Shown piece by piece: positions 1 through 64,000 of a stretch of 64,000 nucleotides of DNA; positions within the stretch are counted from its first letter, which is position 1; the number at the start of each line of letters is the position of its first letter. The DNA comes from an uncultured Nitrososphaerota archaeon. GTDB taxonomy: Archaea; Thermoproteota; Methanomethylicia; Nezhaarchaeales; B40-G2. The notes below the pieces were generated by a model. The model searched no databases. It was not told the DNA's origin and saw only the letters and a program-made list of their open reading frames with translations. The stretch covers positions 19,966 through 83,965 of the forward strand of contig CAZVDL010000002.1 of NCBI GenBank assembly GCA_964626365.1. Reading direction: 5' to 3'. A program made the translations under genes and the position numbers.

Positions 1-557
1 TTTTGTGAACGTCTTTACCTCGTCGCGGTTTAGATCCTATCTGCGTAGCTCTTGGGTCCTGGGACATGCATAGAGCTTCTCGTAGACGTTAGCGAGCTCG
101 CAACTCTCGTTTTCCTCAGTCTCCTTAAGCAGTACTTCCCTGAACTCTGGGTACGATTGTTTCGCTGCACTATTTTCAGTTTAACTTCAGCGGCTTTTCT
201 TATGTGCCGCTATTGGCTCACCATCAATGTTGGCTGCTCCTTACAACCTCCCTTCTGCAACTTCGTATTCAGCTCTACGCCTAACCCCTAAGCACTAAGT
301 TGTTACGGTAAAGTACCTGAACCCTCTTTGCTACTTTACTTGTGAAGTTGCTATCGTAGGCTTTAACTCCATAGATCATGCTTTTAATTTAACTTAACCT
401 CGATTCTAAACTCAAACTCTGTGGGGCTTATCGATGAGAGGGGAGATATTAAGCTCCTAGTCTCTCTTTTCTTATATTGTCTCCATGGTTACAAAATGAA
501 ACCATAACCTTAATATTATAGTTTCAAAATATATACCTCAACGCGGAGGCTAAGTTT

Positions 558-1112
558 ATGTATGTAAAGAGGATAGTTATAGAGAGAATTATGCCTTGTA
601 TCGCTGATCCTACAAAGATAAGGGTTATTGCTAAAGCTGACCGTGACCTTAAAGATGTACTTCCATATCTAGATAGAATTATACCATCAGCTAATTACTC
701 TGAGGCGGCAAACATTCTAACCTTTAAGAGGGGGTTAAGCCTAGTAACTATGTATGGCGATGGCAGGATCACAATGACTCAAATCTCTAATGAAGAAGAA
801 GCGTTTAAGGTGTTGGAGGAGTTAAAGGAGCTTATTAATAGGACATGGGAGAGGAGGGGCAGCATCGACATTTCAAAGCCTAAAGCCAAGGTTAGGTTGG
901 GGCCTATTGAAATTTACGCTTATCTGCCCAAGCTTAATTGCAAAATGTGCGGTGAACAATCATGTATAGCTTTTGCAGCCAAGCTCTTAATGATGGAGAA
1001 GGGATTAGATGAATGCCCCTACCTCAAGGAGGAGAAGTACAGAAGTTTAAGGGAGACCTTGGAGTCGCTACTTGAATCCGCTGGGTATAAAAGATCGATT
1101 ACGTGGTATTGA
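558..1112 (+). CDS. Small Fe-S protein: ~130-aa N-terminal domain of unknown function plus a C-terminal C-x2-C-x4-C-x16-C cluster-binding module, the motif seen in corrinoid-FeS-protein and RnfB N-termini
   Basis: The ORF has GGAGG 7 nt upstream of the ATG and an AT-rich TATA-like element around 523-534. The motif CKMCGEQSCIAFAAKLLMMEKGLDEC matches the spacing of the FeS domain in CFeSP, RnfB and RACo. The same module recurs in ORF 30685..31164. Confidence 0.5.
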   Translation: MYVKRIVIERIMPCIADPTKIRVIAKADRDLKDVLPYLDRIIPSANYSEAANILTFKRGLSLVTMYGDGRITMTQISNEEEAFKVLEELKELINRTWERRGSIDISKPKAKVRLGPIEIYAYLPKLNCKMCGEQSCIAFAAKLLMMEKGLDECPYLKEEKYRSLRETLESLLESAGYKRSITWY

Positions 1113-1201
1113 CTAAGCCTTGAGCTCGTAGCGTTCTCAAAACAAAATTACATGCGCTAGGTCGGAGGTTAAGCTAGCGGGGAGGCTATTTAGGGACGGT
1201 T

Positions 1202-2290
1202 TCAACCTCCCACCTCCTTTAGCTTCTTGGGTAAGTACTTATCGACTATCGCTGAGAGCCCCTGCGCGCTGAAGCTTTCAAGCTCAGCTTTACGCTGGAG
1301 CTTAAGAAAGGTATCTATTTCACGCTGCCAGAAGCTGTCCCTGTACCTTGGATCCTTCTTGAGCTCTCTGAGCCTCTTAAGGTCCCTTTCATTCATAGGT
1401 AAAGTGGGCAGCTTGCGATACTTTAAGAGGTCGGTGGCCCATAGCCCCAGCCATTTGGCGGTCGGTGTCGTCAACCCCTTAATGTGGGCTGCGTTAGCTG
1501 AGCCGTGTATGATGACGTTAGCTATATGCATTCCCCAAGGGTCCGCGTCGGTTAAAATGTAGACGGGTAATCCTAGCTCCTCGTTAAGCCTCCTAAGCAA
1601 TAACCTAGTAAATCTCGGTGCTTGGCCAGCGCTATCTATCAATATAGCCTTAAACCTCTCGTAGACCCTCTCCTCTATGAACCTCCTGAAGATGGCCCCC
1701 TTCTCTATCACTATCACCATCTCCGCGTTGCACTCTATGAACTCAGCGGTGGCTATGGACATACCTATGTTCTTGCCGTCGGGGTCAGAGAGCAGGTTTA
1801 CTCTTTTACCCGCGTGGCTGGGGGGCACAGTGTACTCTATGGTGAGGTCGCCGAAGATGGAGCTACGCTCTTCCGGTGAAATCTTAAAGTCTTCTCGGGG
1901 CACGCCCAGCACGCTTTCAAGGTCAGTGACTATGTCGTCACTCTCCTTCTGACTCTTAAACCTAAACTCGGGGAAGTTTAAGCTCGTGTAGTATAGGTCT
2001 CTTAGACTACACGACTTACCCTCCTTTATAAGCTGGCTAGCAAACCACCCCACCCATAGTAGCTGGGTGAAGGACTTAACATGTCTTATATTGGCGGCGC
2101 TCCGCTCAACGTGTTCAGAGCCCAACACGTACTGCTTAGACCTCTCGTCGTAGATGATGTTGGAGGTGGAGCGGCTAGGCAGGTATACTTTAGGTAGCCT
2201 TCCCCTAGCCATCTGTCTATATACGTTCATTCCAAGCTCAGACAGCTTCTCGAGAACACTCCTCTTAGCAACCTCATACCTAGTGGACAT
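1202..2290 (-). CDS. top6A: DNA topoisomerase VI subunit A (Spo11/Top6A family)
   Basis: A 362-aa ORF lying directly downstream of Top6B in the same orientation, as an operon. Size and sequence are typical of archaeal Top6A. Confidence 0.8.
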   Translation of the reverse strand: MSTRYEVAKRSVLEKLSELGMNVYRQMARGRLPKVYLPSRSTSNIIYDERSKQYVLGSEHVERSAANIRHVKSFTQLLWVGWFASQLIKEGKSCSLRDLYYTSLNFPEFRFKSQKESDDIVTDLESVLGVPREDFKISPEERSSIFGDLTIEYTVPPSHAGKRVNLLSDPDGKNIGMSIATAEFIECNAEMVIVIEKGAIFRRFIEERVYERFKAILIDSAGQAPRFTRLLLRRLNEELGLPVYILTDADPWGMHIANVIIHGSANAAHIKGLTTPTAKWLGLWATDLLKYRKLPTLPMNERDLKRLRELKKDPRYRDSFWQREIDTFLKLQRKAELESFSAQGLSAIVDKYLPKKLKEVGG

Positions 2291-2365
2291 TATGATACCT
2301 AGACAACCCTAGCTACACGGACTTTTAAGAGCTTTTAACTAGGTGAGGTTGAAGTCTTAGGTTTA

Positions 2366-3937
2366 CTAGGCTGCTGGGGCTCTGGCTTCGCTGGCTAAGG
2401 CCCTCTCTAAGGCCCTCTCGTAGTCAGGCTCGCGCTTCTCGCCGCATAGCTCCGTAGCGAACTTAGCTATATAGGGTAAGTACTTCATTAATGTGGCCCT
2501 CCTCCTCTTAACGCTCTCTTCTCTTCTCTTCTTAGCCAAGTACATCTTTAATTTACGGGCTGCCTCCTTCAACCCCCACTCTATTTCGTATTCCACCTCG
2601 GGCCTGTCAGCTATGTACTCCTTTCCCACGGTCTTGTACGGTATCTTAGTTGAGCACACGTGTACGAAGAAGGCTATGGGCATGGTCTCGGGATTCAACT
2701 TGTACCTCCACCACTTGATCTTCTTTATCACCTTCATCGACACATCGTTGTGCACGTCGTAGAGCAAGGGTATCTTATTGGCATACCTATACAGGTTGAT
2801 CTCGCCTTGGCTGGGGGCGGGGACTCCTCCACCGTAAGCCATGGCTACCTCCACGATGAAGGGGTGGCCGCTATAAGCTGAGGGCTTACGCTGCACAACG
2901 GCCACGAACTCAGGCTTTAACTCCTTCTTAATCCCTATCTCTAGCAGCTCAGGGCCTATGGGCGATAGACATGATGGGTCCGGTGGAAGCCAGCCATCGA
3001 AGTTGTTCATCGCCTTAACCAGCTTAGGTATGAGGTCTTCTCGCTTAAGCAGCTCTTCGATGTCCATTTCTGGGTCGAACTTAGCCTTCTTCAGGAACTT
3101 CAACGCTATCCTCCTACCCACCCTGTGGAAGCTCTCTACGAGGAAGTCTACTAGCTTGCCTCGACCGAACCTTTCTAGCAGCCTCCTTAGGGTCTCTACG
3201 TCTACTCCTTGAGGGTGGGGCAGCACCTCGATAGGTGGCTTAGGCATCTTTTCTGTCTTCCTTCTATAGAAGTATAAAACGCCGTCAGGGTCGATGAAGG
3301 TTAGCTGGCTATAGGGCTCTATGATAGCTACATGCCTCAGGTAGTCCAGGATTTTGCCTCTAGCCCTAGCGTAGTCTCCTTGAAACTTAAGCTTAACTAC
3401 GGTCCCCCTCCACTGGCCGTGGTTCCTCTCCACGACCTCCTCCTTGGTTATAGGTTCGTTCCTCTCTATGTCTACCATGAGTTTGTAGGAGTACCTCTCC
3501 ATGCCTCCCGTGCTCGATATTACGTGAACGGGGGCGTTGGTGGTTATCTGGCCATAGAGCACTGCCATTTTGCCGCCGAGGCCGAAAATACCCCTTGTCT
3601 GGCGTAGCGTGTACTTGGAGCCGAAGAGGACTTGCGCGAAGGCTCTCTTAATGTAGCGCCTAGGGACCCCCCTACCGTTATCCTCCACCTTTATTTCGAG
3701 CGCTCCCCCCTCTACGTGTCTAAGCCTAACGTAGATGTCGGGTAAGAAACCTCCACTTTCACAGGCATCCATACTGTTCTCTACAAGCTCCCTAAAGATC
3801 GTGTAGGTGCTCCTGACAGGGTTGTCAAATCCTGCTATTTCCCTGTTTCTATAGAAGAAGTCGGCAGCTGATATGGCCCTCCACTTCTCCTCTACGACGG
3901 CGGTACCTCTCAAAGACGCTGCACCTATCCTAACCAT
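2366..3937 (-). CDS. top6B: DNA topoisomerase VI subunit B (GHKL ATPase)
   Basis: A 523-aa ORF with a Bergerat ATP-binding fold (ELVENSMDA, DNGRGVP, GLGGKM). Confidence 0.85.
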   Translation of the reverse strand: MVRIGAASLRGTAVVEEKWRAISAADFFYRNREIAGFDNPVRSTYTIFRELVENSMDACESGGFLPDIYVRLRHVEGGALEIKVEDNGRGVPRRYIKRAFAQVLFGSKYTLRQTRGIFGLGGKMAVLYGQITTNAPVHVISSTGGMERYSYKLMVDIERNEPITKEEVVERNHGQWRGTVVKLKFQGDYARARGKILDYLRHVAIIEPYSQLTFIDPDGVLYFYRRKTEKMPKPPIEVLPHPQGVDVETLRRLLERFGRGKLVDFLVESFHRVGRRIALKFLKKAKFDPEMDIEELLKREDLIPKLVKAMNNFDGWLPPDPSCLSPIGPELLEIGIKKELKPEFVAVVQRKPSAYSGHPFIVEVAMAYGGGVPAPSQGEINLYRYANKIPLLYDVHNDVSMKVIKKIKWWRYKLNPETMPIAFFVHVCSTKIPYKTVGKEYIADRPEVEYEIEWGLKEAARKLKMYLAKKRREESVKRRRATLMKYLPYIAKFATELCGEKREPDYERALERALASEARAPAA

Positions 3938-4044
3938 AGTCCCTCGTCAATTGATTAAGCTTTCGATAATCATTACTAAGGCGGGAGTTAACGGCAGCCA
4001 ACTAGTTTTGAAAAGCGTTTAAGGAGCTAAGCCTTCCTCGCAGG

Positions 4045-4629
4045 CTACTCCTCTTGTATGCCGTACATGGCTAGCATCCTCCTCCGCTTAATTTCACGCC
4101 GCTTCGACATTAGAAACCTGTACACCGTACTATGCTGCCTACCTTCAGCTAACATCTCAACAGCTTTCTTCGCGGCCTCTAAAGCCTCGTAGTCTCCTAT
4201 AATAGCGACCTTGTCTCCATAAACCGACACGAGGGCCCCTGTAGCCTCCTCTATGAACTTCCTCGCCTTGCCCTCCTCCCCTATGATCCTCCCCTTGATC
4301 CTCGTTAAGGCCTTGTCTGAGTCCCCTACGTACTCTCTAAGGTCGACTATGGCCAGGGACACGTCGTCATCCATAAGCTTGAACGCTCTCTCAGGGCTAA
4401 AGCCGCTCGCTATTGCCGTAACTACGTCCTTGGCCTTAAAGAGCCTGGAGGGATCTCCACCCTCTCTAAGCTTGACCTCTACCACTCCTCCCTCGCTGTC
4501 GATCCTTAGTTCGACGCCTAGCCTATGCTCAATCTCCTTCTTGACGCTCCCACCTTCACCTATGAGCACGCCTAACCTGTCAGGGGGCACGTGGACGTAG
4601 TCTCTCCATATAAACCTAGGGGAGCTCAA
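4045..4629 (-). CDS. KH-domain RNA-binding protein (Dim2/Pno1-like, two KH domains)
   Basis: It carries a VLIGEGGSVKKEIE KH GXXG-type motif and a second KH motif (IIGEEGKARKFIE). It is divergent from the RIO kinase gene, the usual archaeal ribosome-biogenesis neighbourhood. Confidence 0.6.
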   Translation of the reverse strand: MSSPRFIWRDYVHVPPDRLGVLIGEGGSVKKEIEHRLGVELRIDSEGGVVEVKLREGGDPSRLFKAKDVVTAIASGFSPERAFKLMDDDVSLAIVDLREYVGDSDKALTRIKGRIIGEEGKARKFIEEATGALVSVYGDKVAIIGDYEALEAAKKAVEMLAEGRQHSTVYRFLMSKRREIKRRRMLAMYGIQEE

Positions 4630-4784
4630 GGCCTAGACCTCCAGCTAAGACCACTACGCCAGACCTCGTCCAGCGAGGTTAACGCCCCATGCATTAAAAA
4701 CTTTCTCGGCGATGGTTAACCGACGTCCTATGCCCGACGCCCAGCTTTAAATACTTAAGCCCTCCTCTCTGTGCCGGCGGGAAC

Positions 4785-5561
4785 GTGGTCAAGGAGGAGA
4801 AGAGAATCAAGGACGAGGACCTATTCAAGACCGTGGAGGAGGTATTTGACAAGGCCACCTTGGAGGCCCTCTACTACCTCATCAATAGACACATCATAGA
4901 CGTTATGTACGGCGCGGTGGCCGCGGGGAAGGAATCTAAGCTCTACCTGGCCTTAAACCCTCAAGAGGAGCTCATCGCCGTCAAGATATATCTAACCTCG
5001 AGCAGCGAGTTTAGGAAGGGCATAATTAAGTACATCGACGGCGACCCCCGGTTTAAGCACGTTAAGAGGGACACGAGGTCGTTGATCTATACGTGGGCTC
5101 AGAAGGAGTTCAAGAACTTAGAGAGGGCCTACGAAGCGGGGGTAAGGGTCCCCAAGCCTATAGCCGTGTACAGGAACGTATTGGTCATGGAGTTCATAGG
5201 TGATGAAGCCCCAGCCCCCATATTGAAGGAGGTGGAGCTTAAAGACCCTCGTGGAGCCCTAGAGACCCTAATGATCTACGTCCACCGCTTATATCATAAG
5301 GCTAAGCTGGTCCATGGCGATATAAGCGAGTACAACGTCATGGTTAAGGGCGACGAGCTAGTGCTCTTCGACTTTGGACAGGCTATGTTAACCTCCCACC
5401 CCCTGGCCGTGGAGCTCCTAAGAAGGGACGTAGAGAACTTGTTGACCTACTTCCATAAGCTTGGGGAGCTTAAGTCCAAGCCTAACGTGGAGGAGGCCTT
5501 AAAGGTGGTGCTCAAACCTGAAGAAGAGGCTGTGAGAGGCTACGTTAAGCGTCTACCTTGA
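4785..5561 (+). CDS. rio1: RIO-type serine/threonine protein kinase
   Basis: It has the RIO kinase catalytic loop LVHGDISEYNVMV and the metal-binding FDFGQA motif, at 258 aa. Confidence 0.8.
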   Translation: MVKEEKRIKDEDLFKTVEEVFDKATLEALYYLINRHIIDVMYGAVAAGKESKLYLALNPQEELIAVKIYLTSSSEFRKGIIKYIDGDPRFKHVKRDTRSLIYTWAQKEFKNLERAYEAGVRVPKPIAVYRNVLVMEFIGDEAPAPILKEVELKDPRGALETLMIYVHRLYHKAKLVHGDISEYNVMVKGDELVLFDFGQAMLTSHPLAVELLRRDVENLLTYFHKLGELKSKPNVEEALKVVLKPEEEAVRGYVKRLP

Positions 5562-5858
5562 GGTCTCCAGGAACTTTAGGAGCCCCATCTTCTCTAGTTC
5601 CTTAACCTCGTCCCTCGAGTACCTCCACACCACGTCGGCCTTGCTCTTAGGCTGGAAGTCCCAAGGCGAAACCAACACTATATCACCCTCCCTAAACCAC
5701 ACCTTCTTCTTAAACTTACCAGGGATTCTGGCTATGCGAGTGTAGCCATCAGCGCACTTAACCTCAAGCCTGTCGTAGCCTAAAAGCCTCGTAACCACCC
5801 CTATTACCTCCCACTCTGCTGGTAACCTAAGCTCCTGCTTCTCCTCCTCTTTCACCAA
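5553..5858 (-). CDS. eif1a: Translation initiation factor 1A (aIF-1A), S1/OB fold
   Basis: A 101-aa protein with an OB-fold sequence (GDIVLVSPWDF). Its size and context are typical of aIF-1A. Confidence 0.75.
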   Translation of the reverse strand: MVKEEEKQELRLPAEWEVIGVVTRLLGYDRLEVKCADGYTRIARIPGKFKKKVWFREGDIVLVSPWDFQPKSKADVVWRYSRDEVKELEKMGLLKFLETSR

Positions 5859-5905
5859 GCTTATCCCCTAGGTACCGTAGGGGGCCCTGGCTTAAAAGCC
5901 CCTCG

Positions 5906-6214
5906 TTAGATCTTGATCATCATGGCGTGTGGGATGTTACCGGCTAATTTAATCACCGCATCTTTATGAATTAACCCCCTCTTTATAGCCGCCTTAACTA
6001 TCCTCTCGCCTAGCAGGTTGGCGCTGGTGGCTTCCTCTATTAACCTTAAAGCCTCCTCGATGCTGACCTTAAACCCTCCATAAAACTTCTCTGAGATCTT
6101 TATATCTACTCCTCTATGCTTAAGCTCCATTCCCAGCAGCTCAGCGTCGCATGCAGCTACGAGGACATGTCCCTCATGTCTATGTACCCTTACCCATACC
6201 TCCTCCAACGTCAC
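5906..6214 (-). CDS. Conserved small archaeal protein (DUF424-like), co-oriented with aIF-2beta
   Basis: A 102-aa ORF immediately downstream of aIF-2beta on the same strand. The family assignment is from memory only. Confidence 0.35.
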   Translation of the reverse strand: MTLEEVWVRVHRHEGHVLVAACDAELLGMELKHRGVDIKISEKFYGGFKVSIEEALRLIEEATSANLLGERIVKAAIKRGLIHKDAVIKLAGNIPHAMMIKI

Positions 6215-6217
6215 CGC

Positions 6218-6628
6218 CTAGGCTTTAGCTGGGCTCACGGCGCCGCAAGCTCCACACACTATTAGCGTGATCCTGCCCTCCTTCTTAAGCTCGGTGTCAA
6301 CCTTGCCGCACACGGGGCATAGCACATACATCTTAGTATACCTCTCTATCAGGCTGTCTATCGAAGTCTTGGCGAACTTACCGTGTAATACTGCCCTCTC
6401 CTCCTCGATTACGCCGGCGGTGCCAAGCTCGTGAAGGAGGAAGTGGAAGAGGTGCTTAGGGTCTCGGTTTAAGGTCTCAGCTATATCCTTAAAGTTAGTT
6501 ATTATGGTCCTACTACCCACCACTATGACCTGGCTTTTAGGCATCTCGAACCTATCGTACTTGCTAGTCCTCACGGTTATCTTGGAGAGGGCCCTTTCGA
6601 GTAGCTCCTCGTAGTTATAGTGGCTCAT
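6218..6628 (-). CDS. eif2b: Translation initiation factor 2 subunit beta (aIF-2beta)
   Basis: It has a C-terminal zinc ribbon (CPVCGKVDTEL....CGACG) preceded by an eIF2beta core, at 136 aa. Confidence 0.8.
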   Translation of the reverse strand: MSHYNYEELLERALSKITVRTSKYDRFEMPKSQVIVVGSRTIITNFKDIAETLNRDPKHLFHFLLHELGTAGVIEEERAVLHGKFAKTSIDSLIERYTKMYVLCPVCGKVDTELKKEGRITLIVCGACGAVSPAKA

Positions 6629-6709
6629 CGCAGCCCACAGCTACAGTTAACCTCGCCCTTAATAAAAGTGCTTAGCTAGCCTATAGGCTAGATCCTCGGG
6701 GTGTAGAGC

Positions 6710-8002
6710 TTGGCCTCACTCCTCATTAAGCGCTGCTCAGTTATCTTGACACAGGACGAGCGCCGTAGAGTATTGAAGAGGTCTTCAATATACATCGAGG
6801 ACGGAGTGATAGCGGGCGTAGGTAAAGTGGAGTGCGAAGCTGAGACGGTGATCGACGGGGCTGGCAAGATGGCGCTCCCAGCCTTCATTAATGCTCATAC
6901 TCACGCTGCTATGACCCTACTTAGAGGGTACGCCGACGACCTACCCCTAAAACAATGGCTAGAGCAGAAAATATGGCCACTGGAGAGGAAGTTAACCGAG
7001 TATCATTGCTATTGGGGGGCCCTATTAGCCTGCATAGAGATGGCTAAGGCGGGCTGTAGTTGCTTCCTAGACATGTATTTCTACCCGGAGGCTACCGCTG
7101 AGGCTGCCGTCAAGGTAGGGCTTAAAGCCGTGATCTCCTACGGCATGTTTGACTTCAACGACCCCTCCCTAACGGAGCAGCAGCTTGAGGGGGCTAGACG
7201 TTTCCTCGGTAAGGCCTCAGAGCTGAGGATGAAAGGAGTTGAGCCAGCGCTAGGTCCACATGCCCCCTATACGTGTAGCGACCGGTTACTTATGGAGGCT
7301 GCTGAGCTAGCTAGGAGGAACAGGGTCCTGCTACATATACACCTAGCTGAGACGGTTGAGGAGGTGGATGAGTTTAAGAGGCGTTACGGTAGGACCGAGA
7401 TCGAACATCTTGATAGGCTGGGTGTACTTGGACCAGACGTAGTAGCGGCGCATTGTGTTCACCTATCTAGGAGGGATGTAAGGCTCTTAGCTCGTAGAGG
7501 AGTTAAGGTGGTACATTGCCCTGTAAGCAACTTAAAACTAGGCTCAGGCATAGCACCCGTAACCGAGCTACTTAAAGCCAAGGTTACAGTGGCCCTAGGG
7601 ACTGATGGAGCGGCTAGCAACAATTCACTGAGCATGCTGGGGGCTATCAAGCTAGCAGCGCTTCTACAAAAGGCCTTATACAGAGACCCGTCAGCTATCT
7701 CGGCTCAACAGGTACTCGACATGGCTACACTGGGAGGCGCTCTCTCTCTTAACCTACGCTCAGGTAAGTTGGCTGAAGGTTATCGAGGCGACGTAGTCCT
7801 CCTCGACCTTAACAGGCCTAGCTACACCCCTCTCTTCTCGCCTACATCGCATGTCGTGTACGCCTCCGAAGGGACGGAGGCGTACACGCTGGTGGTCGAC
7901 GGCCGCGTCATAGTTAGTAGGGGTAAGGTGGTGTCAATCGATGAAAGATCGGTTATACGTGAGGCCTCTAGGGCGGCTAGGGACCTAGTGGCCCGCCGTT
8001 AA
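6710..8002 (+). CDS. mtaD: Amidohydrolase of the MTA/SAH deaminase (MtaD/DadD) family
   Basis: It has the metal-binding HxH motif (NAHTHAAMT) and the HIHLAET and GTDGAASNN motifs of the ATZ/TRZ-type deaminase family. It sits adjacent to ahcY. Confidence 0.7.
6888..6985. repeat. 98-bp segment 100 % identical (inverted) to 10879..10976 in the paralogous amidohydrolase gene
   Basis: This is a direct comparison of the sequence with the reverse complement of 10879..10976. Confidence 0.85.
7486..7560. repeat. 75-bp segment 100 % identical (inverted) to 10280..10354; a further 31-bp identical patch at 7417..7447 vs 10394..10424
   Basis: This is a direct sequence comparison. Confidence 0.85.
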
Positions 8003-9258
8003 GTGCCTACTCTCCACTCGGAGAGGTATCTTCGCTGCTCCTCAGTTAACTCGTCGATCTCCACTCCCATGGCCTCTAGCTTAAGCCTCGCCACCATTCT
8101 GTCTATCTCGTCCGGGACCTTGTAGACCTTAGGCTGTAGCCCTTCGCTCTTAGCTATGTACTCAGCGCTTAAAGCCTGGTTGCTGAAGCTCATATCCATG
8201 ACCTCGCTTGGGTGGCCCTCAGCGGCAGCTAAGTTTACTAGCCTGCCCTCAGCGATGAGGTAAAGGCGCCTACCATCCCTTAGCCTATACTCGTCCACGT
8301 AATCCCTAACCCTCCTCTTCTCCGCAGCCAGCCTCTCTAAGTCGGGTATGCAGATCTCAACGTTGAAGTGACCACTATTAGCTAGTATGGCCCCGTCTTT
8401 CATGAGCTTCAGGTGCTCTCCTCTAATCACGTTGATGTCCCCGGTGGCGGTTATGAATATGTCCCCTATCTTAGCGGCCTCCTTCATTGACATCACCCTA
8501 AACCCGTCCATGACCGCCTCGAGCGCCCTTAAAGGATCTACCTCAGTCACCACGACGTTTGCTCCCATCCCCCTAGCCCTCATAGCTATGCCCCTGCCGC
8601 ACCAGCCATAGCCCGCCACGACAACGGTCTTCCCAGCTAAGAGTATATTGGTGGCTCTAAGCAGCCCGTCGATGGTGCTCTGTCCCGTGCCGTAGCGGTT
8701 GTCGAAGAGGTACTTCGTGTAGGCATCGTTGACCGCTATGATCGGGTACCTAAGCTCCCCTGCCTCAGCCATCGCCCTAAGCCTAATGACTCCGGTCGTG
8801 GTCTCTTCAGTGCCTCCCTTAACTCCCTTAGCCCCTGCTTCGTGAACCTTAAAGGTTAAGTCGGCGCCGTCGTCCATAGTTATCTGGGGCTTGGCCTCGA
8901 CAACCCTCATTATGCACTCATAATACTCCTCCACGGTTTCACCTCTCCACGCGTAGACGTGTGCTCCCTCAGCCGCTAAGGCGGCCGCTACCTCGTCTTG
9001 GGTCGATAATGGGTTAGAGCCAGCCAAGTATACCTCTGCGCCTCCGGTCATCAACGTCCTGACGAGCACGGCGGTTTCCTTAGTCACATGTAAACAACAA
9101 CCAAGCCTCCAGCCTTCAAGAGGCCTCTCCTTAGCGAAGCGCTCTCTCACCTTCATCAACACAGGCATGAGCCTTTCAGCCCACTCTATGAGGAGCCTTC
9201 CCTTCTCAGCTAACCCTATGTCCTTAACCTTGTAGCTCAAAGCTAAACCCCTGTACAA
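7999..9258 (-). CDS. ahcY: Adenosylhomocysteinase (S-adenosyl-L-homocysteine hydrolase)
   Basis: It has a Rossmann NAD motif ([12 protein letters not shown]) and the conserved SAHH core, at 419 aa. Confidence 0.9.
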
Positions 9259-9302
9259 GGGGGTCTAGGAGGCTAATCAAACTTTCACCTGAGCTTAACT
9301 AC

Positions 9303-9569
9303 TCAAGGGGGTCCGAGATGTTCGAGTAACTCTCTAAGCTTTTTACCCTTAAGGTTAACATCAAGCTTAGCTGATAGCTTGGTAAGGATTAAGTCCTCGA
9401 CCACCTTAGCTAAATCGGCGAATACCTCGCCGAGGCAGAACGCTAAGACGTCTAGCCTTCGTGGCAACTCCTCACGGTTAACATTGAACTTAACCTCGCA
9501 GTAATGATATACAACCTCCTTGACAACCTCGCCGAAGAACTGGAGGCCCTCTTCGATAGCCTCCTTCAC
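9303..9569 (-). CDS. Small conserved hypothetical protein, paralog of ORF 53220..53561
   Basis: It shares the pattern EAIEEgL..FG..VKEVV..YC..K..V.RE.LP..L......CL.E.F with the small protein overlapping the KaiC-like ATPase gene. Confidence 0.4.
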   Translation of the reverse strand: MKEAIEEGLQFFGEVVKEVVYHYCEVKFNVNREELPRRLDVLAFCLGEVFADLAKVVEDLILTKLSAKLDVNLKGKKLRELLEHLGPP

Positions 9570-9810
9570 ACGCTCGGTCTTGCCTTTAAGGGCATCACCT
9601 TTCTATTCACAAAAAATACTCGCTTTAAATATTCATGGACCTGTGACGTGGAGAGGGCGTATTTTAAATCCTTATCGCAACATGTTAAGGACGACCAAAA
9701 GCTATGGATGGCCACCTTAACCGCGGCTATACGTGATAATCGCTCTCATAATGGCTCTCCGTTAAGATCTATGTCCGCCTCTACACGTTAAGGTAGCTTT
9801 CGCGAGGAAA

Positions 9811-11160
9811 TTAGCGTTTAGAGGTCTTTTCCCCAAGCCTTCTCAACAGCTTCTCCTTCTCCTTTTCAGCCTCGACTAACAGGTCCTCTACCTTCATCCT
9901 CTTAAACTCCCCATCCTCAACTATCAACTCCCCGTCCACCAATACATGCCTCACATCCAGTGACCTCGCTGCATAGACAAGGTGGCTTACCTCGTCGTAT
10001 AAGGGGGTTAAGTGGGGCTTCCTAAGCTCCACGGCCACTAAGTCGGCTTTCATCCCGGGCTTGATCTTACCGGTTGTTTGCCCTAAGCCTAGGGCTTCAG
10101 CTCCTCCAGCTGTAGCCATCTCCAAGGCTGTCCACGCTGAAATAGAGGTAGGGTCTCTCGAGACGCCTTTATGTAGAAGGGCCGCCAGCTTGACGGTCTC
10201 GAGTAAGTCTAGTAGGTTGTTGCTACAGGCGCTATCAGTTCCCAGGGCCACGGTCACGCCACTGCTCAAAAGCCTCGGCACGGGTGCTATGCCTGAGCCT
10301 AGTTTTAAGTTGCTTACAGGGCAATGTACCACCTTAACTCCTCTACGAGCTAAGACCTCTACGTCTCCATCTGTTAGCCAGACGCAATGTGCTGCTACTA
10401 CGTCTGGTCCAAGTACACCCAGCCTATCAAGGTACACTGCCACCCCTCCACGTACATCCACCTTAAACGCCTCCTCCACCTTGAAGGCCTCGTCCTCAGT
10501 TTCAGCTAGATGTATATGCCATAGCAGTCTATCGCCTAGCTTAGAGCTCAGCTCGTCGGTTAGCAGCCTCAACTCCTTAAGGTACTCAGGGCCCACCGTG
10601 TAGGGGGCGTGAGGGTCTATGGTCACCTTAACCCTGCCGCCGTAGGAACCATGCCACCTCCTTACCAAGTCCTCGATGGCCTTTAAGTCCTCTTCTCTAC
10701 GCCACTCAAAGCACACGTGTCCCACGAACCCCCTCAGCCCTGCCTCGGCTATCGCCTTAGCCTCGTTGTAGTCGGGGAAGTAGTGGTACATGGTGTTTAT
10801 CGTGGTAACCCCCATCAATGCCGATTCTATGCAGGCTAGTAGAGCCCCCACGTAGATGGACCTGCCGTCCATGCAGGCCTCCAGTGGCCATATTTTCTGC
10901 TCTAGCCATTGTTTTAGGGGTAGGTCGTCGGCGTACCCTCTAAGTAGGGTCATAGCAGCGTGAGTATGAGCATTAACCAGCCCAGGGATTACTGTGCAGG
11001 TGGAGGCGTCAAGTACCTCGTAGCCCCTATACTTCGGAGCCAGCTCCCTTCTAGGACCCACGTCGACTATCTTGTCCTCCTCAATTATTATCAGCGCATC
11101 TTTAATGATCCTGCCTCCGTCCATTGTGACCGCGGAACCGGCTTTAATAGCCAGGTCCAC
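9811..11160 (-). CDS. Second MtaD-like amidohydrolase (paralog of 6710..8002, inverted orientation)
   Basis: It has the same HxH, HIHLAET and GTD motifs. Patches of 98, 75 and 31 bp are 100 % identical at nucleotide level to the paralog (see repeat features). Confidence 0.7.
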   Translation of the reverse strand: MDLAIKAGSAVTMDGGRIIKDALIIIEEDKIVDVGPRRELAPKYRGYEVLDASTCTVIPGLVNAHTHAAMTLLRGYADDLPLKQWLEQKIWPLEACMDGRSIYVGALLACIESALMGVTTINTMYHYFPDYNEAKAIAEAGLRGFVGHVCFEWRREEDLKAIEDLVRRWHGSYGGRVKVTIDPHAPYTVGPEYLKELRLLTDELSSKLGDRLLWHIHLAETEDEAFKVEEAFKVDVRGGVAVYLDRLGVLGPDVVAAHCVWLTDGDVEVLARRGVKVVHCPVSNLKLGSGIAPVPRLLSSGVTVALGTDSACSNNLLDLLETVKLAALLHKGVSRDPTSISAWTALEMATAGGAEALGLGQTTGKIKPGMKADLVAVELRKPHLTPLYDEVSHLVYAARSLDVRHVLVDGELIVEDGEFKRMKVEDLLVEAEKEKEKLLRRLGEKTSKR

Positions 11161-11163
11161 GGC

Positions 11164-12228
11164 CTAAGCCCCCATGTAGCCATTAATATGAGAGGGCTCG
11201 AAGACCTCGGTCCTAAGGGAGTTGAGGGCTAGGTTTAACAGCTTACGCCTCACCTCCACGTGGAGGGTGGGGTACCATATGGGGCTGGCTATGACGAGGG
11301 CCCTCCAGGCGTAGAAGGGCTGAATCACCTTTAATAGCTCCTCGTCCCCTGTCAAATCCAAGTAGTTAGATAGGAAGGTTTTATAGAGCTCCTCGAAGGC
11401 TCCTTCAAGCCTGCCATACCGCCTAAGCGAGTAGAACACGTAGTTAATGGTCATAGCGGCCACGTCGTCCGCCGCTTCTCCCCACTCTCCTCGGCTCCTA
11501 TCCAGGACGGTAAAGTCCACCCCCTCTCTAAATAGGACGTTCCAGGGGTGGAAGTCTCCATGGACCTGGCACAGCCTATAAGCCTTGTCTTTAAGCTTCC
11601 ACCTCCACTCTACGCACAGCTTCTCAAGCTCCATGAGCTCCTCCCTGCTTACGAAGTCTGTTGAGGGAGGGTAGTTGTCTATGATACCCATGATACACTC
11701 GCCGTGCCCAACGAGCTCCCTAATTCTCCTAATGTAGAGCTCAGGCTCGTTTCTCCTAACTGAGTGTATCTCAGCCAGGTAGCTGGACAACGCCCTACAA
11801 CGCTCTCTATCCAGCTGGGTTAATTCACCTCTAGTGGCTATCTCCTCTAGGTCCCGCCAGTACTCTCTTCCTTCTGCGGCCTCAACTAGGAGAAAGAACT
11901 CTTCACATCCCTTCAGGCTAACTATCCCCCTAGGCGTAAAGGCCCCGACGTCCAGAGCCTTAACGTGCCTTGGAAGCTTGGGGTAGGCGAAGTACGCCCA
12001 TATAAGGCTGTGGGCCCTATCGGCTACGTGTTCATGTCCAAAATGGTCAGGCTTCATGGTCTGGAGGACCGCTCTCTTAACCTCTCCTTTAACCTCAAAG
12101 GTTAGGAGGCGGGGGGCGCCGTAGCCGAACTCCTTAACATCCCCCACCTCCCCGCCTAGCCTTTCAGCCTTAATCAGCTTGACAGGGGCCTCGAAAACCC
12201 TCGATAGGTAGGCCTCAAGGTTCTCCAA
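11164..12228 (-). CDS. Phosphotransferase-family kinase (APH/choline-kinase fold; possibly a methylthioribose/sugar kinase)
   Basis: It has the Brenner catalytic motif HGDFHPWNVLF and a DRSRGEWGE metal-binding region. Its position in the SAM-recycling neighbourhood suggests an MtnK-like role, but that is inferred from context only. Confidence 0.5.
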   Translation of the reverse strand: MENLEAYLSRVFEAPVKLIKAERLGGEVGDVKEFGYGAPRLLTFEVKGEVKRAVLQTMKPDHFGHEHVADRAHSLIWAYFAYPKLPRHVKALDVGAFTPRGIVSLKGCEEFFLLVEAAEGREYWRDLEEIATRGELTQLDRERCRALSSYLAEIHSVRRNEPELYIRRIRELVGHGECIMGIIDNYPPSTDFVSREELMELEKLCVEWRWKLKDKAYRLCQVHGDFHPWNVLFREGVDFTVLDRSRGEWGEAADDVAAMTINYVFYSLRRYGRLEGAFEELYKTFLSNYLDLTGDEELLKVIQPFYAWRALVIASPIWYPTLHVEVRRKLLNLALNSLRTEVFEPSHINGYMGA

Positions 12229-12262
12229 GGCACACCCCGTTAATGTCTAGGCTTTCAAGGTA

Positions 12263-12799
12263 TTAAGCTTCAAGGTAGCCTAGCTCCAATAGTTTAGCCT
12301 CTATTTTAGCCGCGGCTTCCTCGGGGCTTTCACGATCGCTCTCCACGACCACCTCTGGGCTTAACGGCTCCTCGTAGGCTCGCTGGAGCCCTGGCAGCTC
12401 GGTGATCTCGCCCTTAAGTGCTCTCCTATAGAGCCCCTTAGGGTCCCTTCTCATAGCCACCTCCAGCGGGCACTTAACGTAGACTTCCACAAACTTAGCG
12501 ATCCTCTTCCTAGCTTCCTCCCTATACTTCCTCTTATTGGCGGTGGCGTCTAGCACCACGTTAACCCCGTTCTTGACTAGGAGCTCGCCTACGTAGGTCA
12601 ACGCTCTATAAAATGAATCTCTTTCCTCCTCCGTGTACCCCTGCCTCGGCATAAGCACCCTTCGAACCTCGTCAGACTCTAGCACCTGGACCTTAACCCC
12701 CCTCTTAGCTAGCCTCTCAGCGAGGACCTTAGCTATCGTGCTCTTACCCGAGGCTGGTATGCCGGTTAACCAGACCGCGAAGCCCTCCACGCAGCCCAC
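12263..12799 (-). CDS. cysC: Adenylyl-sulfate (APS) kinase
   Basis: It has the P-loop GIPASGKSTIA and the RRDPKGLYRRALKGEITELPG motif characteristic of APS kinase. Confidence 0.7.
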   Translation of the reverse strand: MGCVEGFAVWLTGIPASGKSTIAKVLAERLAKRGVKVQVLESDEVRRVLMPRQGYTEEERDSFYRALTYVGELLVKNGVNVVLDATANKRKYREEARKRIAKFVEVYVKCPLEVAMRRDPKGLYRRALKGEITELPGLQRAYEEPLSPEVVVESDRESPEEAAAKIEAKLLELGYLEA

Positions 12800-12941
12800 C
12801 TACCTTAAGGTAGGTGGGTGCTCATCCTAAAAGGCTCCTAGTGGGGTTTTTGGGAGCACACGGCCACCATCCAGGTAGCTTAGTTTCGTCCTCACGTCAG
12901 CCACGCAAGCTTTTAAGTGGACTCCTCCCCTTAAAGGTGGG

Positions 12942-14630
12942 ATGGCTGAAAGATTAGTGGTGACGGCAGCCCTACCATACGCGAACGGGGACCTCCATAT
13001 AGGGCATGCCATAAGCACATACATCCCCGCCGACATATATGCCAGGTTTAAGAGGCTACAGGGCTGCGACGTAGTGTTTGCTTGTGGCAGCGACGACCAC
13101 GGCACGCCCATAGAGGTCTCTGCGCTAAAGGTGGGTAGGGCGCCGCTAGAGCACGCCAGGTACTACCATGACAGGCACCTAGAGGACTTTAAGCGTCTCA
13201 ACATTTCCTTTGACAACTACTACTACACCCATAGCGAGGAGAACCGTGAGTTAACTGAGGAATTCCTGCTTAAGGCTATGGAGGGGGGCTACATCTACGT
13301 AAAGGAGGTGGAGCAATACTACTGTGAGAGAGACGGGAAGTTTCTCCCCGACCGCTTTGTGGTGGGTACCTGTCCATACTGTGGGGCTGAAAATCAGTTC
13401 AGTGACCTATGTGAAAGATGCGGTAGGGTCATAGAGCCGGGCAAAATACTAAACCCTAAGTGTGCTATCTGTGGCTCCACCCCCATTAGGCGTAAATCAA
13501 AGCATTTCTTCTTCAAATTGAGTGCCTTTGCTAAGCAGCTCGAGGAGTGGCTTTCATCCTCTCCCCCTCGAGACTTTCCGAGGGAGATAGTTAACTACGT
13601 GTTAAACTGGATTAGGTCAGGCTTAGAGGACTGGGATATTACTAGGGAGGACTATTGGGGGTTTAAGCTGCCCTTTAAGGAGGCTGCCGACAACCAGTAC
13701 GTGTACGTATGGTGGGACGCCCCGATAGGTTACATAGCCTCCACGGTCAACTACTGCCGTAAGGCGGGTAAAGACTGGGAGGCTTACTGGAAGGATCCAT
13801 CAGCTAAGAGGGTCCACTTTATAGGTAAGGACATAGCCTACCATCACTTCATCTTCTGGCCTGCCATGCTGCTTGCTGTAGGCTATCCCTTACCCTCAAA
13901 GTATGTGGTCAACGGCTACCTAACCTTAGAGGGGGAGAAGATGTCGAAGAGCAGGGGCTGGTTAATACCTTTAAAGTATATACTTTATAGGTACCCTGCC
14001 GACTATCTTAGGTTCTACGCGGCCTTCAAAGCCCCCAACTCGACTAGGGACAGCGACTTCAGTTTCAAGGAGTTTCAACGCAAAGTTAACGCCGAACTTG
14101 CCGATAACATAGGCAACTACGCTCATCGAGTATTAACCCTAATCCATAGGCTTCACGGTGGGGTGGTCCCAGAGCCTAAGGACATGGACGAGGAGGATGA
14201 GGGCTTTAAGGCCTTCATAGAGTCCCTCCCTAAAACCTTCGAGGAGCTCTACGAGGAGGCTGACTTCACCAGGGTGGGAGACCGTCTACTACACTCCTTC
14301 GCTGAGGCCAATAGGTACCTTAACGTGAAGGAGCCGTGGAGGCGGGGCAGGGAAGATCCTTCGCTGGCCGCTACCACTATGTACCTAAGTGTAAACTTCT
14401 TGAGGGACGCCATGATCATCATGTACCCTATAACCCCCAGCATATCTAGCCAGGTGCTCTCCTTCATCTACGTCGAGGGCGAGCCTGAGCTAAGCTGGGG
14501 CAGCCTCGGCAAGTTTGTCGTTAAGCCTGGCACTGTGATAGCTAAGCCTAAGCCCGTGGTGAAGAAGATAGGCGACGAGGAGATAGAGGAGGACTTGGAG
14601 AGGCTTAAGAGAGGCTTCGTGGAGGAGTAA
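12942..14630 (+). CDS. metG: Methionyl-tRNA synthetase
   Basis: It has HIGH (HIGHAIS), KMSKS (KMSKS) and a zinc knuckle (CPYCG...CERCG). Confidence 0.9.
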   Translation: MAERLVVTAALPYANGDLHIGHAISTYIPADIYARFKRLQGCDVVFACGSDDHGTPIEVSALKVGRAPLEHARYYHDRHLEDFKRLNISFDNYYYTHSEENRELTEEFLLKAMEGGYIYVKEVEQYYCERDGKFLPDRFVVGTCPYCGAENQFSDLCERCGRVIEPGKILNPKCAICGSTPIRRKSKHFFFKLSAFAKQLEEWLSSSPPRDFPREIVNYVLNWIRSGLEDWDITREDYWGFKLPFKEAADNQYVYVWWDAPIGYIASTVNYCRKAGKDWEAYWKDPSAKRVHFIGKDIAYHHFIFWPAMLLAVGYPLPSKYVVNGYLTLEGEKMSKSRGWLIPLKYILYRYPADYLRFYAAFKAPNSTRDSDFSFKEFQRKVNAELADNIGNYAHRVLTLIHRLHGGVVPEPKDMDEEDEGFKAFIESLPKTFEELYEEADFTRVGDRLLHSFAEANRYLNVKEPWRRGREDPSLAATTMYLSVNFLRDAMIIMYPITPSISSQVLSFIYVEGEPELSWGSLGKFVVKPGTVIAKPKPVVKKIGDEEIEEDLERLKRGFVEE

Positions 14631-14636
14631 CGTGGC

Positions 14637-15914
14637 TTGTTTAGATTCTACATCGAGACCTACGGATGCTGGCTCAATAAGGCGGACTCAGACCTCATGT
14701 CCTCGCTACTAGAGGACGTAGGAGGTGTCTTAGTAGACTCTCCGTTAAAGGCTGACGTGGCGGTGATAAATACCTGCGCCGTTAGGGCCGAGACCGAGCG
14801 TAAGATAGTTAGGAGGCTTAAGGAACTCGAGGCCATGAAGGTGCCTAAGCTCATCGTAGCGGGCTGCTTAGCCACCTATAGGCCCGCGTTGATAGCTAAG
14901 GCTGTGCCCTCAGCCAGCCTGATTTCAACGGCGCACCCCGAAAAGGTGGTCGAGGCGGCCCTGAGCCAAGGCAGGGTGGTAGCCCTCGATGAGGGGCCTA
15001 GAACCTACCTCAAGCTTCCTAGGTTTAAGGGTGGAGCTAGGTGTATAGCTCCCATCGCGGTGGGTTGTTTAGGGGCTTGTGCCTACTGCGTCATGCCCCT
15101 GTCTAGGGGTCCTCTCAGAAGCTACCCTGAAAGTGAAGTGTTACGATATGTGAGGGAGGCTGTCGAGGCTGGCGCTAAGGAGGTATACCTTGTAGCTCAG
15201 GACGCAGCCGCCTACGGCCTAGACTTAGGCTCTACGCTACCTTCCCTGCTACGCAGGGTATGTAACTTAGACGGAGAATTCATGGTTAGGGTCGGGATGA
15301 TGGAGCCCTCCACCACCCTCAGGATCCTTGACGCCCTTCTAGATGCCTACAGCGATGAAAAGGTGTACAAGTTTCTCCACTGCCCCGTCCAAACGGGCAG
15401 CAACAAGGTCCTAGAGCTAATTAACCGGAGGTACACCGTGGAGGACTTCATGGAGATAGTCGAGGCCTATAGGTCTAGGTTTCCCGATGGAAGCTTAGCC
15501 ACTGATATCATGGTGGGGTTACCCGGCGAGGAGGAGGAGGACTTTGAGGCTACCCTTAAGCTCCTAGAGGCCATTGAGCCCGATAAGGTGCACGTAGCCC
15601 GTTTCACCCCTAGGCCCCTAACTCCCGCAGCCTCCATGGATAGCCCGCCGGACTGGGTTAAGAAGGAAAGGTCTAGGAAGGCCTCACTCCTTGTCGATCA
15701 GCTTACGCTTAAACGTAATAAACGCTGGGTAGGCAGGACCGTGAAGGTGTTAGTTACTGACCCAGGCAGGGAGGGAACCTTGATGGCTAGGACTGAGACT
15801 TATAAACCCGTCGTCCTACCGGGTGGCCGCGAACAGCTTTGGAGGTGGGCGGAGGTGTTAGTAATCGACGCTCACCCCTACTACCTTAAAGCAACCTCCC
15901 CCCACAGGGGGTAG
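14637..15914 (+). CDS. MiaB-like tRNA methylthiotransferase (radical SAM, UPF0004 N-domain + TRAM)
   Basis: It has the N-terminal YIETYGCWLNKADSD domain, a radical SAM CAYC motif (ACAYCVMP) and a C-terminal TRAM-like domain. Confidence 0.8.
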   Translation: MFRFYIETYGCWLNKADSDLMSSLLEDVGGVLVDSPLKADVAVINTCAVRAETERKIVRRLKELEAMKVPKLIVAGCLATYRPALIAKAVPSASLISTAHPEKVVEAALSQGRVVALDEGPRTYLKLPRFKGGARCIAPIAVGCLGACAYCVMPLSRGPLRSYPESEVLRYVREAVEAGAKEVYLVAQDAAAYGLDLGSTLPSLLRRVCNLDGEFMVRVGMMEPSTTLRILDALLDAYSDEKVYKFLHCPVQTGSNKVLELINRRYTVEDFMEIVEAYRSRFPDGSLATDIMVGLPGEEEEDFEATLKLLEAIEPDKVHVARFTPRPLTPAASMDSPPDWVKKERSRKASLLVDQLTLKRNKRWVGRTVKVLVTDPGREGTLMARTETYKPVVLPGGREQLWRWAEVLVIDAHPYYLKATSPHRG

Positions 15915-16172
15915 TATCGCCACCACGTCTCCATCTCTCAGCTTAGCGTCCACGTCCACTGTGACTCCGTTCAACAACACGTTGTAGCCTTCACTTAGCC
16001 CGCCTTCAACCACCACGCCCTCAAAGACCTTAGGCCAAAGCTCAGCTAGCCTACATAGAAGCCTAGAGAGCGTAGCGTACTCGTCGACCTCGACCTCCAC
16101 CTCGCCCGTGCCTAGCTTTTCCCTCAGCGAGGCAAAAACCTTCACCTTGACCCTCACCTTAAACCCCCTCAA
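15858..16172 (-). CDS. MoaD/ThiS-type ubiquitin-like small protein (SAMP-like) with a 12-aa extension after the Gly-Gly motif
   Basis: It has a beta-grasp pattern and ...DGDVVAILPPVGGG followed by CFKVVGVSVDY. Its 3' end overlaps the miaB-like 3' end by 57 nt. Confidence 0.5.
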   Translation of the reverse strand: MRGFKVRVKVKVFASLREKLGTGEVEVEVDEYATLSRLLCRLAELWPKVFEGVVVEGGLSEGYNVLLNGVTVDVDAKLRDGDVVAILPPVGGGCFKVVGVSVDY

Positions 16173-16214
16173 CCACCCAGCAGCTGGCTTTTTAGTCGCT
16201 TACGCCTAAGCCGA

Positions 16215-17312
16215 GTGATGAGCAGGGAGCGCAAATGGGCGTACCTTAGCCTCTCCTCGCGTTGGGATAGAACCGACATGGATGTGCCTATATATAGGGC
16301 CTCCGCTAGGGGGAGGTCTGTCCCCCTCCTCAAGACCTTAACCTCAAGTTACTGTGTCAATCAATGCACCTACTGCGCGTTAAGGGCGGGGAGGAGAGCT
16401 ACTAGGGCTAGGTGGAACCCCGAGGAATTAGCTGAGGTAGGGTACAGGCTCTGGCGTGAAGGGCTGGTTGAGGGCGTTTTCCTGTCCTCCACGGTGGATC
16501 GTGACCCCGACAGGTCTATGGAAGCTGAGCTCGAGGTCGCCGCGAAGCTCAGGTCTAAGGGCTTTACCGGCTACATACACCTGAGAGTGATGCCAGGCTG
16601 TAGCAGGCACCTAATACGTAGGGCTGTTGAGCTCGCCAACAGGGTGGGGGTTAACTTAGAGGCGCCTACCGCCTTGCTCTTCGCTGAGCTCTGTCCTGAC
16701 AAGGGGGGCTACCTCGTCGACGTGGTTAAGAGGCTTGAATGGTGCGTTGAGGAGGTCTATAGGGCTAGGAGGGCTGGGTTAAAGGTGGACGTCGACACCC
16801 AGGTTGTCGTGGGGGCCTTGGAGGACAGCGACGAGGACTACTTAAGGCTAGCTCAACGCTTATACTGTCGCCGCGTGTTCAGAAGGGTCTACTTCAGCGG
16901 CTTCGAGCCCATCAAGGACACCCCCCTACAGGGCAGGCCTCCATGCCCTAGGGACAGGGAGCGCGCCCTATACCAGGCCTCGTTCCTCCTAAGAGATTAC
17001 GGCTTCACCGTCGAGGACCTTAAACCCCTCCTAAGCGACGACGGGATGCTGCCGCGCCTAGGCAACCTTAAGTTGCTCTACGCTAGGGTAAACGCCGACC
17101 TATACCCAGTTGACCTTGAGAGAGCCTCTTACGAGGAACTGTTAAAGGTGCCGGGGATAGGTCCTACCTCGGCCCGCCAGCTATTAAAGCTGAGAGAAGT
17201 TAAGGGGAGGCTTAGCGCAGCAGAGGTCAGGGAGGTGTTAGGAGAGGCTAGGCTTAGGCTAGCTAGGCGCTTTCTATCGCTCGGCTCTAGGAGGCTGACA
17301 GATTTTATATAG
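16215..17312 (+). CDS. Radical SAM protein with C-terminal helix-hairpin-helix (putative DNA modification/repair radical SAM family)
   Basis: It has a CxxxCxxC motif (CVNQCTYC) and a C-terminal HhH (LKVPGIGPTSARQLL). Confidence 0.55.
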   Translation: MMSRERKWAYLSLSSRWDRTDMDVPIYRASARGRSVPLLKTLTSSYCVNQCTYCALRAGRRATRARWNPEELAEVGYRLWREGLVEGVFLSSTVDRDPDRSMEAELEVAAKLRSKGFTGYIHLRVMPGCSRHLIRRAVELANRVGVNLEAPTALLFAELCPDKGGYLVDVVKRLEWCVEEVYRARRAGLKVDVDTQVVVGALEDSDEDYLRLAQRLYCRRVFRRVYFSGFEPIKDTPLQGRPPCPRDRERALYQASFLLRDYGFTVEDLKPLLSDDGMLPRLGNLKLLYARVNADLYPVDLERASYEELLKVPGIGPTSARQLLKLREVKGRLSAAEVREVLGEARLRLARRFLSLGSRRLTDFI

Positions 17313-17337
17313 CCTTCACCCCTCGAACTACTACCTA

Positions 17338-18978
17338 GTGTCCTACATGAGGCTCCTCGCAGCCACCCTGCTCCTCCTCTCAGCTCTCTTAGCGGCGTCT
17401 ACGGTCTACGCGCATCCAGCCGTGGCTGAGAGGGTGATCGACGTAAGGCTCAGCTACGTAGTGGTAAGGGACGTGATTAGGCTACCCCCAGACTACAACA
17501 CAGTCTCCTTCGCATTACCCTCACACCTGGATGAGTACTTGGTCTCAGCCTACGTCTCCACCTCTAAAGGAGAAGTGATTAAGGTCACTAAGCTAGCTCA
17601 CCTTCCCGGCTTTCTAGGCCTAGACCTCGTCTTCTACAATGCTACGCTCCCAGGTAACGCCACCCAAGTCACCATCACTATGTGTCTAGTCAGCCCTGCG
17701 AGAGGCCTCCAGAGATCCCTTCCACTTCCTCTATACCCGTTACTGCCGTTTAAGCTGGATGCGTGTAACGTAACCATACTGTTCCCTCCTAGGGCCTCTA
17801 ACGTCACGGTCTACAACCCGAACGCTACACTCGTTGAGGAGCACGGTAGGTTTAAGGCCACCGTTACGGCGAGCGACGTAGACCCTCTACGCTTAACTTA
17901 CATCAACGCCGCTTATAGGGTTCCTGAGGACCCTGCAAGGGCTGTGTGTAGCTCTAGGAAGCAGGTCTACCTGCTAGGCGAAGGTAAGATTAGGGTCGAG
18001 GAGCACCTAACCTTCACAGGGATGGAGGAGCAAGGCAGAGTATACCTATTGAGGTTAAGACTACCGCCCAGCGTAGTGTCCATCGAGGTGTCGGACTATC
18101 TAGGGCCCTACAGCTTTAAGAGCCAGGTTCTATGGTATGAGCCGGCCACCTACGCGGTGAGGTTTACTAACGAGTGTGCCGAGCTCACCGTTAGGCCTAG
18201 GTTCTCAGTAGGCTACAGGGAGAACGTGACCTTCAAGTTGACCTATGAGGCCTCCATGGACAATGAGCTGCCTGTCCTATCCTTTAATGATTACCCCGTG
18301 GTAAGCTTAGACCTTGAGCTACTAGCTCCTAGAGGTTCAACTATAACCTTGGATCCTATGCTGCCCCTCGAAGAAGCCGATGGGTGGCTTATAGCTAGGT
18401 ACACGATTAGCTATGTTTATCCTCCTCCGTTAACGTCGTTCACCGTAAGCTATACTCCTTCACCCTCCTACCTTCCCTCTATAAGCCCCATCCCAGTTGT
18501 CCTCGTGGTTGTCCTCCTAGCCTCCATAGTTATTCTTGTAAGGTTAGGTAAGAGGCCTCTTGCAGCCTTAAAGCCATCTATAGCCCCACTACGTGAGGCC
18601 TACGCTAGGAAGGCAGCTCTCATAGCTAGGCGTCAAGGCTTACTAAGGGACCTGGCTGAGGGGAAAATTAAGAGGAGAGAATATGAGCGTAGGCTAAGGG
18701 CTCTCAATGCTGAACTGATCAAGGTGGACGACGAGGTTAGGCGGCTCAAAAAGGAGCTGGTTAGGGCGGAGCCAAGCTATGCGTCGATAATAAACCAACT
18801 AGACCAAGTGGACAGCGAGCTAAGTCGACTTGAGGAGAGGAGGAGGGAAATCGAGACCCGGTATAGAGCGGGTAAGTTGACTAAGAAGGACTTTGAAGCG
18901 GCCCTGAAGGATTTAGCGTCTCAAACCGAGTCCCTAGAGGCTAAGTTAAGGGAGTCTCTCTCTAAGTTGAAGGCTTAA
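17338..18978 (+). CDS. Membrane-anchored extracellular glycoprotein with cytoplasmic coiled-coil tail
   Basis: It has an N-terminal signal peptide, many N-x-T/S sequons, a single TM helix (IPVVLVVVLLASIVILV) and a C-terminal heptad-rich tail. Confidence 0.4.
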   Translation: MSYMRLLAATLLLLSALLAASTVYAHPAVAERVIDVRLSYVVVRDVIRLPPDYNTVSFALPSHLDEYLVSAYVSTSKGEVIKVTKLAHLPGFLGLDLVFYNATLPGNATQVTITMCLVSPARGLQRSLPLPLYPLLPFKLDACNVTILFPPRASNVTVYNPNATLVEEHGRFKATVTASDVDPLRLTYINAAYRVPEDPARAVCSSRKQVYLLGEGKIRVEEHLTFTGMEEQGRVYLLRLRLPPSVVSIEVSDYLGPYSFKSQVLWYEPATYAVRFTNECAELTVRPRFSVGYRENVTFKLTYEASMDNELPVLSFNDYPVVSLDLELLAPRGSTITLDPMLPLEEADGWLIARYTISYVYPPPLTSFTVSYTPSPSYLPSISPIPVVLVVVLLASIVILVRLGKRPLAALKPSIAPLREAYARKAALIARRQGLLRDLAEGKIKRREYERRLRALNAELIKVDDEVRRLKKELVRAEPSYASIINQLDQVDSELSRLEERRREIETRYRAGKLTKKDFEAALKDLASQTESLEAKLRESLSKLKA

Positions 18979-19043
18979 CGCTTCCCATTAAATCCGTCTC
19001 CACCCTTTAAATCCCCCTACCTAGAGGGTTAAGGTGGTAGTAG

Positions 19044-19556
19044 ATGAAGGAGGAAGAGGAGGTTAAAAGAGAGGTCCTGAGGAACTTAAAGGCCTTCAGT
19101 AAGGGCATCCTCAGCGTGCTAATCATGCAGCTATTGCTAGAGAAGCCTAGGCATGGCTACGAGCTAATGCAGGAGCTACGTAGGAGGACCCTTGGCCTAT
19201 GGAAGCCAAGCCCTGGCTCTCTCTACCCGGCGCTGAGGAGGCTTGAGGATAAGGGCTACGTGGAGTCCAGTGAGCTTAAGCATCGTGGGAGGCTCAAGCA
19301 CATCTACTCGTTGACAAATAAGGGTAGGCTTTTCATCAACCTTCTGATGAAGGAGATAGCTGAGCGCGTATCGAGGAGCGACGACTTAAGCCCCATGATT
19401 CTACCCTGTCTCGTCCGCTTAGACCTGGTCGACCTCCTAGACCCTGGCACGCTCGAGATCGTCAAGGCTCTCTTAGAGGCCAGGATCAGGAGGTTGCAGA
19501 GCATAATCGAGCGCCTCAACAAGTTAAGCTCAGAGGGAAAAGTTAATATATCTTAA
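19044..19556 (+). CDS. PadR-family transcriptional regulator
   Basis: It has a winged HTH with PRHGYELMQEL...LYPALRRLEDKGYV. Confidence 0.7.
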   Translation: MKEEEEVKREVLRNLKAFSKGILSVLIMQLLLEKPRHGYELMQELRRRTLGLWKPSPGSLYPALRRLEDKGYVESSELKHRGRLKHIYSLTNKGRLFINLLMKEIAERVSRSDDLSPMILPCLVRLDLVDLLDPGTLEIVKALLEARIRRLQSIIERLNKLSSEGKVNIS

Positions 19557-19578
19557 ACCGATATATCGTTTTCCGAAA

Positions 19579-20295
19579 ATGAAGAGTCGGAGCGTAGTGG
19601 ATCCCAGCAAGCTTGCGGTGAAAACGGTCGACCTATGGAAGGTCTACAGGATGGGCTCTGTCAACGTGACGGCCCTAAGAGGGGTCAACTTAGAGGTTCA
19701 GGAAGGGGAGTTCATAGCCGTAGTAGGTCCTTCAGGCAGCGGTAAGACTACGCTTCTTACCATTCTAGGCACCCTAACCCGCCCCACCAAGGGCAAAGTG
19801 TACATAGGTGGCGTCGAGACCACGGCGCTCAAGGACGAGGAGCTAGCTAAGCTCAGGAATAGGATGATAGGCTTCGTCTTTCAGAGCTTCAACTTAATTA
19901 GTAGAATGACAGCCTTGGAGAACGTGGAGCTTCCCTTAATCGCCTCGGGGCTACCCCCAAAGGAGAGAAGGAGGAGGGCGCTAAGGGCCCTGAAGCTGGT
20001 GGGCCTAGAGGACAGGGTCCATCATAGGCCTACCGAGCTCAGTGGAGGCCAACAGCAGAGGGTAGCGATCGCCAGGGCCATAGTCACGGAGCCTAAGATA
20101 GTGCTCGCTGACGAGCCCACCGGCAACCTTGACTCGCGGACTGCCACGGACATAATCAAGCTGTTCGAGGACCTAAACGAGAGGCTGGGTGTGACGATAA
20201 TAATGGTGACCCACAACCTGGAGCTGACCAAGTACTGTCATAAGGTGGTACACCTTAGGGATGGGGTGATCCATAAAGTTGAGGGCTCCAGCTAA
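19579..20295 (+). CDS. ABC transporter ATP-binding protein (MacB/LolD-like)
   Basis: It has Walker [10 protein letters not shown], the signature LSGGQQQR and Walker [12 protein letters not shown]. Confidence 0.85.
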
Positions 20296-22021
20296 TCCCG
20301 CCGCGCAGAGAGGATTGTTGACCGCGCTGCTTCTAGTCCTCCTAGCGCTACATTTAAGCTCTACCGCTGAAGCTCACGGCACTAAGGGCTCTTACTTTGA
20401 GGTCATAGATAGCTACTGGGGCACTATAACCGGTAGGGGTGACAACACCCCATACCAGGTCGCGGAGGCTAAGGTAGCTCCCGGAGACAAAGACGTGGTC
20501 CTTATAGTCAGGGCCAGGTACGTGGGCAACTACTCCCAAATAGCCAATATAAAGGCCATGCTGTTTCTCAGCCCTCCCTTTACCTCTGTAAACCCCGAGA
20601 ACATAACGAGCTACTACGCCTCCTCGGTCTCCATGGGGGAGGTATTTCCCTTACAGTTCAGGATGAACATTCCGTCCAACGTGAGCCTCGGTGAACACCG
20701 CTTCAACCTATCCATCAGCTTCGACTCCATCTACAACGTCTCGGCTACGCGAGGGGGCTACGCTGTGATAGAGAAGTGGGAGAAGCTAAGCAAGCCGGTA
20801 AACGAGAGCTTAGAGGTTCCTGTCCAGCTGCTAGGCAGAGTAACCCTACATGTTGAGGCCACGTCAATCCAGCTAGGCAACTTGACACTCGTAAAGGTCA
20901 AGGTGGGTAACATAGGGTGTGGAAACGCGAGCGACCTTAAAGCAGGCCTCGTAGCCCCTGCTGGCTCCAACATAAGGATCCTGGAGCAGTACGAGAAGAG
21001 CCTAGGCGATTTAACCGCTAACTCTACGGCCGAGGCCTCCTTCAAGGTCTACGTGCCTATAGATGAGGCTCAACCTGAGCTACAGCTAAGGCTTAGGTAC
21101 AAGGACCCCTACGGCGAGGAGGTCCAAGAGGAGTACACGCTCTACCTCTTCATAAGCTCGAGGGAGCCGAAGATCCTCCTCTCGGCCGAGCCGACAATAC
21201 TTGTGAGCGGAGCGATGAACAACGTGACGCTGAGGATAAGGAACCTCTACGCTTACCCCCTCAAGGATACGATAGCTACTATCACCGCTGCCGTATCCAC
21301 CCGCTCCCAGCTTCTTCAGTTAGGCGTAGTGCCCCAGTCCAAGGCGGTGATAGTGGGCCACGAGGTTAAGTGGATCATAGGCGACCTTCCACCGAACGCT
21401 GAGGCCAACCTCACCTTAAAGGTCTACGTGCCCACCGAGGCTTCTTCTGTGAGCCTGAGCGTAGGGCTCTCGTACATAGATTCAGGCGGCGTAGTACGCG
21501 AGGAACAGTCCAGCCTTGAATTCCCGGCTGTTGGCAGCCTTGAGCTGATGATTAGCGACTACTCAACTTACCCTGAAGTCGTCGCTAACGGCACCTCCTT
21601 CACGCTCACTGTGACCATGTTAAACCTGGGCACGGAGGACGCCAGGTTCATCGTGGTGGAAGCGGCAAATGAAACAGGCACCCCCTTTACCCCCCTCAAA
21701 CCCTACGTCTACGTAGGTGATCTAAGCTCAGGTTCCTCCACCGCCTTCTCCCTACAGTTCAAAGTCGACGAGGAAGCCTCTGCTGGCCTCTACGAGGTCC
21801 GCTTAATTGTTAAATGTACCGATAGGCTCCACGTAAGACACATCAAGGAGTTCAAGGTCCCCGTGTACGTCTCGGTTTTCAGGAAAGCTGAGGTACAACC
21901 TACGGCAGCCACTCCCCCACTCCACGCCTACCTAGCTGCTGTTCTCGCTGCAGCTGGCGGTGGGGCTGTAGGTTACTTCGTAGGTAGGAGGTCTAAGAGA
22001 GGGATTGAACTTGAGGCCTGA
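20279..22021 (+). CDS. Large secreted beta-rich protein with C-terminal TM anchor, encoded between the ABC ATPase and its permease
   Basis: It has a signal peptide, repeated Ig-like-sized segments with N-glycosylation sequons, and a C-terminal hydrophobic helix followed by RRSKR. Confidence 0.45.
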   Translation: MRAPANPAAQRGLLTALLLVLLALHLSSTAEAHGTKGSYFEVIDSYWGTITGRGDNTPYQVAEAKVAPGDKDVVLIVRARYVGNYSQIANIKAMLFLSPPFTSVNPENITSYYASSVSMGEVFPLQFRMNIPSNVSLGEHRFNLSISFDSIYNVSATRGGYAVIEKWEKLSKPVNESLEVPVQLLGRVTLHVEATSIQLGNLTLVKVKVGNIGCGNASDLKAGLVAPAGSNIRILEQYEKSLGDLTANSTAEASFKVYVPIDEAQPELQLRLRYKDPYGEEVQEEYTLYLFISSREPKILLSAEPTILVSGAMNNVTLRIRNLYAYPLKDTIATITAAVSTRSQLLQLGVVPQSKAVIVGHEVKWIIGDLPPNAEANLTLKVYVPTEASSVSLSVGLSYIDSGGVVREEQSSLEFPAVGSLELMISDYSTYPEVVANGTSFTLTVTMLNLGTEDARFIVVEAANETGTPFTPLKPYVYVGDLSSGSSTAFSLQFKVDEEASAGLYEVRLIVKCTDRLHVRHIKEFKVPVYVSVFRKAEVQPTAATPPLHAYLAAVLAAAGGGAVGYFVGRRSKRGIELEA

Positions 22022-23216
22022 CGACATAATCTCCTGGTCACTGAGAAGCCTAAGGGAGCAACGTATTAGGGCGGCACTGGCCATAATGGGGGTCGCCATA
22101 GGAGCCATGCTGCTTATAGCAGTGTTATCTCAGAGCGAGGGTATAACGAGGGCCATTAAGGGGGAGCTTGAAACCCTCGGGGCGAGCACTATAATCCTGA
22201 GGCCTGAAGGCAACGCAGCGACGCTGGATGATTCCGACGTCAACATGATCAGGAACATAGGGTACGTCAAGACCGTGGCCCCTTTAACCATGGTTAACGC
22301 CAGGGTCTACGGCGCAGGCGGCTACGTCGAGTGCATGGTGGTAGGGGTAAAACCTTCCCAACTAGGCGAGGTCTTAAAGGGAGTAAAGGTCGCTGAGGGC
22401 CGCCTTCCAAGCGATGTGGCTGGGGAGGCCGTTGTAGGCTACGACGTAGCTTACCTCGAGGGAAGGTCTACCCCCTTCGTTGAGCTGGGACGAGAGGTTA
22501 TGGTGGAGTATAAGGTCGAAGACAAGGTCTACAGGTATAGGCTAACCGTGGTAGGCATACTCGAGAAGACAGGGGCCTCGCTGCTCTCAGGTACAGCCTT
22601 CGCCGCTGATAACACGATTTACGTGTCGCTTGAAACCATGAGCATCATGCTCGGCAGACACGACTACGACTTAATAAGCGTTGATGTCGTCGGCCCGGAA
22701 TACGTCGACGTAGTCGTAGCCAACCTAAAAGCCTACTATGGAGGCAGCGTAAAGATTATCAACACCAAGAAGATACTTGAGACCACCAACAACATACTCA
22801 ACAGCCTAACAGCCTTCAGGACCGCCATATCCATGGTCTCCCTCATAGTAGCCTCCCTAGGCGTAGCCAACGTAATGATAATGTCCGTCATGGAGAGAAC
22901 CAGGGAAATAGGAGTCCTAAAAGCCTTAGGCTACACCAACAAGGCCGTCATGACCCTCTTCCTATCCGAGGCGCTAATGATAGGCGTCATAGGAGCAGCC
23001 GTAGGCATAACCCTAGGCATACTAATCTCCTACACAAACATACTAGGACACCTAACCACCAAAGGAGCCCTAGAGATAGCCTTCCATCCAATAATAACCC
23101 CCCAACACATAACCCTAGCCCTAATCTTCTCCATCCTCACAAGCACCCTAGCAGGAATATATCCAGCCCACCGAGCAGCCAAACTAGAACCAGCAAAAGC
23201 CCTAAAATACGAGTAA
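22005..23216 (+). CDS. ABC transporter permease, FtsX/MacB-type (4 TM with large extracellular loop)
   Basis: Its topology and C-terminal FtsX-like TM bundle are those of this family. It overlaps the upstream gene. Confidence 0.8.
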   Translation: MNLRPDDIISWSLRSLREQRIRAALAIMGVAIGAMLLIAVLSQSEGITRAIKGELETLGASTIILRPEGNAATLDDSDVNMIRNIGYVKTVAPLTMVNARVYGAGGYVECMVVGVKPSQLGEVLKGVKVAEGRLPSDVAGEAVVGYDVAYLEGRSTPFVELGREVMVEYKVEDKVYRYRLTVVGILEKTGASLLSGTAFAADNTIYVSLETMSIMLGRHDYDLISVDVVGPEYVDVVVANLKAYYGGSVKIINTKKILETTNNILNSLTAFRTAISMVSLIVASLGVANVMIMSVMERTREIGVLKALGYTNKAVMTLFLSEALMIGVIGAAVGITLGILISYTNILGHLTTKGALEIAFHPIITPQHITLALIFSILTSTLAGIYPAHRAAKLEPAKALKYE

Positions 23217-23270
23217 CCATAAACCAAAACCCGCAACCCTAAAAACCCCCCAGAATAAAACCCCAATCGA

Positions 23271-23343
23271 AGCCGGGTGGTGTAGCGGCCAAGCATCACG
23301 GGCTCTGGCCCCGTGGACGGAGGTTCAAATCCTCCCCCGGCTA
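23271..23343 (+). tRNA. tRNA-Gln (anticodon CUG), no intron
   Basis: The acceptor is AGCCGGG/CCCGGCU with the A1:U72 typical of archaeal tRNA-Gln. The anticodon arm is ACGGG-CUCUGGC-CCCGU and the T-arm is GGAGG-UUCAAAU-CCUCC. Confidence 0.8.
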
Positions 23344-23425
23344 TAATTAAATACCTAAATTTTACTGTAATTTAAATCATCACTTTCTCTTCTTCAAACT
23401 CTGAGGACCTGTTTTTAACTCTCTT

Positions 23426-24115
23426 CTATTCTCCTAGAAGGATCTCCCTAATTTTCTCGCCCAGCTTTATTTCCTCTCTGGTGATTAAGGAGACCGTGAG
23501 TAATCCGTCTTCTATTGTATAATCTTGAACGACTAAATCCTCAGGTATTAGTATACTCAACACGGTATTGTTGAAGACGTTTAACAATCTATGAGTTAGG
23601 TCTTTAATTACCTCCTCAAGTTCAAGGACGTTTAAGGAAAGGTATACGTCGTAAACTACATCTTCCCAAGTGCTCCTCCAATAAGCTTTAATGACTCCTC
23701 CAAAGATCATTATATCATCGGGGCCCTTAACCTTGTCTCTAAGCTCTTCGGGTAAGATGTCCATGGTCTTATGGTAAAGTTCTTCAACCACTCTCCTTAG
23801 ATGCTCTTTCATCTGCTTCAGAGGTACTAGATTACCAGGGAGTGATGGTACCTCCTTGAAGCCTTCGCGAACTCTATAATCTATTATTACTGCATCACTG
23901 AAAACGTCGTATAACTTTCCGTAAGCTTTATGGAACTTTGAGGGCTCCCTTAAATGGAAGGCTGCAAAGGGCATAGGGTAAGGTTCCTTAATAATCTTTA
24001 ATTGAAGCCCTACGATAGCGCTACCCTTGTCCTTTATAATCTTAATGACCCTATGGCTGATCCTTAGTGCCACGTCTTCCCATTCATCTAAGTAGATACC
24101 TGGTTTACTGCTCAA
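23426..24115 (-). CDS. Hypothetical protein in low-GC islet
   Basis: A 229-aa ORF with no recognisable motif and ~40 % GC against the ~53 % background. Confidence 0.35.
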   Translation of the reverse strand: MSSKPGIYLDEWEDVALRISHRVIKIIKDKGSAIVGLQLKIIKEPYPMPFAAFHLREPSKFHKAYGKLYDVFSDAVIIDYRVREGFKEVPSLPGNLVPLKQMKEHLRRVVEELYHKTMDILPEELRDKVKGPDDIMIFGGVIKAYWRSTWEDVVYDVYLSLNVLELEEVIKDLTHRLLNVFNNTVLSILIPEDLVVQDYTIEDGLLTVSLITREEIKLGEKIREILLGE

Positions 24116-25010
24116 ACCGCTCCCTCCTCATCCTTTCAATTATGTCCCTTAATTTTCGAGCTTTACTTGGGCTTCTAAATCCTATTTTCTCGTAAAACTT
24201 CATTATACTATCGATCGAGTTAATACGTAGCTCATACTCTAAACTTTCACCAAACTCTCCTCTACTCCTTAATGGACCATAAAGCTTAGCCTTTATCCCT
24301 AGCTCCTCTAACATGTCACGCACCATCATGAGCCCTTTTACGTTTACTGATTTAGCATAGATAGTGGCATATGTGTGTCTTCTCTTTTGATATGAACTGA
24401 CGCCTCCATCACCGTCAAAGTAACCTTGGAGCCATGCACACTTTCCCTTTTCGTCAAGGTACTCTATTGGAGGTCTCCAATTACGTCGCCCAATCTCAGC
24501 GCCATACTTTAGTAGATCCTCTAAGATATCACGTCCATAAACCGTGAACTCAGTATAGTGACCTTTTCCTTTATCTCCGCGATATCTAGTACTTATCTTC
24601 ACACCAAATATTTCACGTATAACCCTTATAAACTCCTGATAGGCATCAGAGCCGTTGTGGAGTTGAACTCTATATCTACCCACTTCTTTTCTCGCTGAGC
24701 CGTTTGCGCATAGTAGTCCATGTAGATAAGCTCGGTCTATGCTATATAGCGGCCTATAACCTGAGGCTCTAACCTCGAGTATCATTCCTCTACCCATGTC
24801 TAATAAGGCTCTATTACCGTTGTCAATAACTAGCTCCTTGTACTCTCCAATCTTCCTACTATCTTCATAGAGCACGTAACTCTCTCCTTGCCTCGTTATC
24901 CTATAAGGGCCTACTCTAAAGACTTCCTCCTCAACATGGGATGATATTTCCTGCTCCTCTCCCTGTCTGAAGCGATCCTTGACCTGCCTTATTCTGTCAC
25001 CTGAACCCAA
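24105..25010 (-). CDS. Free-standing LAGLIDADG-type homing endonuclease-like protein (two LAGLIDADG-like motifs)
   Basis: The motifs are YLHGLLCANGSA and AWLQGYFDGDGGV. The spacing of ~95 aa fits a double-motif LAGLIDADG enzyme. GC is low. Confidence 0.55.
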   Translation of the reverse strand: MGSGDRIRQVKDRFRQGEEQEISSHVEEEVFRVGPYRITRQGESYVLYEDSRKIGEYKELVIDNGNRALLDMGRGMILEVRASGYRPLYSIDRAYLHGLLCANGSARKEVGRYRVQLHNGSDAYQEFIRVIREIFGVKISTRYRGDKGKGHYTEFTVYGRDILEDLLKYGAEIGRRNWRPPIEYLDEKGKCAWLQGYFDGDGGVSSYQKRRHTYATIYAKSVNVKGLMMVRDMLEELGIKAKLYGPLRSRGEFGESLEYELRINSIDSIMKFYEKIGFRSPSKARKLRDIIERMRRERFEQ

Positions 25011-26107
25011 GTTTTCTGGTTCCTCCTTCGCTGTGGAGGGCTTGTAGGTAGGTTAGGTTGTGTAGGGCTATGGCCTTGACGTTGTTTACCCTTATGTAGG
25101 TTATCTTGTTCCTCCTTTATTTCCTGGCAGGCTGGGCAGTTGCATGGGCATTCGTCGCAGTATAGGTGGTCGTCTAGGATGTAGTGTATGATTGGCTGGG
25201 TTCCTTGGTAGCAGGCTCGTTTCTGGGCGTTTATGAACCATGATAGGCTGGCGTGGGGGTATTCAGTGGCCCAGGTGTAGGGCCTTCCGTAGATGATGAG
25301 CTGGTAGCGTCCTCCGACGTAGTCTTCTAGGGCCTCTAAGGCGTAGGCTAGGAACTCCTTGAAGAGTCCGTCTCGCCAGAGCTCCCTGCTGGGGAGGGCG
25401 TACTTGGTTACGCTTAGCTGGCTTAGGGTCTTGACGCAGTACCTGACCTGTTCCCTGTTGGCGCCTTTAATTAGCCCTATGAGCTCGGCGTCAAGCTTAG
25501 CTAGCTCGGAGGTCATTTTAAGCGACCTTAGCAGGGACCTCCACGAGTATAGGCGAGGGTCGTCGATGTAGGTCTCTGAGTCAGGGTTGAAGAAGGCGTC
25601 TGGCTCTAAGCTCTTCAGGTAGCGCTGGTAGTCCTCTAAGCTTAGCCTAGCCATGGCCTCGTCGGGCATAACCGTGGACACTATGGTTTGGCCGTCAAGG
25701 TTTAGGTAGCCCCGTAGGCCCTCCGCCTCGGCTTGAGCAGAGAGCTCAGGGCTGACCATTAGGTCGTGGAGCTTAACTATAACTGTCCTTGGCTCAGCGA
25801 CCCACCTCCAGAACCAAGATCTCCGATCCCCGGCCTTAATGATCGGTATGAAGCGTGGAGTCTTCTTAAGCCTCTGCCTAGCCTTAGCTGTGGGTAGAGG
25901 TATGTCTAGCTTAACGCTTCTTGCGTCCACCTTTCTCGGGCACACCGAGGTGTAAATGCAGCCAGCGGCATTGATCCCTGTGTACCTCTTGCCTTTAAAA
26001 CAGGCTAGGACAAGGCATCCTCGGTTGTCGCAGCCTGAGCAGAGGGGGCCGTGGAGAGGGCACGACAAGCAGCTCCTACCGCATAGCCCTGCTTCGACCA
26101 TACTCAC
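24989..26107 (-). CDS. Cys-rich hypothetical protein (N-terminal CGRSCLSCPLHGPLCSGCDNRGC, C-terminal CDECPCNCPAC)
   Basis: A long ORF with host-like GC, and a low-complexity K/Q/P-rich tail where it runs into the low-GC segment. Confidence 0.4.
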   Translation of the reverse strand: MSMVEAGLCGRSCLSCPLHGPLCSGCDNRGCLVLACFKGKRYTGINAAGCIYTSVCPRKVDARSVKLDIPLPTAKARQRLKKTPRFIPIIKAGDRRSWFWRWVAEPRTVIVKLHDLMVSPELSAQAEAEGLRGYLNLDGQTIVSTVMPDEAMARLSLEDYQRYLKSLEPDAFFNPDSETYIDDPRLYSWRSLLRSLKMTSELAKLDAELIGLIKGANREQVRYCVKTLSQLSVTKYALPSRELWRDGLFKEFLAYALEALEDYVGGRYQLIIYGRPYTWATEYPHASLSWFINAQKRACYQGTQPIIHYILDDHLYCDECPCNCPACQEIKEEQDNLHKGKQRQGHSPTQPNLPTSPPQRRRNQKTWVQVTE

Positions 26108-26400
26108 CTACGTTTTTCTGGTTTTCCTTTAAACGGATCTCCGCTTCGATTAAATCCGGGGGCGTCTACCTACACGCTGTGTCCCTACCTGATTATTTGA
26201 GCTACGATACCCTCAAGGAGGCTTTAAAGGAGCTTAGGGTGCCCTTAGTGGACTTAATCTTAAGGCAAGACCTCTCCTTCTCCGAGGAATAAGCTGTGGT
26301 GAGAGATAGGCTTGTCCTTGGCTATTTTAGTGGAGAGGGTTAGCCCGCATAGTGAACTTAGAGGTGACCCCTCTCACCTTACCTAGGGCAGGGCGGAGCG

Positions 26401-26869
26401 GTGTTGGAGGTTGAGGCTGGGACAGGCTTCTTTACGGCTAGGGTCGTGGACGCGTTAAAGAGGCTCGGCGTTGAGGCGACGATGTACGCCTTAGACGCCT
26501 CGCCAGCCATGTTAAGAGCCCTGGTTGAGAGACTGCTCAGCGTGACCTCTATTTTAGGGGCGGCTGAGGATATACGAGGGAGCCTAGCTTACGCCAGGCG
26601 CTTTATCGACGTCCCCGACGAGTTTAACGCGGTCCTCCATCCTGCTGCTACATCACTGCCTGGAGGTGGAGCTGGTCTTTAGCAGCGTTAGGGAGGTGCT
26701 GGCGCCTAATGGAGCCGCCTCCCTCATAGACCTTTGTAGGCACGGCTTTGAGGTGCTCAGGGGGGAGATGGGCGACGTACACCTGGAGTTTGATTTAGGC
26801 TACGTCAAGGAGGCCGCTAGCAGGTATTTCAGCCATCGCCTACCCGCTGCGCTTAAAGGCGTGGATTAA
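26401..26869 (+). pseudogene. Frameshifted/truncated class I SAM-dependent methyltransferase
   Basis: MTase motif I LEVEAGTGFF sits in ORF 26401..26682. The continuation lies in a different frame (26666..26869). The total is only ~160 aa, well short of a full MTase. Confidence 0.45.
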
Positions 26870-26968
26870 TGCGGGGGGTGGGATTTGAACCCACGCCGGC
26901 CTTCGCCAACGGATACCCCAAGCCTGTTCTTGAGTCCGCCCCCTTGGACCTGGCTCGGGAACCCCCGC
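26870..26968 (-). tRNA. tRNA-Leu (anticodon CAA) with canonical ~14-nt intron after position 37 and long variable arm
   Basis: The reverse complement gives GCGGGGG...GCGGA-CUCAAG[intron]A-UCCGU, a 14-nt variable arm, GUGGG-UUCAAAU-CCCAC, CCCCCGC and discriminator A. Confidence 0.7.
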
Positions 26969-27060
26969 TCCATTTTAAGGCCGTTTAAGGTCTCCTTAAA
27001 AACCTAACTAATGGTGCGCCGCTGACGTTTATTTAGCGCTGAGCCTGTAGTTTCAACGGG

Positions 27061-27915
27061 TTGCGTTTTCCAGTTAAGCTAGCCGTAGCGCTGGCCATTA
27101 TGGCTGTCTTAGCGGCTATCCACGTTCTATCGCTGTTGCCTGGAGGTGGCGGTGGACGCGGTGTTGTGGTCGGTGGCGTTAAGTGGGTCAACGTTACCCT
27201 GCTGGTCGATAATAATAGAGGGAACATAAGCAGCTTAGCTTCTCCTTGGGGCCTCTCGATCTATGTGGAGACGCCCAGTAATCGCTTCCTCTTTGACGCT
27301 GATGGTAGCCCCGAGGTCCTTAGACGTAACGCTGAGATCTTAGGCGTGGACCTCTCTAAGGTGGACTTTGTTGTGGTCTCTCACGGTCACGGAGACCACG
27401 TGGGGGGTCTAGCCTTGATAGCTGAGCTTAAACCGAGGTGTAGAGTGTACGTGCCCGCCGGCATGGATGGGAGGGTCAAGGAGTGGATCGCTGAGCTAGG
27501 CTTAGAGGTCGTGGAGGTTGAGGACACGGCGATGGTCGCTGAAGGAGTGGCGGTGATCGGCCAGCTATATGGTCCTCCCTACGAGCAGGCGGTAGCGGTT
27601 AAGGTGGAGGGCCTAGGCCTCGTTCTCCTCGTAGGGTGTAGCCATCCAGGCGTGGAGAACCTTGTCTATAAGGCCTCCCACGACCTGAACGCGGAGGTGT
27701 ACGCCGTCATAGGAGGCTTCCACCTAGCTGGAGCTAGTCCTCAAAGGCTAGAGTCTACTTTAAACGCCCTTCTCAAGCAGGGGGTCAAGAAGATATACCC
27801 TGTCCACTGTAGCGGCGACGCTTTTAGGAGCCTTGTCGAGTCCAAGCGCCCCGAACTCTATGGAGGGGGTTACGTGGGGCTAAGCGTGTTCTTTAAGGCC
27901 CGGGCGTCCGGTTAA
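27061..27915 (+). CDS. Metallo-beta-lactamase-fold hydrolase with N-terminal signal/TM segment
   Basis: It has HGHGDHVGG and downstream His/Asp ligands typical of the MBL fold. Confidence 0.7.
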   Translation: MRFPVKLAVALAIMAVLAAIHVLSLLPGGGGGRGVVVGGVKWVNVTLLVDNNRGNISSLASPWGLSIYVETPSNRFLFDADGSPEVLRRNAEILGVDLSKVDFVVVSHGHGDHVGGLALIAELKPRCRVYVPAGMDGRVKEWIAELGLEVVEVEDTAMVAEGVAVIGQLYGPPYEQAVAVKVEGLGLVLLVGCSHPGVENLVYKASHDLNAEVYAVIGGFHLAGASPQRLESTLNALLKQGVKKIYPVHCSGDAFRSLVESKRPELYGGGYVGLSVFFKARASG

Positions 27916-27933
27916 CGTTAACGGTGGTGTTGC

Positions 27934-28359
27934 GTGTCCCGGGACCTGATGTCTACGAGCGTGACAAGTTCCTACCTAAAGGAGGCCGACCTATTGTTGC
28001 ATAGTAAGTGTATGGCCGTAGAATACCCTGAGCTCTGGCGTAGCCTGTCTCAGGACAAGTCAGCGTTGGCTGTCTGTCTACAGGAGCTCCATATGGATAG
28101 GGTGGGCTTCAAGGTGGCCACCATCATGTATAAGTCTCAGCCTAGGTCGATAACCGTGTTAACCATGAACGGGTCTCCGCACTGTATGCAACTCCACGTA
28201 GCTGTGGAGCAGGCGAGGCAGCTCACAGGGTATCGAGGCCAAGTTAAGCACCTAGTCGTAGAGCGCGGCGTGGTCTTTGAAGTGACCCCTGAAGCTATCA
28301 AGGCAGCTAGGCACCTAGCTACGGTTGAACAGCTTCTGCGCGAGGCGGGGAAAAAATAA
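27934..28359 (+). CDS. Hypothetical protein
   Basis: A 141-aa ORF 18 nt downstream of the MBL gene, with no recognisable motif. Confidence 0.3.
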   Translation: MSRDLMSTSVTSSYLKEADLLLHSKCMAVEYPELWRSLSQDKSALAVCLQELHMDRVGFKVATIMYKSQPRSITVLTMNGSPHCMQLHVAVEQARQLTGYRGQVKHLVVERGVVFEVTPEAIKAARHLATVEQLLREAGKK

Positions 28360-28384
28360 AGGGGGCTTAGCTACCTCATAAGAA

Positions 28385-28475
28385 GGCGGCCGTGGTCTAG
28401 CCTGGTCCAGGACACAGAGCGCTGAGCGTGTAGGCCTTCCACGCCTGTTACCCGGGTTCGAATCCCGGCGGCCGC
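28385..28475 (+). tRNA. tRNA-Gly (anticodon UCC) with a 16-nt non-canonical intron inside the 5' strand of the anticodon stem
   Basis: The exons give GCGGCCG UG GUCU AGCCUGGUCCA GGAC A CAG[AGCGCUGAGCGUGUAG]GC CUUCCAC GCCUG UUAC CCGGG UUCGAAU CCCGG CGGCCGC A. The acceptor and T-arm are typical of archaeal tRNA-Gly. Confidence 0.7.
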
Positions 28476-28486
28476 ACTTCCTCCCT

Positions 28487-28762
28487 TTAGGCCCCCCACC
28501 GCTTAACGAGGCCTAGGAGGCTGCTGGGCCAGGAGGACATGGAGGTCATCGCTTTAAGTTGCCTCGGGCTCACTTTCCCGGCCGGTTGGACCTCTATGCT
28601 CTCGGGCTTGGAGCTCAGAGGCTTCATACACCTAGGGCACCTACTACCGTACTTTCTAGCTACCTCGAGGAGAAGAGGGCTCCTAGCGCTAAGCGAAGCT
28701 TCTTCAGCTTCAATTCTCTTAAGTATGAAGCCACAACGGGAGCAGGCTACTATTAAAGCCAT
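28487..28762 (-). CDS. Small zinc-ribbon protein (CSRCG...CPRC)
   Basis: A 91-aa ORF between two tRNA genes. Coding status is uncertain. Confidence 0.25.
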   Translation of the reverse strand: MALIVACSRCGFILKRIEAEEASLSARSPLLLEVARKYGSRCPRCMKPLSSKPESIEVQPAGKVSPRQLKAMTSMSSWPSSLLGLVKRWGA

Positions 28763-28947
28763 AGCTCTCAGGTACTCAGGTACACTAAGCTATACTTAGC
28801 CCCGCCGCCTTGACACACCGCAACCTACTAGCAGAATACCCAGCTAATACCCACTGCAACACGTTTAGATTAAATTATAATTGAGTACGCGCTAAGCCTT
28901 TTACTTATTTCAAAAGAACCTCAAGGTAAAGCTTAAGACCCCCAGCC

Positions 28948-28972
28948 TCGGCTATAAAAACGCCCCGGCCAA
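28948..28972 (+). promoter_or_regulatory. TATA-like element (GCTATAAAAACG) ~20 bp upstream of tRNA-Glu(UUC)
   Basis: It is an AT-rich box at the expected archaeal promoter distance. Confidence 0.4.
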
Positions 28973-29098
28973 GCCCCGGTAGTATAGCCACGCCCGCGCA
29001 GGGCGCTAGAACGGTCAAGTATACCGGCCTTTCGAGCCGGCGACCCGGGTTCAAAACAGGCGAGGTTAACCTCGCCTGTGAGACTCCCGGCCGGGGCA
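28973..29098 (+). tRNA. tRNA-Glu (anticodon UUC) with two non-canonical introns (22 nt in D-loop, 29 nt in T-loop)
   Basis: The exons are nearly identical to the intronless tRNA-Glu(CUC) at 52463..52537. The D-loop is AGCC[ACGCCCGCGCAGGGCGCUAGAA]CGGUCAA. The anticodon arm is CCGGC-CUUUCGA-GCCGG. The T-loop is UUCAAA[ACAGGCGAGGUUAACCUCGCCUGUGAGAC]U. The acceptor is GCCCCGG/CCGGGGC plus A. TATAAAAA lies ~20 bp upstream. Confidence 0.7.
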
Positions 29099-29279
29099 TC
29101 CTCAATTCAACATTAAGTACGACTGGCATGTCAGGGTACCAACATCTTGGCGTCTTTTAAGTAGCTAGCTATTAAAGTTAATGGAGGAAGTGGAAAATTG
29201 CTAGAAGTTTTTATAAGCTCCTTGGCCTTCTCCACAACCCTTAAATATAATAATACGCGGGTGATAGGCTCGATGAATC

Positions 29280-29666
29280 ATGGCTGAACTTAGGAGGATA
29301 TGTAAATGCAATGTATGCGGCAACATCGTGGTGGTCCTACACGCTGGAGTGGACAAGTTGGTATGCTGTGGTCAACCTATGCAGCTAATAGAGGAGAGAG
29401 GAGAGGGTGTTGAAGGATGGGAGAAACACGTACCTGTAGTGGGGCGGGTAGGTGACGAAGTTAAAGTTAAGGTGGGCAGTGTAGCTCACCCCATGGAGGA
29501 GGGGCACTTCATTGAGTGGGTAGAGCTAGAGACGAATGGACAAGCCTGTAAGGTTTTCCTTAAGCCGGGCATGGATCCTGAGGCAAGCTTTAGGGTAGGC
29601 GGAGGCAAGATGATCGTTAAAGCGTACTGCGATTTACACGGCTTATGGGTGAAGGAGTCAGGTTAA
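29280..29666 (+). CDS. dfx: Desulfoferrodoxin-type superoxide reductase (2Fe-SOR)
   Basis: It has an N-terminal desulforedoxin domain CKCNVCGN...CCGQPM and an SOR centre region with EKHVPVV and further ligands. Confidence 0.8.
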   Translation: MAELRRICKCNVCGNIVVVLHAGVDKLVCCGQPMQLIEERGEGVEGWEKHVPVVGRVGDEVKVKVGSVAHPMEEGHFIEWVELETNGQACKVFLKPGMDPEASFRVGGGKMIVKAYCDLHGLWVKESG

Positions 29667-29667
29667 G

Positions 29668-30252
29668 GTGGGGGTTCTCTCTATGGAGACCCTTAAAAAC
29701 CTCGTTAAGGCCTTCATAGGCGAGTCCCAGGCGAGAAACCGCTACGTGTTTTATGCGGGCATAGCTGAGAAGGAGGGTTACGTCCAAGTAGCTCAGGTGT
29801 TTCGCTTAACCGCCAGCAACGAGGAGGAACACGCTGAGACCCTATTCAAGCTCATACAGAGGCTTAGAGGGGACTTAAGAGAGCTCACCGTAGATGCAGC
29901 AGCTCCTTTAACGCTGAGTAATACCGCTGAGAACCTTAAGGCTGCAGCGGCCGGTGAACGCTACGAGTACTCTGAGATGTATCCTCACTTCGCTGAGGTA
30001 GCTGAGAAGGAGGGTTTCCTCGACGTAGCAGCTACGCTTAGAGCTATTGCCGAGGCTGAGAGGCACCACGAGGAAAGATACCTGAAGCTTCTAAGGAACA
30101 TAGAAGGAGGCACTGTGTGGAGAAAGGACCACGAAGTTTACTGGGTGTGTCTTAAATGTGGCTACGTACATTATGGAGAGGAGCCTCCTAAGAAATGTCC
30201 TTCCTGCGGCCACGATAGAAATTATTTCGCTGTTAAGTGTGAGGAATACTGA
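29668..30252 (+). CDS. rbr: Rubrerythrin (diiron ferritin-like domain + C-terminal rubredoxin-like CxxC...CxxC)
   Basis: It has E..H diiron motifs (EEEHAE, ERHHEE) and a C-terminal CLKCGY....CPSCGH. Confidence 0.85.
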   Translation: MGVLSMETLKNLVKAFIGESQARNRYVFYAGIAEKEGYVQVAQVFRLTASNEEEHAETLFKLIQRLRGDLRELTVDAAAPLTLSNTAENLKAAAAGERYEYSEMYPHFAEVAEKEGFLDVAATLRAIAEAERHHEERYLKLLRNIEGGTVWRKDHEVYWVCLKCGYVHYGEEPPKKCPSCGHDRNYFAVKCEEY

Positions 30253-30684
30253 CGGCATCCTCTTTTTTATTAGGTGGAGCTTAAACAGTAGCCCCATACC
30301 CATGTCGACGTTGACTTTGTTGAAAATCTGCTTAAGTAGCTGGATTTTCCAGTCCTCCTCAACGGCGCCATGATACGTACCTATCCACAGCCAGGTGATG
30401 ATATACAGGAAGGTGCAAGTAACGTAAAATCAAAGTATGCACCATACAGACTTAACTTAACGGTGAAAAAAATCAAGCGGTTAAGTGGTAAAGCCTTTTC
30501 CCGACAAATATCTTAGAACGCGCGTGACCATAAAGTTGCTACTTAATAAGTGTCCCCCTAAAGTTGCTTTTCTCTTCTGTGTACCCATAGCTAGAGATGC
30601 CTAGTAGATTGAGGGACTGAACAGCGACGTGGAAAGCTTTAACTATTAGGGGGCTTTTGGGGTGGCGAAGGATGAGGAGACTGG

Positions 30685-31164
30685 GTGCATAGCTTCATGT
30701 CATCTAGGATAACCCCCCTCCAGGTCTACAAACTGCTTCCCGGGATCAATTGTAAGAAGTGCGGGACGACATGCATGGGTTTCGCTGTTAAGCTTATCAA
30801 TAGGCAAGCTAAGATCGAAGACTGCCCTCCGTTGATCTCAGACCCCAAGTATGCTGATAAGCTAGCCGGTCTTAGGCAGCTTTTAGCCCCTCTCCTTACA
30901 GCTACTGAGACTCTCGTAACCATAGACCTGGAGAAATGTGTAGGATGCGGCAACTGTGTCGTTGCATGTCCAGCTAATGTGGCCATAGACCCTAAGGCTG
31001 GTAGAGGGCTTAATCCGTCGTCTAGCGAGGCTCTATGGCTAGTTGAGGACGGTAAAATCAAAGTGCTTCACCTTGAGAAGTGCAGAAGATACCCACCTCA
31101 TAGAATGAACTGCAACGTCTGCGAGATGGTATGTTATAGTGGGGCAATAAAGGTGGTAGCCTGA
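30685..31164 (+). CDS. Fe-S protein: N-terminal C-x2-C-x4-C-x16-C FeS domain + 2x[4Fe-4S] ferredoxin domain
   Basis: The motif CKKCGTTCMGFAVKLINRQAKIEDC is the same module as in ORF 558..1112. It is followed by CVGCGNCVVACP and CNVCEMVC. Confidence 0.6.
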   Translation: MHSFMSSRITPLQVYKLLPGINCKKCGTTCMGFAVKLINRQAKIEDCPPLISDPKYADKLAGLRQLLAPLLTATETLVTIDLEKCVGCGNCVVACPANVAIDPKAGRGLNPSSSEALWLVEDGKIKVLHLEKCRRYPPHRMNCNVCEMVCYSGAIKVVA

Positions 31165-32435
31165 TGGCGCTCCAGGCCACCATATGTACAGGCTGCTCAC
31201 TGCTATGCGACGACGTCGAGGTTGAGGTTAAGGATGGAGAGGTCCTTAAAGTGATGGCTGCGTGTAGCCATGGTGTTAAGAGGATGAAGGAGGTAGTTAA
31301 AGCAAGGCCTCTTAAGCCAGCCGTCGTTGATGGGGGTTCCATAAGGGAGCTTTCATTAGACGAGGCCCTCGAGAGGGCGTGTGAACTATTAAAGTCCTCT
31401 AGAAGTCCTCTAATTTATGGGGGCTCTTGTAGCTCGAACAGAGCTGTCGAGCTCATGATCAAGCTTGCTGAGAAACTTGGGGGGGTCTACGACGCCCCTA
31501 GTAGTGTTTGTCATCTAACACTTAACTTAGATTCCTCCTTACTAGAAGCCAGACTGGACGAAATACTTGAGGACGCTGATTTCATATTCTACTGGGCTTC
31601 GGATCCATCAGACACCCACCTCAGACACGCAAGCCGCTACGCTGTCTTCCCGAGGGGTAGGAGCGTCCCCATGGGTAGGGAGAGCAGGGTCGTAGCCGTG
31701 ATGGACGTCAAGGAGACAGGGACCATGAAGATAGCTCAGCACAAGCTCATCGTGAAGCCTGGAGAGGACGCTAAGCTCGCATCGGCCTTAGAAAGCCTTG
31801 TTCTAGGCGGCACCCTAGGCTTTGACCGTGTAGCGGGGGTTAGCCTCGAAGAGCTCTCATCGACGGCCAGAGATATGTCCAGGGCCAGCTACATAGCCAT
31901 CTTCGTCGGGAGGGGCCTGCTGTCTACGGACAAGCCTAAGGAAGCCATGGATTCAATAGCTAGGCTAGCTAAGGTCCTCCTCGGCTTGGGGAAGAAGGTC
32001 TCCATAATCCCCATGGCTGAACATGTGAACTCCATGGGTCAAGCGCTGATAACTAAGAAGCTTAAAGGAGCGCCCAGGGCTATTGATTTCTCCTCGCCTG
32101 AAGGTAGGGCCTCTCTCGAGGTCACAGCTAATTGGGCGCTTGAGCATAAAAAGGTCGACGCCGCTCTCATAATTAAAGGAGGGGGCCTTGAGGACCTCAC
32201 GTCCACAGCGATCGAGGAGCTGTCGCGCATACCCGCCATAGCCCTCGAGGAGGAAGAGTCTAAGGCCTTCCATGCTGCTACGGTCAGGGTACCCGCCGCG
32301 GTGACAGGCGTGGAGAGCGGCGGGGCTGTCACGAGAATGGATGGGGTTGAGGTGGAGTTGAAGCCTATTATGAGACCTCCTGACACCGTGGCCGTTGAGG
32401 AGGAGTTCCTTGACAGGTTAGTACAGATGCTCTAA
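31164..32435 (+). CDS. FwdB/FmdB-family molybdopterin-oxidoreductase-like subunit (formylmethanofuran dehydrogenase subunit B-like)
   Basis: Its N-terminus ICTGCSLLCDDVEV..AACSHG matches the FwdB C-x2-C-x3-C...C cluster region. Its ~423 aa size is typical of FwdB. Confidence 0.6.
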   Translation: MALQATICTGCSLLCDDVEVEVKDGEVLKVMAACSHGVKRMKEVVKARPLKPAVVDGGSIRELSLDEALERACELLKSSRSPLIYGGSCSSNRAVELMIKLAEKLGGVYDAPSSVCHLTLNLDSSLLEARLDEILEDADFIFYWASDPSDTHLRHASRYAVFPRGRSVPMGRESRVVAVMDVKETGTMKIAQHKLIVKPGEDAKLASALESLVLGGTLGFDRVAGVSLEELSSTARDMSRASYIAIFVGRGLLSTDKPKEAMDSIARLAKVLLGLGKKVSIIPMAEHVNSMGQALITKKLKGAPRAIDFSSPEGRASLEVTANWALEHKKVDAALIIKGGGLEDLTSTAIEELSRIPAIALEEEESKAFHAATVRVPAAVTGVESGGAVTRMDGVEVELKPIMRPPDTVAVEEEFLDRLVQML

Positions 32436-32437
32436 GG

Positions 32438-34822
32438 GTGGACTGTGTGGCTGAAGAGGCCGTCGGCAAGACCCTGGTGTTCATCTGCCACTGCGGCTCA
32501 AACATAGCGGGGGTCGTGGACGTAGCTGAGGTGGCGAGGGAACTTAAGCGTAGACATCCTGACGTGGCGGTCTACGATCATGAACACTGCTGTAGCGACG
32601 ACGGGCTGAGGAGGATAAGGGAGGCCATAGAGAAGGAGGGCGCTACAAGGCTTATCGTAGGATGTTGTACACCCTCGCTTCACGGCGAGCTGTTTAAGAG
32701 GGTAGCTGAGGAGGTAGGCCTCAATAGAGGGTTTGTGGAAATAGTCAACCTTAGAGAGCAGTGTTCATGGGTCCACTCCTACGATCCTCCTAGGGCCACG
32801 ATTAAGGCTGTCGACCTGCTCAGCATGGCTGTGGCCGCAGCCCCCCTAGCGAGGAATGCTAAGGTAGTCAAGATCCCCGTTGAGAGGGCGGTCCTCGTCA
32901 TAGGAGGAGGGGTTGCAGGGGTCACAGCAGCCTTAGCGCTGGCAGACATGGGCATCAAGGTGTACTTGGTTGAGAAGGATGGCTTCTTGGGAGGCCATAT
33001 GGCTAAGTGGGATAAAGTGTTCCCAACTCTTGACTGCAGTATCTGCGTGTTAGGTCCTCAACTCGCGAGGGCTTATAACCACCCCCTCATCACGGTGTAC
33101 ACGTTAAGTGAAGTCGTCGACGTTAAGGGGGCGCCGGGCAGCTACGTAGTCAAGGTGTTTAAGAGGGCTAGGTACGTTGACGAGAGGCTATGTAATGGTT
33201 GTAATAAGTGCCTTGAGGTTTGCCCTATTGAAGTGCCTAACGAGTACGACTATGGCATAGGCACTAGGGGGGCGATAGTTAAGCCATCGCATGAAGCAGT
33301 CCCGCCAGCGCCTTACATAGACATGGCTAAATGCATAGGGTGTATGTCCTGCCTAGGTGTATGCGACCCCAAGGCCATAAACTTCGACGACAAGGACTCG
33401 TACGTGGAGATAAAAGTAGGCGCCATAATAGTAGCTACAGGTTTCAAGCCCTTCGACCCAAGGGATCTTGACGAGTACCTCTACGGTAAATGCCTCAACG
33501 TGATCACAGGCCCTGAGTACGAGAGAATGCTTAACAACTCAGGGCCGACGAAGGGGAAGATAATTAGGCTATCGGATGGAGAGGAGCCTAAGAAAATAGC
33601 CTTCATACAGTGCGTGGGAAGTAGGTCAGACAGAATTGGAAGACCATACTGCAGTAGAGTATGCTGTATGAATGCCATTAAGCAGGCCATACAGACCAAG
33701 TTAGCATTACCGAACGCCGAGGTTACGATATTCTACACCGACATAAGAGCTTCGGGGAAAGCCTGCGAAGAGGCGTACCGAAGGGCTATGGAGATAGGGG
33801 TCCGCTTTGTGAGAGCCAGAGTGGGCCAGTTAAGGGCAGCGAGGGATGGTAAGGTTAAGGTGTTCTATGAGGACACGCTTTCATCGACAATGGTTGAGGA
33901 GGAGTTCGACTTGATCGTATTAAGTGTAGGCATGGAGGCTTCACCCGGCAATAGGGAGATCGCCAGGATGCTTGGCTTACAGCTAGGCGACTACGGCTTC
34001 TTAGCTGAGTACCACCTCAAGCTCAATCCCGCTGACACGTTCAGTAAGGGGATCTTCGTGGCGGGCGCCTGCACAGGGCCCAAGGACATAACCGAGTCGG
34101 TCATGCAGGCAGGCCTTGCAGCTGCTAGAGCTGCCGAGCTCATAGGTAAGGGCGAAGTGGAGGTCGAGGTCTACGCGCCGACCATAAACCCAGATATCTG
34201 TAAACGTTGCCTCGCCTGCGTCAGCGCTTGTCCCTTTGGTGCCCTGAGGGCCGAGAAGGGCAGGGTGATCGTCGACGAGTATGCATGCCGTGGCTGTGGA
34301 GCCTGTTATGCTGTGTGCCCCACCGGTGCCTTAACGCCACCTGGCGGGCTACTCAGCAATGAGCAAATATCGACGATGTTAAGGGATCTACTATCGGAGA
34401 AGAAGGAATATCCGCTAATAGTTGCCTTCATGTGTCAGTGGTGTGGTTACGCCGCCGCGGACAACGCGGGGATGAGTAAGATCCAGTACCCGACTAATAT
34501 AAGGATCATAAGAGTGCCATGTAGCGTTAGGTGGTCCCCCTCTCACATCCTAGAGGCCTTCAGCTTAGGGGCTGATGGCGTCCTCATTGTGGGCTGCCAC
34601 GAGCAGGACTGTCACTATAGGGTGGGCAGGGCGAAGGCCAACGAAAGGGCAAGAGCGTTGAAGGAGGTGCTTAAAGAGCTCGGGATCGATCCTCGTAGAC
34701 TTCGCATTGAAGGAGCCTCGGCCACGGAGGGGAAGAGGTTGGCCGAGCTAATAAGGGGGTTTGTGGAGGAGGTGGCCAGCTTAGGTCCAATAGGCTCAGA
34801 GGTGGCGGTGAGTGTCCAGTAA
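32438..34822 (+). CDS. hdrA: Heterodisulfide reductase subunit A (HdrA) fused to C-terminal MvhD-like domain
   Basis: It has an FAD motif VLVIGGGVAGVTAALALA, several CxxCxxCxxxCP ferredoxin motifs, and a C-terminal MvhD-like region (FMCQWCGYAAADNAG...VGCHEQDCHY). Confidence 0.8.
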   Translation: MDCVAEEAVGKTLVFICHCGSNIAGVVDVAEVARELKRRHPDVAVYDHEHCCSDDGLRRIREAIEKEGATRLIVGCCTPSLHGELFKRVAEEVGLNRGFVEIVNLREQCSWVHSYDPPRATIKAVDLLSMAVAAAPLARNAKVVKIPVERAVLVIGGGVAGVTAALALADMGIKVYLVEKDGFLGGHMAKWDKVFPTLDCSICVLGPQLARAYNHPLITVYTLSEVVDVKGAPGSYVVKVFKRARYVDERLCNGCNKCLEVCPIEVPNEYDYGIGTRGAIVKPSHEAVPPAPYIDMAKCIGCMSCLGVCDPKAINFDDKDSYVEIKVGAIIVATGFKPFDPRDLDEYLYGKCLNVITGPEYERMLNNSGPTKGKIIRLSDGEEPKKIAFIQCVGSRSDRIGRPYCSRVCCMNAIKQAIQTKLALPNAEVTIFYTDIRASGKACEEAYRRAMEIGVRFVRARVGQLRAARDGKVKVFYEDTLSSTMVEEEFDLIVLSVGMEASPGNREIARMLGLQLGDYGFLAEYHLKLNPADTFSKGIFVAGACTGPKDITESVMQAGLAAARAAELIGKGEVEVEVYAPTINPDICKRCLACVSACPFGALRAEKGRVIVDEYACRGCGACYAVCPTGALTPPGGLLSNEQISTMLRDLLSEKKEYPLIVAFMCQWCGYAAADNAGMSKIQYPTNIRIIRVPCSVRWSPSHILEAFSLGADGVLIVGCHEQDCHYRVGRAKANERARALKEVLKELGIDPRRLRIEGASATEGKRLAELIRGFVEEVASLGPIGSEVAVSVQ

Positions 34823-36128
34823 ACCATGCACTGAGCTGGTTTCAATCGAGGAGAACACGCTCACCTATAGGTGGGAGGGCCCTGTCCTAAGGAAGACGCT
34901 TACCCTCATCATCGATCGCTGCGTAGGCTGCGGTCTATGTGTAAGCCTATGCCCAACCCAGGCCATAGCCCTGGGCCCCGTCAAGGAAGTGGCGTCAGGC
35001 AGAATTGAAGCCCCTCTGATCACGATAGATGAAAGTAAATGCGTAGTCTGTCCCATATGCTCATCAGTCTGTCCAACACATGCATTGAAGGTGAACATTG
35101 AAGGTGGTAGAGAGTACCCGAGGATTAAGGGAAGTCTTTCACTTGATGAGGAAAAGTGCCTACCATGTCACCTCTGTGAAAGAGTATGTCCTAGAGAGGC
35201 TATTAAGGCTGAAGTTAAGGTAGTGAAAAAGGATGAACTAGTTAAGTACCATGAGGAGGTCGGTGAGCGGGCTGAGGGTAAAATAACGGTTAACCTTGAG
35301 AGGTGTTGTTACTGTGGGCTGTGCGAAGATCTATGTGAGGCAATCAAGATAGTATGGGTCAAGCCTGAGCCCCCGGGCTTTAAGCCAGGCCTTACAGTTC
35401 TCGTTAACGAGCAGTTATGTGACTATTGTGGGCTCTGTGAGAAGATATGCCCCGTCGATGCCATAAAGGTTGAGTGCTTCAAGGCTCCTCCAAGGGTCGT
35501 GGAGGGACCTAAAGTCGATGGGTCGATAAAGATCGATGAAGACCTCTGCGTGTATTGTGGCTTATGCGCGGCGATGTGCCCAGTGAAGGCTTTGAGCTGC
35601 GAGAAGCCCTTCAAGGGCGAGGTAGTAATGGTGAGACCTGAGAAGTGCGATCCCTCAGGATGCAAAAACTGTATCAATATATGCCCGACGAGGGCCGTTT
35701 TCGTCTCGAAGGCTAGAGGTCCCGATAAGGTGAAAGCTGCTGAGGAGGCGTGCATATTTTGTGGAGCCTGTGAAGAAGCATGCCCAGTCGAGGCGCTCAG
35801 CGTTAGAAGAAGGGAGGTGAGGGTTCAAGGTGGTGAAGAACCTTGGGAGGCGGGCTACGGTGACCTCTTTAAGAGGCTGATCGAGGGCTATAGGCCACCG
35901 AAGGAGGTGTACGCCAGGAAGGTGACAGTACCTGTCGAGGAGTACGTACCTCCTCCTCCCAGACCCATACCCCCAATACCTCCAGGCTTTAGTAAAGTCA
36001 AGGAGAGAGTTGAGGCTGCCTTAAAAGCCCTGAGCATGCCTAAGGCGAGAGTACTCCTAGAGAGGGGTGATGTTGAGAGGTTAAAGAACGAGATCAGGGG
36101 GTGGATGGAGGGGGCGCAAAGTGGCTGA
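34812..36128 (+). CDS. Polyferredoxin (about eight CxxCxxCxxxCP 4Fe-4S motifs; MvhB/FwdF-like)
   Basis: It has repeated CxxCxxCxxxCP motifs throughout and a Pro-rich C-terminal segment. Confidence 0.75.
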   Translation: MSSKPCTELVSIEENTLTYRWEGPVLRKTLTLIIDRCVGCGLCVSLCPTQAIALGPVKEVASGRIEAPLITIDESKCVVCPICSSVCPTHALKVNIEGGREYPRIKGSLSLDEEKCLPCHLCERVCPREAIKAEVKVVKKDELVKYHEEVGERAEGKITVNLERCCYCGLCEDLCEAIKIVWVKPEPPGFKPGLTVLVNEQLCDYCGLCEKICPVDAIKVECFKAPPRVVEGPKVDGSIKIDEDLCVYCGLCAAMCPVKALSCEKPFKGEVVMVRPEKCDPSGCKNCINICPTRAVFVSKARGPDKVKAAEEACIFCGACEEACPVEALSVRRREVRVQGGEEPWEAGYGDLFKRLIEGYRPPKEVYARKVTVPVEEYVPPPPRPIPPIPPGFSKVKERVEAALKALSMPKARVLLERGDVERLKNEIRGWMEGAQSG

Positions 36129-36597
36129 TGTTGAAGAAGCGGTCCAAGTAGCCCTCCTGGAAGGGCGTCGATGTATACAGTGCGGCGCATGTAGCTCAGC
36201 CTGTCCTTCAGCTAGAGCTACTATGAGCTTCAGCCCTCGCAGGATATTATTAGCTCTGTTGACGGGGAGGAGGAGCGCTGTAGGTGACGACCAGTGGCTC
36301 TGTCTACTATGCCATACCTGCGAGGCTATATGTCCAAATGAGGTGCGCATAGTGAATATCGTCGAGGCGTTGAGGAGGGCTTCTGTTAGGAAGGGCGTTG
36401 AGGAGGGGGCTCTTGACGCCTACTTTGAGGCCCTTAACAACATGTTGAGTATGGGGGTTATCGTACCCCCTACAAGTAGCGAGGCCCAGAGTTTTGGCGT
36501 CGCAAAAGGCCTAAGTCCACGTCCATTACCGGCCGAGATTAAGGCTGAGCTTGAGGAGGTTTTCGGCAAGCTTAAGGAGGTGAAGGGGGCTGGCTGA
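36121..36597 (+). CDS. hdrC: Heterodisulfide reductase subunit C-like (2x[4Fe-4S])
   Basis: It has CIQCGACSSACP and CLLCHTCEAICP, at 158 aa. Confidence 0.7.
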   Translation: MADVEEAVQVALLEGRRCIQCGACSSACPSARATMSFSPRRILLALLTGRRSAVGDDQWLCLLCHTCEAICPNEVRIVNIVEALRRASVRKGVEEGALDAYFEALNNMLSMGVIVPPTSSEAQSFGVAKGLSPRPLPAEIKAELEEVFGKLKEVKGAG

Positions 36598-37426
36598 GAA
36601 GCTAACTCTCTTTCCCGGCTGTATAGCCACCAGCATCTACCCCGGCGTGGCTTACTCATCAATTAAGGTGTTGAGGGGGCTAGGCTTTGAGGTCTCAGCT
36701 CCCGAGGTCACATTGTGCTGTGGTATGCCTTTCGAAATTGCAGGCCTACTAGATAGGGAGGGCCTTGAAAGGATCGCTATCCATAGCCTTAAGGCGGCTT
36801 CCAAGGAGGGCACCATGGTGACGCCGTGTAACGGTTGCTACAGAGCGCTCAACTTAGCGTTGAGGGATGAGGTAAAATGTCTACACGTAGCCGAGGTGCT
36901 TTGGCGCGCTAGAGACGAGCTTAAGAAGGCTGCGGGGGACGCGTTGAGGGGGGTCAAGGTAGCTGTCCACGTAGGCTGCCATTATGCTTATGCCATGAGG
37001 GAGAGGGCGCTGAAGGGGGTTGAAGGGGAGGACATACTCGAGGATATAGCTCTCTCAATGGGCGCTGACATTGTAAGCTACGACGAGAAGAAGCTATGCT
37101 GCGGAGCGACGGCGATGAAGTGGCCCCGAATCATGGAGGCCTTAAACCCTATTACTAAGCTCAAGGTGGAGAGCCTCCTTAACTCAGGAGCTGAAGCAGT
37201 ACTGGTAATGTGCACGGCATGTCAGCTGGCGATAGACAGGGCTCAATATCAAATGAAGAACCTGGGCGAGCTAGATAAAACCATACCCGTACTCCACGTG
37301 TCTCAGCTTGTAGGCTTAGCCTTAGGCCTACACCCCATAGACGACCTTGGCCTACACCTACATCTAATCCGCCCTGAAAGGATCGCCCCCTCCTCTCCTA
37401 GGGAACTCTTAAGCGATCAGCGTTAA
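36590..37426 (+). CDS. hdrB: Heterodisulfide reductase subunit B-like (two CCG cysteine-rich domains)
   Basis: The conserved N-terminal FPGC...YPG motif lies upstream of the GTG picked by the ORF track at 36647. The frame is open from 36584 with no ATG, GTG or TTG, so I place the start at CTG 36590 or another non-canonical codon. CCG and CNGC motifs follow. Confidence 0.65.
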   Translation: MAEKLTLFPGCIATSIYPGVAYSSIKVLRGLGFEVSAPEVTLCCGMPFEIAGLLDREGLERIAIHSLKAASKEGTMVTPCNGCYRALNLALRDEVKCLHVAEVLWRARDELKKAAGDALRGVKVAVHVGCHYAYAMRERALKGVEGEDILEDIALSMGADIVSYDEKKLCCGATAMKWPRIMEALNPITKLKVESLLNSGAEAVLVMCTACQLAIDRAQYQMKNLGELDKTIPVLHVSQLVGLALGLHPIDDLGLHLHLIRPERIAPSSPRELLSDQR

Positions 37427-37736
37427 CTAAGCTGAGCCATGAGGGTTTCGAGTGATAGGGGTAGAAGTTGACGCTGCTAGATTATGTAGAACGAGGAATG
37501 TATGACGTTGGTTTTTGGGTGGGCATGAACAATACAGGACAGGGGGGTTTAATCTTAGGAACTTGGCCTGGAAAAAAGCTTTGCCTCTCTTACCATAGAG
37601 GCCTACGTGTTGTAAGATTAACGGAGCTTAAATAAAATCTCTAAGGAATTAAGCGACGGTGAGGTTTAAAGATCACACTTTATCAGCCATTTATAAAGTT
37701 TAAGAGTCCCTTTGACTTAGTTAGGAAGGACCTGAG

Positions 37737-38441
37737 ATGCTTAACTGCAAAGAGGTCATAGCCTGTAAGGCCCTAGCCGACGATGCTAGAAGGGCTATAC
37801 TTGAATTATTGTTCTGCTCTGGACCCTTAAGCATCGATGAGATTGCAAGAAGTACCGGGTTGAGGAGGGTTACTGTTCAGTATCATCTCAGGATACTGGA
37901 GCAAGCAGGGCTAGTAAGGCCTATGCTTGAGGTTAAGTCGACGCCAGGAAGACCAAGGAAATTGTATGAAGTTACTAAAGAGTACTTAAATCTAAGCTTT
38001 CCTAAAAGACAGTATGAGCTCCTTCTCAAGCTCCTCATGAATAGCGTAGTGAAAAAGCGTGGCTACGACGAGCTCGTGTCCTTAATGGAGGCTGCTGGAA
38101 GGGAGCTTGGTCAAAACATACTATTTAAGGTTAAATTAAACCATAACATAACTAAATGGGATATTGACACCTTCTGCAAGTACATATTACCTGAGCTAAG
38201 AGAATTAGGCTTTAGTCCCTTAGTGACTGGTGACTGTGTTAATGAGGTAGTAGTCAAATTAACTAACTGCATTTTCAGAGAATTAATAGCTGAGTACTCT
38301 GAAGCACTATGCGTTTGGCTAAGGGCTCTTGTTTACTCTTTAATGGAACCCTTTAAAGACTTTGAAATTAAATTAGGAAAAAGCGGTGAGACCTCGGAGT
38401 TTGAGGACTGCTTAACGATTATAAAGGCCAAGGCCAAATGA
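37737..38441 (+). CDS. ArsR-family HTH transcriptional regulator with C-terminal extension
   Basis: Its N-terminal winged HTH is LSIDEIARSTGLRRVTVQYHLRILEQAGLV. It lies between the Hdr cluster and the molybdoenzyme cluster. Confidence 0.55.
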   Translation: MLNCKEVIACKALADDARRAILELLFCSGPLSIDEIARSTGLRRVTVQYHLRILEQAGLVRPMLEVKSTPGRPRKLYEVTKEYLNLSFPKRQYELLLKLLMNSVVKKRGYDELVSLMEAAGRELGQNILFKVKLNHNITKWDIDTFCKYILPELRELGFSPLVTGDCVNEVVVKLTNCIFRELIAEYSEALCVWLRALVYSLMEPFKDFEIKLGKSGETSEFEDCLTIIKAKAK

Positions 38442-38646
38442 AGCCTCAGAATTAATTGGAAGTCCGACGAGTTTTCTATAACTGATGAGGACTCATTACG
38501 CGTGGAGTTAACTATGGACTTAGGTAGTATATCGACTTGACCATAACATGTAGCTGCTCTTTCCGTCGAGAAGGCCTTGATATCTTCCGAAACTTTTAAA
38601 ACTACTATTTTTATAAACTTTTTCATCACGTGATAGACCCCCTTAG

Positions 38647-39630
38647 GTGAAGGGAATGCCTACTCCAAGTGGAGACGAGCCTGAGAGGAGGACTTTCCTT
38701 AAAGCTATCGCGGGAGGAGCGATTGCTTCACTTCTTCCTGCTTCAGAGGCGCTTCAACATAACGGGCAAGCCGACCGCTCAGACTATTACGCCATTCTAT
38801 ATGATTCAACGAAGTGCATAGGGTGTAATTCATGTGTCATTGCTTGCAAATTATGGAACGGTAAACTGGGAGGTAGATTCCCCTTTCTTGTGGAGGACTT
38901 GAAAGGTCCCCAGGAACCTCCCGAGAAGCCAAGGCCTGACGTGCATCACTTTATGGTCATAGACAGGTTTTACAATCTTAGACACTACGACGGCAGAGCG
39001 GTATTCATGAGAAGATCGTGTATGCACTGCTTGGAACCACCCTGTATGTACGTATGCCCAACCAAGGCTATATACCAGTATAAAGGCATCAACTTAACGG
39101 ACTTCTCAAGGTGCTTTGGTTGTCAATACTGCGTAGTTGCTTGTCCCTATAAAGCTAGAGCCTTCTATGACGAATGGGGTGTCCCGGTTAAATGCTGGAT
39201 GTGTTTAGATAGAGTAGAAGAAGGCCTAGCTCCAGCCTGCGTGAGTGTATGTCCAGTGCGCGCTCTAACCTTTGGCAGCCGGAATGAGATTTTAATGAAA
39301 GTACGCGAGAGGGTCAAGGAGCTTCAAGGCGAGGGCAGAAGAGTTTACGTATGGGGGGCCACTGAAGAGGAGCTAGGTTCTCAAGGTGAAATCTCTGTTA
39401 CGCGTGAGTTTGGGACTAACGTTATAGTGATATCAGACGTCCCCTTTGAAGAAGTAGATTACCCAGAGCCTGAGATGCTAGTACCAGCACCGAAAGGTTA
39501 TCCTAAAATGCTCATGGAGCGTGGGGGCTTAGCCATTTTTGGTGGTGGCGCTTTCATCTTTTTAGCCTTCGCTCTATGGCGTAGGAGTAGAATCATCAAG
39601 GCTAAGATCAAGGAAATACCGAGGGGTTAA
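38647..39630 (+). CDS. Tat-exported 4x[4Fe-4S] ferredoxin subunit (NrfC/PsrB-like) with C-terminal TM helix
   Basis: It has a twin-arginine signal ERRTFLKAIAGGAIASLL, four Cys clusters (CIGCNSCVIAC, CMHCLEPPCMYVC, CFGCQYCVVAC, CWMC...C) and a C-terminal hydrophobic helix. Confidence 0.7.
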   Translation: MKGMPTPSGDEPERRTFLKAIAGGAIASLLPASEALQHNGQADRSDYYAILYDSTKCIGCNSCVIACKLWNGKLGGRFPFLVEDLKGPQEPPEKPRPDVHHFMVIDRFYNLRHYDGRAVFMRRSCMHCLEPPCMYVCPTKAIYQYKGINLTDFSRCFGCQYCVVACPYKARAFYDEWGVPVKCWMCLDRVEEGLAPACVSVCPVRALTFGSRNEILMKVRERVKELQGEGRRVYVWGATEEELGSQGEISVTREFGTNVIVISDVPFEEVDYPEPEMLVPAPKGYPKMLMERGGLAIFGGGAFIFLAFALWRRSRIIKAKIKEIPRG

Positions 39631-39633
39631 GAA

Positions 39634-40569
39634 ATGGAGCTCCCATGGGGCCCGGTGATAGCGGCGGCACTATACTTTGGTGGCTTAGGCGGCGGCTCGT
39701 TTATAGTAGCCTCAACCACCAGCTTCATCTCAGGCGAGGAATTTAGGGAGATAATGAAGTTTGGCTCCTACATAGGCATACTGGCCACGGCATTATGTGG
39801 ATTATGTTTATCTATACATGCAGGGCACCCAGAACGCCTCCTCTTCATGTACAGTAACCCAACGTCGATGATAACCTTCGGCACATGCGTCATAACGGCT
39901 ATACTGCCTATAGGCCTAATATATGCCACTTTTCTACCACCGGACTCACTTCCGTGGCTAAAATCCCTCTTTCCATGGTCGGTGTACGTGAAGCCTAGAA
40001 AGTTATTTGAGCTCATACTGTTCATATTAGGGTCAGGGCTAGCAGGCTACACAGGTTTCGTGCTAGGTATAGCTTGGGCTGAACCTTTCTGGGAGACGCC
40101 GTTGATAACGGCGCTATTCTTTATATCAGCGGTCTCAACTGGGTTGATGGCTATAGGTCTATGCCTAGCCATACTAAGACTAGTACAGGTGACCGAGGAG
40201 TCCCAGAAGCTATTCGTGGAAATGATGCATAGGCTTGATGTAGCCGACGGTTACATGTTAGCCCTGGAAGGCGGCATAGCCTTACTATACCTATATGTGA
40301 TGCTAAACGGAACATCAGGCATAGCTAAGCAGTCGGCACAATTACTTTTGACGGGGACCTTAGCCCCGCTATTCTGGGTAGGCTTCTTCCTAATAGGTAT
40401 AATCATACCAATAATCATAGAGTTGTTCCTAGCATGGAAAGGAAGAACCGCTAAGTATCTGAAGTTCTACGCGCCGCTGATGATAGTAGCCTCGTCCTTA
40501 GTGCTGGTAGGGGCTTTCTACATGAGATACTGCTTCTTAGTAGCGGGCCAGATACCCCTTTTATCCTAA
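39634..40569 (+). CDS. NrfD/PsrC-family integral membrane quinol-interacting subunit
   Basis: It has about eight predicted TM helices, and its size and position after the Tat-FeS subunit match NrfD/PsrC. Confidence 0.7.
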   Translation: MELPWGPVIAAALYFGGLGGGSFIVASTTSFISGEEFREIMKFGSYIGILATALCGLCLSIHAGHPERLLFMYSNPTSMITFGTCVITAILPIGLIYATFLPPDSLPWLKSLFPWSVYVKPRKLFELILFILGSGLAGYTGFVLGIAWAEPFWETPLITALFFISAVSTGLMAIGLCLAILRLVQVTEESQKLFVEMMHRLDVADGYMLALEGGIALLYLYVMLNGTSGIAKQSAQLLLTGTLAPLFWVGFFLIGIIIPIIIELFLAWKGRTAKYLKFYAPLMIVASSLVLVGAFYMRYCFLVAGQIPLLS

Positions 40570-40667
40570 TCCACACCCGCCATTACTGCTCTTTCCACGA
40601 TTCAGTTCCATGAATGCTTATAAATTTAATAAAAATAGAATTTTTCTGCTAAAGGGGATGAAGAGGG

Positions 40668-41453
40668 ATGTACGCTATACTCTACGACTCCTCCCTGTGC
40701 ATAGGCTGCAGGGCCTGTCAAGTTGCCTGTAAGAGGTGGAATGGCTTAGAAGCTGACGAAACCGAGGGCATGGACTTTGGGAACCCTCAGAGCCTAACAT
40801 CCAATACTTGGAACGTAGTTAAGTACGTATGGGTCGAAGAAGAAAACGGCCCTAAACTACATTTCGTGGTTAATAGGTGTATGCATTGCTTAGAGCCTGT
40901 ATGCGAGGCAGTATGTCCCGTTCGAGCCATAGTCAAAGATAGGGAGACCGGGGCAGTAGTTACTCACCCAGAGCGCTGTGTAGGCTGTCTAGCCTGCGTT
41001 GAGGCATGTCCATTCTCTGTACCTAAGTTTGGCAGGGGTGTTGGGACTAGGAAGTGCATAATGTGCATTGATAGACTTCGCTTAGGACTTGAACCAGCGT
41101 GCGTCTCAACCTGTCCAACAGGGGCCCTCAAGTTCGGTGAGCGTAGTGAGATAATTAAGATGGCTGAGGAAAGGGCGAAGGAAATAGGCGGCTACGTGTA
41201 CGGCGTTCACGAGGCTGGAGGCACCTCGGTAATAATGGTCCTCACAGCTCCTCCTGAGAAGCTGGGGCTGCCTACACCTATGAAGGCGCCCTATGTCAAG
41301 TCTAAGGTCAGCGGGGCTGATACGCTCCTGAAGGAGGCCACGAGCATGTTGACCGGCAGTGGAGTGGGTGAGAGCCTTGTGCTTGCTCTCGGAGCCGCCA
41401 TAGTAGGGGGTGTCATAGCGAGAAGAATGAAGATCTCTAGGAAGGAGGGATGA
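40668..41453 (+). CDS. 4x[4Fe-4S] electron-transfer subunit (PsrB/DmsB-like) with C-terminal TM anchor, no signal peptide
   Basis: It has CIGCRACQVAC, CMHCLEPVCEAVCP, CVGCLACVEACP and CIMC...CVSTCP, with a hydrophobic C-terminus. Confidence 0.7.
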   Translation: MYAILYDSSLCIGCRACQVACKRWNGLEADETEGMDFGNPQSLTSNTWNVVKYVWVEEENGPKLHFVVNRCMHCLEPVCEAVCPVRAIVKDRETGAVVTHPERCVGCLACVEACPFSVPKFGRGVGTRKCIMCIDRLRLGLEPACVSTCPTGALKFGERSEIIKMAEERAKEIGGYVYGVHEAGGTSVIMVLTAPPEKLGLPTPMKAPYVKSKVSGADTLLKEATSMLTGSGVGESLVLALGAAIVGGVIARRMKISRKEG

Positions 41454-41456
41454 AGG

Positions 41457-43712
41457 ATGACTCGCTTAACTAGGAGAGAATTCCTTAAAACTATGGCTTC
41501 GGCGGGTCTATTGGCAAGCCTAGGCTTAAGTACACTTCAACCCATAGAGGTCGAGGCGCACGACTATTACTGGGACCGCCTTTATAGAAGCTCCTTAAAG
41601 TATGGTGTATGCGGGATTTGTGGCTCAGCTTGTGCCTTTAAAGCCTACGTAGAAGGTGACAGTTACCTAACCGACTTAAGAGGTAACATCAACGATTTAG
41701 AGAGTCAAGGCAAATTATGTGCTAAAGGTAACGCTGGCATATGGTACGCATACGACCCAGATAGGCTCAAGTACCCGTTAAAGAGGACAAACCCCGAGAA
41801 AGGCATCGATGTAGATCCGAAGTGGGTTAGAATATCTTGGAAGGAAGCCTTAGATTTAGTAGCCAACAAGTTCAAGGAAATTAAGGAGAAATACGGCGGT
41901 CATACGATAATATTCATGGGACACCCACCATATAAGCCCTGGCTTGTGAGGTTAGCACATGCCCTTGGCAGCCCTAATTACATAAGTCACCTAGATACTT
42001 GTGTAATAACCAATGTCTTAGTACGCAAATATACGATGTTCACGCCGACGTTTGTTCATGATGTAAAGAATGCTCGGTACATCCTGTGCTTTGGCTGGGA
42101 TCAACCAGCCAAAGGCAAGATCGTCTATACCCATCAATTCAGCGAGGCTGTTAAGCAAGGAGCTAAAATAGTGGTGTTAAACCCGCTATACACGACGACG
42201 GTGGCTAAAGCGACAGAGTGGATACCTATTAAGCCAGGTACAGATCTCGCCTTCGCCTTAGCTATGATGAACGTCATAATCAATGAAGGGCTGTACGATG
42301 AGGACTACGTAGCTAAGTACACTAACTTCAAGGATTATGAGGATAAGATAGTATCTTGGGTCAAACCGTATACGCCTGAGTGGGCTGAAGGTATCACTGA
42401 GGTGCCGGCCGAAACTATAAGGAAGGTAGCAAGAGAGTTTGCGACTATCAAACCCTCCATGGCCTTAACTCATAAGAGAGACGCGGCGGGTCCCAATTAC
42501 ACTAATAGCTGGAAGCTAGCCCACGCGATAGTTATACTAAACGCTTTAGTGGGTGCCATCGATAATGTTGGAGGAGTGATACTCCCTAGGACCTTTAAAG
42601 TACCTGACGTAAATAAGATCTATCCTCCTCCACCCCCTCCAAGCGTCAAGGAGAAGGCTGACGGTAAACATCTGCTTCCTCTCCTCGACAAGCTGGGCCA
42701 TGGCATATTCTCAACGTTGGTGGAAAACATCTTAAGGGAGAAGCCCTACCCTGTTAAAGCCGCGCTAATATGCAACTATAACGTACTAGCCTTCCCTAAC
42801 CCTAAGAGGGCCGTAGAAGCCTTTAAGAAGCTAGAGTTCATAGCGGTCGTCGACATATTACCTAGCGAAATGGCCTTACTTGCAGACGTGGTTTTACCCG
42901 ACACGACCTACTGGGAGACTTCAGGTTTCTCTCCACGTAAGTATAATGCTCTTTACCCGCAAATAGCGGTGAAGGACGCTGTCATCAAGCCTATGTACGA
43001 TGTCAAGAGCCACAACTGGATCATTTACCAGATAGGCAAGAGAGTGGCTCCAGAGTACTTTAACTTTAGCTTAAGCGAGCTAAAGAAGGAGATGTTAAGG
43101 AGAGCGGGTATAGCTAACTCTTTCGATGAATTAAAGGAGAAAGCGGTAGACGGTATATACACTCTTCCTGGGGCCTCCTTCAAACCCTTAGAGAAGCTTG
43201 AAGCCTTCGCTAAGCAGGGGAAGAAGATACAGATATATGCTGAGATCTTCGAGAAGTACGGCTATGATCCGCTACCTTCATGGGAGCCTAAGAGGGAAGA
43301 GAAAAGCCTGGAATACCCATACTACTTAATAGTGACTAGGTCGGCTGTGCATAGGCATGGTAAGACGACCAACATACCTTGGCTGCATGAGATATGCCCT
43401 GAAAACTGCGTCTTAATACATCCAGAGGAAGCTGAGAGGTTGGGCATCAAAGACATGGACTGGGTCTACGTGGAGTCACGATACGGAAGGATTAAGATTA
43501 AGGCGCTACGCTGGCCTGGAATCAGGAAAGATTGCGTATGCGTCCCCCACGGCTTTGGACACTGGTCAAGGTTCCTCAGGGTAGCTTACGGATGGGGGGC
43601 TAACGACGGCGACCTCATACCCACTCAAACCATTGAGGATGTGTTGAAGAGGAGAGATCCAACAGCCAACGCGTGTATGTCAGATGTCTGCGTTAAGGTG
43701 TATAAAGCCTAA
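41457..43712 (+). CDS. Tat-exported molybdopterin (bis-MGD) oxidoreductase catalytic subunit, Psr/Phs/Sre-like
   Basis: It has a twin-arginine signal TRREFLKTMASAGLLASLGL and an N-terminal 4Fe-4S motif CGICGSACAF....C. At 751 aa its size fits the polysulfide/thiosulfate reductase group. Confidence 0.75.
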   Translation: MTRLTRREFLKTMASAGLLASLGLSTLQPIEVEAHDYYWDRLYRSSLKYGVCGICGSACAFKAYVEGDSYLTDLRGNINDLESQGKLCAKGNAGIWYAYDPDRLKYPLKRTNPEKGIDVDPKWVRISWKEALDLVANKFKEIKEKYGGHTIIFMGHPPYKPWLVRLAHALGSPNYISHLDTCVITNVLVRKYTMFTPTFVHDVKNARYILCFGWDQPAKGKIVYTHQFSEAVKQGAKIVVLNPLYTTTVAKATEWIPIKPGTDLAFALAMMNVIINEGLYDEDYVAKYTNFKDYEDKIVSWVKPYTPEWAEGITEVPAETIRKVAREFATIKPSMALTHKRDAAGPNYTNSWKLAHAIVILNALVGAIDNVGGVILPRTFKVPDVNKIYPPPPPPSVKEKADGKHLLPLLDKLGHGIFSTLVENILREKPYPVKAALICNYNVLAFPNPKRAVEAFKKLEFIAVVDILPSEMALLADVVLPDTTYWETSGFSPRKYNALYPQIAVKDAVIKPMYDVKSHNWIIYQIGKRVAPEYFNFSLSELKKEMLRRAGIANSFDELKEKAVDGIYTLPGASFKPLEKLEAFAKQGKKIQIYAEIFEKYGYDPLPSWEPKREEKSLEYPYYLIVTRSAVHRHGKTTNIPWLHEICPENCVLIHPEEAERLGIKDMDWVYVESRYGRIKIKALRWPGIRKDCVCVPHGFGHWSRFLRVAYGWGANDGDLIPTQTIEDVLKRRDPTANACMSDVCVKVYKA

Positions 43713-43729
43713 AAACTCTCTTTTTTACC

Positions 43730-44377
43730 ATGAACTCTCCATCAATCTTCCTAACTCTATACGAATTCCTCTCAGCCTTCTTCCATTATCCACGGAGGAG
43801 GCTTGTTAAGTTATTGAGGGAGGGGTTTATTGAGGAGTTAGAGGATCGCGTAAAATCACTAACCGATTTTCCTGACGAATATAAGAAGGGTTTTTCCCTG
43901 ATTAAGGAGTATGTAGAGTCTACTAGGGAAAGAAGTCTTGAAGACGTACATAGGGAATTGGCAGTTGAGTATACCAGGCTTTTCATAAACGCCTTTCCCA
44001 TGGTCCCCTGTCCCCCATACGAGTCATTCTACGTTAACGGTGGTCTTTTGGCGCAACGGTCTGCTGCGAAGGTTCTAGAAATCTATGCTAAGGTGGGATA
44101 CCGTTTAAGGGACAAGTTTAAGGATCTACCAGATCACATTGCTGTTGAATTAGAGTTCATGTCTATACTTCATAGGATGAAGCTTAAACACGAACGTAAA
44201 GAAGAACTCAACGAGATCAAGCATTTATTCCTCAAGGAACATCTACTTAAGTGGGCGCCGTCCTTCTGCGACAACATTGAGAGAAACGCTAAGCTCACCT
44301 TCTATAAAGGACTATCGTACATATTAAGGGGCCTTTTGACCATGGAAGCTAAGAATTTAATGGAGTGTTCTTCTTGA
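43730..44377 (+). CDS. TorD/DmsD-family redox-enzyme maturation chaperone
   Basis: Its ~215 aa size, its position immediately after the catalytic subunit, and TorD-like helical sequence support the call. Confidence 0.55.
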   Translation: MNSPSIFLTLYEFLSAFFHYPRRRLVKLLREGFIEELEDRVKSLTDFPDEYKKGFSLIKEYVESTRERSLEDVHRELAVEYTRLFINAFPMVPCPPYESFYVNGGLLAQRSAAKVLEIYAKVGYRLRDKFKDLPDHIAVELEFMSILHRMKLKHERKEELNEIKHLFLKEHLLKWAPSFCDNIERNAKLTFYKGLSYILRGLLTMEAKNLMECSS

Positions 44378-44430
44378 CAGTTGATGATTTTTCAGGTGAA
44401 CCCAAGTTCACACACGATCCTCCCCCTTTA

Positions 44431-45066
44431 ATGAATGAAAAAACATTAATAAGTAGGGATAGATTGAAGGGGATTAAATATAGAGATCTTGTTCTATTGC
44501 GAAGTATAAAGGAGATCAAGGAGGCCTCATTAAAGCTAAACCTCCCTAGCGAAGTAATTAAAGAAGCTATTGAATGTTTAAATAAGGCCTTAGATCTTGG
44601 CTTAACAAGAGATCTAGGACATATTTGTCTTAAGGCTTCGTGCCTATACTTAGCGGCGCGTCTATTCAACGTACCCTTGACTTTAGACCGCGTATTAGCT
44701 AACTTTAAATGTTGTTGTAAGAGACCTTATAGAGCTCTCTTGAAATTAACGAGAGAGCTTAAATTTAAATTGCAGCCTTTAAAACCCGAGGCGCTATTAA
44801 CTAAGGTCATTTATGAGCTTAACTTGCCTGCTGAGCTTGAGGATAAAGCGTTCCAAGAAATTAGGAGACTCAAACGCGTTTTGAGAGGCAAAAGCCCAAA
44901 GACCATAACCGCGGTTGCTATCGTTAAAGCTGCGCGTGAATTGGGGCTTAGCTTGGTTGAACGTAAGGTAGCAGAAACTATTGGTATAACGCCCACAACG
45001 CTGCGGGCAGCTAAGAAGACGTTGATGGACAGGGAGAAGGAAAGTTACGTAGAGACTATTGATTAA
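44431..45066 (+). CDS. TFB-like protein consisting only of the cyclin-repeat core (no Zn-ribbon/B-reader)
   Basis: It has two cyclin-like repeats with the TFIIB-repeat signature (..LGLTRDLGHICLKASCLYLAARLFNVPLTLDRV.. and ..ITAVAIVKAARELGLSLVERKVAETIGITPTTLRAAKK). The ORF track starts at GTG 44365, but an in-frame ATG at 44431 is the more likely start. Confidence 0.5.
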   Translation: MNEKTLISRDRLKGIKYRDLVLLRSIKEIKEASLKLNLPSEVIKEAIECLNKALDLGLTRDLGHICLKASCLYLAARLFNVPLTLDRVLANFKCCCKRPYRALLKLTRELKFKLQPLKPEALLTKVIYELNLPAELEDKAFQEIRRLKRVLRGKSPKTITAVAIVKAARELGLSLVERKVAETIGITPTTLRAAKKTLMDREKESYVETID

Positions 45067-45303
45067 ATATATAAGGGGATTTCAAGGTTTAGCCTAGAAG
45101 CCTTACACTCCAGGAATGATTAATCGCGAAGCCTGCAGACATACAAGGTACATGTAAATTCATAGGCTTATTTAAAGAAGAGCCTTCAGCACGAAGCGTA
45201 CCAAGACGAGTCTCTATCTGTGTTGATGGCTGCCTTATGGGTGCTATTAGGGTGGTGGTCTTTAAGGCTGGAAGCTTGGTGACTAACGTTTAAGGGGTCA
45301 GCC

Positions 45304-46323
45304 TTGAGGCTTGGCTTCCTTTATTCTCATGAATTCGGTGAGAGGGTTATCGGCAACCTGATAAACCACTCCACTTTCTGTCGTTCATGCGACCTCGCGT
45401 GTGAACATTGCCGCGTAAGCTATGGGTCCTATGCATCCGATATTCAATGGGTATGTGAGCTTCCACGTGAGCTGCCTAGCTTCATAGATGACCCTCAAGA
45501 GTACCTGCCTGATGCGGTACCTGATGTGGATGTGCTCGTTGTAATTGGTCTACATCCTGACCTCTTAGCTGGCCTCCCGAGCTTAGTTAAGGAGTCTAAC
45601 GTGAAAGCTATCTTAGTGCCTCTTGAGGATAGAGAATGGTGTCCTCCTGGTTTGCGTACTCAGGTGGCTGAGGAGTTAAGTGAGGCGGGCATAGAAGTCG
45701 TCTTCCCTAAACCTTTTTGTTCACTTACTTTAACCGGTAATAGGTACATAGATCTCTTCGTAGAGAGGTACAGGATAGGCCGGCCCCTGATTAAAGTTGA
45801 GGTTGAAGACGAAGTAATTAGAAGCGCGCATGTAGTGAGGAGCGCGCCCTGTGGGGCTACTTGGTATATTGCTAGGCAGGTTTCAGGTAAGACCATAAAG
45901 GGGGTGTGGGAGATCGTATCTAAGGCGCATCACTCTTATCCATGCACTGCTAGCATGCAGCCAGACCCTGAGATTGGTGATACCATTCTTCATAGAGGAG
46001 GCTACATGGCTAGAGAAGCTGTAAGGGACGCGATCATCATGGCAGGGTACGAGCCTTTGGAGCTTGATGCCAAGGCTATAGGAGTCAAAGTAGAGGTGGA
46101 AGGTTTAGGTTCAGTTAACCTTGAGGTTTTTCCATGGCTTGAGGACTCCTTCGGCATTATCGAGCGCGCCCTGTGGGTAATCGCGAAGAAAACCGTTAAT
46201 CCTGCTCACTGTAAGGCATTAGTTAGGAGGACCGGTAAAGTAGAGAGTTTAGCTGGTGGATTGATGAAATGGTTAGCTAAAGGAGACGAGATACTCGTCA
46301 GACCCTCATTTTACCGTAAGTAG
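45304..46323 (+). CDS. Conserved hypothetical protein with N-terminal Cys cluster (CRSCDLACEHC)
   Basis: A 339-aa ORF. Any family assignment (possibly DUF166-like) is unverified. Confidence 0.3.
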   Translation: MRLGFLYSHEFGERVIGNLINHSTFCRSCDLACEHCRVSYGSYASDIQWVCELPRELPSFIDDPQEYLPDAVPDVDVLVVIGLHPDLLAGLPSLVKESNVKAILVPLEDREWCPPGLRTQVAEELSEAGIEVVFPKPFCSLTLTGNRYIDLFVERYRIGRPLIKVEVEDEVIRSAHVVRSAPCGATWYIARQVSGKTIKGVWEIVSKAHHSYPCTASMQPDPEIGDTILHRGGYMAREAVRDAIIMAGYEPLELDAKAIGVKVEVEGLGSVNLEVFPWLEDSFGIIERALWVIAKKTVNPAHCKALVRRTGKVESLAGGLMKWLAKGDEILVRPSFYRK

Positions 46324-46397
46324 CTAGGCTTAAAGTGTTTAGAACCTGACGGAAAGTTTATGTAATCAGCTACTTTATCATCTTTCAAGTGATCTAA

Positions 46398-46649
46398 GTG
46401 AAACTGGAGGAATACTTAGAGAGATGGTTTCAGGATGAGTGTTTAGAGGTCGGCTTATACTTAGCTATGGCTAAGAAAGCCGACGAGGAAGGGTGCCCTG
46501 AGATAGCCGCTCTCTTTAGGAAGATCGCTCGGGATGAAGCACGGCATGCCGCGATAGCCATAGAGCTGGCTGGGAAAGTAGTCTCAACGAAAGAGAACCT
46601 AGAGAGGATGATTGAAGGTGAAGGAAAAAAGCCTTTGAAATCAGGATGA
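46398..46649 (+). CDS. Small ferritin-like/rubrerythrin-family fragment-sized protein
   Basis: It has one E...DEARH diiron-like half-site and is only 83 aa. Confidence 0.35.
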   Translation: MKLEEYLERWFQDECLEVGLYLAMAKKADEEGCPEIAALFRKIARDEARHAAIAIELAGKVVSTKENLERMIEGEGKKPLKSG

Positions 46650-46787
46650 AAGAGGCTGAGCACCACGAGGACCCGCTAGGTCTTACTTCTATGCAACTGC
46701 TAAAGATGAAGAAGGACGGCGGAAGGCTCTAATGAGCATCTACGAAAAAATACTTTAAGAAGTGGACTTCGTGTGACCCCTTCTTTT

Positions 46788-46841
46788 TATGGAGGCTACT
46801 TGGAAGTACGCTAGCCTTAACGCCTTGGCCAGGGGTAGGTG
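46788..46841. repeat. 54-bp direct repeat, copy 1 (duplicate of an internal trkH segment, copy 2 at 47954..48007)
   Basis: There is an exact 54/54 nt match between 46788..46841 and 47954..48007. Confidence 0.85.
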
Positions 46842-46994
46842 AGATCGTTAACGACGTCTCGTGACCACATAATTCTGCTGGAGGCGTGGACTTAGGATAG
46901 AAGGGGCCTTATAAGGCCTGTAACTAAACGGATAGGCGTGATTCAGGGGTTAAGCGTGTCTGCTCAACCATCGTGGCGAAGCGCTTAAGATAGC

Positions 46995-47408
46995 TTACAT
47001 GAAGGCTCTAAGCCACTTGTAAGCTATAAGCACGAAGAGTATTAAGAAACCCAACGTGACTATTAACGCTGGTAGTGAACCTTGGTTGGACGTGAAGCCT
47101 ATTATGAGGGGGAAGGGCCATATGAACACCGCTGAGCCAGAACTTACCTGTGTCTCAAGCAAGCCGGGTAAGGCTGTTATTAATATCATCCCTGATATTA
47201 TCATTGCTAGCCCTAAGGCCAGCATTATCTTCGTCATTAGGGGCGGCGTGAACGTAGAGGTTATCTGTTCTCTTCTAACGAGGGAGGTCTCGTAGCACGG
47301 CTTACATAACCAGGTGGCTGGGTCAAAGCATTCGGGGCAGACACGCCTAGAACAGCGTCTACATACGTAGGCGGCATCCTCTCTTCCACATACCTCACAA
47401 CGAGCCAT
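46995..47408 (-). CDS. Zinc-ribbon (CEVCG...CRRCSRRVCPEC...CKPC) membrane protein
   Basis: A 137-aa ORF with an N-terminal Cys-rich zinc ribbon and two C-terminal TM helices. It lies between the two 54-bp repeat copies. Confidence 0.4.
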   Translation of the reverse strand: MARCEVCGREDAAYVCRRCSRRVCPECFDPATWLCKPCYETSLVRREQITSTFTPPLMTKIMLALGLAMIISGMILITALPGLLETQVSSGSAVFIWPFPLIIGFTSNQGSLPALIVTLGFLILFVLIAYKWLRAFM

Positions 47409-47449
47409 CTAAATCACTAGCCGCGGGAACCTAAGAAAAGCTTTACCGA

Positions 47450-48895
47450 TTATAGAGCTCTTTCCCAGGCTTGAGTCGTTAAAAGCGATAAAACAGGAGT
47501 TAACTCCAGCCTCCCCATCCACATACACGCTATCAAGGTCAGCTTCGAAGCAGCGTCCAGCTTAAGGAGGTCGATGAAGGCTGGGCCCACTCCGCCCTCG
47601 GCAGAGAGGGCGGCGGACAAAGCCGAGGTGAAGCTTAGGTTCTGGTGAGTTAGAATTAAGGCAGCGGCTGCGGCGATAGCGAGGTAGAGCGCGAAGAAGC
47701 AGGCTATCCTCAATAGGTCCTCCTTCTCGATGACCCTACCTCCGACCTTCAGCGAGGTTACAGCTTCTCGTGGAAGTAACGTCTTTAAAGTCTCTAACCG
47801 GACGAGCTTAGCTAGTATTACAGCTCTAGCCACCTTAACTCCACCTGCCGTGGAGCAGAGACAGCCGCCCACGAGCATTAGGCACATCAATATCCACTTT
47901 GAGGCCTCTGGGAGGAGGTTTACGTCGAAGCTAGTGTAGCCGGTTGTCGTGGATATGGAGGCTACTTGGAAGTACGCTAGCCTTAACGCCTTGGCCAGGG
48001 GTAGGTGCCCATTAAATACTAGGTCAAGGGTGACCATAATCGTCGAGGCGGCTAAGATAGCCAGCATGGCCCTAAGCTCGATGTTACTCAATGCCTCTTT
48101 GACTCTCCCCCTAAGTACCATTAGGTGGACGTGGAAGTTAATAGCGCCGATGACCATGAAGACAGCTAGTACGGCCTCCACTGCTGAGCTATGAAAAGCC
48201 TCTATGTTTAAGCTACGCGTCGAGAAGCCGCCTGTAGCTAGAGCTGTAAAGGCGTGGCATATGGCGTCGAAGGAGCTCAAGCCTACCATAACCAGCAGTA
48301 AGGCGCATAGCGCTGTATAGGCTACGTAGATAAGCCAGATGTCTCTAACGGTGTCCCAGGCCTTAACCGTCAACCTCTCCTCTCTAGCTTCAGCTACATA
48401 TAGCCTCCAGACCCCTACCCCCTTGGGGGCTATAAGCAGAATAAAGAACAGCACGACCCCTCCTCCCCCAAGCCACTGGGTTAAGGCCCTCCAGAACAAG
48501 ATCGACCTAGGTAAGTTCTCAAGCTTGGGGATCAGCGTCATACCTGTAGCCGTGAATCCAGACATGGCCTCAAAGTAAGAGTCCAACGGACCCAGAACTC
48601 CTCCCAGCGTAAAGGGTAGAGCGCCTATGCCAGCCACAAGCAGCCAGCTAAGCGCTGAGAAAATGAGGGCTTGGGGTACACTAATCTCCTCGGCTAGAGG
48701 CCACCTACGTGAAGCCACGTAGCCTAAAAGAGCTAGCGTTACGGAGGGGACCATGAAGGACTTAAGCGCAACTATGTTTTCACCATAATAGACGCCCACC
48801 ATGGCTGGGACTAGTAAGATAAGACCTAGGAGTAAACATAGCCTGGAGAATAGACCCATTAAGACGGATCTTAGGGGCTTCCTGCCTTTACCCAC
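47450..48895 (-). CDS. trkH: TrkH/KtrB-family potassium transporter membrane subunit
   Basis: It has multiple M-P-M repeats with selectivity-filter-like GFSTR, TTTGYTS and STAGGVK motifs. Confidence 0.8.
   Translation of the reverse strand: MGKGRKPLRSVLMGLFSRLCLLLGLILLVPAMVGVYYGENIVALKSFMVPSVTLALLGYVASRRWPLAEEISVPQALIFSALSWLLVAGIGALPFTLGGVLGPLDSYFEAMSGFTATGMTLIPKLENLPRSILFWRALTQWLGGGGVVLFFILLIAPKGVGVWRLYVAEAREERLTVKAWDTVRDIWLIYVAYTALCALLLVMVGLSSFDAICHAFTALATGGFSTRSLNIEAFHSSAVEAVLAVFMVIGAINFHVHLMVLRGRVKEALSNIELRAMLAILAASTIMVTLDLVFNGHLPLAKALRLAYFQVASISTTTGYTSFDVNLLPEASKWILMCLMLVGGCLCSTAGGVKVARAVILAKLVRLETLKTLLPREAVTSLKVGGRVIEKEDLLRIACFFALYLAIAAAAALILTHQNLSFTSALSAALSAEGGVGPAFIDLLKLDAASKLTLIACMWMGRLELTPVLSLLTTQAWERAL
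47954..48007. repeat. 54-bp direct repeat, copy 2 (within trkH coding sequence)
   Basis: It is identical to 46788..46841 and encodes ...HLPLAKALRLAYFQVASI of TrkH on the minus strand. Confidence 0.85.
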
Positions 48896-48996
48896 GGCCC
48901 CCCTAACTTTGAGAGAAGCTTAAAAAGGTTTAACTTGAGGTTGCCGTGAAGCAGCCAAGCTAAGTTTAAGAGAGGTGGATAGTGAGTTGTTGATAT

Positions 48997-49806
48997 ATGT
49001 GTAGGTTATTCATATTTGCGTGTAGGCCTCAAGGACTTGCTAAGCTAGCTAGCTTAATGGAACTCTTCGTCGAGGCCTCTATGGAAGACCCTTACCTCAT
49101 GGAGGCCTCTGGCTCAAGGAGCCATGGAGATGGGTGGGGTTATGCTGTAGCCTACGTAGATGATGGCAGGACCACCGTTGACTTCTATAAGACATCAAGG
49201 CAGATATGGTCTGAGAGAGATAGACTTAGGGAGCTTATAGAGAGATTTAAAGGTCATAGTTCAATCTACGGCTTACTACATTCTAGGAAGGCTGGAAGTA
49301 CAGAGCCTATAGGGGAGGAGCATAGTCACCCTTACCGCTATAGCTTAAACGGCCAGGAAATGTTCTTTATACATAACGGAGGCGTAGATAAGTATAGGTT
49401 GGCCGAGGAAGTAGGTTTCAAAGATCCTGGGAGCGTAACGGATTCCTACTTAGCTGGACTATACTTGATGAATAGCCTACGTGGAGGTTTAAGCGTAGTT
49501 GAGGCTTACCGTAAACTTCTAGCCTACACTAAGTCAGCTTTGAACACGGGGGTTCTATTTATGGATGCTAAACGTGGGTATGTTGACTTGTACGCTGCTT
49601 CCTTTATAGCTCAGAGGGATGAACCACGCTTAAAGTACTATGCGCTTTACCATGTTGACCTTGAAGGTTTATCTACTGTCTTTTCGTCAACTATAGCCTC
49701 CTTAGCTGAGCAGCGAGGATTAGCCTCACCGACGAAGATCGAGGAGGGGAGGTTGTTGAAGTTGACCGTGGATGGAGAGGTTACAAGCTACTCGTTGGCC
49801 TTATGA
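48997..49806 (+). CDS. Class II (Ntn-type) glutamine amidotransferase-domain protein
   Basis: Its N-terminus is Met-Cys (MCRLF...) with a GATase-II fold pattern. Confidence 0.6.
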   Translation: MCRLFIFACRPQGLAKLASLMELFVEASMEDPYLMEASGSRSHGDGWGYAVAYVDDGRTTVDFYKTSRQIWSERDRLRELIERFKGHSSIYGLLHSRKAGSTEPIGEEHSHPYRYSLNGQEMFFIHNGGVDKYRLAEEVGFKDPGSVTDSYLAGLYLMNSLRGGLSVVEAYRKLLAYTKSALNTGVLFMDAKRGYVDLYAASFIAQRDEPRLKYYALYHVDLEGLSTVFSSTIASLAEQRGLASPTKIEEGRLLKLTVDGEVTSYSLAL

Positions 49807-49858
49807 ACGGTTAAAACAGAAATAGGCGCATCCATGGTGGATATCGGGGTCTAATTTC

Positions 49859-51226
49859 TTGAGTTATGAGGAGCTCGAGGTACACGAGCTAGCTGAGTTA
49901 ATTAAGAGGGAGAAGGAGTTAGCTGCTGACCTGGCCAAGAAGGTCAACCCTAAGGATCTACCTCACGTATTGCTCAGGCTTCATCTTAGCGATAGGAGGA
50001 GGCTCATCTCGGTCCTTCCTGACGAACTGCTCAAAGCACTCCTTATAGAGTCCCCTACAGAGCTATTGGTCGAGCTGGTCAACGTACTGGGCGCTGAGGA
50101 TTTCATTAAGCTTCTAAGTGAGCTACCGTTGGATGAAGTCTCCGACGTATTAAGTAGACTGCCTTCTAAGGAGAGAGGGCTTGTAATCGAGCGACTACCT
50201 GAGGATAGATTAAACAAGCTCAAGCCTCTGCTCGCACATTCGCTTGGCACAGCTGGAGCCTTAATGACCACGCAAATCCCTATCTTTAGGGCTGACGAGG
50301 AAGTGGAGAGAGTTATTGAGGTTTTCATATCTAGGGTACGGTCTAAGGTCTATTACTCCGATCATTATGTCTACGCCGTGGACGGTGAAGGTAGGCTTGT
50401 GGGCTTTCTTAGCGCCAGCGAACTGATGGCTGCGCCTAGAGGTAAAAAACTCGGAGAGGTGGTTAGGCCGCCGATTAAGGTAGTTAGGCCCAAGGCTGAT
50501 AGGGAGGAGGTGGCCTTAACCATGGTTAAATACGACTTGATGGAGCTCCCCGTAGTGGATGATGAGGGCAGACTCCTGGGAGTTGTGACCTTCGACGATG
50601 CCGCCGACGTACTCCTTAGCAGGCACGCTAAGGACCTTGAAAGGTTTGGTGGCTTTACAAGAGAGGTGAAGGCCCCCTACCTAGCGGCTAAGGTCGAGTC
50701 CCTGATAGAGAAGAGGTCGCTCTGCCTTATAGCTCTCTGCCTGCTCGAAGCCATAACAGTCAATGTCTTAAGTTTCTTTGAAAGCGTGATATCCGCGGTA
50801 GTCGCTCTCTCCTTCTTCATCCCTCTGCTATGCGATATAGGAGGGAACTCAGGCTCTCAGACAGCTTCCTTCGTGATTAGGAGCTTAGCCACGGGCGACG
50901 TGAGCATCCACGACGCTTTAAGGATCGCTACTAAGGAGGCTATCGTGTCCTTGGGACTAGGCTTGACGCTGTCTCCCGTACTCTTCGCCCTAGGCTATGC
51001 TATCACCTGGAATGCGAGGATCGCTCTGCTTCTGTCCATTGTGGTGGTGGCTATAGTGTTCGTAGCCAGCATGGTTGGCGGCCTCCTACCCTTAATATCG
51101 GTTAGGCTAGGTCTGGATCCAGCGGCCTCTTCGGCCCCCTTAATAACCACGATAGCCGATATCGTAGGCCTTACCCTCTACTTCACCATGGCCTCGCTCT
51201 GGGTGCTACCAGCAGGCTTGGCTTAA
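49859..51226 (+). CDS. mgtE: Magnesium transporter MgtE (N-domain, CBS pair, TM domain)
   Basis: It has a CBS pair region and the TM-domain motif PLLCDIGGNSGSQTASFVIR. Confidence 0.85.
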   Translation: MSYEELEVHELAELIKREKELAADLAKKVNPKDLPHVLLRLHLSDRRRLISVLPDELLKALLIESPTELLVELVNVLGAEDFIKLLSELPLDEVSDVLSRLPSKERGLVIERLPEDRLNKLKPLLAHSLGTAGALMTTQIPIFRADEEVERVIEVFISRVRSKVYYSDHYVYAVDGEGRLVGFLSASELMAAPRGKKLGEVVRPPIKVVRPKADREEVALTMVKYDLMELPVVDDEGRLLGVVTFDDAADVLLSRHAKDLERFGGFTREVKAPYLAAKVESLIEKRSLCLIALCLLEAITVNVLSFFESVISAVVALSFFIPLLCDIGGNSGSQTASFVIRSLATGDVSIHDALRIATKEAIVSLGLGLTLSPVLFALGYAITWNARIALLLSIVVVAIVFVASMVGGLLPLISVRLGLDPAASSAPLITTIADIVGLTLYFTMASLWVLPAGLA

Positions 51227-51296
51227 CACTTCTTGTCAACTCCGTAGGTGTTCAATAACCCTTAAATATAGGCTCCTTGATGAAAGATTCTTCAAG

Positions 51297-52352
51297 TTGA
51301 GGTTTCTTGCTCTCTTCGTCGCCTTAGCCACGGTCCTAGTCTATGCTCAGCCTTCAGTTCACTTTGAGCCCTCCCTAGTTAAGGCGCATCCAGGCGAAGT
51401 CTTGGAACTGTCGATAATCGTGGATCCTGGAGGGCTAGGTGTAAGCGCGGGTGAGTTTCGCGTGTCCTACCCTTCAGGTGCCTTTGAGGTCTTAGAGGTC
51501 ATGCCTGGCTCCTTCTTCGGTAATGAACCAGTTGTTGGACTTAAGGCCGTAGAGGACGGCTTAATTAAACTTGCCGTAGCTAGGAGGGGGGTTACCGTTA
51601 AACCTACGCCTAAGGGTACAGGCTTAATCATAGCCTTCAAGGTGGTTGAGGGCGCTGCTAGCGGAGAGTACGAGGTTAAGCTGGTTAAGGTGGACCTTGT
51701 AGATGAATCATTTAACAGGATTAAAGATGTAAAGGTGGTAGGAGGCTGTAAAGTAGTCGTTGAGGAGGCTCCAAGTCGAGGTTGTTTAGTAGCTACCGCA
51801 GCTTTCAGTACCGAGCTGGCTGGGCCTGTCCAGTTTCTAAGGTCTTTTAGGGACGAAGTTGTAATGAACACTTTCACCGGTAGATGCTTCATGGAGGTTT
51901 TTAACGCTTGGTACTATTCATGGTCACCTTACGTAGCTAGGGTGGAGCGAGAATATGAGCCACTAAGGCAAATGATAAAGTACATGATATACCCATTGAT
52001 AGGGGTGCTCCACGTGGCTGTTGCGGCCTATAAACCATTAAGCTTCAACTCTGAATTAGCTATCATAGTAGTTGGTTTAATTGCGAGCTCATTAATAAGC
52101 CTCGTGTACTTTACACCTCTCGTTAGCTTGTCGTTAATGATAATGCATAAATCCATAAAGCATGGCTACATAAAAGCCTCGGTCTATACATGGCTGCTTA
52201 GTCTACTAACAACCTGTCTTGGAGCAGCTTTTCACCTAACATTATTGGCGCACGCAGCTACGGCTTTGCTAGTTTTGGCCACCATAGCCTTAACGGTCCT
52301 TCTCGTAACTAAGGCCTTGGAGCTTACTAAGGCATACCTAAAATACACTTGA
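51297..52352 (+). CDS. Secreted protein with Ig/cohesin-like domain followed by a multi-TM C-terminal region
   Basis: It has a signal peptide, a beta-rich ~160-aa domain, a GCLVATAAFSTELAGPVQFLRSFRDEV motif, then 4-5 hydrophobic helices. Confidence 0.4.
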   Translation: MRFLALFVALATVLVYAQPSVHFEPSLVKAHPGEVLELSIIVDPGGLGVSAGEFRVSYPSGAFEVLEVMPGSFFGNEPVVGLKAVEDGLIKLAVARRGVTVKPTPKGTGLIIAFKVVEGAASGEYEVKLVKVDLVDESFNRIKDVKVVGGCKVVVEEAPSRGCLVATAAFSTELAGPVQFLRSFRDEVVMNTFTGRCFMEVFNAWYYSWSPYVARVEREYEPLRQMIKYMIYPLIGVLHVAVAAYKPLSFNSELAIIVVGLIASSLISLVYFTPLVSLSLMIMHKSIKHGYIKASVYTWLLSLLTTCLGAAFHLTLLAHAATALLVLATIALTVLLVTKALELTKAYLKYT

Positions 52353-52462
52353 TTTTAAGATGGAGAGCTAATCTTAAAGTCTCTACTAGGTCTCCAAATT
52401 AAACCATGGAGTTATAGACTTTAACGATCTTAGACGGTCAGTAAGGTAAGTAGATGAGTTGA

Positions 52463-52537
52463 TGCCCCCGCCGGGATTTGAACCCGGGCCGCCGGCTCGA
52501 GAGGCCGGTATACTTAACCGGGCTATACTACGGGGGC
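52463..52537 (-). tRNA. tRNA-Glu (anticodon CUC), no intron
   Basis: The reverse complement gives GCCCCCG UA GUAU AGCCCGGUUAA GUAU A CCGGC CUCUCGA GCCGG CGGC CCGGG UUCAAAU CCCGG CGGGGGC A. Confidence 0.8.
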
Positions 52538-52602
52538 CTACAGGCTAGGAAGCGAAGCTTCTTTAAAATTTTACCCAGTTTGAAACGTATCAGGGCGTTA
52601 CC

Positions 52603-52830
52603 TTGAAGTTAAAATATCCATCGAACAGGGAGATAGCTGAGACGATAAGGGAGGTTTTAAGTGACCCTCTTTTAAGGCCGGAGGTCTTCGTGGACAGGGT
52701 TAAGGAATCACTGAGGCAGCGTGGCCTTCAGCCAAGCCTTGTTACTCCAAGACGTGTCTGGAGGCTTTACGAGGAGATGGTTAAGCGCAAAGTTATACTT
52801 GACGTGTTAGGTGTAGTAGAAAAGCTTTAG
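52603..52830 (+). CDS. Small hypothetical protein between two tRNA genes
   Basis: A 75-aa ORF whose coding status is uncertain. Confidence 0.25.
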   Translation: MKLKYPSNREIAETIREVLSDPLLRPEVFVDRVKESLRQRGLQPSLVTPRRVWRLYEEMVKRKVILDVLGVVEKL

Positions 52831-52857
52831 CCCCCCTCACAGCAACCATTTCATAGC

Positions 52858-52969
52858 GCCGGGGTCGCCTAGCCTGGTCTAGGGCGCCGGACTCATAATC
52901 AGATGAGGCTGAGGCCAGGCGCCTGCATGGGGTATCCGGTCATCGCGGGTTCGAATCCCGCCCCCGGCA
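52858..52969 (+). tRNA. tRNA-Met (anticodon CAU, elongator-type; tRNA-Ile2 not excluded) with ~36-nt canonical intron
   Basis: The sequence reads GCCGGGG UC GCCU AGCCUGGUCUA GGGC G CCGGA CUCAUA[intron]A UCCGG UCAUC GCGGG UUCGAAU CCCGC CCCCGGC A. Confidence 0.75.
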
Positions 52970-53219
52970 CATCTTTACTCTGCTACTCATTACTACTCCT
53001 TGGGAGTGTAGGCCATGCAGGAGGGGGTCTCCTTCACCCATAAACCATAGTACTCGCACCAGTATGTTCCATCGGGCCTAGTCTTTCTAGCTTTAAGGCA
53101 GTTGTGGCACGAGAGCTCGTAGGGCATGGCTCTAAGCACCATATTACCTTCCCTTATAGGGGTTTTAAGCCTTACCTCAAAAACCTTAATAATTCTATTA
53201 AAGGAGTCTAAGTAGATAC

Positions 53220-53561
53220 TTGGGCGTGCTTTTAAGGTGGGTGTTGGTGGGTCAACGTAAAAGCTTTGAGCAACTCTTACTTGAAGCTATTGAGGAGGCT
53301 CTCTCGCTGTTCGGCGGGAGCGTTAAGGAGGTGGTGTTATTTTATTGTTCAACTAAACACGGGGTTTCAAGGGAGCAGCTTCCAGTTAAGTTGAACTCCT
53401 TTGTTAAGTGTTTAGAGGAGATCTTTAGCTATGCCTCCAGAGCGATAGAGATGCAAGTGGCTTCACGCCTCTACGCTAAGTTAGGCTTAAGCTTTGTTCA
53501 TCGAAAGGATAGGCGGCTAATAGACTACGTCGAGGAGGCTAGGAGGAGATATGAGGGCTGA
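53220..53561 (+). CDS. Small conserved protein, overlapping and probably co-translated with the KaiC-like ATPase; paralog of 9303..9569
   Basis: It shares the pattern with ORF 9303..9569, and its stop overlaps the start of the next gene by 11 nt. Confidence 0.45.
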   Translation: MGVLLRWVLVGQRKSFEQLLLEAIEEALSLFGGSVKEVVLFYCSTKHGVSREQLPVKLNSFVKCLEEIFSYASRAIEMQVASRLYAKLGLSFVHRKDRRLIDYVEEARRRYEG

Positions 53562-54990
53562 GTCCATACTGAGTTTCGGTGAACCTCTCCTCGACGAGCT
53601 CTTAGGGGGCCTACGTAGAGGCAGCTTAGTTTTAATCGCTGGCAATCCAGGGACCGGCAAGACCATATTCTCAGCCCAGTGTACATACCGCAACGTAATA
53701 GACTTGGGGCTTAAGGCGGTGTATGTATCCATGGCTGAACCTAAACACGTGTTCTATCAATGTATGCAGGCGCTGGGCATGGACTTTAAGCCCCTAGAAG
53801 ATGAAGGCAAGTTTAGGTTCTTAGATCTAGCCTCCCCCATGGATCCTACGCTAATGGAGGGTATGCTGGAGGAGGCATTAAAGGAGGCGCTGTCGCTTAA
53901 AGCTGATCTTCTCGTGCTAGACTCGTTGAGTGCCGTCCTTCAACTGCTTGGACGTGAAAGGACCAGGAGCCTCGTGCACTCCCTGTTTACAAGGGTGGTC
54001 AGGGCAGCTGGCATAACCACCATAGCCATAGTTGAGGTCCCTAAGGGCTCTAAAAGAATGGGCTTTGGGGTTGAGGAGTTCATAGCCGATGTAGTACTAC
54101 TCCTGGGGAGGAGGGAGATTGAAGCTAGGCTTGGTAGGGAGCTCGAGATTGTGAAGGCTAGGGGGGCTGAGGTTAAGCATCCTAGACTCATCTACACGCT
54201 CCATGGAGGCTTCAAGCTCCTGCCACCCATGAAGAACTGGAGGATGAAGGCAGCTGAGCGCTTTAAGCCCATTGAGCCCAGAGGAGACCGCTACTCCACT
54301 GGGATAACCGATTTAGACGAGGTTTTAGGCGGTTACCCTAAGGGCGGAGTCGTATATCTGGAGGTTGGAGAAAACATTGAGACCTCTCAATACCACCTCT
54401 TCGCGGCACCGCCATTAATCAACTTCACCGCGATGGGTAAGGGGGTCATAGTGTTCCCGAGCATGGGCATAGATGCTAGCGTGGTTTACAGGGTTGGAAA
54501 AGAGTACGGCTTAACGGATGAGGAGTTCAAGTTTAAGATGAGGGTAGTTCAACCCAGGGCCCTTAAAACCAAGGAACTGAAGGAGAGATGGCTAGTTGAA
54601 GTTGAGGGTAGAAGCTTTGAGGACGACTACAACGTCTGGCTCAACTCCGTTAGGAGTCTCCAAGAGTCCACAGGAAGCCACGAAGTGTGTGCCTTTATGG
54701 GTGCTGACAATATCTACTATTATTATGGTGAGGAACCCCTATATCGTTTCTTAAGCTTAGAGTCCTTAAGGACGAGGATGGAGGGCGGCCTTCTCTTAGT
54801 GGTGACGAAGCCTGGCCTTGAACCCAGGATAATTAAGGTGATCTCCAACGTCTCCAACATACATTTGAAGCTGGTTAGGCGTAGGGGGGCATTGTTGATC
54901 TATGGAATTAAGCCTAGGACTGAGCTCTACGCCGTGTTAGTCGACCTATCGAAGGGCTATGCGATGCCTAAGCTAATCCCCGTGGTCTAG
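53551..54990 (+). CDS. KaiC/RecA-superfamily tandem-domain ATPase (first domain intact Walker A/B, second domain degenerate)
   Basis: Domain 1 has GNPGTGKT and DLLVLDSLS. Domain 2 has GGVVYLEVGENIETSQ, where the P-loop lysine is lost. Confidence 0.7.
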   Translation: MRAESILSFGEPLLDELLGGLRRGSLVLIAGNPGTGKTIFSAQCTYRNVIDLGLKAVYVSMAEPKHVFYQCMQALGMDFKPLEDEGKFRFLDLASPMDPTLMEGMLEEALKEALSLKADLLVLDSLSAVLQLLGRERTRSLVHSLFTRVVRAAGITTIAIVEVPKGSKRMGFGVEEFIADVVLLLGRREIEARLGRELEIVKARGAEVKHPRLIYTLHGGFKLLPPMKNWRMKAAERFKPIEPRGDRYSTGITDLDEVLGGYPKGGVVYLEVGENIETSQYHLFAAPPLINFTAMGKGVIVFPSMGIDASVVYRVGKEYGLTDEEFKFKMRVVQPRALKTKELKERWLVEVEGRSFEDDYNVWLNSVRSLQESTGSHEVCAFMGADNIYYYYGEEPLYRFLSLESLRTRMEGGLLLVVTKPGLEPRIIKVISNVSNIHLKLVRRRGALLIYGIKPRTELYAVLVDLSKGYAMPKLIPVV

Positions 54991-55691
54991 CTCTCCAATG
55001 ATTTGCCCTTGACCAGCTTTTTAACGACCCCTGAAGTTGAGCCTACGTAAACCACGTCCACCATATTGACAAATATGCCCACCTCCACGACGCCGGGCAG
55101 CCGCTTAATACTCTGCTCGAGCTCAGTAGGCTTTTCTATAGGAGGAAACCTGGCGTCTATGATGAAGTTCCCGTTGTCCGTAACGACAGGGCCGTCCTTA
55201 ACCTCGCCCGCCAGCCTGAGTTTAGGCTCTCCGCCTAGCTCCTTTAACTTCCTCGAGACGTATCGCTGAGCGAAAGGTAGTACTTCCACGGGTACCGGCT
55301 TAGTCTCTCCTAACCTTTTAACTACCTTAGACTCATCCACAACTATGATCAACCTCTTAGCGGCGGAATCTACAACTTTTTCCCTCGCCAGCGCCGCTCC
55401 CATACCTTTAATTAAGTTGAGGTTCTCGTCTACCTCGTCGGCGCCGTCGACGGCCAAGTCCAACTCCACAGCCTCCTCTAGGGTGGTTAACGGTATGCCG
55501 CTCTCTATGGCCTTTAAATATGCTTGATACGAGGTGGGGACTCCCTTAATTCTTAACCCCTCCTTCACCCTCCTCCCAAGGGCCTCTATAAAGTAGGCCG
55601 TGGTGGACCCTGTACCGAGACCTATAGTCATCCCGTCCTCAACGAGCTCTAAGGCGGCTAGGGCTGCGGCCTGCTTAGCCTTCTCAGACAT
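54987..55691 (-). CDS. rpiA: Ribose-5-phosphate isomerase A
   Basis: It has GLGTGST, DGADE and KGMGAALAREK motifs. I place the start at the internal Met (MSEKAKQAA..), whereas the track ORF extends to 55766. Confidence 0.8.
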   Translation of the reverse strand: MSEKAKQAAALAALELVEDGMTIGLGTGSTTAYFIEALGRRVKEGLRIKGVPTSYQAYLKAIESGIPLTTLEEAVELDLAVDGADEVDENLNLIKGMGAALAREKVVDSAAKRLIIVVDESKVVKRLGETKPVPVEVLPFAQRYVSRKLKELGGEPKLRLAGEVKDGPVVTDNGNFIIDARFPPIEKPTELEQSIKRLPGVVEVGIFVNMVDVVYVGSTSGVVKKLVKGKSLES

Positions 55692-55967
55692 CTCTTCCCC
55701 TCCTAGCCCATAAACCCTTGTAGGCAGTATATTTCGTCTTGGTACCTCTTCATAAACCTTGGACACTTAGCGCACTCAGTAACTAGCACGACGTTGCCGT
55801 CCTCGGGGCAAACTAGAACCTCCAAGTCTACCACCCTAAACCTCTCCGGGTCGGGGTCTGAGCCGTAAGACTTAATGAAGTCGTCGAGTAATAGCGGAGG
55901 GCTCAGGAGGTCATGGAGGTCTAGCACGATTCTCAGCCTTCTTACTCTCACCCTTCTAACCTCCAAT

Positions 55968-56684
55968 TCACTCTCTCCCTCTCGTAGAGAGTATTCGTAG
56001 CCACGGATTGTCCTTAAAGAAGGAGGGCAGCTCACTTGGCGGGGCCTCTTCTCTTAGCGGGGTAGCCTCCACCATGGGTTTATGCTCTCTTCTCATCTCC
56101 GACAGCATGCTTTCAAGGGACGCGATCTTATCCAGTATGGAGGTTAATGATGAGAGCAGCCTCCTTAAGCCGTCCTCTAAGTTGGCTCTAAGCTCCGCGA
56201 CCTCACCCTCAAGCCTATTGACCCTGAAGGCCAGCTCCTCATCTACGGGCTTAGCCAGCGTTTCATGCCCTGTTTCTAGCCTTCTTACCTTCTCCTCTAG
56301 AGCGCTAAGTTGTCTTCTCAGCTCCTCGAGCCCCCTTAAGTTGAGGGTCATTCTTCTCTTAGCAGGGGTGGCTTCGAGGACCTGGCCATCCACTATTAAC
56401 ATGCCCACTCCAACCTCGTGGAGTATAGAGGCGTCGACGACGGTGGCTATAGGCTTACTGACAGCTACGTAGGCTAAATCGTAGCCGTCTGTGGATGAAG
56501 CCCTTAACAGTCTTCTTAAAGCCTCTCCACGGGCTTTTAGGGCCTCTTCGTCGATTAAGTAGACAGCCACCCTTCCGCTAGGCCCTTTAAAGCTTAAGCT
56601 GGGACCCTGAGGAGGTGGGGGCTCCTCCACGTATCCCTTAAGTTGAAAGTATCTTCTGACGGCTTCAGCTATCGCTCTAGTCAT
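55968..56684 (-). CDS. Coiled-coil protein immediately downstream of crenactin (candidate arcadin-2-like crenactin partner)
   Basis: An N-terminal alpha/beta segment is followed by a long heptad-repeat region. It overlaps the crenactin start by 8 nt. The arcadin-2 assignment is positional inference only. Confidence 0.4.
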   Translation of the reverse strand: MTRAIAEAVRRYFQLKGYVEEPPPPQGPSLSFKGPSGRVAVYLIDEEALKARGEALRRLLRASSTDGYDLAYVAVSKPIATVVDASILHEVGVGMLIVDGQVLEATPAKRRMTLNLRGLEELRRQLSALEEKVRRLETGHETLAKPVDEELAFRVNRLEGEVAELRANLEDGLRRLLSSLTSILDKIASLESMLSEMRREHKPMVEATPLREEAPPSELPSFFKDNPWLRILSTRGRE

Positions 56685-57948
56685 GAATCCTTAGCCATCC
56701 CTCCATCCTATCCCAAGACCAGGAGTAGTCTTCAGGTACCGCGTAGCCGTAGATAATGCAGCCCCTCCACACGCTGAACTTAGGCTCAGGGGCTACGTCT
56801 ACGCTTACGCCCTCAATGCCTTTTTCGCTTAGTAACAGCTTTAATTTAGTGGCTGAGTCGACTGCTAACTCCCTGTACTGTTGAGGGGCTTTCCAGTGGA
56901 AGTTACCTCCGGAGAGCAGGATTTTTCCGTAGAGGTATGGTTGTAGCTCCACGGGGCACTTCTCTACAGCCTCTAGGACGGCCTCGCCTAGGTCCAGCAT
57001 GCCCCTGAATAACACGTCGCCAACCTTGACGTCCTTGGGCTTAGGCATACCTCGCTTGAAATAGCTCTCGAAGATTTCATGTTTAGGGTTGAACACGTAC
57101 TCGCCGATCAAGAATCTGGCCCAGGACTCCTTGCCTAGGTCTATCTCGATGCGGGTCCCAGGCACCCTATACCTAGCCCTGAAGGATTCGGGGTCGCTTT
57201 TTGCCCTTCTAACCGCTTCATCCAGGTTGCGTGGAATTAGCCCTAGCTCCTCCTTCACCTTCCTAACGAGGGCCTCCTCCTTGGCTAAATCGCCGTAGCC
57301 AGCGTCGTATAGAATTTGGCTTGTCAACATATCGGCGTCGCTCCCCCCTCTATTTAGCACGACCATGGCTGTCTTAATCGGGTATCTTGATATGGGACAT
57401 ACCTGCGTATTGCCGTGTCCGCTCTCTATGACTACGCAGGTCGGCACCTTGTGGGCGATGGCTACTGCTAATGGCTGAGGTATTATGGTCACTGCCTTCA
57501 CTAGTCCAGTCTCTTCAGCTATCCTTACGTGTATGTCGAAGATCTTCTCATACATGTAGCGTGGAGCTATGGCTGAGAGGGCGGCGCACACATAGAACCC
57601 CTTAAACTCTGCCTCGCTGCGCCTAAACATTTCAAGCCCATACTTGGTTATCTCGTAAATGACCTTCCACGCCTTCTCGTCGTCCTTCCCCACGATGCCG
57701 TTCCTCATCGGGTAAACCATACGCGAAGCTAGTTCCTCCCTTGACCCCAAGTAGAGAGCTAGGTCCCTTCCGACGACCACCTCTTTAGCTGTACCCATCA
57801 ACCTATACATTATTGATGAGGTGTCGGGGAAGTATCCTCGGTTCTCTATCACCTCGGGCCTCTCGCCTAACGTTATGGGCCCGAACTTATAATCGCTAGT
57901 CCCGTAATCCTCCCCAAAGGTGTACTTACGCTTATAAGCCTCACTCAA
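56677..57948 (-). CDS. Crenactin (archaeal actin homolog of Thermoproteales)
   Basis: It has an actin-fold phosphate-2 motif VIESGHGNTQVCPI (compare actin DSGDGVTHNVPI) and an adenosine motif ILLSGGNFHWKAPQ (compare actin LSGGTTM). At 423 aa its size matches crenactin. Confidence 0.7.
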   Translation of the reverse strand: MSEAYKRKYTFGEDYGTSDYKFGPITLGERPEVIENRGYFPDTSSIMYRLMGTAKEVVVGRDLALYLGSREELASRMVYPMRNGIVGKDDEKAWKVIYEITKYGLEMFRRSEAEFKGFYVCAALSAIAPRYMYEKIFDIHVRIAEETGLVKAVTIIPQPLAVAIAHKVPTCVVIESGHGNTQVCPISRYPIKTAMVVLNRGGSDADMLTSQILYDAGYGDLAKEEALVRKVKEELGLIPRNLDEAVRRAKSDPESFRARYRVPGTRIEIDLGKESWARFLIGEYVFNPKHEIFESYFKRGMPKPKDVKVGDVLFRGMLDLGEAVLEAVEKCPVELQPYLYGKILLSGGNFHWKAPQQYRELAVDSATKLKLLLSEKGIEGVSVDVAPEPKFSVWRGCIIYGYAVPEDYSWSWDRMEGWLRIHD

Positions 57949-58047
57949 AACTCTCCTCCCTTCCCATCAAGGACTATCGGAATAGCGATTTAAACCTATC
58001 CTAGCAAAAATATAATTGCTTCTTGAGGAGCTACTCTAGGGAGATCG

Positions 58048-58341
58048 GTGGCTAAGCTTAAGGCCTCATTAACTAGGCTCGTCAAGTTGAGCCTAGACCC
58101 CATGGAGCTAATAGATGACTCAACCGCCTACGTTAAGTTAAGAGACTTGACGTCCAAGTTTACGGAAGTACTCGTAGAGATTGATCAGATATTTGTGAGA
58201 GCCATGAAGGACAACGAGAGGATATCCCTTGTTGTAAGAGGCTGGTCTCTTACTCCTGCATTAACGGTTACCATGGACAAAGAGGAAGCAAGAAGACTGT
58301 TGAATGAGCTTTTAGGCCTCTTAGAAAACTTGAAAACCTAG
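58048..58341 (+). CDS. Small hypothetical protein divergent from crenactin
   Basis: A 97-aa ORF with no recognisable motif. Confidence 0.3.
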   Translation: MAKLKASLTRLVKLSLDPMELIDDSTAYVKLRDLTSKFTEVLVEIDQIFVRAMKDNERISLVVRGWSLTPALTVTMDKEEARRLLNELLGLLENLKT

Positions 58342-58431
58342 GCAGCATGCCAAGGACTAAATGATGGGTTTTCGTAGAGCTGGGGTCGATGTAATTAAAA
58401 CGGCGCCAACCACGTGGAACCTGGGGGTATA

Positions 58432-58507
58432 AGCCCCGGGCGGGACTTGAACCCGCGATAGACCGCCTTACCAAGGCGGCGCCCTAACCACGCTAGGCGA
58501 CCGGGGC
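58432..58507 (-). tRNA. tRNA-Thr (anticodon GGU)
   Basis: The reverse complement gives GCCCCGG UC GCCU AGCGUGGUUA GGGC G CCGCC UUGGUAA GGCGG ... GCGGG UUCAAGU CCCGC CCGGGGC U. Confidence 0.8.
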
Positions 58508-58519
58508 CTCATTGCTGCT

Positions 58520-59770
58520 TTATTTATCTCGCTTTTTATAAGTTTGACTTTTTCTTAACCTTAAATCGACTCGTTCAGGTAGGTTAAGATCTTCATATTT
58601 ATATGAGCCTAGAATGTTCAATGATATTGAGGAAAGCACGGCGAGCAGGATCACCATGATGACGATAAACGAATACAACTCTCTTGTTATGACTTCTAGA
58701 GCTAGGGCAAGAGATAGTATGGCCAGCTCTACGCCACCTTTACATAGCTGCCCCATGGTTAGCACTCCAGGTTTTCCTCTTAAAGCTAGGATTCTTGAAC
58801 CAAGGTAACCTCCTAGCAGCTTTCCCGCTAAGATGATTAGCGCGAATGAAACGATGGTTAGGAAGTTGAGTGATAAAAAGTCAAGTGTCACATATAGCCC
58901 TATCCCAGCAAAGAAAATAGGTATGAATATCCCGTAAGCAAAACCCTTAAGTTGTTGTACTGACCTATTTATGATGAAGTCGTCTCTCTTCCTTGAGAGC
59001 ATGAAGCCTAAGATTAAAGCGCCAAAGATACCATGCAAACCGGCCATGACGGCAGCCGCGGAGAATAATAGGATTAAGGTTATTAACGCGGCGAAGGAGG
59101 CCTCCTTCACTTTAAACTTGTTTTCAACCTCTCTAATGATTAATGGTGCAACATGGTAACCAATAAACGCCGCTAACACGAAGAACGCCACTATCTTGAC
59201 AGGTAGGAGGTAGTACCCATTGGCATCTGGGTATAGCATTAACTCCAACGTTATGCTAGCCACTATAAGGCCTAATACCTCACTCAAAATAGCTATGTTA
59301 ATCAAGTTCGCTCCTTCGACGGTGTTCAATAAGTTCAGATCGGTTAAACATCTAACAACAACTCCTATACTTGTAAGCGCCAATACGCTAGCTACTAAGA
59401 CGCTGACAGCCCATTCTTCACCCAAGTAAAATGGAAGAAAGTAGCAGTACATGATAAATGGCACGAGAAACGAAGTAAGGGCAGCTAGAACGTTTTTGGG
59501 GTGTAAGGCCCTGGCTACATTCTTTAAGTCTACTTCCTCAAAGCCTACTAAGAATAGTAATAAATAAATACCTAACGCTATGAAAAGTTTGATTTCAGGA
59601 TTTACGTATAGGATTCCCAGTATCGCTGGGCCTAATATTATTCCAGCTACTATTTCCCCCACGATGACTGGTAGCTTGAACCTAATGAAGACTTCGCCCA
59701 AGACTCTAGAAGCTATTACTAGTATAGCGATTTGAACAAGCGCTAATTCGAAGAAAACTTTCTCGCTCAC
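58520..59770 (-). CDS. Monovalent cation:proton antiporter (CPA1/CPA2 Na+/H+ exchanger family)
   Basis: It has 11-12 TM helices with the typical CPA fold, at 416 aa. Confidence 0.75.
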   Translation of the reverse strand: MSEKVFFELALVQIAILVIASRVLGEVFIRFKLPVIVGEIVAGIILGPAILGILYVNPEIKLFIALGIYLLLFLVGFEEVDLKNVARALHPKNVLAALTSFLVPFIMYCYFLPFYLGEEWAVSVLVASVLALTSIGVVVRCLTDLNLLNTVEGANLINIAILSEVLGLIVASITLELMLYPDANGYYLLPVKIVAFFVLAAFIGYHVAPLIIREVENKFKVKEASFAALITLILLFSAAAVMAGLHGIFGALILGFMLSRKRDDFIINRSVQQLKGFAYGIFIPIFFAGIGLYVTLDFLSLNFLTIVSFALIILAGKLLGGYLGSRILALRGKPGVLTMGQLCKGGVELAILSLALALEVITRELYSFIVIMVILLAVLSSISLNILGSYKYEDLNLPERVDLRLRKSQTYKKRDK

Positions 59771-59837
59771 TATTTAACTACCTTAAGTCTTCACGTTACA
59801 ACAAACTTGTCTTTAAACTTAACTCTAGTAGTTATGG

Positions 59838-59922
59838 TGCGGGGGGTGGGATTTGAACCCACGAAGGCCTACGCCACGAGGTCCTGAACCTCGCGCCTTT
59901 GACCTGGCTCGGCCACCCCCGC
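59838..59922 (-). tRNA. tRNA-Leu (anticodon CAG), long variable arm, no intron
   Basis: The reverse complement gives GCGGGGG...CGAGG UUCAGGA CCUCG, a 14-nt variable arm, GUGGG UUCAAAU CCCAC CCCCCGC A. Confidence 0.8.
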
Positions 59923-60251
59923 AACCTCAAAACTAGGTTTACCTGCTAGCTAGAATATAGTTTTCGTGGTTAGAGAATTCAATTTAACCTACCCTAAGCT
60001 ACTTTGTGGGTTGAAGGGGGAGGGCTCTACCTTCTTCTCCTCTGCTTCCAGGGCAATCCGCCCATTATCACTCTTCTGAAATAGTTCTTCCTCGTCCTCT
60101 TCCTTGGAAACGAGTTTTTCCTAGGTTTAGCTGGTATTTTGGGTGTTGCAGCCCTCACCTTTCCAGCTTTAGTTAGTGATCCGTGGCTGGGCATATTTCA
60201 TTCACCACCTGTAAGGTGAATCTGGCTTCTCCCACATAAACTTATTGCCGT

Positions 60252-61067
60252 TCACCTCTCAATTTCCACCTTCAATCCAGCAGCATTCCTCCTATATCTT
60301 CCAAGCTCAGCTATCCTAGTCAAAACCTCTAATGGGAAAACAGGTCCATCTCTGCAAACCCTCAATCCAACTGGATCTAAAATGCATGAACCGCAAATTC
60401 CAATAGCGCACTTAACATATCTTTCAAGCAGTGCTTGCATGTGAACCCCATACTTAACAGCCAATTCAACTACTTTGACGATCATGAGCTCAGGCCCACA
60501 TACATACATTTCATCAAACTTCTCCCTAGACAAAATGCGCTCAACTAGTTCGGATATATAGCCCTTAAAGCCCATGGAGCCATCATCAGTTGAAATGTAA
60601 AGCCTAATTCTACCCTCATCCCTCAGCCTCTCCAGCTCTCCTAGGAAAAGCAGTTCATCAGCACTCCTAGCACCATTAACCACGGCCACCGAGCACCCCT
60701 CATCAACGAGCACCTTAACTAGAGGCATTAGAGGAGCCATGCCAGTTCCACCACCAACAACGAGGGCTCTCCCATCAACTACCCTAAATCCGTTACCATA
60801 AGGCCCCCTCACACCAATGAAGTCCCCAACCCCAAGTCTATGAAGCGCCCTAGTAGCATCACCAACAGCATGAACTGTAAACGATATTCTGGGGGGATCA
60901 ATTTTGGATAGGCCCATTGGAATCTCATCTACACCTGGAATCCAAACCATAATGAACTGGCCAGGCCTAGCCCTCCCAGCAATACTCGGACACTTAACCG
61001 TAAACGTCTTCCTATCCCTAGCCTCATCAACAACTCTCTCAATCCTACAGATAACTGGCCTATGCAT
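60252..61067 (-). CDS. pyrK: Dihydroorotate dehydrogenase electron-transfer subunit (PyrK; FAD/NAD-binding + 2Fe-2S)
   Basis: It has a ferredoxin-reductase-type fold and a C-terminal CAIGICGSC cluster. It is upstream of and co-oriented with pyrD. I place the start at an internal Met. Confidence 0.8.
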   Translation of the reverse strand: MHRPVICRIERVVDEARDRKTFTVKCPSIAGRARPGQFIMVWIPGVDEIPMGLSKIDPPRISFTVHAVGDATRALHRLGVGDFIGVRGPYGNGFRVVDGRALVVGGGTGMAPLMPLVKVLVDEGCSVAVVNGARSADELLFLGELERLRDEGRIRLYISTDDGSMGFKGYISELVERILSREKFDEMYVCGPELMIVKVVELAVKYGVHMQALLERYVKCAIGICGSCILDPVGLRVCRDGPVFPLEVLTRIAELGRYRRNAAGLKVEIER

Positions 61068-61071
61068 GCAT

Positions 61072-61995
61072 CTACCTCCCATGAGCATAGCCTATGAGTT
61101 CATCTAAGCTGCCAAACCCCTTCCTCTCCATAAACTCCACGACCCCTTCAATTAGCTCTCTAAAAATATTCAAGTCCCTAACTGCAATTCCAGAAGCCAC
61201 CTGAACGGCGCTTGCACCAGCCATGAAGAACTCCACTGCATCACTCCAAGAAACAATTCCCCCAACACCAATCACGGGTATGCTGAGCTCCCTATAAAGC
61301 TCATAAACGCATCTGACGGCTATGGGCTTAATAGCCCTACCACTCAATCCACCAAAAACATTGGATAGCACTGGCCTCCCAAGCTCAATATCGATCACCA
61401 AAGCCCTCAAAGTATTGATCGCAGTAACACCATCAGCACCAGCTCGCTCAGCAGCCCTACCAATCTCAACTATATTCGTGACCTCAGCTGAAAGCTTAGC
61501 AAATACTGGAACAGAAACAGTGCTCTTAACAGTGCTCACAACCTCATAGGTTTTCTCTGGATCCTGAGAGAACTGAAGCAATCCACCGGCATGAGGGCAT
61601 GAGAGGTTGAGCTCAATAGCATCAGCACCAGCCTCCTCCAATCTATGAGCAACCAAAGCATACTCATCTGCCGTAGAGCCGAAAACTGAAGCTATGACAG
61701 GTACACCACCCTCCTTAGCAATCCGCAGCTCCTCAATAAATGCATCAACACCCGGATTCGGCAACCCCATCGCATTAACAAAGCCGCAGTCAACCTCCAC
61801 AATTGTAGGATTCAAGTAACCCTCCCTCGGCCTCAACCCAATAGACTTAGTCACAACCGCACCTGCACCAGCCATTGCAACCCTCTTCAAAATTGAGCCA
61901 GCATTACCGAGAACACCGGAAGCAAGCATGAATGGATTTCTAAGCCTCAAAGAAGCAATCTTGGCAGTCAAATCTACGCTCAACCTTGCCCTCAC
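61072..61995 (-). CDS. pyrD: Dihydroorotate dehydrogenase catalytic subunit (class 1B)
   Basis: It has an FMN-binding TIM barrel with the active-site Cys region (NLSCPHAG). Confidence 0.85.
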   Translation of the reverse strand: MRARLSVDLTAKIASLRLRNPFMLASGVLGNAGSILKRVAMAGAGAVVTKSIGLRPREGYLNPTIVEVDCGFVNAMGLPNPGVDAFIEELRIAKEGGVPVIASVFGSTADEYALVAHRLEEAGADAIELNLSCPHAGGLLQFSQDPEKTYEVVSTVKSTVSVPVFAKLSAEVTNIVEIGRAAERAGADGVTAINTLRALVIDIELGRPVLSNVFGGLSGRAIKPIAVRCVYELYRELSIPVIGVGGIVSWSDAVEFFMAGASAVQVASGIAVRDLNIFRELIEGVVEFMERKGFGSLDELIGYAHGR

Positions 61996-62046
61996 AAAAA
62001 TACTGTATAAAAGCTTTAAAGGGTTGCTGAGAATATCCTCAACGGT

Positions 62047-63285
62047 GTGGATATGAGCTCAATGAGAAATTCAGATGAGAGCAAAGTATACCTAGTCGAC
62101 ACGGCATTCGCAGTCTTCGCCTGCAGTGAGGATGGATCAATCATCGACTACGAGAAGCTGCCCACTGAGGTTGATGAAGCCGCATCAAAGCTACTAAGCC
62201 TCGAGCGGGGAGAGCTCATCGAGGAAATGGAAAAGCTCTGCGGGAAAATGGCGTCTAAAGGAGTGAAGCTATTCATAGTTGAAGACGAATCCCTAGCCAC
62301 AGCTCTCAGAGAGAAGCTCGGAGTCCAAGTATCAGTTGAACAGGCAAACCCTGCTGCAAGGAAAATTAGAGCTCAGCTAGAAGAGCTAGTAGTCAAGCTT
62401 CAACTAAGAAGCTCAACCGTTGAAGCCCACGATTTCATATACTCCGTTTCAATGGCCATGACGAGGAGGAAGCTGAGAGAAGCAGCTGAAAAAAGAGATT
62501 TACTAGTAGCACAAGCAGTAAATGCAATAGACGATCTAAATAAGTCAATAAACCTGCTAGTTTCAAGGCTGAGGGAATGGTATTCAGTGCATTTTCCAGA
62601 GCTAAACGACATGGTTAGAGACCACGAAGTATACGTCAAGCTAGTATCATCAATAGGTCTGAGAGGCAACTACACAGCTGAGGCACTAACCAAGCTAGAC
62701 ATGCCGAAAGGGAAGGCCAAGAAAATAGCTAGAGCAGCAGAAAACTCAATTGGAGCAGACATAGCGGAGTTCGACGTCAAGCCAATGATGGCCCTATCAG
62801 CCATAATAGAGAAAATGTATGAGCTCAGAGGGCTTATAGAAGACTACATAGACCAGACAATGGATGAAGTAGCACCGAACATTAAGGGACTAGTAGGCTC
62901 ACTCATAGGTGCAAGACTAATAGCCCTAGCAGGAGGCCTAGATGAACTCGCAAAGCTCCCAGCAAGCACTATACAGGTACTTGGAGCAGAAAAAGCCCTA
63001 TTCAGAGCCCTGAGAACTGGAGCCAAACCACCAAAGCATGGAGTGATATTCCAGTGCCCAGAAGTCCATAGAGCACCAAGATGGCAGAGAGGTAAAATTG
63101 CCAGAGCTCTCGCAGGAAAGCTTGCCATAGCAGCTAGAGTAGATGCTTTCACCGGAACATACATAGTAGACGAGCTTAAAGAGGACTTGAAGAAGAGGAT
63201 CGAAGAAATAAAGAGGATATATGCCAAGCCACCTAAGAGAGCTGAAGTGAGGGTCTCAAGGAGAAGGCGTAGAAAGAGGAGGTGA
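62047..63285 (+). CDS. nop5: C/D-box snoRNP protein Nop5 (Nop56/58)
   Basis: It has Nop and NOSIC domains and a KR-rich C-terminal tail. It lies directly upstream of fibrillarin. Confidence 0.85.
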   Translation: MDMSSMRNSDESKVYLVDTAFAVFACSEDGSIIDYEKLPTEVDEAASKLLSLERGELIEEMEKLCGKMASKGVKLFIVEDESLATALREKLGVQVSVEQANPAARKIRAQLEELVVKLQLRSSTVEAHDFIYSVSMAMTRRKLREAAEKRDLLVAQAVNAIDDLNKSINLLVSRLREWYSVHFPELNDMVRDHEVYVKLVSSIGLRGNYTAEALTKLDMPKGKAKKIARAAENSIGADIAEFDVKPMMALSAIIEKMYELRGLIEDYIDQTMDEVAPNIKGLVGSLIGARLIALAGGLDELAKLPASTIQVLGAEKALFRALRTGAKPPKHGVIFQCPEVHRAPRWQRGKIARALAGKLAIAARVDAFTGTYIVDELKEDLKKRIEEIKRIYAKPPKRAEVRVSRRRRRKRR

Positions 63286-63290
63286 GCTAA

Positions 63291-63983
63291 ATGGCGAAAA
63301 TATATCCACATGAAAAGTTTGAGGGAGTCTACTGGATTGAACTCGAAGATGGATCCAAGAGGCTTGCAACAGTAAATCTAGCACCTGGATTCAAAGTGTA
63401 TGGCGAGCCCCTCATAAAGCATGAGGGAACCGAGTATCGAATGTGGAATGCCTATAGAAGCAAGCTGGCAGCAGCAATTCTAAAGGGAGTAGGCGAAGTA
63501 CCCATAAAGCCTGGATCAAAGATCCTATATTTAGGAGCTGCAACCGGAACAACTGCAAGCCATGTAAGCGACATAGTCGGCCCTAAAGGGAAAGTGTACT
63601 GCGTTGAATTCGCACCGAGAGTTGTCAGGGAGCTTATAACTGTCTGCGAGCACAGAAGGAACATGATACCAATACTAGCAGATGCAAGGCATCCAAACCT
63701 CTATAGAGCCCTAGTGCCAGAAGTAGATGTAATATACTGCGATGTAGCCCAGCCCGAGCAGGCAAAGCTCCTAGCAGATAACGCGGACATGTTCCTTAAG
63801 AGCGGTGGAGGAATAATGCTGGCAATAAAGGCTAGAAGCGTAGATGTAACCCTAGAGCCATCGGAAGTCTATAAGAGGGAAATGGACACCCTCAAGAAAA
63901 GGGGATTCGAAATAGTCAGCACAGTACACTTGGAACCATTCGACAAGGCACATGCAATGGTAGTAGCCAAGTTCGAGAAGTAG
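63291..63983 (+). CDS. flpA: Fibrillarin (rRNA/tRNA 2'-O-methyltransferase)
   Basis: It has a SAM-binding motif [17 protein letters not shown] and the conserved fibrillarin fold, at 230 aa. Confidence 0.9.
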
Positions 63984-64000
63984 AGAGAGTTCGAAAGCCA

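Follow-up and report, generated by a model that had tools for sequence, protein, structure and literature searches.

Hdr-Fmd supercomplexes form the energetic core of CO2-reducing methanogenesis, and in Fwd it is FwdF and FwdG that carry electrons to FwdB. In the solved Fdh-, Mvh- and Elp-Hdr-Fmd(Fwd) supercomplexes of methanogens (7BKB, 8RVU, 9SW6, 9SFI; PMC12350162, PMC13580544, PMC13518236), a polyferredoxin lies between HdrA and the FwdB-type site: FmdF and MvhB link HdrA to Fmd, and class II FmdF, reported to be sister to the FmdF of TACK archaea, binds HdrA directly (PMC13580544). Donor modules enter Mvh-, Fdh- and Elp-Hdr structures canonically through MvhD (PMC12350162). Within FwdB, Cys118, His119 and Arg288 (M. 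wolfeii numbering) are listed as catalytically important, and FwdD is described as essential both for capping the tungstopterin and for coordinating it (PMC6926001). Related architectures include HdrA2B2C2 of Methanosarcina acetivorans, which uses F420H2 directly (PMC5296606) and whose HdrA, like 'type Ia' HdrA (PMC12054007), carries a C-terminal MvhD fusion, as well as several MopB-family proteins that accompany Hdr or Fwd-type complexes and have lost formate dehydrogenase catalytic residues, namely ElpA (Elp-Hdr), FhcB (Fhc) and an 'unknown Molybdop' clade beside type II hdrA. In the cultured methanogen Ca. Methanonezhaarchaeum fastidiosum YNP3N, a "Fwd-Hdr" cluster was reported in 2025 and proposed to oxidize formate, a role that is a genomic and transcriptomic proposal only (PMC12700198).

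Here we describe a cluster of this kind from a 64,000-nucleotide stretch of archaeal DNA (hereafter, the window). Positions 30685-37426 hold six co-directional, tightly packed genes, all open reading frames on the + strand (Table 1), in the order FeS protein, FwdB-like protein, HdrA with fused MvhD, 8-cluster FwdF-like polyferredoxin, HdrC and HdrB. Profile and PDB searches bore out the domain calls that the initial annotation had made for all six. Neighboring genes overlap or sit 2 bases apart, the one exception being hdrC-hdrB as first called, and each internal start has a GGTGG/GGAGG element 6-7 nt ahead of it. No frameshift was found in the six genes, and the hdr genes are intact, though hdrB lacks a canonical start codon. 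In the upstream region, read from the sequence, a T-run (~30262-30270) follows the rubrerythrin gene and an A/T-rich, TATA-like element lies at ~30636-30650. Against the locus of the closest relative (L006), all operon genes tested, i.e., all except the polyferredoxin gene, which is fragmented in L006, were under purifying selection (dN/dS 0.05-0.20).

Table 1. Features of the operon and its upstream region, in window coordinates
Feature	Position	Strand	Size and basis
Upstream intergenic region	30253..30684	+	presumed to hold the operon promoter; elements read from the sequence
FeS subunit, FwdG-like	30685..31164	+	159 aa; PF04060 + Fer4
FwdB-like subunit	31164..32435	+	423 aa; TIGR03129, solved FwdB chains, AF2 model
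HdrA, HdrA2 / 'type Ia' architecture	32438..34822	+	794 aa; NF040770, PF02662, PDB chains
FwdF-like polyferredoxin	34812..36128	+	438 aa; NF042909, 5t5i_F, motif count
HdrC-like subunit	36121..36597	+	158 aa; TIGR03290, NF041890
HdrB-like subunit, revised 5' end	36590..37426	+	278 aa from probable CTG 36590

The source is an uncultured hot-sediment archaeon. A Thermoproteales host had first been proposed; TopoVI-B instead places the organism near Nezhaarchaeales, being 82% identical to Geothermarchaeota ex4572_27 and 80-81% identical to proteins labelled Nezhaarchaeota/Nezhaarchaeales, with no Thermoproteales names among the named top matches. The window likewise gives no support to the non-methanogenic label initially applied to the host. 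The lineage is probably a relative of the methanogenic Nezhaarchaeia, and the host belongs to a different sub-lineage from YNP3N.

The six-gene cluster is of a known kind and is not unprecedented. The order FeS - FwdB-like - HdrA/MvhD - polyferredoxin is shared by 12 GTDB species from five or more Thermoproteota lineages, and the same full order from FwdG-like to HdrC-HdrB occurs in L003, L005, L007, L009, L012, L014, L018 and L020. The YNP3N Fwd-Hdr cluster, as described in PMC12700198, matches in both gene set and order. Compared with the Nezhaarchaeales/Nezhaarchaeota loci (L012, L018, L020), HdrA of the window is 68-70% identical and the FwdB-like protein 39-41%, and the active site reads SVCH...PMAEH rather than the SICR...PMAEN of the Nezhaarchaeales type. 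Unlike the YNP3N-type cluster, that of the window lacks a FwdD-like gene and has an hdrB without a canonical start codon.

The central subunit, HdrA, comprises an N-terminal Cys domain, an FAD/thioredoxin-reductase-like domain, four CxxCxxCxxxC ferredoxin motifs and a C-terminal MvhD [2Fe-2S] domain (PF02662, residues 661-783, window 34418-34786, 2.4e-48). It matches the HdrA2 model NF040770 end to end (model positions 4-777 of 777), although its 978.8 bits fall below the cut-off of 1100, and it aligns to PDB chains 8rvu_a (1.6e-186) and 5odc_A (4.4e-186), with 625 bits to both, and to MvhD chains (1e-30 to 1e-36). In contrast to HdrA2B2C2, it shares an operon with FwdB-, FwdG- and FwdF-like genes as well as with hdrCB. 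The FBEB-associated residues E356 and K409 of 5odc_A (PMC12054007) have conserved counterparts in E362 and K415, and the flavin-based bifurcating complex originally suggested for this locus is plausible. The HdrC-like subunit has two CxxCxxCxxxCP motifs for two clusters, with scores of 71.6 bits to TIGR03290 (cut-off 160) and 72.6 bits to NF041890.

HdrB was first called from GTG 36647 (36647-37426, 259 aa, two CCG domains), which is too short at the 5' end. In the hdrB reading frame, which is open from 36584 onward and has no ATG, GTG or TTG before 36647, the conserved HdrB N-terminus occupies 36602-36646 and includes the opening Cys of CCG motif 1. The added residues can be aligned with HdrB chain 9sfi_C, beginning at its residue 5, and their inclusion lifts the TIGR03288 score from 126.6 to 146.5 bits (still far below the equivalog cut-off of 345) and the CCG score from 57.6 to 69.8 bits. 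Extended HdrB contains all ten Cys of two CX31-39CCX35-36CXXC motifs (C11, C43, C44, C80, C83 and C130, C170, C171, C208, C211), and two complete motifs require translation to start upstream of 36620. Of the Shine-Dalgarno matches in the operon, GGAGGTG-N7-CTG is the strongest, and none stands ahead of GTG 36647. The same start arrangement, with ACG, is found in L006, and in this 5' segment the two genes differ by 7 synonymous and 1 non-synonymous changes. Based on these sequence features, hdrB probably starts at CTG 36590; the non-canonical start is new.

Two further subunits resemble the electron-carrying parts of Fwd. The polyferredoxin has seven CxxCxxCxxxC motifs and one CX4CxxCxxxC motif, i.e., eight [4Fe-4S] clusters, and by sequence it is a true FwdF homolog (NF042909, 249 bits; 5t5i_F, 3.3e-55 over query residues 35-351 and chain residues 29-346), except for a Cys-free, Pro-rich C-terminal tail of ~100 aa (window ~35799-36125) that is absent from FwdF. 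The FeS subunit, whose gene has an alternative start at ATG 30697, contains 12 Cys, enough for three [4Fe-4S] clusters. Its N-terminal part is a PF04060 (RnfB/CFeSP-type) domain (Pfam 6.7e-13), joined by Fer4, with residues 9-54 matching RnfB and CFeSP N-termini in the PDB, and its C-terminal part is a FwdG/FmdG-like 2x[4Fe-4S] ferredoxin, with residues 82-133 matching 9sfi_U, 7bkb_L (FmdG) and 5t5i_G (FwdG) at 3e-9 to 9e-8. The gene is kept upstream of every FwdB-like relative, with 57-89% identity.

The FwdB-like protein matches FwdB profiles over its full length (TIGR03129, 2.9e-93, 312.7 bits, below the equivalog cut-off of 327.8), as it does the solved FwdB chains 8rja_B (1e-58) and 5t5i_B (4.5e-56), and its alignment to FwdB is nearly gapless. 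Its AF2 model (pLDDT 87) superposes on 5t5m_B with TM 0.92 and rmsd 2.3 Å, versus TM 0.64 to FhcB. The N-terminal [4Fe-4S] motif (C8, C11, C15, C34) is conserved, as are the metal ligand Cys116 and the neighboring His117 (codons 31509-31514), equivalent to C118/H119 of 5t5i_B. In place of catalytic Arg288, the protein has Ala285 followed by Glu286 (codons 32016-32021), within a locally gapless alignment (IPMAEHVN in the window, IPMRGHYN in 5t5i_B). Among 99 homologs analyzed by column, 36 were classed as canonical by the PMRGH criterion and carry SSVCHGP and PMRGH, whereas the FwdB-like clade, a separate monophyletic group of Arg-less paralogs, replaces Arg288-Gly with an invariant Ala-Glu, with Ala at the Arg288 position in 23/23 members. 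This clade keeps the ligand Cys, and the His119 position toggles among His, Arg and Gln in its subgroups. The protein of the window retains all 55 clade-invariant residues, and its gene (dN/dS 0.16 against L006) fares no worse than those of HdrB or HdrC. The clade-wide substitution of Arg288 by Ala is new, and finds no mention in the accessible part of PMC12700198.

In agreement with the initial annotation, no FwdA, FwdC, FwdD or MvhA/G gene was found in a scan of the window ORFs of 100 aa or more, which covered all but one gene-sized ORF, 46995-47408 (-), and a few others lying only across annotated genes. Two amidohydrolase genes (6710-8002 and 9811-11160) were considered as FwdA and rejected, as they encode PF01979 proteins of 430-449 aa ~20 kb away in unrelated context. 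A six-frame search of the window for FwdD (tblastn and profile HMM) returned a sole match, the C-terminal domain of an unrelated 751-aa enzyme, and of the 19 FwdD-like proteins found in the database, none came from the MAG of the window or that of L006. A FwdD-like gene (PF01568, ~120 aa, opposite strand) is present in every related locus spanning the polyferredoxin-hdrC position except the window and L006, from both of which it is cleanly missing. The lineage and its closest relative have lost this putative cap gene, which is a new observation. Because Arg288 is replaced and no FwdD-like cap gene was found, the metallopterin site may be altered or absent, and the molybdopterin dependence first proposed is uncertain.

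The likeness to Fwd-Hdr supercomplex modules that had been pointed out is real, as G-, B- and F-like Fwd subunits sit beside HdrA/MvhD, HdrC and HdrB. Compared with the methanogen supercomplexes, homologs of HdrA/B/C, MvhD, FmdF/FwdF, FmdG/FwdG and FmdB/FwdB are all in the window and the wiring logic is shared, but there are several differences. The window has neither a formate-condensing part (FwdA/FwdC) nor FwdD, and the catalytic Arg is lost. The operon encodes no donor module of the hydrogenase, Fdh or Elp type; it holds every part of the system, with MvhD and HdrA joined in one protein. We consider it likely that the products form a bifurcating complex of the Hdr type to which the FwdB-like subunit is hard-wired, and tentatively place that subunit at the low-potential acceptor end. 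At a rough probability of 0.4 for the account as a whole, the six genes would make up a single operon that encodes a soluble flavin-based electron-bifurcating complex of the HdrA2 type, with HdrA (FAD, [4Fe-4S] clusters and the fused MvhD [2Fe-2S] domain) as its core. The high-potential electron would pass through HdrC to HdrB, whose two non-cubane [4Fe-4S] clusters would reduce a disulfide, CoM-S-S-CoB if the host makes it. From HdrA, the low-potential electron would enter the FwdF-like polyferredoxin, move on to the FwdG-like FeS protein and arrive at the FwdB-like subunit with its [4Fe-4S] cluster and Cys-ligated site; solved Hdr-Fmd supercomplexes have this F to G to B wiring. As a hard-wired third redox port of the HdrA2-type complex, the FwdB-like subunit would reduce a low-potential substrate that need not be CO2, because Arg288 is missing. 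The operon does not encode the two-electron donor, which would be either F420H2, reacting at HdrA in the manner of Methanosarcina HdrA2B2C2, or a module docking on MvhD. Weighing against this account, the matches to the HdrB, HdrC, HdrA2 and FwdB models each fall short of the equivalog cut-off, so that the substrates may differ from those of the methanogen enzymes; the active-site substitution and the missing cap gene likewise count against it.

With no donor module in the operon, an opposite direction of flow is equally economical, and was proposed for YNP3N (PMC12700198). The FwdB-like subunit (with FwdD where present) would then oxidize formate or a related low-potential substrate and feed electrons through the FwdG-like and FwdF-like proteins and MvhD to the HdrA flavin, for bifurcation to the HdrBC disulfide site and free ferredoxin. 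Such an operon would be self-sufficient, with donor, bifurcating flavin and high-potential site, entry would be by the canonical MvhD port, and Cys116 and His117 are conserved. However, the arginine important for catalysis is Ala throughout the clade, FwdD is absent in the window lineage, and no structural precedent was found for FwdF/FwdG docking on MvhD. YNP3N itself neither grew upon added exogenous formate nor has a formate transporter (PMC12700198), and overall we regard oxidation by the FwdB-like subunit as somewhat doubtful.

The loss of Arg288 and of a FwdD-like gene, given the role of FwdD at the tungstopterin, would also fit a FwdB-like subunit that has lost its metallopterin in the window lineage and persists, in the manner of ElpA or FhcB, only to provide structure or to transfer electrons through its [4Fe-4S] cluster within an HdrA2B2C2-type F420H2- or ferredoxin-dependent disulfide reductase. 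Precedents are ElpA (PMC12350162) and the Cys-less Molybdop clade beside hdrA (PMC12054007). These proteins and FhcB lack the ligand Cys, pterin-binding region or N-terminal cluster, whereas the protein of the window has the complete FwdB fold and retains Cys, His and the [4Fe-4S] motif, with no ElpA- or FhcB-like truncation. The retained clade-invariant residues and the sustained purifying selection also argue against pterin loss, as does a related Arg-less FwdB-like gene that forms a stand-alone three-gene module with FeS and FwdD partners (L023), suggesting that FwdB-like proteins are enzymes in their own right; moreover, the MAG is incomplete and FwdD may be encoded elsewhere. We find a pterin-free subunit improbable. 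A canonical formylmethanofuran dehydrogenase subunit B, working with FwdA/FwdC/FwdD encoded elsewhere to convert CO2 to formyl-methanofuran, can hardly be correct: the best family and structure matches are indeed to FwdB, and some sources annotate relatives so, but the score is below the family cut-off, the Arg-less paralogs stand apart from the canonical sequences, fwdA/fwdC adjoin none of the related clusters in 12/12 species, and YNP3N has a separate FwdABCD cluster of its own with a fused FwdBD (PMC12700198).

Hdr complexes from TACK archaea are explicitly called for in recent structural work (PMC13580544). The cluster is a TACK version in compact form, contained in a single operon, and occurs both in methanogenic lineages and in others that apparently make no methane. 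In the window it is without the catalytic Arg and the FwdD cap, two features regarded as essential to CO2/formate chemistry. The clade-wide loss of the former challenges the published idea of formate oxidation by this module, and the variant without FwdD is a natural setting in which to ask whether the FwdB-type subunit has any catalytic role. It is a possibility, though on balance an unlikely one, that the Arg-less clade catalyzes a reaction other than that of CO2/formate, hard-wired to an HdrA2-type flavin and working without a FwdD cap in the window lineage, as a repurposed remnant of the methanogenic Hdr-Fmd system with new chemistry. If the substrate is new, the complex would add a donor or acceptor reaction to flavin-based electron bifurcation and would illustrate the reuse of methanogenesis enzymes once the pathway itself has been lost.

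Six overlapping or abutting plus-strand ORFs encode an FeS protein, a FwdB-like protein, an HdrA with a fused MvhD domain, a polyferredoxin, and HdrC- and HdrB-like proteins (see table). The initial annotation had described these six genes correctly in substance: all of the ORFs are present, and their domain matches are full length against both profiles and solved chains, for which a chance origin is impossible. The FwdB-like protein, whose membership in the FwdB family had been left to profile searches, matches TIGR03129 as well as the solved FwdB chains 8rja_B (1e-58) and 5t5i_B (4.5e-56), and its AlphaFold2 model (pLDDT 87, pTM 0.88) superimposes on FwdB 5t5m_B with a TM score of 0.92 and an rmsd of 2.3 Å, compared to a TM score of only 0.64 on the pterin-free FhcB. 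HdrA matches solved HdrA chains with 625 bits, its MvhD domain spans residues 661-783 (PF02662, 2.4e-48), and its E362 and K415 align with E356 and K409 of 5odc_A, the residues that PMC12054007 ties to bifurcation. The FeS protein is nearest to the FwdG/FmdG chains 9sfi_U, 7bkb_L, and 5t5i_G (3e-9 to 9e-8) in its C-terminal half and to RnfB and the N-terminal cluster domain of the corrinoid FeS protein in its N-terminal half, and its 12 Cys fit three clusters. The polyferredoxin ends in a Cys-free, Pro-rich tail of ~100 aa (residues about 330-438, …PPPPRPIPPIPPGF…) that is found in no solved FwdF and is present in all relatives (polyferredoxins of 427-438 aa), and that may serve as a docking element. 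We consider it likely (probability of about 0.75) that the six proteins form a soluble bifurcating complex of the HdrA2 type, with HdrBC as its disulfide-reducing part and the FwdF-like and FwdG-like FeS proteins as the link between HdrA and the FwdB-like subunit.

Features of the window, with positions in nucleotides
Feature	Position	Strand	Details
Second small PF04060 protein	558-1112		184 aa; FeS domain C-terminal; adjoins topoisomerase VI genes
TopoVI-B	2366-3937	-	Host marker by similarity
tRNA-Gln plus three genes	23271-26107		tRNA-Gln at 23271-23343; genes on minus strand
LAGLIDADG_3 homing-endonuclease-like gene	24105-25010	-	One of the three genes
tRNA match	26870-26968	-	99 nt
tRNA match	28386-28477	+	92 nt; 4-base anticodon (ARAGORN)
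Desulfoferrodoxin and rubrerythrin genes	29280-30252		Directly upstream of operon
Six-gene cluster	30685-37426	+
FeS protein		+	159 aa; PF04060 (6.7e-13) and Fer4 motifs (Pfam)
FwdB-like protein	31164-32435	+	423 aa; TIGR03129 2.9e-93, positions 2-419/421; 312.7 bits, slightly below the 327.8-bit cut-off
Conserved loop, residues 153-173	31620-31682	+	Within FwdB-like protein
HdrA		+	794 aa; MvhD fused; NF040770 (HdrA2) 978.8 bits, end to end
Polyferredoxin		+	438 aa; eight cluster motifs; aligned with whole FwdF (5t5i_F, 3.3e-55)
Polyferredoxin tail	35799-36125	+
HdrC-like protein		+	158 aa; two clusters
HdrB-like protein		+	Two CCG domains
hdrC stop region	36574-36650	+	hdrC stop TGA 36595-36597
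ArsR-type regulator, then membrane-bound Mo/W-bisPGD cluster	37737-44377		Directly downstream of operon
DUF166 (DfsP-like) gene	45304-46323
tRNA match	52858-52969	+	112 nt
Actin-family (crenactin-like) gene	56677-57948	-	Consistent with Thermoproteota host

The hdr genes are intact, and the frameshifts that the initial annotation had named as a possible objection are ruled out by full-length ORFs and by an hdrC/hdrB junction shared without change by two further assemblies, which match the window at 99.9% identity; hdrB does lack a canonical start codon. Its listed start is GTG 36647, yet the frame is open from 36584, and codons 36602-36646 encode LTLFPGCIATSIYPG, which is the conserved N-terminus of HdrB, supplies the initial Cys of the first CX31CCX35CXXC motif, and can be aligned to solved HdrB (9sfi_C) from residue 5 of that chain onward. 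From the in-frame stop (36581-36583) up to 36647 the window has no ATG, GTG, or TTG, nor has the corresponding segment of the most closely related locus (L006). This upstream segment is translated, since the window and L006 differ there at seven synonymous and one non-synonymous site. With the 5' extension, the protein has its full set of ten HdrB cluster cysteines and scores higher against the family models. In both loci, GGAGGTG-N7 leads into a near-cognate codon (window, CTG 36590; L006, ACG, region about 9670-9730), an arrangement that overlaps the hdrC stop region and in each case puts this codon seven codons ahead of the conserved Phe (FPGC motif). Comparable GGTGG/GGAGG elements precede the other internal operon genes at 6-7 nt and none precedes GTG 36647, so we take CTG 36590 as the putative hdrB start. 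An HdrC-HdrB fusion through a +1 shift at the hdrC stop would be less likely, as there is no slippery P-site codon at this stop and the ribosome-binding-like element and near-cognate codon coincide in both loci.

Scanning one genome per GTDB species recovered the FwdB-like clade in 12 species labelled as Methanomethylicia, Nezhaarchaeota/Nezhaarchaeales, Culexmicrobium, Baldrarchaeota, Bathyarchaeia, and “Nitrososphaerota”/“Thermoprotei” MAGs. The order FeS, FwdB-like, HdrA(+MvhD), polyferredoxin is kept at every locus covering the region, with HdrA and MvhD as separate genes at two loci (L008 and L013). Except in the window and L006, the polyferredoxin gene is followed on the opposite strand by a PF01568 FwdD-like gene of ~120 aa, beyond which comes hdrC-hdrB, replaced in the Methanomethylicia/Culex/Bathyarchaeia type by CODH/ACS genes; at five loci (L008, L011, L013, L015, and L017) the cluster has no adjacent hdrCB and abuts opposite-strand cdhE/D/C/B/A (about 14.9-21 kb in L008). 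DUF166 genes occur near the cluster both in the window and in L008, where two copies (4986-6908) lie beside an F420-ligase gene. PMC12700198 describes such an arrangement, FwdBD together with HdrABC, FwdF, and FwdG, in the cultured methanogen Ca. Methanonezhaarchaeum fastidiosum YNP3N, and proposes formate oxidation as the driver of heterodisulfide and ferredoxin reduction in that organism; besides that paper, we found no further description of this cluster in the literature.

The host is related to Nezhaarchaeales rather than to Thermoproteales, judging from TopoVI-B, which shares 82% identity with the “Geothermarchaeota ex4572_27” protein, 80-81% and 69% with proteins labelled Nezhaarchaeota or Nezhaarchaeales, ~60% with Methanomethylicia, and ~55% with Bathyarchaeia; there were no Thermoproteales names among the named top matches. 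The interpretation in the initial annotation thus holds in part: an Hdr-type bifurcating complex is likely, and a Thermoproteales host is ruled out. An identical FwdB-like protein is found in a “Thermoprotei archaeon” MAG (DRJ97_02635, NCBI) and on ENA ERZ27227321 contig k141_722939 (157.5 kb), whose 8-kb stretch surrounding the cluster matches the window at 99.9% identity. According to PMC12700198, the Methanonezhaarchaeaceae within the class Nezhaarchaeia are methanogenic, and two sister families lack mcr; no methanogenesis genes were found among the ORFs scanned in the window. The desulfoferrodoxin and rubrerythrin genes adjoining the operon point to an oxygen-sensitive anaerobe. The downstream bisPGD cluster encodes NrfD, two FeS proteins (one of them with 4 clusters), a TorD/NarJ-type chaperone, and a catalytic subunit of 751 aa that best matches thiosulfate reductase PhsA (420 bits, which is below cut-off), so the organism makes bis-PGD enzymes. 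Elsewhere in the window, the region from the tRNA-Gln through the three minus-strand genes may be an integrated element, and GC falls to ~0.48 across 22-26 kb; the three odd or overlong tRNA matches are probably intron-containing archaeal tRNAs.

The FwdD-like gene is missing only in the window and L006, where the polyferredoxin gene and hdrC overlap instead. Neither tblastn nor a 12-sequence profile HMM detected a FwdD-like sequence in any of the six frames of the 64-kb window. The search for FwdD-like genes elsewhere that the initial annotation had suggested gave, in a 5.8-billion protein set queried through a word-based prefilter, 19 matches, none from the incomplete MAGs of the window and L006 (DRJ97 and B6U99), and two metagenome scans for further FwdD-less relatives added no more than two loci, each of the 59% type. 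Neither identity ratios nor dN/dS against L006 (FwdB-like 0.16, HdrB 0.16, HdrC 0.20) support a relaxation of selection on the FwdB-like gene following the loss of FwdD. A stand-alone module of three genes, none of them hdr, lies on a 3-Mb archaeal contig (L023, 7514-9615) and combines the same FeS partner (a PF04060 protein) with a FwdD-like protein and a more distant Arg-less FwdB-like protein (SSFCQG...PMVGHYN type). Its existence argues that these proteins are enzymes and not just scaffolds.

We examined the active site in a 99-sequence alignment of FwdB homologs (numbering of 5t5i_B, counted along the pairwise alignment), where the window protein and 22 relatives are monophyletic in an NJ tree. 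Canonical FwdB carries SSVCHGP and PMRGH motifs, whose Cys118, His119, and Arg288 are catalytically important, and FwdD is critical for capping the tungstopterin (PMC6926001). The clade, in contrast, keeps Cys118 and reads P-M/L/V-A-E, with Arg288 replaced by Ala and Gly289 by an invariant Glu, and position 119 varies, with His in the window subgroup, Arg among proteins of the Nezhaarchaeales type, and either His or Gln in a third subgroup; these replacements make a standard CO2 reductase or formate dehydrogenase unlikely. Retention of canonical FwdB-conserved columns was not discriminating as a proxy for pterin binding (55% in the clade vs 67% in Fhc-like sequences, which are pterin-free). 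The clade retains H152 and H155, which the Fhc-like sequences have lost, and the window protein keeps all 55 clade-invariant residues. Its residues 153-173, a clade-invariant THLRHASRY...PRG...GRESR loop, are the most conserved segment of the clade and the sole one modelled with pLDDT below 50, which suggests a surface that could bind a partner or cofactor.

As to the direction of electron flow, we tentatively favor, at somewhat less than even odds, the FwdB-like subunit as the low-potential acceptor end, because the retained Fwd subunits are exactly those of the F -> G -> B electron path, and because in solved supercomplexes polyferredoxins connect the low-potential HdrA exit with Fmd, and TACK FmdF is reported to be the sister group of class II FmdF, the form that binds HdrA directly (PMC13580544). 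On that reading, F420H2 acting at HdrA would be the donor, as in HdrA2B2C2 (PMC5296606), or else a module encoded elsewhere. The published model with the FwdB-like subunit as donor, in favor of which the operon would be self-contained and MvhD would be the entry port, has somewhat lower odds. A pterin-free scaffold, despite precedents in ElpA, FhcB, and a Cys-less Molybdop clade (PMC12350162, PMC6926001, PMC12054007), is improbable and hard to square with a protein that retains Cys/His and the complete FwdB fold. Overall, the cluster type is a recently noted and uncharacterized one of which the window carries a variant, and the interest of this variant lies in the clade-wide loss of the catalytic Arg, the FwdD-less state, and the non-canonical hdrB start.

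Follow-up and report, generated by a model that had tools for sequence, protein, structure and literature searches.

A TFB protein reduced to its cyclin repeats is encoded at the end of an archaeal molybdoenzyme cassette

A seven-gene cassette and its last gene

The 64-kb window, which is the whole stretch of DNA analyzed here, contains seven co-oriented genes on its forward strand that form a respiratory cassette. They encode, in order, an ArsR-type regulator, an FeS subunit, an NrfD-type subunit, a second FeS subunit, a molybdoenzyme, a TorD-like chaperone and a protein with the architecture of a TFB core (TFBcore). The regulator (37737..38441) is a helix-turn-helix (HTH) protein with a C-terminal domain of approximately 140 residues that lacks a family match, and it is 79% identical in locus L006. 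The structural genes begin with a 4Fe-4S subunit that carries a twin-arginine motif (38656..39630). Its ATG lies at 38656, and the ORF listing begins at GTG 38647. An NrfD/PsrC-type membrane anchor (39634..40569; PF03916, E = 4.4e-37) and a 4Fe-4S ferredoxin-type subunit with Pfam and NCBIfam matches (40668..41453) follow. The catalytic subunit (41457..43712) is a Psr/Phs-like molybdopterin oxidoreductase of 751 aa with a Tat signal and with matches to the Pfam families Molybdopterin, Molydop_binding and Fe4S4. Its top NCBIfam model is PhsA (1.4e-125), at a score under the model cut-off, and it is 84-86% identical in loci L006 and L009. The sixth gene (43730..44377) encodes a TorD/NarJ-family (REMP) chaperone that matches PF02613 (E = 2.1e-31) as well as the TorD and DMSO-reductase type II chaperone models.

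The GC content over the cassette is 0.39-0.48, compared to about 0.54 in its flanks. The seven genes are probably co-transcribed, and translation of TFBcore is probably coupled. Upstream of the structural genes lies a conserved promoter footprint (38590..38631, forward strand) with the arrangement AAACTTTTAAAACTA..ATTTTTATA..CTTTTTCATCACGT. It matches L006 at 38 of 42 nt, and the remainder of the spacer cannot be aligned. The footprint contains two TATA-like A/T blocks, with CTTTTTCATCACGT located downstream of them. No further copies of its motifs occur above chance in the window. The gene next after TFBcore in the window is a DUF166 gene.

The ORF at 44365-45066 on the forward strand, translated as 233 aa in the ORF listing, is real, but its preferred start is shifted from the GTG at 44365 to a TTG at 44374. 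The resulting gene (44374..45066) encodes 230 aa and is identical to protein P0001; translation could also begin at an ATG at 44431. The TTG is preferred on the basis of gene calls on three contigs and of homology to the gene at locus L022, whose N-terminus 'MSVDD...LMNE' corresponds to 'MTVDD...LMNE' in the window copy (pattern 'M(T/S)VDD...LMNE'). This start shares bases with the stop codon of the TorD-like gene in the sequence TTGA. Gene coordinates and junctions agree with the sequence-only reading of this DNA, which had described a gene that overlaps the TorD-like gene, is co-oriented with the Psr-like cluster and ends the operon.

An in-frame extension that encodes a Zn-ribbon was looked for upstream of TFBcore and is absent. 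The DNA there is filled by the TorD-like gene, which is read in a different frame, and a stop codon at 44350-44352 in the TFBcore frame lies upstream of the ORF, so that a Zn-ribbon, B-reader or B-linker cannot be encoded in this region. A hidden N-terminus that is reached by a frameshift or read-through, or obscured by a sequencing error, is ruled out because the TorD gene fills the upstream frames. There is also no conserved frameshift site, since the spacing between the TorD-like gene and TFBcore varies by locus (-4, 3, 4, 6 and 13 nt). A phmmer search against all six-frame ORFs of the window found no other TFB, canonical or not.

The host encodes a crenactin whose best named relatives, at 69-74% identity, come from Geothermarchaeota and Bathyarchaeota MAGs of hydrothermal sediments. 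The closest relative of TFBcore (P0002) is annotated as belonging to a 'Thermoprotei archaeon' MAG. These relationships place the host among the uncultured TACK archaea and not among the cultured Thermoproteales; from the sequence alone, a member of the Thermoproteales had been implied.

Domain content and contact residues

The TFIIB repeat profile PF00382 matches TFBcore significantly in two stretches (E = 1.4e-15; 57.5 bits against a cut-off of 23.6). With the NCBIfam model for full-length TFB (NF001658), which has 312 positions, the alignment is confined to positions 124-304 and reaches 71 bits, where the cut-off is 384. Among solved structures, the nearest chains are the TFB cores of P. 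woesei, 1AIS_B and 1D3U_B, which are found with E values of 1.3e-12 using the single sequence and 5e-17 using the clade profile. An AlphaFold model built with 69 homologues as input has a mean pLDDT of 90.4 and shows two sets of five helices after a disordered leader of approximately 30-35 residues. Foldseek superimposes this model on 1D3U_B with a TM score of 0.82, an rmsd of 2.0 Å and 29% identity, and TFB/TFIIB cores overall give TM scores of 0.7-0.82. Pfam, NCBIfam, AlphaFold and Foldseek results therefore bear out the earlier description of two TFIIB cyclin repeats with no Zn-ribbon, B-reader or B-linker.

The leader (residues 1-35; 44374..44478) stands where a TFB has a Zn-ribbon, B-reader and B-linker of roughly 100 residues. 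It is poorly conserved, predicted to be disordered and devoid of Cys pairs. AlphaFold renders it as a low-confidence coil, with a pLDDT of about 53 for residues 1-20 and 65 for residues 21-30, and it varies across the clade alignment. Thus, the protein begins with a non-conserved disordered leader and not, as was first thought, directly in a recognizable linker. The Zn-ribbon family PF08271 has no Pfam match in TFBcore, no Cys occurs before residue 68, and the ribbon is missing in all five members of the clade described below. Both B-reader and B-linker are absent as well: the profile match begins only at position 124, and residues 1-30 are disordered and unconserved.

Cyclin repeat 1 (residues 36-129; 44479..44760) has helices at residues 36-54, 59-74, 78-97, 104-110 and 118-129 in the AlphaFold model. 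It keeps R96, the equivalent of R169 in human TFIIB, has lost the GR loop and carries a clade-specific 'CCCKRPY' loop. Cyclin repeat 2 (residues 138-228; 44785..45057) is delimited by the best Pfam stretch and the model helices. This stretch covers residues 138-218 of the 233-aa translation, which are about 135-215 in P0001 numbering. Repeat 2 ends in a C-terminal HTH (residues 196-228; 44959-45057) with the recognition helix T-P-T-T-L-R-A-A-K-K. All of these elements are encoded on the forward strand. TFBcore has the cyclin-repeat core but, being without ribbon, reader and linker, is not a general TFB. By its sequence and predicted fold, it is a natural gene product reduced to the promoter-binding half of a TFB.

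Other identities were considered and rejected. TFBcore is not a cyclin or CDK partner, because Foldseek comparisons to cyclins give TM scores of only 0.35-0.38 with an rmsd of about 16 Å. It is not a TorD/NarJ maturation protein, because PF02613 matches the upstream gene only. Neither is it a protein of the Sulfolobus TFB3 type, because its domain content is the reverse of that of TFB3.

Members of the clade were compared with 67 TFBs that bear a Zn-ribbon, using human TFIIB numbering from an alignment to the full-length human chain. In TFIIB, V283 and R286 take part in BRE recognition, and G153 and R154 make a downstream contact. The hydrophobic core and the signature positions L-x-L-P, A-x-x-Y and G-x-x-P are retained in the clade. 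The R169 equivalent (R96) is invariant, and so is the R286 equivalent (R211), both among the four members whose sequence extends this far and across the family alignment of 69 sequences. Equivalents of K152, R185, K189, R193 and R290 are mostly basic, with K or R in place of K189. The clade has a pI of 9.5-10.4 and a net charge of +11 to +17, compared to a median pI of 9.9 and charge of +14 for canonical cores. Conserved clade-specific cysteines at C68, C85 and 'CCC' 113-115 were considered as an Fe-S, metal or redox site, an idea that gained no support; members have 5-7 Cys, a number inside the span of 0-8 for canonical cores.

Other contact positions are replaced. G153 and R154 have become D and L/V/I in all members, which converts the 'RGRS' of the GR loop to 'RD(L/V/I)G'. 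The K188 equivalent is Cys, or Gly in one member. In every member the 'PRT' motif has lost its arginine to become 'P(L/I)T', the archaeal 'TQ' motif is (V/H/P)(E/A), and T or A takes the place of V283. The canonical recognition helix TEVTxRNRYKE has its E replaced and its 'NR' changed to x-A, while the HTH helices themselves are present. The expectation that TFBcore still binds TBP and the BRE/TATA region is consequently upheld in part: the invariant R169 and R286 equivalents and the basic charge speak for it, and the replaced GR loop, K188, V283, TQ and NR speak against it. In TFIIB, the R169E substitution abolishes binding to TBP-TATA, and K188E worsens the TBP-binding defect (PMC6004067).

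Relatives, operon linkage and evolutionary rate

When 1.84 billion cluster representatives were scanned exhaustively with HMMER, only two close clusters were identified, with 58% and 50% identity and lengths of 217 and 211 aa. Below these, scores drop sharply to ordinary TFBs at about 30% identity. The clade studied here therefore has five members, which are the window copy, the two clusters, P0002 (62%) and a partial gene at L022 that ends before the R211 position. All are metagenomic, and their identities range from 43% to 86%. The Zn-ribbon, B-reader and B-linker are missing in 5/5 members, four of which represent lineages and assemblies independent of the window. No clade member occurs in GTDB species-representative genomes or in IMG/VR viral contigs. 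Close relatives of the catalytic subunit are likewise absent from GTDB species representatives, where the only matches are bacterial, at 26-34% identity. A scan of metagenome contigs yielded no new member; it recovered the known ones again along with L012 and L013, which at 31% identity are probably ordinary TFBs.

A TorD-like gene precedes TFBcore in 5/5 loci, with a gap of 3-13 nt or a 4-nt overlap, and the 751-aa enzyme is encoded upstream of it wherever the contig reaches far enough. Downstream neighbors vary and include the DUF166 gene in the window, an ORF annotated as PF27217 in L004-L006 and a convergent RFC gene in L009. The PF27217 (AF_0155) assignment is a precomputed annotation that a fresh Pfam scan did not reproduce. 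The context upstream of the cassette is also unlike between the window and L006. Because the neighbors on either side differ between loci, the cassette from the ArsR-type gene to TFBcore behaves as a single unit. At 41% identity, the nearest outgroup TorD belongs to an operon that is joined to NiFe-hydrogenase genes and has no TFB core. Linkage to a molybdoenzyme operon is specific to the query clade.

In every gene, that of the enzyme included, comparison of the window with the other loci shows saturation of synonymous sites (pS about 0.8-0.9). The lineages must therefore be old, and recent shared ancestry does not account for the linkage. The operon linkage, whose conservation in orthologs the sequence-only reading had suggested checking, has held in all five members despite this saturation. 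The TFBcore ORF has also stayed unbroken in spite of the saturated dS relative to the window copy. In L004 and L006, the two loci closest to each other, dN/dS is 0.118 for TFBcore, 0.179 for TorD and 0.051 for the enzyme. A value of 0.118 indicates that TFBcore is functional and under purifying selection.

Amino-acid substitution proceeds at different rates within the cassette. Measured against the window, dN is 0.33-0.48 for TFBcore and 0.40-0.47 for TorD, compared to 0.13 for the ArsR-type regulator and 0.09-0.11 for the enzyme. TFBcore thus changes at about the rate of TorD and three to four times as fast as the enzyme and the regulator. Because this rate is near that of a chaperone and because contact motifs have been replaced, a non-transcriptional role has to be considered.

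More distant matches include other short proteins. Among the 148 such matches in the best 150 representatives listed, at least 24 are 240 aa or shorter, start with Met and have no CxxC...CxxC; many of these may be fragments. Two sets, P0009/P0034 and P0021/P0048/P0054, are complete genes inside contigs that encode proteins of about 190-215 aa with TFIIB repeats only. In two contigs, P0009/P0034 immediately follow a full-length tfb and precede a cytidylyltransferase-like gene, and P0021/P0048/P0054 form a second group that is only short. Both sets differ from the query clade, to which they are about 27-32% identical, and P0009/P0034 do not reside in a respiratory operon. At least one further core-only TFB family (P0009/P0034) therefore exists, and there is probably a second. 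The core-only architecture is not unique to the query clade.

Possible roles of TFBcore

The cyclin/HTH core of a TFB binds TBP and the BRE, and its Zn-ribbon recruits RNAP. On our analysis, TFBcore may be a functional but non-productive 'decoy' TFB paralogue that modulates promoters, a reading that we prefer tentatively and that falls somewhat short of probable. When the cassette is expressed, TFBcore protein would accumulate. Its basic cyclin/HTH surface would let it occupy TBP-promoter complexes, or DNA beside the TATA box. Because it would not recruit RNA polymerase, it would compete with full-length TFB, such that initiation is lowered or re-tuned. The simplest target would be the promoter of the cassette itself, giving negative feedback; otherwise, promoters of competing pathways might be affected. 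The promoter preference of TFBcore is expected to be unlike that of the general TFB of the host, since alterations affect both the recognition helix and, in repeat 1, the DNA loop. For TFBcore itself, we infer the binding to TBP and DNA, the competition and the sign of regulation.

The proposal that such a core may occupy TBP and DNA without recruiting RNAP has experimental precedent in engineered proteins. A TFBcore from M. jannaschii binds TBP-DNA, is inactive in transcription and outcompetes full-length TFB in vitro, where it is used as a competitor (PMC10516927). The N-terminally truncated TFB2deltaN of Sulfolobus (S. acidocaldarius) is dominant negative in vivo (bioRxiv 10.64898/2026.09.06.749720). 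Both have the same domain content as the window protein, which is cyclin folds only. However, they are artificial truncations with intact contacts, whereas the window TFBcore is natural, fast-evolving and partly changed in its contacts. P. woesei TFBc (1AIS/1D3U) likewise consists of two five-helix cyclin repeats that end in an HTH, with a similar charge, but it is a fragment made in the laboratory, derived from a protein of approximately 300 aa. In contrast, the window core is the whole natural gene product, it shares only about 30% identity with any TFB, and its GR loop, TQ motif and recognition-helix V/N/R are replaced.

Natural paralogues of basal factors with specialized roles are also known. 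Sulfolobus TFB3 is likewise a truncated, non-canonical paralogue that serves specific regulation, and it trans-activates together with TFB1 (PMC6101594, PMC7289017). As had been pointed out before, its truncation is the opposite one: TFB3 has retained the Zn-ribbon, and it possesses a coiled coil but no C-terminal HTH domain (PMC6101594), which is the reverse of the domain content established here for TFBcore. Its gene, unlike that of TFBcore, is not part of a metabolic operon. TFS4 of S. solfataricus (Saccharolobus) is a basal-factor paralogue that has turned into an initiation inhibitor (PMC5715097), with a fold and target unrelated to those of TFBcore. The similarity to bacterial anti-sigma factors is a functional analogy only, as folds and targets are unrelated.

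A decoy role is favored by the invariance of R96 and R211, by the basic equivalents of K189, R185 and R290 and by a charge like that of canonical cores. Against it stand the replacement, in every member, of a number of surface motifs that are among the best conserved in canonical TFBs, a fast TorD-like rate that is unexpected in a partner of slowly evolving TBP, and the presence in the cassette of a dedicated HTH regulator of the ArsR type. Because canonical contacts are partially lost and the evolutionary rate is TorD-like, two other explanations keep some weight.

The first is that TFBcore is an accessory for maturation or assembly. The cyclin fold would have been co-opted for protein-protein contacts, either with the TorD-like chaperone or with the Tat signal peptide or apo-enzyme, and would no longer have a role in transcription. 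We consider this unlikely, although several observations fit it. TFBcore always directly follows or overlaps the TorD-like gene and has an SD-like motif, an arrangement that suggests coupled and stoichiometric synthesis of the two proteins. Its substitution rate follows that of TorD and not that of the regulator or the enzyme, and many canonical motifs for DNA and TBP contact are gone. The nearest outgroup operon, in which TorD occurs without a TFBcore, further suggests that TFBcore is an add-on to one enzyme lineage. However, the strong positive charge that is typical of DNA-binding TFB cores has been retained, and the HTH and TBP-contact arginines are invariant. The predicted arrangement of the repeats also fits a TFB bound to DNA and TBP (TM 0.82) rather than the apo form, and nothing in the literature searched links a TFIIB-like protein to molybdoenzyme maturation.

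The second explanation, which also seems improbable, is a positive or promoter-specific co-factor that acts at the cassette promoter. TFBcore would stabilize TBP there or hand over to full-length TFB, and in this way activate or license a horizontally mobile cassette. It is favored by the varied genomic contexts of the cassette, by its GC content below that of the flanks and by the strongly conserved promoter core (38/42 nt) with its two TATA-like A/T blocks, and the altered recognition helix suggests a non-standard site. TFB3 shows that a truncated TFB paralogue can activate in trans (PMC7289017, PMC6101594). TFBcore might act jointly with the ArsR-type regulator, in a logic like that of Sulfolobus TFB3 in trans with TFB1. 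However, in every tested case a TBP-bound core takes the site of full-length TFB and blocks it (PMC10516927; 10.64898/2026.09.06.749720). Moreover, no hand-over mechanism is known, and the TFBcore gene sits at the end of the operon that it would switch on.

That the gene is what is left of a decaying full-length tfb, or an artefact of annotation or assembly, might be suspected from the non-ATG start and the variable N-terminus, but such an origin is extremely improbable and is effectively excluded by the same architecture in five independent lineages and several assemblies, a dN/dS of 0.12, a confident and complete AlphaFold model and the conserved TorD gene that fills the upstream DNA.

TFB paralogues are usually treated as alternative, productive initiation factors, and archaeal initiation is routinely blocked with engineered TFB cores. 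The literature searched describes no natural core-only TFB and no TFIIB-like gene in a molybdoenzyme operon. In PMC6101594, mention is made of 'truncated TFB' proteins of Crenarchaeota that fall into three classes, which are left unspecified and may overlap with the core-only architecture. If TFBcore is a decoy, natural 'anti-TFB' proteins might even form a general, overlooked class of archaeal regulators that is the counterpart of anti-sigma logic, with the query clade as its operon-embedded representative and P0009/P0034 as further examples. Core-only paralogues of this class would sit on TBP-promoter complexes and block or re-program initiation. Such a broad class is a speculative extension that we judge to be on the unlikely side.

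A decoy of a basal factor is a clean and testable hypothesis that is drawn from five metagenomic sequences. If TFBcore works with TorD instead, no earlier case would exist of a protein with the TFIIB fold being enlisted in enzyme maturation. If the decoy reading is true, archaea would also regulate by decoying the TBP-promoter platform, and energy metabolism would be tied directly to the basal machinery.

Promoter block and outgroup operons

Upstream of the structural genes of the molybdoenzyme cassette is a 42-nt promoter block (AAACTTTTAAAACTA..ATTTTTATA..CTTTTTCATCACGT; window 38590-38631). It matches L006:3665-3707, from a metagenomic locus that also carries a TFB-core clade member, at 38 of 42 nucleotides; the remaining spacer is not alignable. 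Two TATA-like elements lie inside the block, which probably also contains the operator of the ArsR-type regulator.

The nearest outgroup operon is found at L019:7759-16006, and likewise in the outgroup loci L020 and L021. Here, genes for a 740-aa molybdoenzyme and TorD are joined directly to those for the small and large subunits of a NiFe-hydrogenase; NrfD, an FeS subunit and the HycI protease are encoded there as well. The TFB core is absent from this operon. The arrangement looks like an H2:sulfur-compound oxidoreductase super-operon.

Other short TFB-like proteins

P0009 (205 aa) and P0034 (195 aa), which share 47% identity, belong to another, second core-only family related to TFB (L024:1977-3581 and L026:1-1325). 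On both contigs, the gene resides directly 3' of a full-length tfb (Zn_Ribbon_TF plus TFIIB) and is followed by a cytidylyltransferase-like gene. The pairing of TFB with a TFB core is a conserved tandem. A third group consists solely of short proteins of ~190-216 aa (P0021, P0048, P0054, P0051 and P0024), with loci at L027:3388-4017 and L025:858-1466. Genes for Cdc6/Orc1 and CedA1 occur near P0021.

Other features of the window

A 137-aa protein (46995-47408, minus strand) has a Cys-rich, B-box/HIT-like zinc finger at its N-terminus; the hydrophobic segments after the finger appear to span the membrane. The protein does not resemble TFB. Three over-long tRNA matches (26870-26968, minus; 28386-28477 and 52858-52969, plus) are probably intron-containing archaeal tRNAs. 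ARAGORN assigns the second an odd, four-base anticodon. The host was placed by means of a crenactin gene (56677-57948, minus strand; NCBIfam E=2e-170), whose best named relatives, 69-74% identical, come from MAGs of Geothermarchaeota and Bathyarchaeota.

Surroundings and composition of the cassette

Directly 5' of the cassette is an Hdr/Flp-like cluster (30685-37426, plus strand) encoding a FlpD-domain FAD/FeS protein, a polyferredoxin and a CCG-domain protein. Downstream, at 45304-46649 (plus strand), are two genes that among the compared loci follow the cassette only in the window: one encodes a DfsP-like DUF166 protein of 339 aa, the other a short rubrerythrin-domain protein of 83 aa. In L004-L006, the ORF after the cassette is AF_0155 (PF27217) by precomputed annotation; a separate Pfam scan did not recover PF27217 in the L006 copy. 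GC across the whole cassette (37500-45100) is 0.39-0.48, below the ~0.54 of its flanks. Its genomic neighbourhoods differ among the window, L006 and L009, suggesting that the cassette is horizontally mobile.

Follow-up and report, generated by a model that had tools for sequence, protein, structure and literature searches.

A segment in the middle of the trkH gene recurs exactly about 1.1 kb away, in a spacer outside the gene. The question raised by this locus is how the second copy arose: by site-specific integration of an element, or by local copying of chromosomal DNA, and whether the copy has any role in its present place. The window, i.e., the whole 64-kb stretch of DNA analysed here, contains the following features around the two copies.

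46398..46758, plus strand: rubrerythrin-like pseudogene in three frames (46398-46622, 46625-46681 and 46684-46758), with the ancestral stop TAA at 46756-46758
46759..46787, no strand: left junction of the spacer copy, 29 nt from the pseudogene stop, ending in a T5 run (46784-46788) as read from the sequence
46788..46841, minus strand: spacer copy, an exact ectopic copy judged to be derived, in the spacer between two convergent genes and in no ORF
46842..46994, no strand: spacer c, 153 bp from the stop of the Zn-ribbon gene to the spacer copy, with no Rfam match
46995..47408, minus strand: gene for a Zn-ribbon (8 Cys) membrane protein of 137 aa, with weak zf-B_box/zf-HIT matches
47450..48895, minus strand: trkH, intact, 481 aa, Pfam PF02386 (TrkH) at E = 1e-54
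47954..48007, minus strand: trkH copy, judged to be the original segment, codons 297-314, translated as HLPLAKALRLAYFQVASI, directly upstream of the TTTGY filter motif

The repeat pair and its presence in independent assemblies

The sequence TATGGAGGCTACTTGGAAGTACGCTAGCCTTAACGCCTTGGCCAGGGGTAGGTG is found at 46788-46841 and 47954-48007 in direct orientation, identical at 54 of 54 positions and 1166 bp apart from start to start. A sequence-only reading had reported this exact recurrence, and our recount gave the same coordinates. The 54-mer has two matches in the window, even when three mismatches are tolerated, and matches appeared in none of 100 shuffle controls. The pair is the sole exact direct repeat longer than 26 bp within the 64 kb. 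In register, the flanks are 20–24% identical on both sides against a background of 25%, indicating that both edges of the repeat are sharp.

The same reading placed the second copy in non-coding DNA beyond the 3' end of trkH and a 137-aa ORF between the copies. Both statements agree with our results: the spacer copy is in no ORF, lacks a start codon when read in the frame of the trkH copy, and the 137-aa ORF is real, with weak zinc-finger Pfam matches. Degraded trkH homology around the upstream copy, which that reading suggested looking for, was seen neither in the flank identity nor in the translations on either side, where nothing trkH-like was found.

Two copies also agree with what is seen in seven other assemblies. 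Both copies are contained in L081 (JGI), L083 (MEGAHIT k141) and L084 (SPAdes), which are near-identical contigs with a few SNPs elsewhere; L085 spans the trkH copy only. The k141 and SPAdes contigs run unbroken through both copies. Three Logan contigs, presumably built at k = 31, end exactly 30 nt inside the repeat, which is the behaviour expected of a true two-copy repeat. All assemblies represent one near-clonal population, and strain SNPs are absent between 44656 and 48457, so their pattern is uninformative here.

An assembly artefact might be suspected, as the source is evidently an assembly of an uncultured organism and 54 is near the common de Bruijn k of 55. Such an origin is hardly credible. 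The arrangement is the same across assemblers and samples with SNP differences (JGI, MEGAHIT k141 and SPAdes), the k-mers of 141 cover the whole copy together with unique flanks, and the Logan contigs show every expected arm entering the repeat.

Source copy, interval and insertion site

The trkH copy corresponds to residues 297-314 of the 481 residues of TrkH. This stretch is colinear and conserved (RLAxFQxxSI) in the alignment with 14 TrkH homologues, and therefore the trkH copy is the original and the intergenic copy is derived. Based on this conservation, we count the direction of copying, from trkH to the spacer, as shown. The closest TrkH homologues are 52–59% identical, and the parts of the protein before and after the repeated segment behave alike. 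P0002 matches the N part at 59.5% identity and the C part at 62.4%. The same nearest relatives and similar identity on either side of the segment indicate that trkH is not a mosaic, and a mosaic gene with a foreign 3' part was rejected on these grounds. P0244 is a V-start version of the same TrkH. Among species-representative genomes, the best TrkH match is 46% identical and lacks usable synteny; in L086, whose TrkH is 59% identical, the neighbourhood differs. At about 90 other trkH loci (930 kb), no ectopic copy of an internal trkH segment was found, which points to a single event rather than a system linked to trkH.

The DNA between the two copies can be compared with that of L082, the only close relative (about 72% nucleotide identity), which also joins the 3' end of trkH to the Zn-ribbon gene. 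The shared adjacency indicates that the interval is ancestral chromosome. The homology to L082 ends at the stop codon of the Zn-ribbon gene, with none downstream, and GC content is continuous through the region. We count the native origin of the interval as shown. The Zn-ribbon homologue of L082 is 70–73% identical, with dN/dS of 0.22. Another homologue, in L094, is 47% identical and lies between PCMT and flavodiiron-like genes, at a locus without trkH. Judged from the substitution ratio, the Zn-ribbon gene is a functional chromosomal gene under purifying selection. A mobile module composed of a trkH fragment and the Zn-ribbon gene was also considered and rejected: convincing flanking repeats are missing in both L082 and L094, and L094 has no trkH.

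The ancestral stop of the pseudogene is 29 nt away from the spacer copy on one side, and the stop of the Zn-ribbon gene is 153 nt away on the other. The annotated 83-aa ORF (46398-46649) is the first part of the rubrerythrin-like pseudogene, and its Pfam match spans only positions 1-64 of the 137 in the profile. The rubrerythrin homologues listed are 89–1338 aa long, and nearly all of them are at least 113 aa, the 83-aa ORF itself excepted. The alignment of P0257 to this region crosses a frame shift (E = 5e-7), and the 118-aa product, once reconstructed, can be aligned from end to end with homologues of 119–130 aa. A truncation of the 83-aa ORF by a deletion ending at the spacer copy is thus refuted; the gene is full-length, frameshifted, and has its natural stop 29 nt before the copy. 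On the other flank, the closest relatives found via DUF166 are 54–61% identical and show no synteny beyond DUF166. The spacer c contains a perfect palindrome, GGCCTTATAAGGCC, at 46905-46918.

Integration or local duplication

The sequence-only reading considered site-specific integration with reference to SSV-type integrases and att cores of 40–60 bp. The size comparison is fair: a passage of PMC6563490, citing She et al. (2002), gives crenarchaeal att sites as 29–69 bp with a median of 45. Integration into protein genes, in their 3'-distal parts, is also known for archaeal elements (PMC6563490). The two copies could accordingly be relic attL and attR of an integration into trkH, where the element supplied a replacement 3' part of trkH and subsequently shed both integrase and cargo, or where a 1.1-kb non-autonomous cassette was mobilised in trans. 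Like the attL/attR of archaeal integrated elements (tyrosine recombinase; pNOB8- and SSV-type), the copies are direct, exact and sharp-edged repeats of about 50 bp, inside the range quoted in that passage, and one of them is in a gene which stays intact across it. The bounded DNA, however, does not fit. It is ancestral, without integrase, cargo or foreign composition, and no integrase or mobile-element gene is present between the copies (46842-47953) or in any scanned ORF. Pfam scans of 29 ORFs of the window revealed no integrase, transposase, recombinase or reverse transcriptase; the ORFs scanned at 37.7-64 kb, together with selected ORFs at 6.7-31 kb, are all cellular genes. The trkH parts inside and outside the interval belong to the same lineage, the trkH 3' end was already next to the Zn-ribbon gene before the split from L082, and the latter gene is cellular and conserved. 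The block in L082 has no convincing flanking repeats. There is no displaced 3' fragment of trkH beyond the spacer copy, and the empty site would encode a TrkH without its last 167 residues. The target would be in the middle of the gene (codons 297-314 of 481), and not in a 3'-distal part or a tRNA gene.

The 36-mer core of the repeat has no match in viral or metagenome contig collections, of which the metagenome set does not include the source samples and is hence a weak negative, and the interval has no match in phage and plasmid collections. The SSV analogy is misapplied. As described in a passage of PMC7253208, SSV-type integration leaves the integrase gene, not the target gene, in two parts at the borders of the element, whereas the repeat here overlaps trkH and no split integrase gene is seen. 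With neither a recombinase nor a viral or plasmid match, and with a native interval, integration finds no support; we regard a relic of this kind as improbable, and already largely refuted.

Two other types of mobile DNA can be compared. Target-site duplications of transposons and IS elements are usually 2–15 bp and come with terminal inverted repeats and a transposase. Here the repeat is 54 bp, and neither terminal inverted repeats at 46842/47953 nor a transposase is present. The template and variable repeats of diversity-generating retroelements resemble this pair in that an intergenic copy of a nearby coding segment exists. Unlike them, the two copies here are identical, without adenine-specific differences, are only 54 bp long, and correspond to a conserved pore region rather than a C-terminal variable domain; no reverse transcriptase is found among the scanned ORFs.

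On balance, the spacer copy is probably a neutral, non-coding scar of a local chromosomal duplication, either a templated insertion or a trimmed tandem duplication, and not a product of site-specific recombination. We infer the copying mechanism, the instability and the neutrality, the last of which is assumed. The sequence-only reading had offered a duplication or deletion relic of trkH as another option; this part is consistent with all that was seen and near to the best explanation.

Two routes can be imagined. In one, a 3' end in the convergent spacer would switch template to a site 1.1 kb away during replication or break repair, 54 nt would be copied in direct orientation, and the end would switch back, giving a templated insertion in one step. 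This resembles template switching as in FoSTeS/MMBIR and filler DNA: an exact short copy from a template on the same strand about 1.1 kb (1,166 bp) away is placed at a site unrelated to its source, its junctions sharp and its flanks without homology. The copy here is longer than most of those described, since templated insertions are usually shorter than 54 nt, and we know of none described in archaea. In the other route, 46842-48007 would have been duplicated in tandem (1,166 bp), followed by a deletion which spared only the last 54 bp of one copy. As in bacterial gene amplification with a remodelling deletion, the arrangement of copy, interval and copy is equal to 1.05 units of a 1,166-bp tandem repeat, and a duplication join at 46841|46842 with a deletion join at 46787|46788 would explain both sharp edges. 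This route differs from that model in leaving no surviving remnant of the second unit: the flanks of the spacer copy are at background identity, and a search for residual homology gave a single weak 44-nt match (E = 0.21). It also requires two events, which counts against it.

Short-tract copying occurs in this genome: diverged paralogues share further exact patches of short length, one of them 98 nt at 100% identity. We counted the decaying state of the DNA around the insertion, beside a pseudogene with frame shifts, in favour of the neutral scar, which would probably persist in such slack DNA. The length of 54 bp and the perfect identity, squarely in the crenarchaeal att range quoted in the passage of PMC6563490, speak against a scar.

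Possible roles of the spacer copy and meaning

A functional element at the RNA level is conceivable and would compete with neutrality. The spacer copy might be antisense to the trkH mRNA in trans (54 nt, perfect) through plus-strand read-through of the pseudogene. Otherwise it might be a sense decoy, in a long 3' UTR of the Zn-ribbon/trkH transcript, for a factor binding the trkH segment. The copy begins directly after the T5 run behind the pseudogene, and a TTTAAG/A-rich element is seen about 30 nt upstream of it. In a compact archaeal genome, the 236 nt of convergent spacer between the ancestral stop of the pseudogene and that of the Zn-ribbon gene seem a long stretch. When folded, the minus-strand RNA of 46650-46994 is somewhat more stable than its shuffled versions (z = -3.4), an observation that also speaks against neutrality. 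In Sulfolobus, antisense control by paralogue-derived RNAs has reportedly been found. The two copies are perfectly identical in every covering assembly, but the population is near-clonal and this identity carries little weight. The fold of the plus strand is not significant (z = -1.1), the 54-mer alone has no notable structure, and a search of the spacer against Rfam for structured RNA families gave no match. Among the relatives in our data, none has the copy, so that no conservation can be demonstrated. An RNA element of either kind is therefore unlikely. It is still less likely, to the point of being quite speculative, that the dead rubrerythrin-like gene has been recruited to supply both promoter and body of a regulatory RNA, with read-through of the T5 run into the copy adding 54 nt perfectly antisense to the pore-helix region of the trkH mRNA. 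If true, K+ uptake would be coupled to the signal of the old rubrerythrin promoter, and a single step, an ectopic micro-duplication, would have created a regulator.

Direct repeats of 54 bp at a distance of 1.1 kb are a competent substrate for deletion by homologous recombination. A recombination event joining the two copies would remove 1,166 bp, ending TrkH after residue 314 with the 10-aa extension KRRGHTKSTS, and the Zn-ribbon gene would be lost. The pair could then be imagined as a switch, in which deletion by RadA or by slippage, reversible or irreversible, shuts off TrkH and the Zn-ribbon protein in a fraction of the population. The clean truncation of the predicted product, TrkH(1-314)+KRRGHTKSTS, would suit such a switch, but a deletion, being irreversible, cannot act as one. 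In addition, a near-identical TrkH of about 324 aa was absent from the results of the protein search. The contigs looked up by the flanking 83-aa ORF, outside the pair, all have the standard arrangement or end in the repeat, with no deletion allele among them, and the long-k contigs traverse both copies unbroken. The unbroken contigs suggest that the k141 and SPAdes populations have few or no deletion and circle junctions. A role as a recombination switch is very improbable.

Only transcription of the intergenic copy, together with an action on the trkH mRNA, would give the locus wider interest. If the neutral scar of a local duplication is the right explanation, the value of the pair is limited to two things: it is a clean natural case of ectopic duplication of a short segment, from an uncultured archaeon of hyperthermophile type, and it is a warning. 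A direct repeat that is exact, has att-like length and overlaps a gene is insufficient to call an integrated element, and the content and ancestry of the bounded DNA need to be checked before integration is called. For the archaeon itself, the repeat pair would carry an inherent risk of deletion for trkH and the adjacent gene.

The 54-bp repeat in and beside trkH

The 54-mer TATGGAGGCTACTTGGAAGTACGCTAGCCTTAACGCCTTGGCCAGGGGTAGGTG is found at 46788–46841 and 47954–48007 in direct orientation, with a spacing of 1,166 bp. The sequence-only reading described it as an exact duplication of an internal trkH segment, and on recount 54 of 54 positions are identical. These are the only two matches in the window even at three or fewer mismatches, and shuffles of the window yield none at all. 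No other exact direct repeat in the 64 kb exceeds 26 bp. Beyond the 54-mer, the in-register flank identity is 20–24% on each side, which is the level of random pairs (25 ± 4.5%), indicating that both edges are sharp. The features concerned are:

46398–46758 (+), rubrerythrin-like pseudogene in three successive frames (46398–46622, 46625–46681 and 46684–46758)
46788–46841, spacer copy of the 54-mer, between two convergent genes and outside every ORF
46995–47408 (−), Zn-ribbon gene, 137 aa, with eight N-terminal Cys, then hydrophobic segments; weak B-box/HIT matches
47450–48895 (−), trkH, 481 aa, Pfam TrkH E = 1e-54
56677–57948 (−), actin-family (crenactin-like) gene, 423 aa, near Nop5 and fibrillarin genes

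The repeat is genuine DNA carried by several assemblies. Both copies are present in three near-identical contigs, L081 (JGI), L083 (MEGAHIT k141) and L084 (SPAdes), with 99.93–99.96% identity to the window and 6–8 SNPs, all outside the repeat. Another contig, L085, is 100% identical and spans the trkH copy only. Logan contigs are assembled with k = 31. Two of them (L100 and L101) end exactly 30 nt into the spacer copy, and a third (L104, 1,172 bp) corresponds to the interval between the copies plus 30 nt of the repeat on either end. At this k-mer size, a true two-copy repeat leaves such ends in the assembly graph, and they come from two further sequencing runs; the arrangement of the copies is settled by long-k contigs and not by these short-k ones. 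It is extremely improbable that the duplication is an assembly artefact, as the k = 141 assembly (L083) bridges each copy together with unique DNA at both sides.

The copy at 47954–48007 encodes TrkH residues 297–314, HLPLAKALRLAYFQVASI. In the alignment with 14 homologues, this stretch (RLAxFQxxSI) is colinear and conserved, directly N-terminal of the TTTGY filter motif. Judged from this conservation, trkH holds the original and the spacer copy is derived from it. As the sequence-only reading stated, the second copy lies in a non-coding stretch. The degraded trkH homology it proposed to look for around that copy is absent: no TrkH-like translation flanks it on either side, and flank identity is random.

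A mosaic trkH with a foreign 3′ part was also considered. The parts N- and C-terminal of the repeat share their nearest relatives at similar identity (59.5% and 62.4% to the homologue P0002), and this similarity persists down the list of TrkH relatives; the 3′ part is thus not a foreign replacement. Among ~90 other trkH loci (930 kb), no exact repeat of at least 30 bp has a copy inside trkH. The ectopic copy is a singleton event, not a trkH-associated system.

A 59-bp exact direct repeat (2332–2390 and 4858–4916) brackets the whole trkH in a bacterial MAG contig, JASFOL010000147.1. This contig is 4.9 kb long and the second copy lies 12 bp short of its end. Possible explanations are a repeat element and an effect of the contig end or circularisation.

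The interval and the landing site

The interval between the copies (46842–47953) consists of the last 167 trkH codons, the Zn-ribbon gene and a 153-bp spacer. In some public annotations this Zn-ribbon gene has a product of 80 aa (P0122) that is missing the zinc-ribbon N-terminus. The 137-aa ORF of the sequence-only reading is supported by full-length homologues in L082, a metagenome contig of a relative (JGI 3300020567), and in contig L094. The dN/dS of 0.22 against L082 indicates purifying selection on this gene. The L094 homologue (47% identity) lies between PCMT methyltransferase and flavodiiron-like genes, with no trkH nearby. A perfect 14-nt palindrome, GGCCTTATAAGGCC, is seen at 46905–46918 between the Zn-ribbon stop and the spacer copy, and may form a hairpin or serve as a binding site for a protein.

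L082 shows ~72% nucleotide identity to the window. The homology starts within the trkH 3′ end and ceases at the Zn-ribbon stop codon. Most of trkH is gone from this relative; a decayed 3′ fragment (1389–1694, roughly codons 386–458, with frameshifts and stops) is left directly upstream of the intact Zn-ribbon homologue. The block is flanked by CdhD and HypA genes and, downstream, by an AAA_15/AAA_21 ATPase gene. The trkH 3′ end and the Zn-ribbon gene were therefore already neighbours before the two lineages split.

On the other side of the spacer copy, the rubrerythrin-like locus is represented in public gene calls by a protein of just its first 83 aa, an ORF whose Pfam match is confined to the first half of the model. 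In an exhaustive HMMER search, its homologues (the ORF itself excluded) are listed at 89–1338 aa, nearly all at least 113 aa. Aligned to the window DNA, the closest of these run through the three frames in succession (cross-frame match to P0257, E = 5e-7), and the 118-aa product, once reconstructed, aligns over its full length with homologues of 119–130 aa. These alignments show that the gene is a full-length frameshifted pseudogene. The frame shifts near a GGAAAAAAG run at ~46625 and again close to 46684. The second ExxH metal ligand has been lost. A deletion ending at the spacer copy and truncating the 83-aa ORF is refuted by the full-length frameshifted gene and its natural stop at 46756–46758. 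The spacer copy starts 29 nt past this stop, directly following a T5 run, and lies 153 nt past the Zn-ribbon stop. The DNA here, next to a defunct gene, is presumably free of constraint.

The nearest TrkH relatives are from Nezhaarchaeota and Thermoprotei MAGs. Together with the crenactin-like gene, they indicate that the window is from an uncultured Thermoproteota-type archaeon. Three tRNA-like sequences lie at 26870–26968, ~29007–29055 and 28386–28477. ARAGORN missed two of them, one 89–92% like tRNA-Leu (59835–59922) and one matching tRNA-Glu (52463–52537) at 90% in inverted orientation. The third was predicted, with an unusual anticodon of 4 nt. All three are probably intron-containing archaeal tRNA genes.

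Origin and consequence of the spacer copy

The sequence-only reading proposed site-specific integration, with SSV-type integrases as the analogy. The length of 54 bp is within the range of crenarchaeal att sites, 29–69 bp, and protein genes are known integration targets (PMC6563490). Even so, relic att sites are an unlikely explanation, as the content and ancestry tests of the bounded DNA all went against them. Pfam scans covered all ORFs of 140 aa or more between 37.7 kb and the window end, except three overlapping alternative-frame ORFs, together with a selection of ORFs in the 6.7–31 kb region. No integrase, transposase or reverse transcriptase came up; the functions were all cellular, including a Mo-oxidoreductase complex, a TorD-like chaperone, a TFB-like protein, DUF166, MgtE, a KaiC-like ATPase, crenactin, Nop5 and fibrillarin. 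Viral contigs lack the repeat core, and phage and plasmid records contain no match to the interval, which is native. Conceptual removal of the interval fuses TrkH 1–314 to KRRGHTKSTS, which is implausible as the ancestral form of the gene, and the DNA past the spacer copy contains no displaced 3′ fragment of trkH. In the SSV type, the integrase gene itself is split and not the target gene (PMC7253208), whereas here the gene overlapping the repeat is trkH. The interval shows no sign of mobility and is unlikely to be mobile DNA.

A role at the RNA level, for example as a putative antisense element to trkH, is improbable. A transcript reading through from the pseudogene would be perfectly complementary to trkH mRNA over 54 nt, and the minus-strand RNA of the spacer has a somewhat more stable fold than its shuffled versions (z = −3.4); against this, the spacer has no Rfam match and the plus-strand fold is unremarkable. 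The pair is most unlikely to be a recombination switch. No allele with the interval deleted was seen: the protein search returned no near-identical TrkH of ~324 aa, contigs carrying the outside-flank ORF show only the standard arrangement or end inside the repeat, and long-k contigs run through both copies.

The spacer copy is probably the scar of a local duplication, by template switch or trimmed tandem duplication. The alternative in the sequence-only reading, a relic of duplication or deletion involving trkH, agrees with all the evidence gathered. In a single step, template switching in replication or repair could have copied 54 nt into the spacer from a template 1.1 kb distant. Otherwise, in two steps, 1,166 bp (46842–48007) would have been duplicated in tandem and a deletion would have trimmed the duplicated unit to its last 54 bp, accounting for one edge as the duplication join and the other as the deletion join. 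Other short exact tracts are seen between diverged paralogues in the same genome, indicating that short-tract copying occurs here. An S-adenosylhomocysteine hydrolase gene separates two amidohydrolase paralogues of opposite orientation, 6710–8002 (+) and 9811–11160 (−). Between these paralogues, a 98-nt patch is 100% identical (6888–6985/10879–10976) and a 152-nt patch 88% identical (7409–7560/10280–10431), which looks like recent short-patch gene conversion.

On this reading, the spacer copy is an ordinary type of mutation, captured in a clean state. Its expected consequence is a deletion hazard: recombination between the copies would leave a truncated TrkH and eliminate the Zn-ribbon gene.

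Follow-up and report, generated by a model that had tools for sequence, protein, structure and literature searches.

The locus at positions 53220 to 54990 of the window (the whole 64-kb stretch of DNA that was analysed) encodes a KaiC-like ATPase whose second domain is inactivated, together with a small helical protein from a divergent branch of the DUF3227/NitrOD5 family. Since members of this small family recur beside KaiC-like genes, or fused to KaiC-type domains, in distant lineages, the two genes are most unlikely to be mere chance neighbours, and we favour, with some reserve, the reading that the locus specifies an ATP-dependent switch (the ATPase) with its cognate protein-binding adaptor (the small protein). 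KaiC-like ATPases have been proposed to be the main signalling hubs of archaea and, to our knowledge, almost none of those found in archaea has a known partner or output. The present locus provides a clean pair, probably translationally coupled, from an uncultured Thermoprotei lineage: an identical sequence is found in a contig of a MAG deposited at NCBI as "Thermoprotei archaeon" (GCA_003650875.1, locus tags DRJ97_). The features to which we refer below are the following.

53220..53561, plus strand: gene of the small helical partner (maximal ORF with a TTG start, 113 aa)
53551..54990, plus strand: KaiC-like ATPase gene (ATG start, 479 aa)
53534..53561, plus strand: gene junction, with two GGAGG Shine-Dalgarno-like motifs and an 11-nt overlap
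aa ~1-232 of the ATPase: active KaiC/RecA domain 1 (PF06745 match)
53641..53664, plus strand: Walker A motif (P-loop) GNPGTGKT of domain 1, aa 31-38
53908..53925, plus strand: Walker B motif LLVLDS of domain 1, aa 120-125 (D124 invariant)
aa ~240-479 of the ATPase: inactivated KaiC-like domain 2, GvpD_bR2-type
54367..54390, plus strand: degenerate P-loop site of domain 2, GENIETSQ, without GK[ST], located by internal alignment of domain 1 with domain 2
52996..53127, minus strand: 44-aa Cys4 mini-protein, divergently transcribed, ~90 bp upstream of the small gene
9303..9569, minus strand: orphan paralog of the small protein, 88 aa (P0127, DRJ97_05890)
7999-9258: AdoHcyase gene (ahcY), neighbour of the paralog

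The initial annotation had described a 113-aa ORF overlapping the ATPase gene by 11 nt, and these coordinates were confirmed, the end of the small gene and the start of the ATPase gene sharing positions 53551-53561. The two GGAGG motifs (53534-53538 and 53542-53546) are located directly before the ATPase ATG, as would be expected for an internal cistron, and the small protein is probably produced from the same transcript as the ATPase via coupled translation. The small gene itself probably starts at codon 8-10 of the maximal ORF, which would give a protein of ~104-106 aa; the candidate starts are GTG at 53241, TTG at 53244 and GTG at 53247, preceded by AGGTGG at 53235. A downstream start is the likelier one because residues 1-11 are disordered in the structural model (pLDDT <50) and the homologues have 104-105 aa. 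No KaiC-like ORF other than 53551-54990 was present in the 64-kb window. The other neighbours at the locus encode a cohesin-domain protein, a tRNA, rpiA, crenactin and cation transporters, and PADLOC gave no defence-system match.

Residues 13-216 of the ATPase matched PF06745 (KaiC) with 155.1 bits, for a gathering score of 26.6. Among 44 homologues, residues G31, G34, G36, K37 and T38 of the Walker A motif were invariant; domain 1 also carries an invariant E63 and a GVEEF motif, with motif residues invariant or nearly so, and the N-terminal domain exhibits the full set of KaiC CI-type catalytic motifs. The consensus of the homologues indicated that the absence of a P-loop from domain 2 is family-wide. 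The region corresponding to aa 238-304 matched PF20440 (GvpD_bR2) with 32.3 bits (threshold 27.9), this match covering profile positions 2-69 of 254 only. The AlphaFold model of the ATPase (pLDDT 92.4, pTM 0.88) consists of two alpha/beta domains, and Foldseek aligned it with two-domain KaiC structures over ~500 columns (E ~1e-31), the low TM-scores (0.41-0.48) and the rmsd of ~18 A being due to a different interdomain orientation. The two-domain fold, the KaiC-type match and the loss of the P-loop from domain 2 thus identify the protein as a KaiC domain followed by an inactivated KaiC domain (iKaiC) rather than as a functional tandem ATPase. The Walker motifs of domain 1 and the loss of the P-loop lysine from domain 2 had been correctly recognized at the outset, and the term "KaiC-like tandem ATPase" used then remains valid in so far as there are two KaiC-like domains; it does not extend to their activity, as only domain 1 can be an ATPase, domain 2 being inactivated and of the GvpD_bR2 type.

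This ATPase family comprises 143 homologues of ~475 aa, mostly from Bathyarchaeia, with further members in Nitrososphaerales, Nezhaarchaeales and "Geothermarchaeota" MAGs. Several more precise identities were rejected. The protein is not a true (cyanobacterial-type) KaiC, with scores of 100.3 against a cut-off of 408 for PRK09302 and 59.8 against 546 for TIGR02655, and a domain 2 without P-loop. It is not ArlH either (NCBIfam NF052589, 56.3 for a cut-off of 215), nor a GvpD orthologue (PF07088, GvpD_P-loop, 15.8 bits for a cut-off of 24), and the curated RadA and RadB models were also far under their cut-offs.

Cyanobacterial KaiC shares with the window ATPase two tandem RecA-like domains, and the motifs of domain 1 resemble those of CI (GVEEF, catalytic Glu). 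This homology is what could suggest a clock or timer, in which the small protein would act on a KaiC oscillator in the manner of KaiB. We give hardly any credence to this reading: the KaiC equivalog models fail by a wide margin, the partner is all-helical and not thioredoxin-like, neither KaiA nor KaiB is present, and a CII-type autokinase cycle is impossible since domain 2 has no P-loop. The RecA-superfamily fold, together with weak matches in NCBIfam (RadA/Sms and RadB models, with E 2e-5 to 5e-3 and scores far under the cut-offs), could also point to a recombination or repair mediator, the ATPase being a RadA paralog (RadC/Rad55-like) working on DNA and the small protein its accessory. However, the best matches were KaiC-type throughout, no repair genes are adjacent and the small family is found fused to signalling domains (see below), which makes this a very unlikely alternative. 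As for ArlH, it resembles the window ATPase as a KaiC-type domain acting through protein-protein interaction, but ArlH is a single-domain protein and there are no archaellum genes near the locus.

The AlphaFold model of the small protein (pLDDT 90.6) contains helices at residues 16-29, 33-47, 58-87 and 100-112. Its sole significant Foldseek match was PDB 2P9X (prob 1.00, TM 0.72-0.82, rmsd 2.5 A, 99 columns), the crystal structure of the structural-genomics "hypothetical protein" PH0832. The sequence profiles pointed in the same direction: the small-protein family profiles matched 2P9X (PH0832, Pyrococcus horikoshii) with E 0.004 and 1.8e-4, and hhalign aligned the window family profile with a Pyrococcus PH0832 orthologue listed under PF11537 over 87 columns (E 2.7e-5). 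In two sets of relatives of the small protein, PF11537 itself (NitrOD5, formerly DUF3227) matched 6 out of 28 and 20 out of 147 sequences, with a best E of 6.8e-8. From the fold match, the profile links and the PF11537 matches in relatives, we conclude that the small protein has the PH0832 fold and belongs to a divergent branch of the DUF3227/NitrOD5 family (PF11537). The initial annotation, according to which this family could not be assigned to any known domain, has to be revised on this point. The assignment holds at the family level: neither the 113-aa nor the 88-aa protein of the window matched PF11537 directly, even at E<=1, and the Pfam and NCBIfam searches with both gave nothing usable, just a sub-threshold HapK match. 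A Foldseek search of viral structures (BFVD) gave nothing significant, and the comparison of the model with eukaryotic death-fold domains gave marginal PYD matches (E 0.46-4.5, TM 0.25-0.31).

A word-indexed search recovered 5 close homologues of the small protein and a profile search 28, while an exhaustive HMMER search with the family yielded 1825 clusters (50% identity) at E<=1e-3 and 460 at E<=1e-10. The DUF3227/PH0832 family is therefore far bigger than Pfam shows, the majority of these 1825 clusters being missed by PF11537. According to Galperin et al. (2018; PMC5847659), thaumarchaeal response regulators use NitrOD5 (PF11537) as an output domain, and this domain frequently occurs by itself, with several copies in a given genome. 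The same article, with reference to Makarova et al. (2017), places the PF11537 family among the "archaeal Death domain-like" adaptors associated with KaiC-like hubs.

In four close relatives of the window (within loci L081-L085), the small gene precedes the ATPase gene with overlaps of 4-8 nt, and the ATPases are 59-68% identical to that of the window. These relatives also share the convergent rpiA and the crenactin cluster, where the contig reaches that far. Adjacency within this lineage alone proves little, since synteny extends over the entire region, from rpiA and the crenactin cluster to the Cys4 mini-protein, and this synteny is the argument for considering that the small gene is a mere neighbour of the ATPase gene with no functional coupling. 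We thus turn to more distant genomes. In a GTDB survey, 80 loci were found with the ATPase profile and all their ORFs were scanned with the small-family HMM, the counts given here referring to full-length orthologues. A strong family member (E<1e-17) was located on the same strand at most ~120 bp downstream of the ATPase gene at 12 loci and directly upstream at a single one (L037). Weak, divergent members were directly upstream at 8 loci, often overlapping the ATPase start; one further locus had a divergently oriented member and another a member 1.3 kb away. No family member was detected near the ATPase at ~13 of the ~37 assessable loci. Altogether, a family member adjoins the orthologous ATPase at ~20 Bathyarchaeia and related loci, mostly downstream. 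In an all-against-all clustering of the neighbours, the small family was the sole family conserved around the ATPase, and no third conserved component was found around the ATPase orthologues.

The association extends to other KaiC subfamilies. The MAG of the window encodes a second KaiC-iKaiC paralog (460 aa, ~30% identical to the ATPase family), followed 4 bp on by another member of the small family (P0133), and in Nitrososphaera MAGs small-family members likewise come after true two-domain KaiC genes. Both Thermococcus gammatolerans and Pyrococcus kukulkanii have a two-domain KaiC gene whose 3' end shares 8 nt with a PF11537 gene, and the P. kukulkanii PF11537 protein is the PH0832 orthologue (E 9.4e-31); PH0832 is thus the product of a KaiC-adjacent gene in Pyrococcus. 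The small domain moreover occurs in fusions with the inactivated KaiC-type domain MEDS (P0197 and L018, the fusion gene at L018 being directly downstream of the ATPase gene) and with a CheB methylesterase (P0217). The linkage or fusion of the small family with KaiC-like genes is conserved, therefore, and the order of the two genes flips between lineages. The recurrence of this adjacency in distant lineages, in another gene order and with other KaiC subfamilies has already largely refuted the mere-neighbour reading, against which the fusions to an iKaiC domain and the overlap of the genes also argue; we regard it as extremely improbable. The original proposal, in which a KaiC-like ATPase is paired with a cognate small protein from a conserved family, is in turn supported, as the linkage holds beyond the lineage of the window and the family is tied to KaiC by both adjacency and fusions.

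The paralog that had been noticed alone beside ahcY was recovered as described: the 88-aa protein is 41% identical to the small protein over 83 aa (E 2e-21), and its neighbour is indeed AdoHcyase. Its nearest relatives are P0128-P0131 (44-55% identity), with which it forms a clade apart from the KaiC-coupled clade, whose own members are 56-70% identical to each other. The orphan-clade proteins end in "...LRELxxxL" and do not have the DYVEEA helix that is conserved at the C-terminus elsewhere. Among the further contigs examined, no orphan-clade member was in an operon with KaiC and none had ahcY as a neighbour; judging from these contexts, the stand-alone state is conserved and the ahcY neighbourhood is not. 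One orphan-clade member has a KaiC gene in divergent orientation ~670 bp away.

In the adaptor model that we favour, and by analogy with KaiC, ArlH and GvpD, the ATPase would oligomerise and use ATP to switch between conformations. The small protein would bind this cognate ATPase, the nucleotide-free C-terminal domain being the most plausible site, and could either pass the nucleotide state of the ATPase on to further proteins or bring inputs to the ATPase; the 88-aa paralog might be a free adaptor or a competitor in the same network. The C-terminal domain would suit a docking platform because it has no canonical nucleotide binding and yet is strongly conserved. The analysis shows how the genes are laid out, which folds the proteins have, to which family the small protein belongs, and that linkage is conserved and fusions occur; we infer the oligomerisation, the physical binding, the direction of the signal and the cellular target of the module.

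The main rival to the adaptor model is a logic similar to that of GvpD and GvpE, in which the small protein would be an effector, such as a regulator, that the ATPase binds and, at the expense of ATP, inactivates or sends for degradation, as a repressor-target couple. The architecture of the window ATPase is indeed that of GvpD, with a KaiC-type domain that has a P-loop and, behind it, a degenerate C-terminal region whose PF20440 match is above the gathering score, and in both cases the gene of a regulatory ATPase adjoins that of a small protein partner. The breakdown of GvpE by GvpD requires the P-loop and arginine-rich regions of GvpD (PMC4390858), and residues R193, R196, K202 and R204 of the window ATPase are invariant in its 12 closest homologues. 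On the other hand, there is no relationship between the small protein and GvpE, the GvpD P-loop model remained sub-threshold, the bR2 model was matched at 69 of 254 positions only, and no gvp gene, gvpE included, was found among the neighbours examined. The fusions with MEDS, CheB and REC domains also better suit an interaction or adaptor domain than an effector. We thus consider the repressor-target couple rather unlikely, although less so than the other alternatives to the adaptor model.

The pairing of KaiC-like ATPases with "Death-like" adaptors of the DUF3227 family is not new in itself, having been described computationally, as a predicted signalling module, since 2017; in the abstract of the 2017 mBio article by Makarova, Galperin and Koonin, KaiC-like proteins are reportedly predicted to be associated with DEATH-like adaptors. 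The window locus resembles the described modules by its KaiC-superfamily ATPase with an iKaiC domain, its ~100-aa helical partner with the PH0832 fold, the operonic linkage, the multiple stand-alone copies per genome and the REC and MEDS fusions. It differs from them by the small proteins of the window, which are too divergent for a PF11537 match, and by its lineage, that of an uncultured Thermoprotei MAG. Unlike the pairs of Bathyarchaeia, Nitrososphaera and Thermococcales, in which the partner is downstream, that of the window is partner-first and overlapping. The locus thus adds a divergent example and no new kind of system, its novelty being lowered by the possibility of assigning the small family to a known one already tied to KaiC hubs. 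What is new here is modest: the size of the family beyond PF11537, the flips in gene order, the KaiC-adjacent position of PH0832, and a single genome combining two cognate pairs with a member of the conserved orphan clade. In the literature searched, we found no experimental work on any member of the ATPase/DUF3227 pairing, and Galperin et al. (2018; PMC5847659) was the only article found on DUF3227, PH0832 or NitrOD5.

PH0832 has a solved and unannotated structure, which can now be attributed to the product of a KaiC-adjacent gene, and a Thermococcus species has the same kind of pair. If the genetic tools of Thermococcales apply, the predicted interaction between ATPase and adaptor would be directly testable there. 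PH0832 and the window small protein have the same fold over the whole domain, and the orthologue of PH0832 is likewise encoded by a gene that overlaps a KaiC-like gene, in this case at its 3' end, but the two proteins are only ~21% identical. The ATPases differ as well, the partner of the PH0832 orthologue having two P-loop-bearing KaiC domains (PF06745 listed twice) and that of the window being KaiC plus iKaiC.

A broader extrapolation, which we consider doubtful, would be a combinatorial KaiC-adaptor network in Thermoprotei and Bathyarchaeia, with a co-evolving adaptor for each KaiC-iKaiC paralog, orphan-clade connectors and lineage-specific inputs. The orphan-clade adaptors, devoid of the DYVEEA helix, could be free competitors or cross-connectors. 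Residues C43 and C64 of the small protein are conserved in its closest subfamily and could form a redox or disulfide switch acting as an extra input. The Cys4 mini-protein had no Pfam match and no copy among the 80 genome-collection loci (L001-L080). Copies 72-78% identical to it occupy the same relative position in L081, L082, L083 and L085, so that it represents a lineage-specific conserved neighbour of uncertain membership in the module; highly conserved and divergently transcribed, it may be a candidate for a further input.

The association of the KaiC-like ATPase with a small DUF3227/NitrOD5 (PF11537)-type protein recurred within the genome of origin and in fused form elsewhere:

L086 (contig QMSK01000118.1), 1482-3163: second KaiC-iKaiC ATPase (460 aa; active plus inactivated KaiC domain) with a small-family partner
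L018, 5401-6381: small domain fused to a MEDS (inactivated KaiC-type) domain, directly after the ATPase

In L086, which belongs to the window's own MAG, the partner begins 4 bp downstream of the ATPase, and the locus is cut by the contig end. The fusion in L018 comes from Candidatus Hecatella orcuttiae, and we recovered a second instance of it in the homologue P0197. Another homologue, P0217, corresponded to a CheB methylesterase carrying the small domain at its C-terminus, with the usual N-terminal REC replaced.

A probable, more divergent partner was observed in a Bathyarchaeia subclade of the genome collection:

L024, L025 and L028-L030, about 3492-3983 (+): protein of 156-183 aa

This protein overlaps the ATPase start by 12-15 nt in these loci, and its C-terminal half weakly matched the small-family HMM (E 1e-4 to 1e-7). 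It is probably a very divergent member of the small family with an N-terminal extension.

Two cysteines of the small protein were invariant across the closest subfamily in the alignment, including the stand-alone orphan paralog, but not in the wider small family:

nt ~53346-53348: C43
nt ~53409-53411: C64

In a thermophile, the two residues could serve as a disulfide pair or a redox site.

Two short reading frames lie upstream of the pair:

52996-53127 (-): Cys4 mini-protein, 44 aa, MPYELSCHNCLKARKTRPDGTYWCEYYGLWVKETPSCMAYTPKE, transcribed divergently from the pair, ~90 bp upstream
52603-52830 (+): 75-aa ORF of unknown function

The mini-protein matched no Pfam model, and none of the 80 loci from the genome collection (L001-L080) yielded a copy. 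Copies in the close relatives' loci L081, L082, L083 and L085 occupied the same relative position with 72-78% identity, by which measure the mini-protein is better conserved than the small gene-ATPase pair. The 75-aa ORF was retained in L081 (63% identity) and L085 (45%); no counterpart was found in L083.

Downstream of the pair, the gene order was the same in L083-L085:

54987-55766: rpiA, adjoining the crenactin-type cluster
55703-57948 (-): crenactin-type actin (423 aa, PF00022); before it, a coiled-coil protein of 238 aa and a protein of ~90-110 aa

The latter genes resemble a crenactin/arcadin-like cluster.

The orphan small gene and ahcY are flanked by the following genes:

6710-8002 (+), 9811-11160 (-), 11164-12228 (-): two paralogous amidohydrolases and an APH-type kinase

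This arrangement suggests a methionine/SAM-salvage neighbourhood. The two amidohydrolases have long identical stretches in common and, given the ahcY context, are possibly MTA/SAH deaminase-like.

Elsewhere in the window, ARAGORN predicted a tRNA whose "anticodon" spans 4 bases; the gene is probably that of an archaeal tRNA containing an intron:

28386-28477 (+): tRNA, 92 nt
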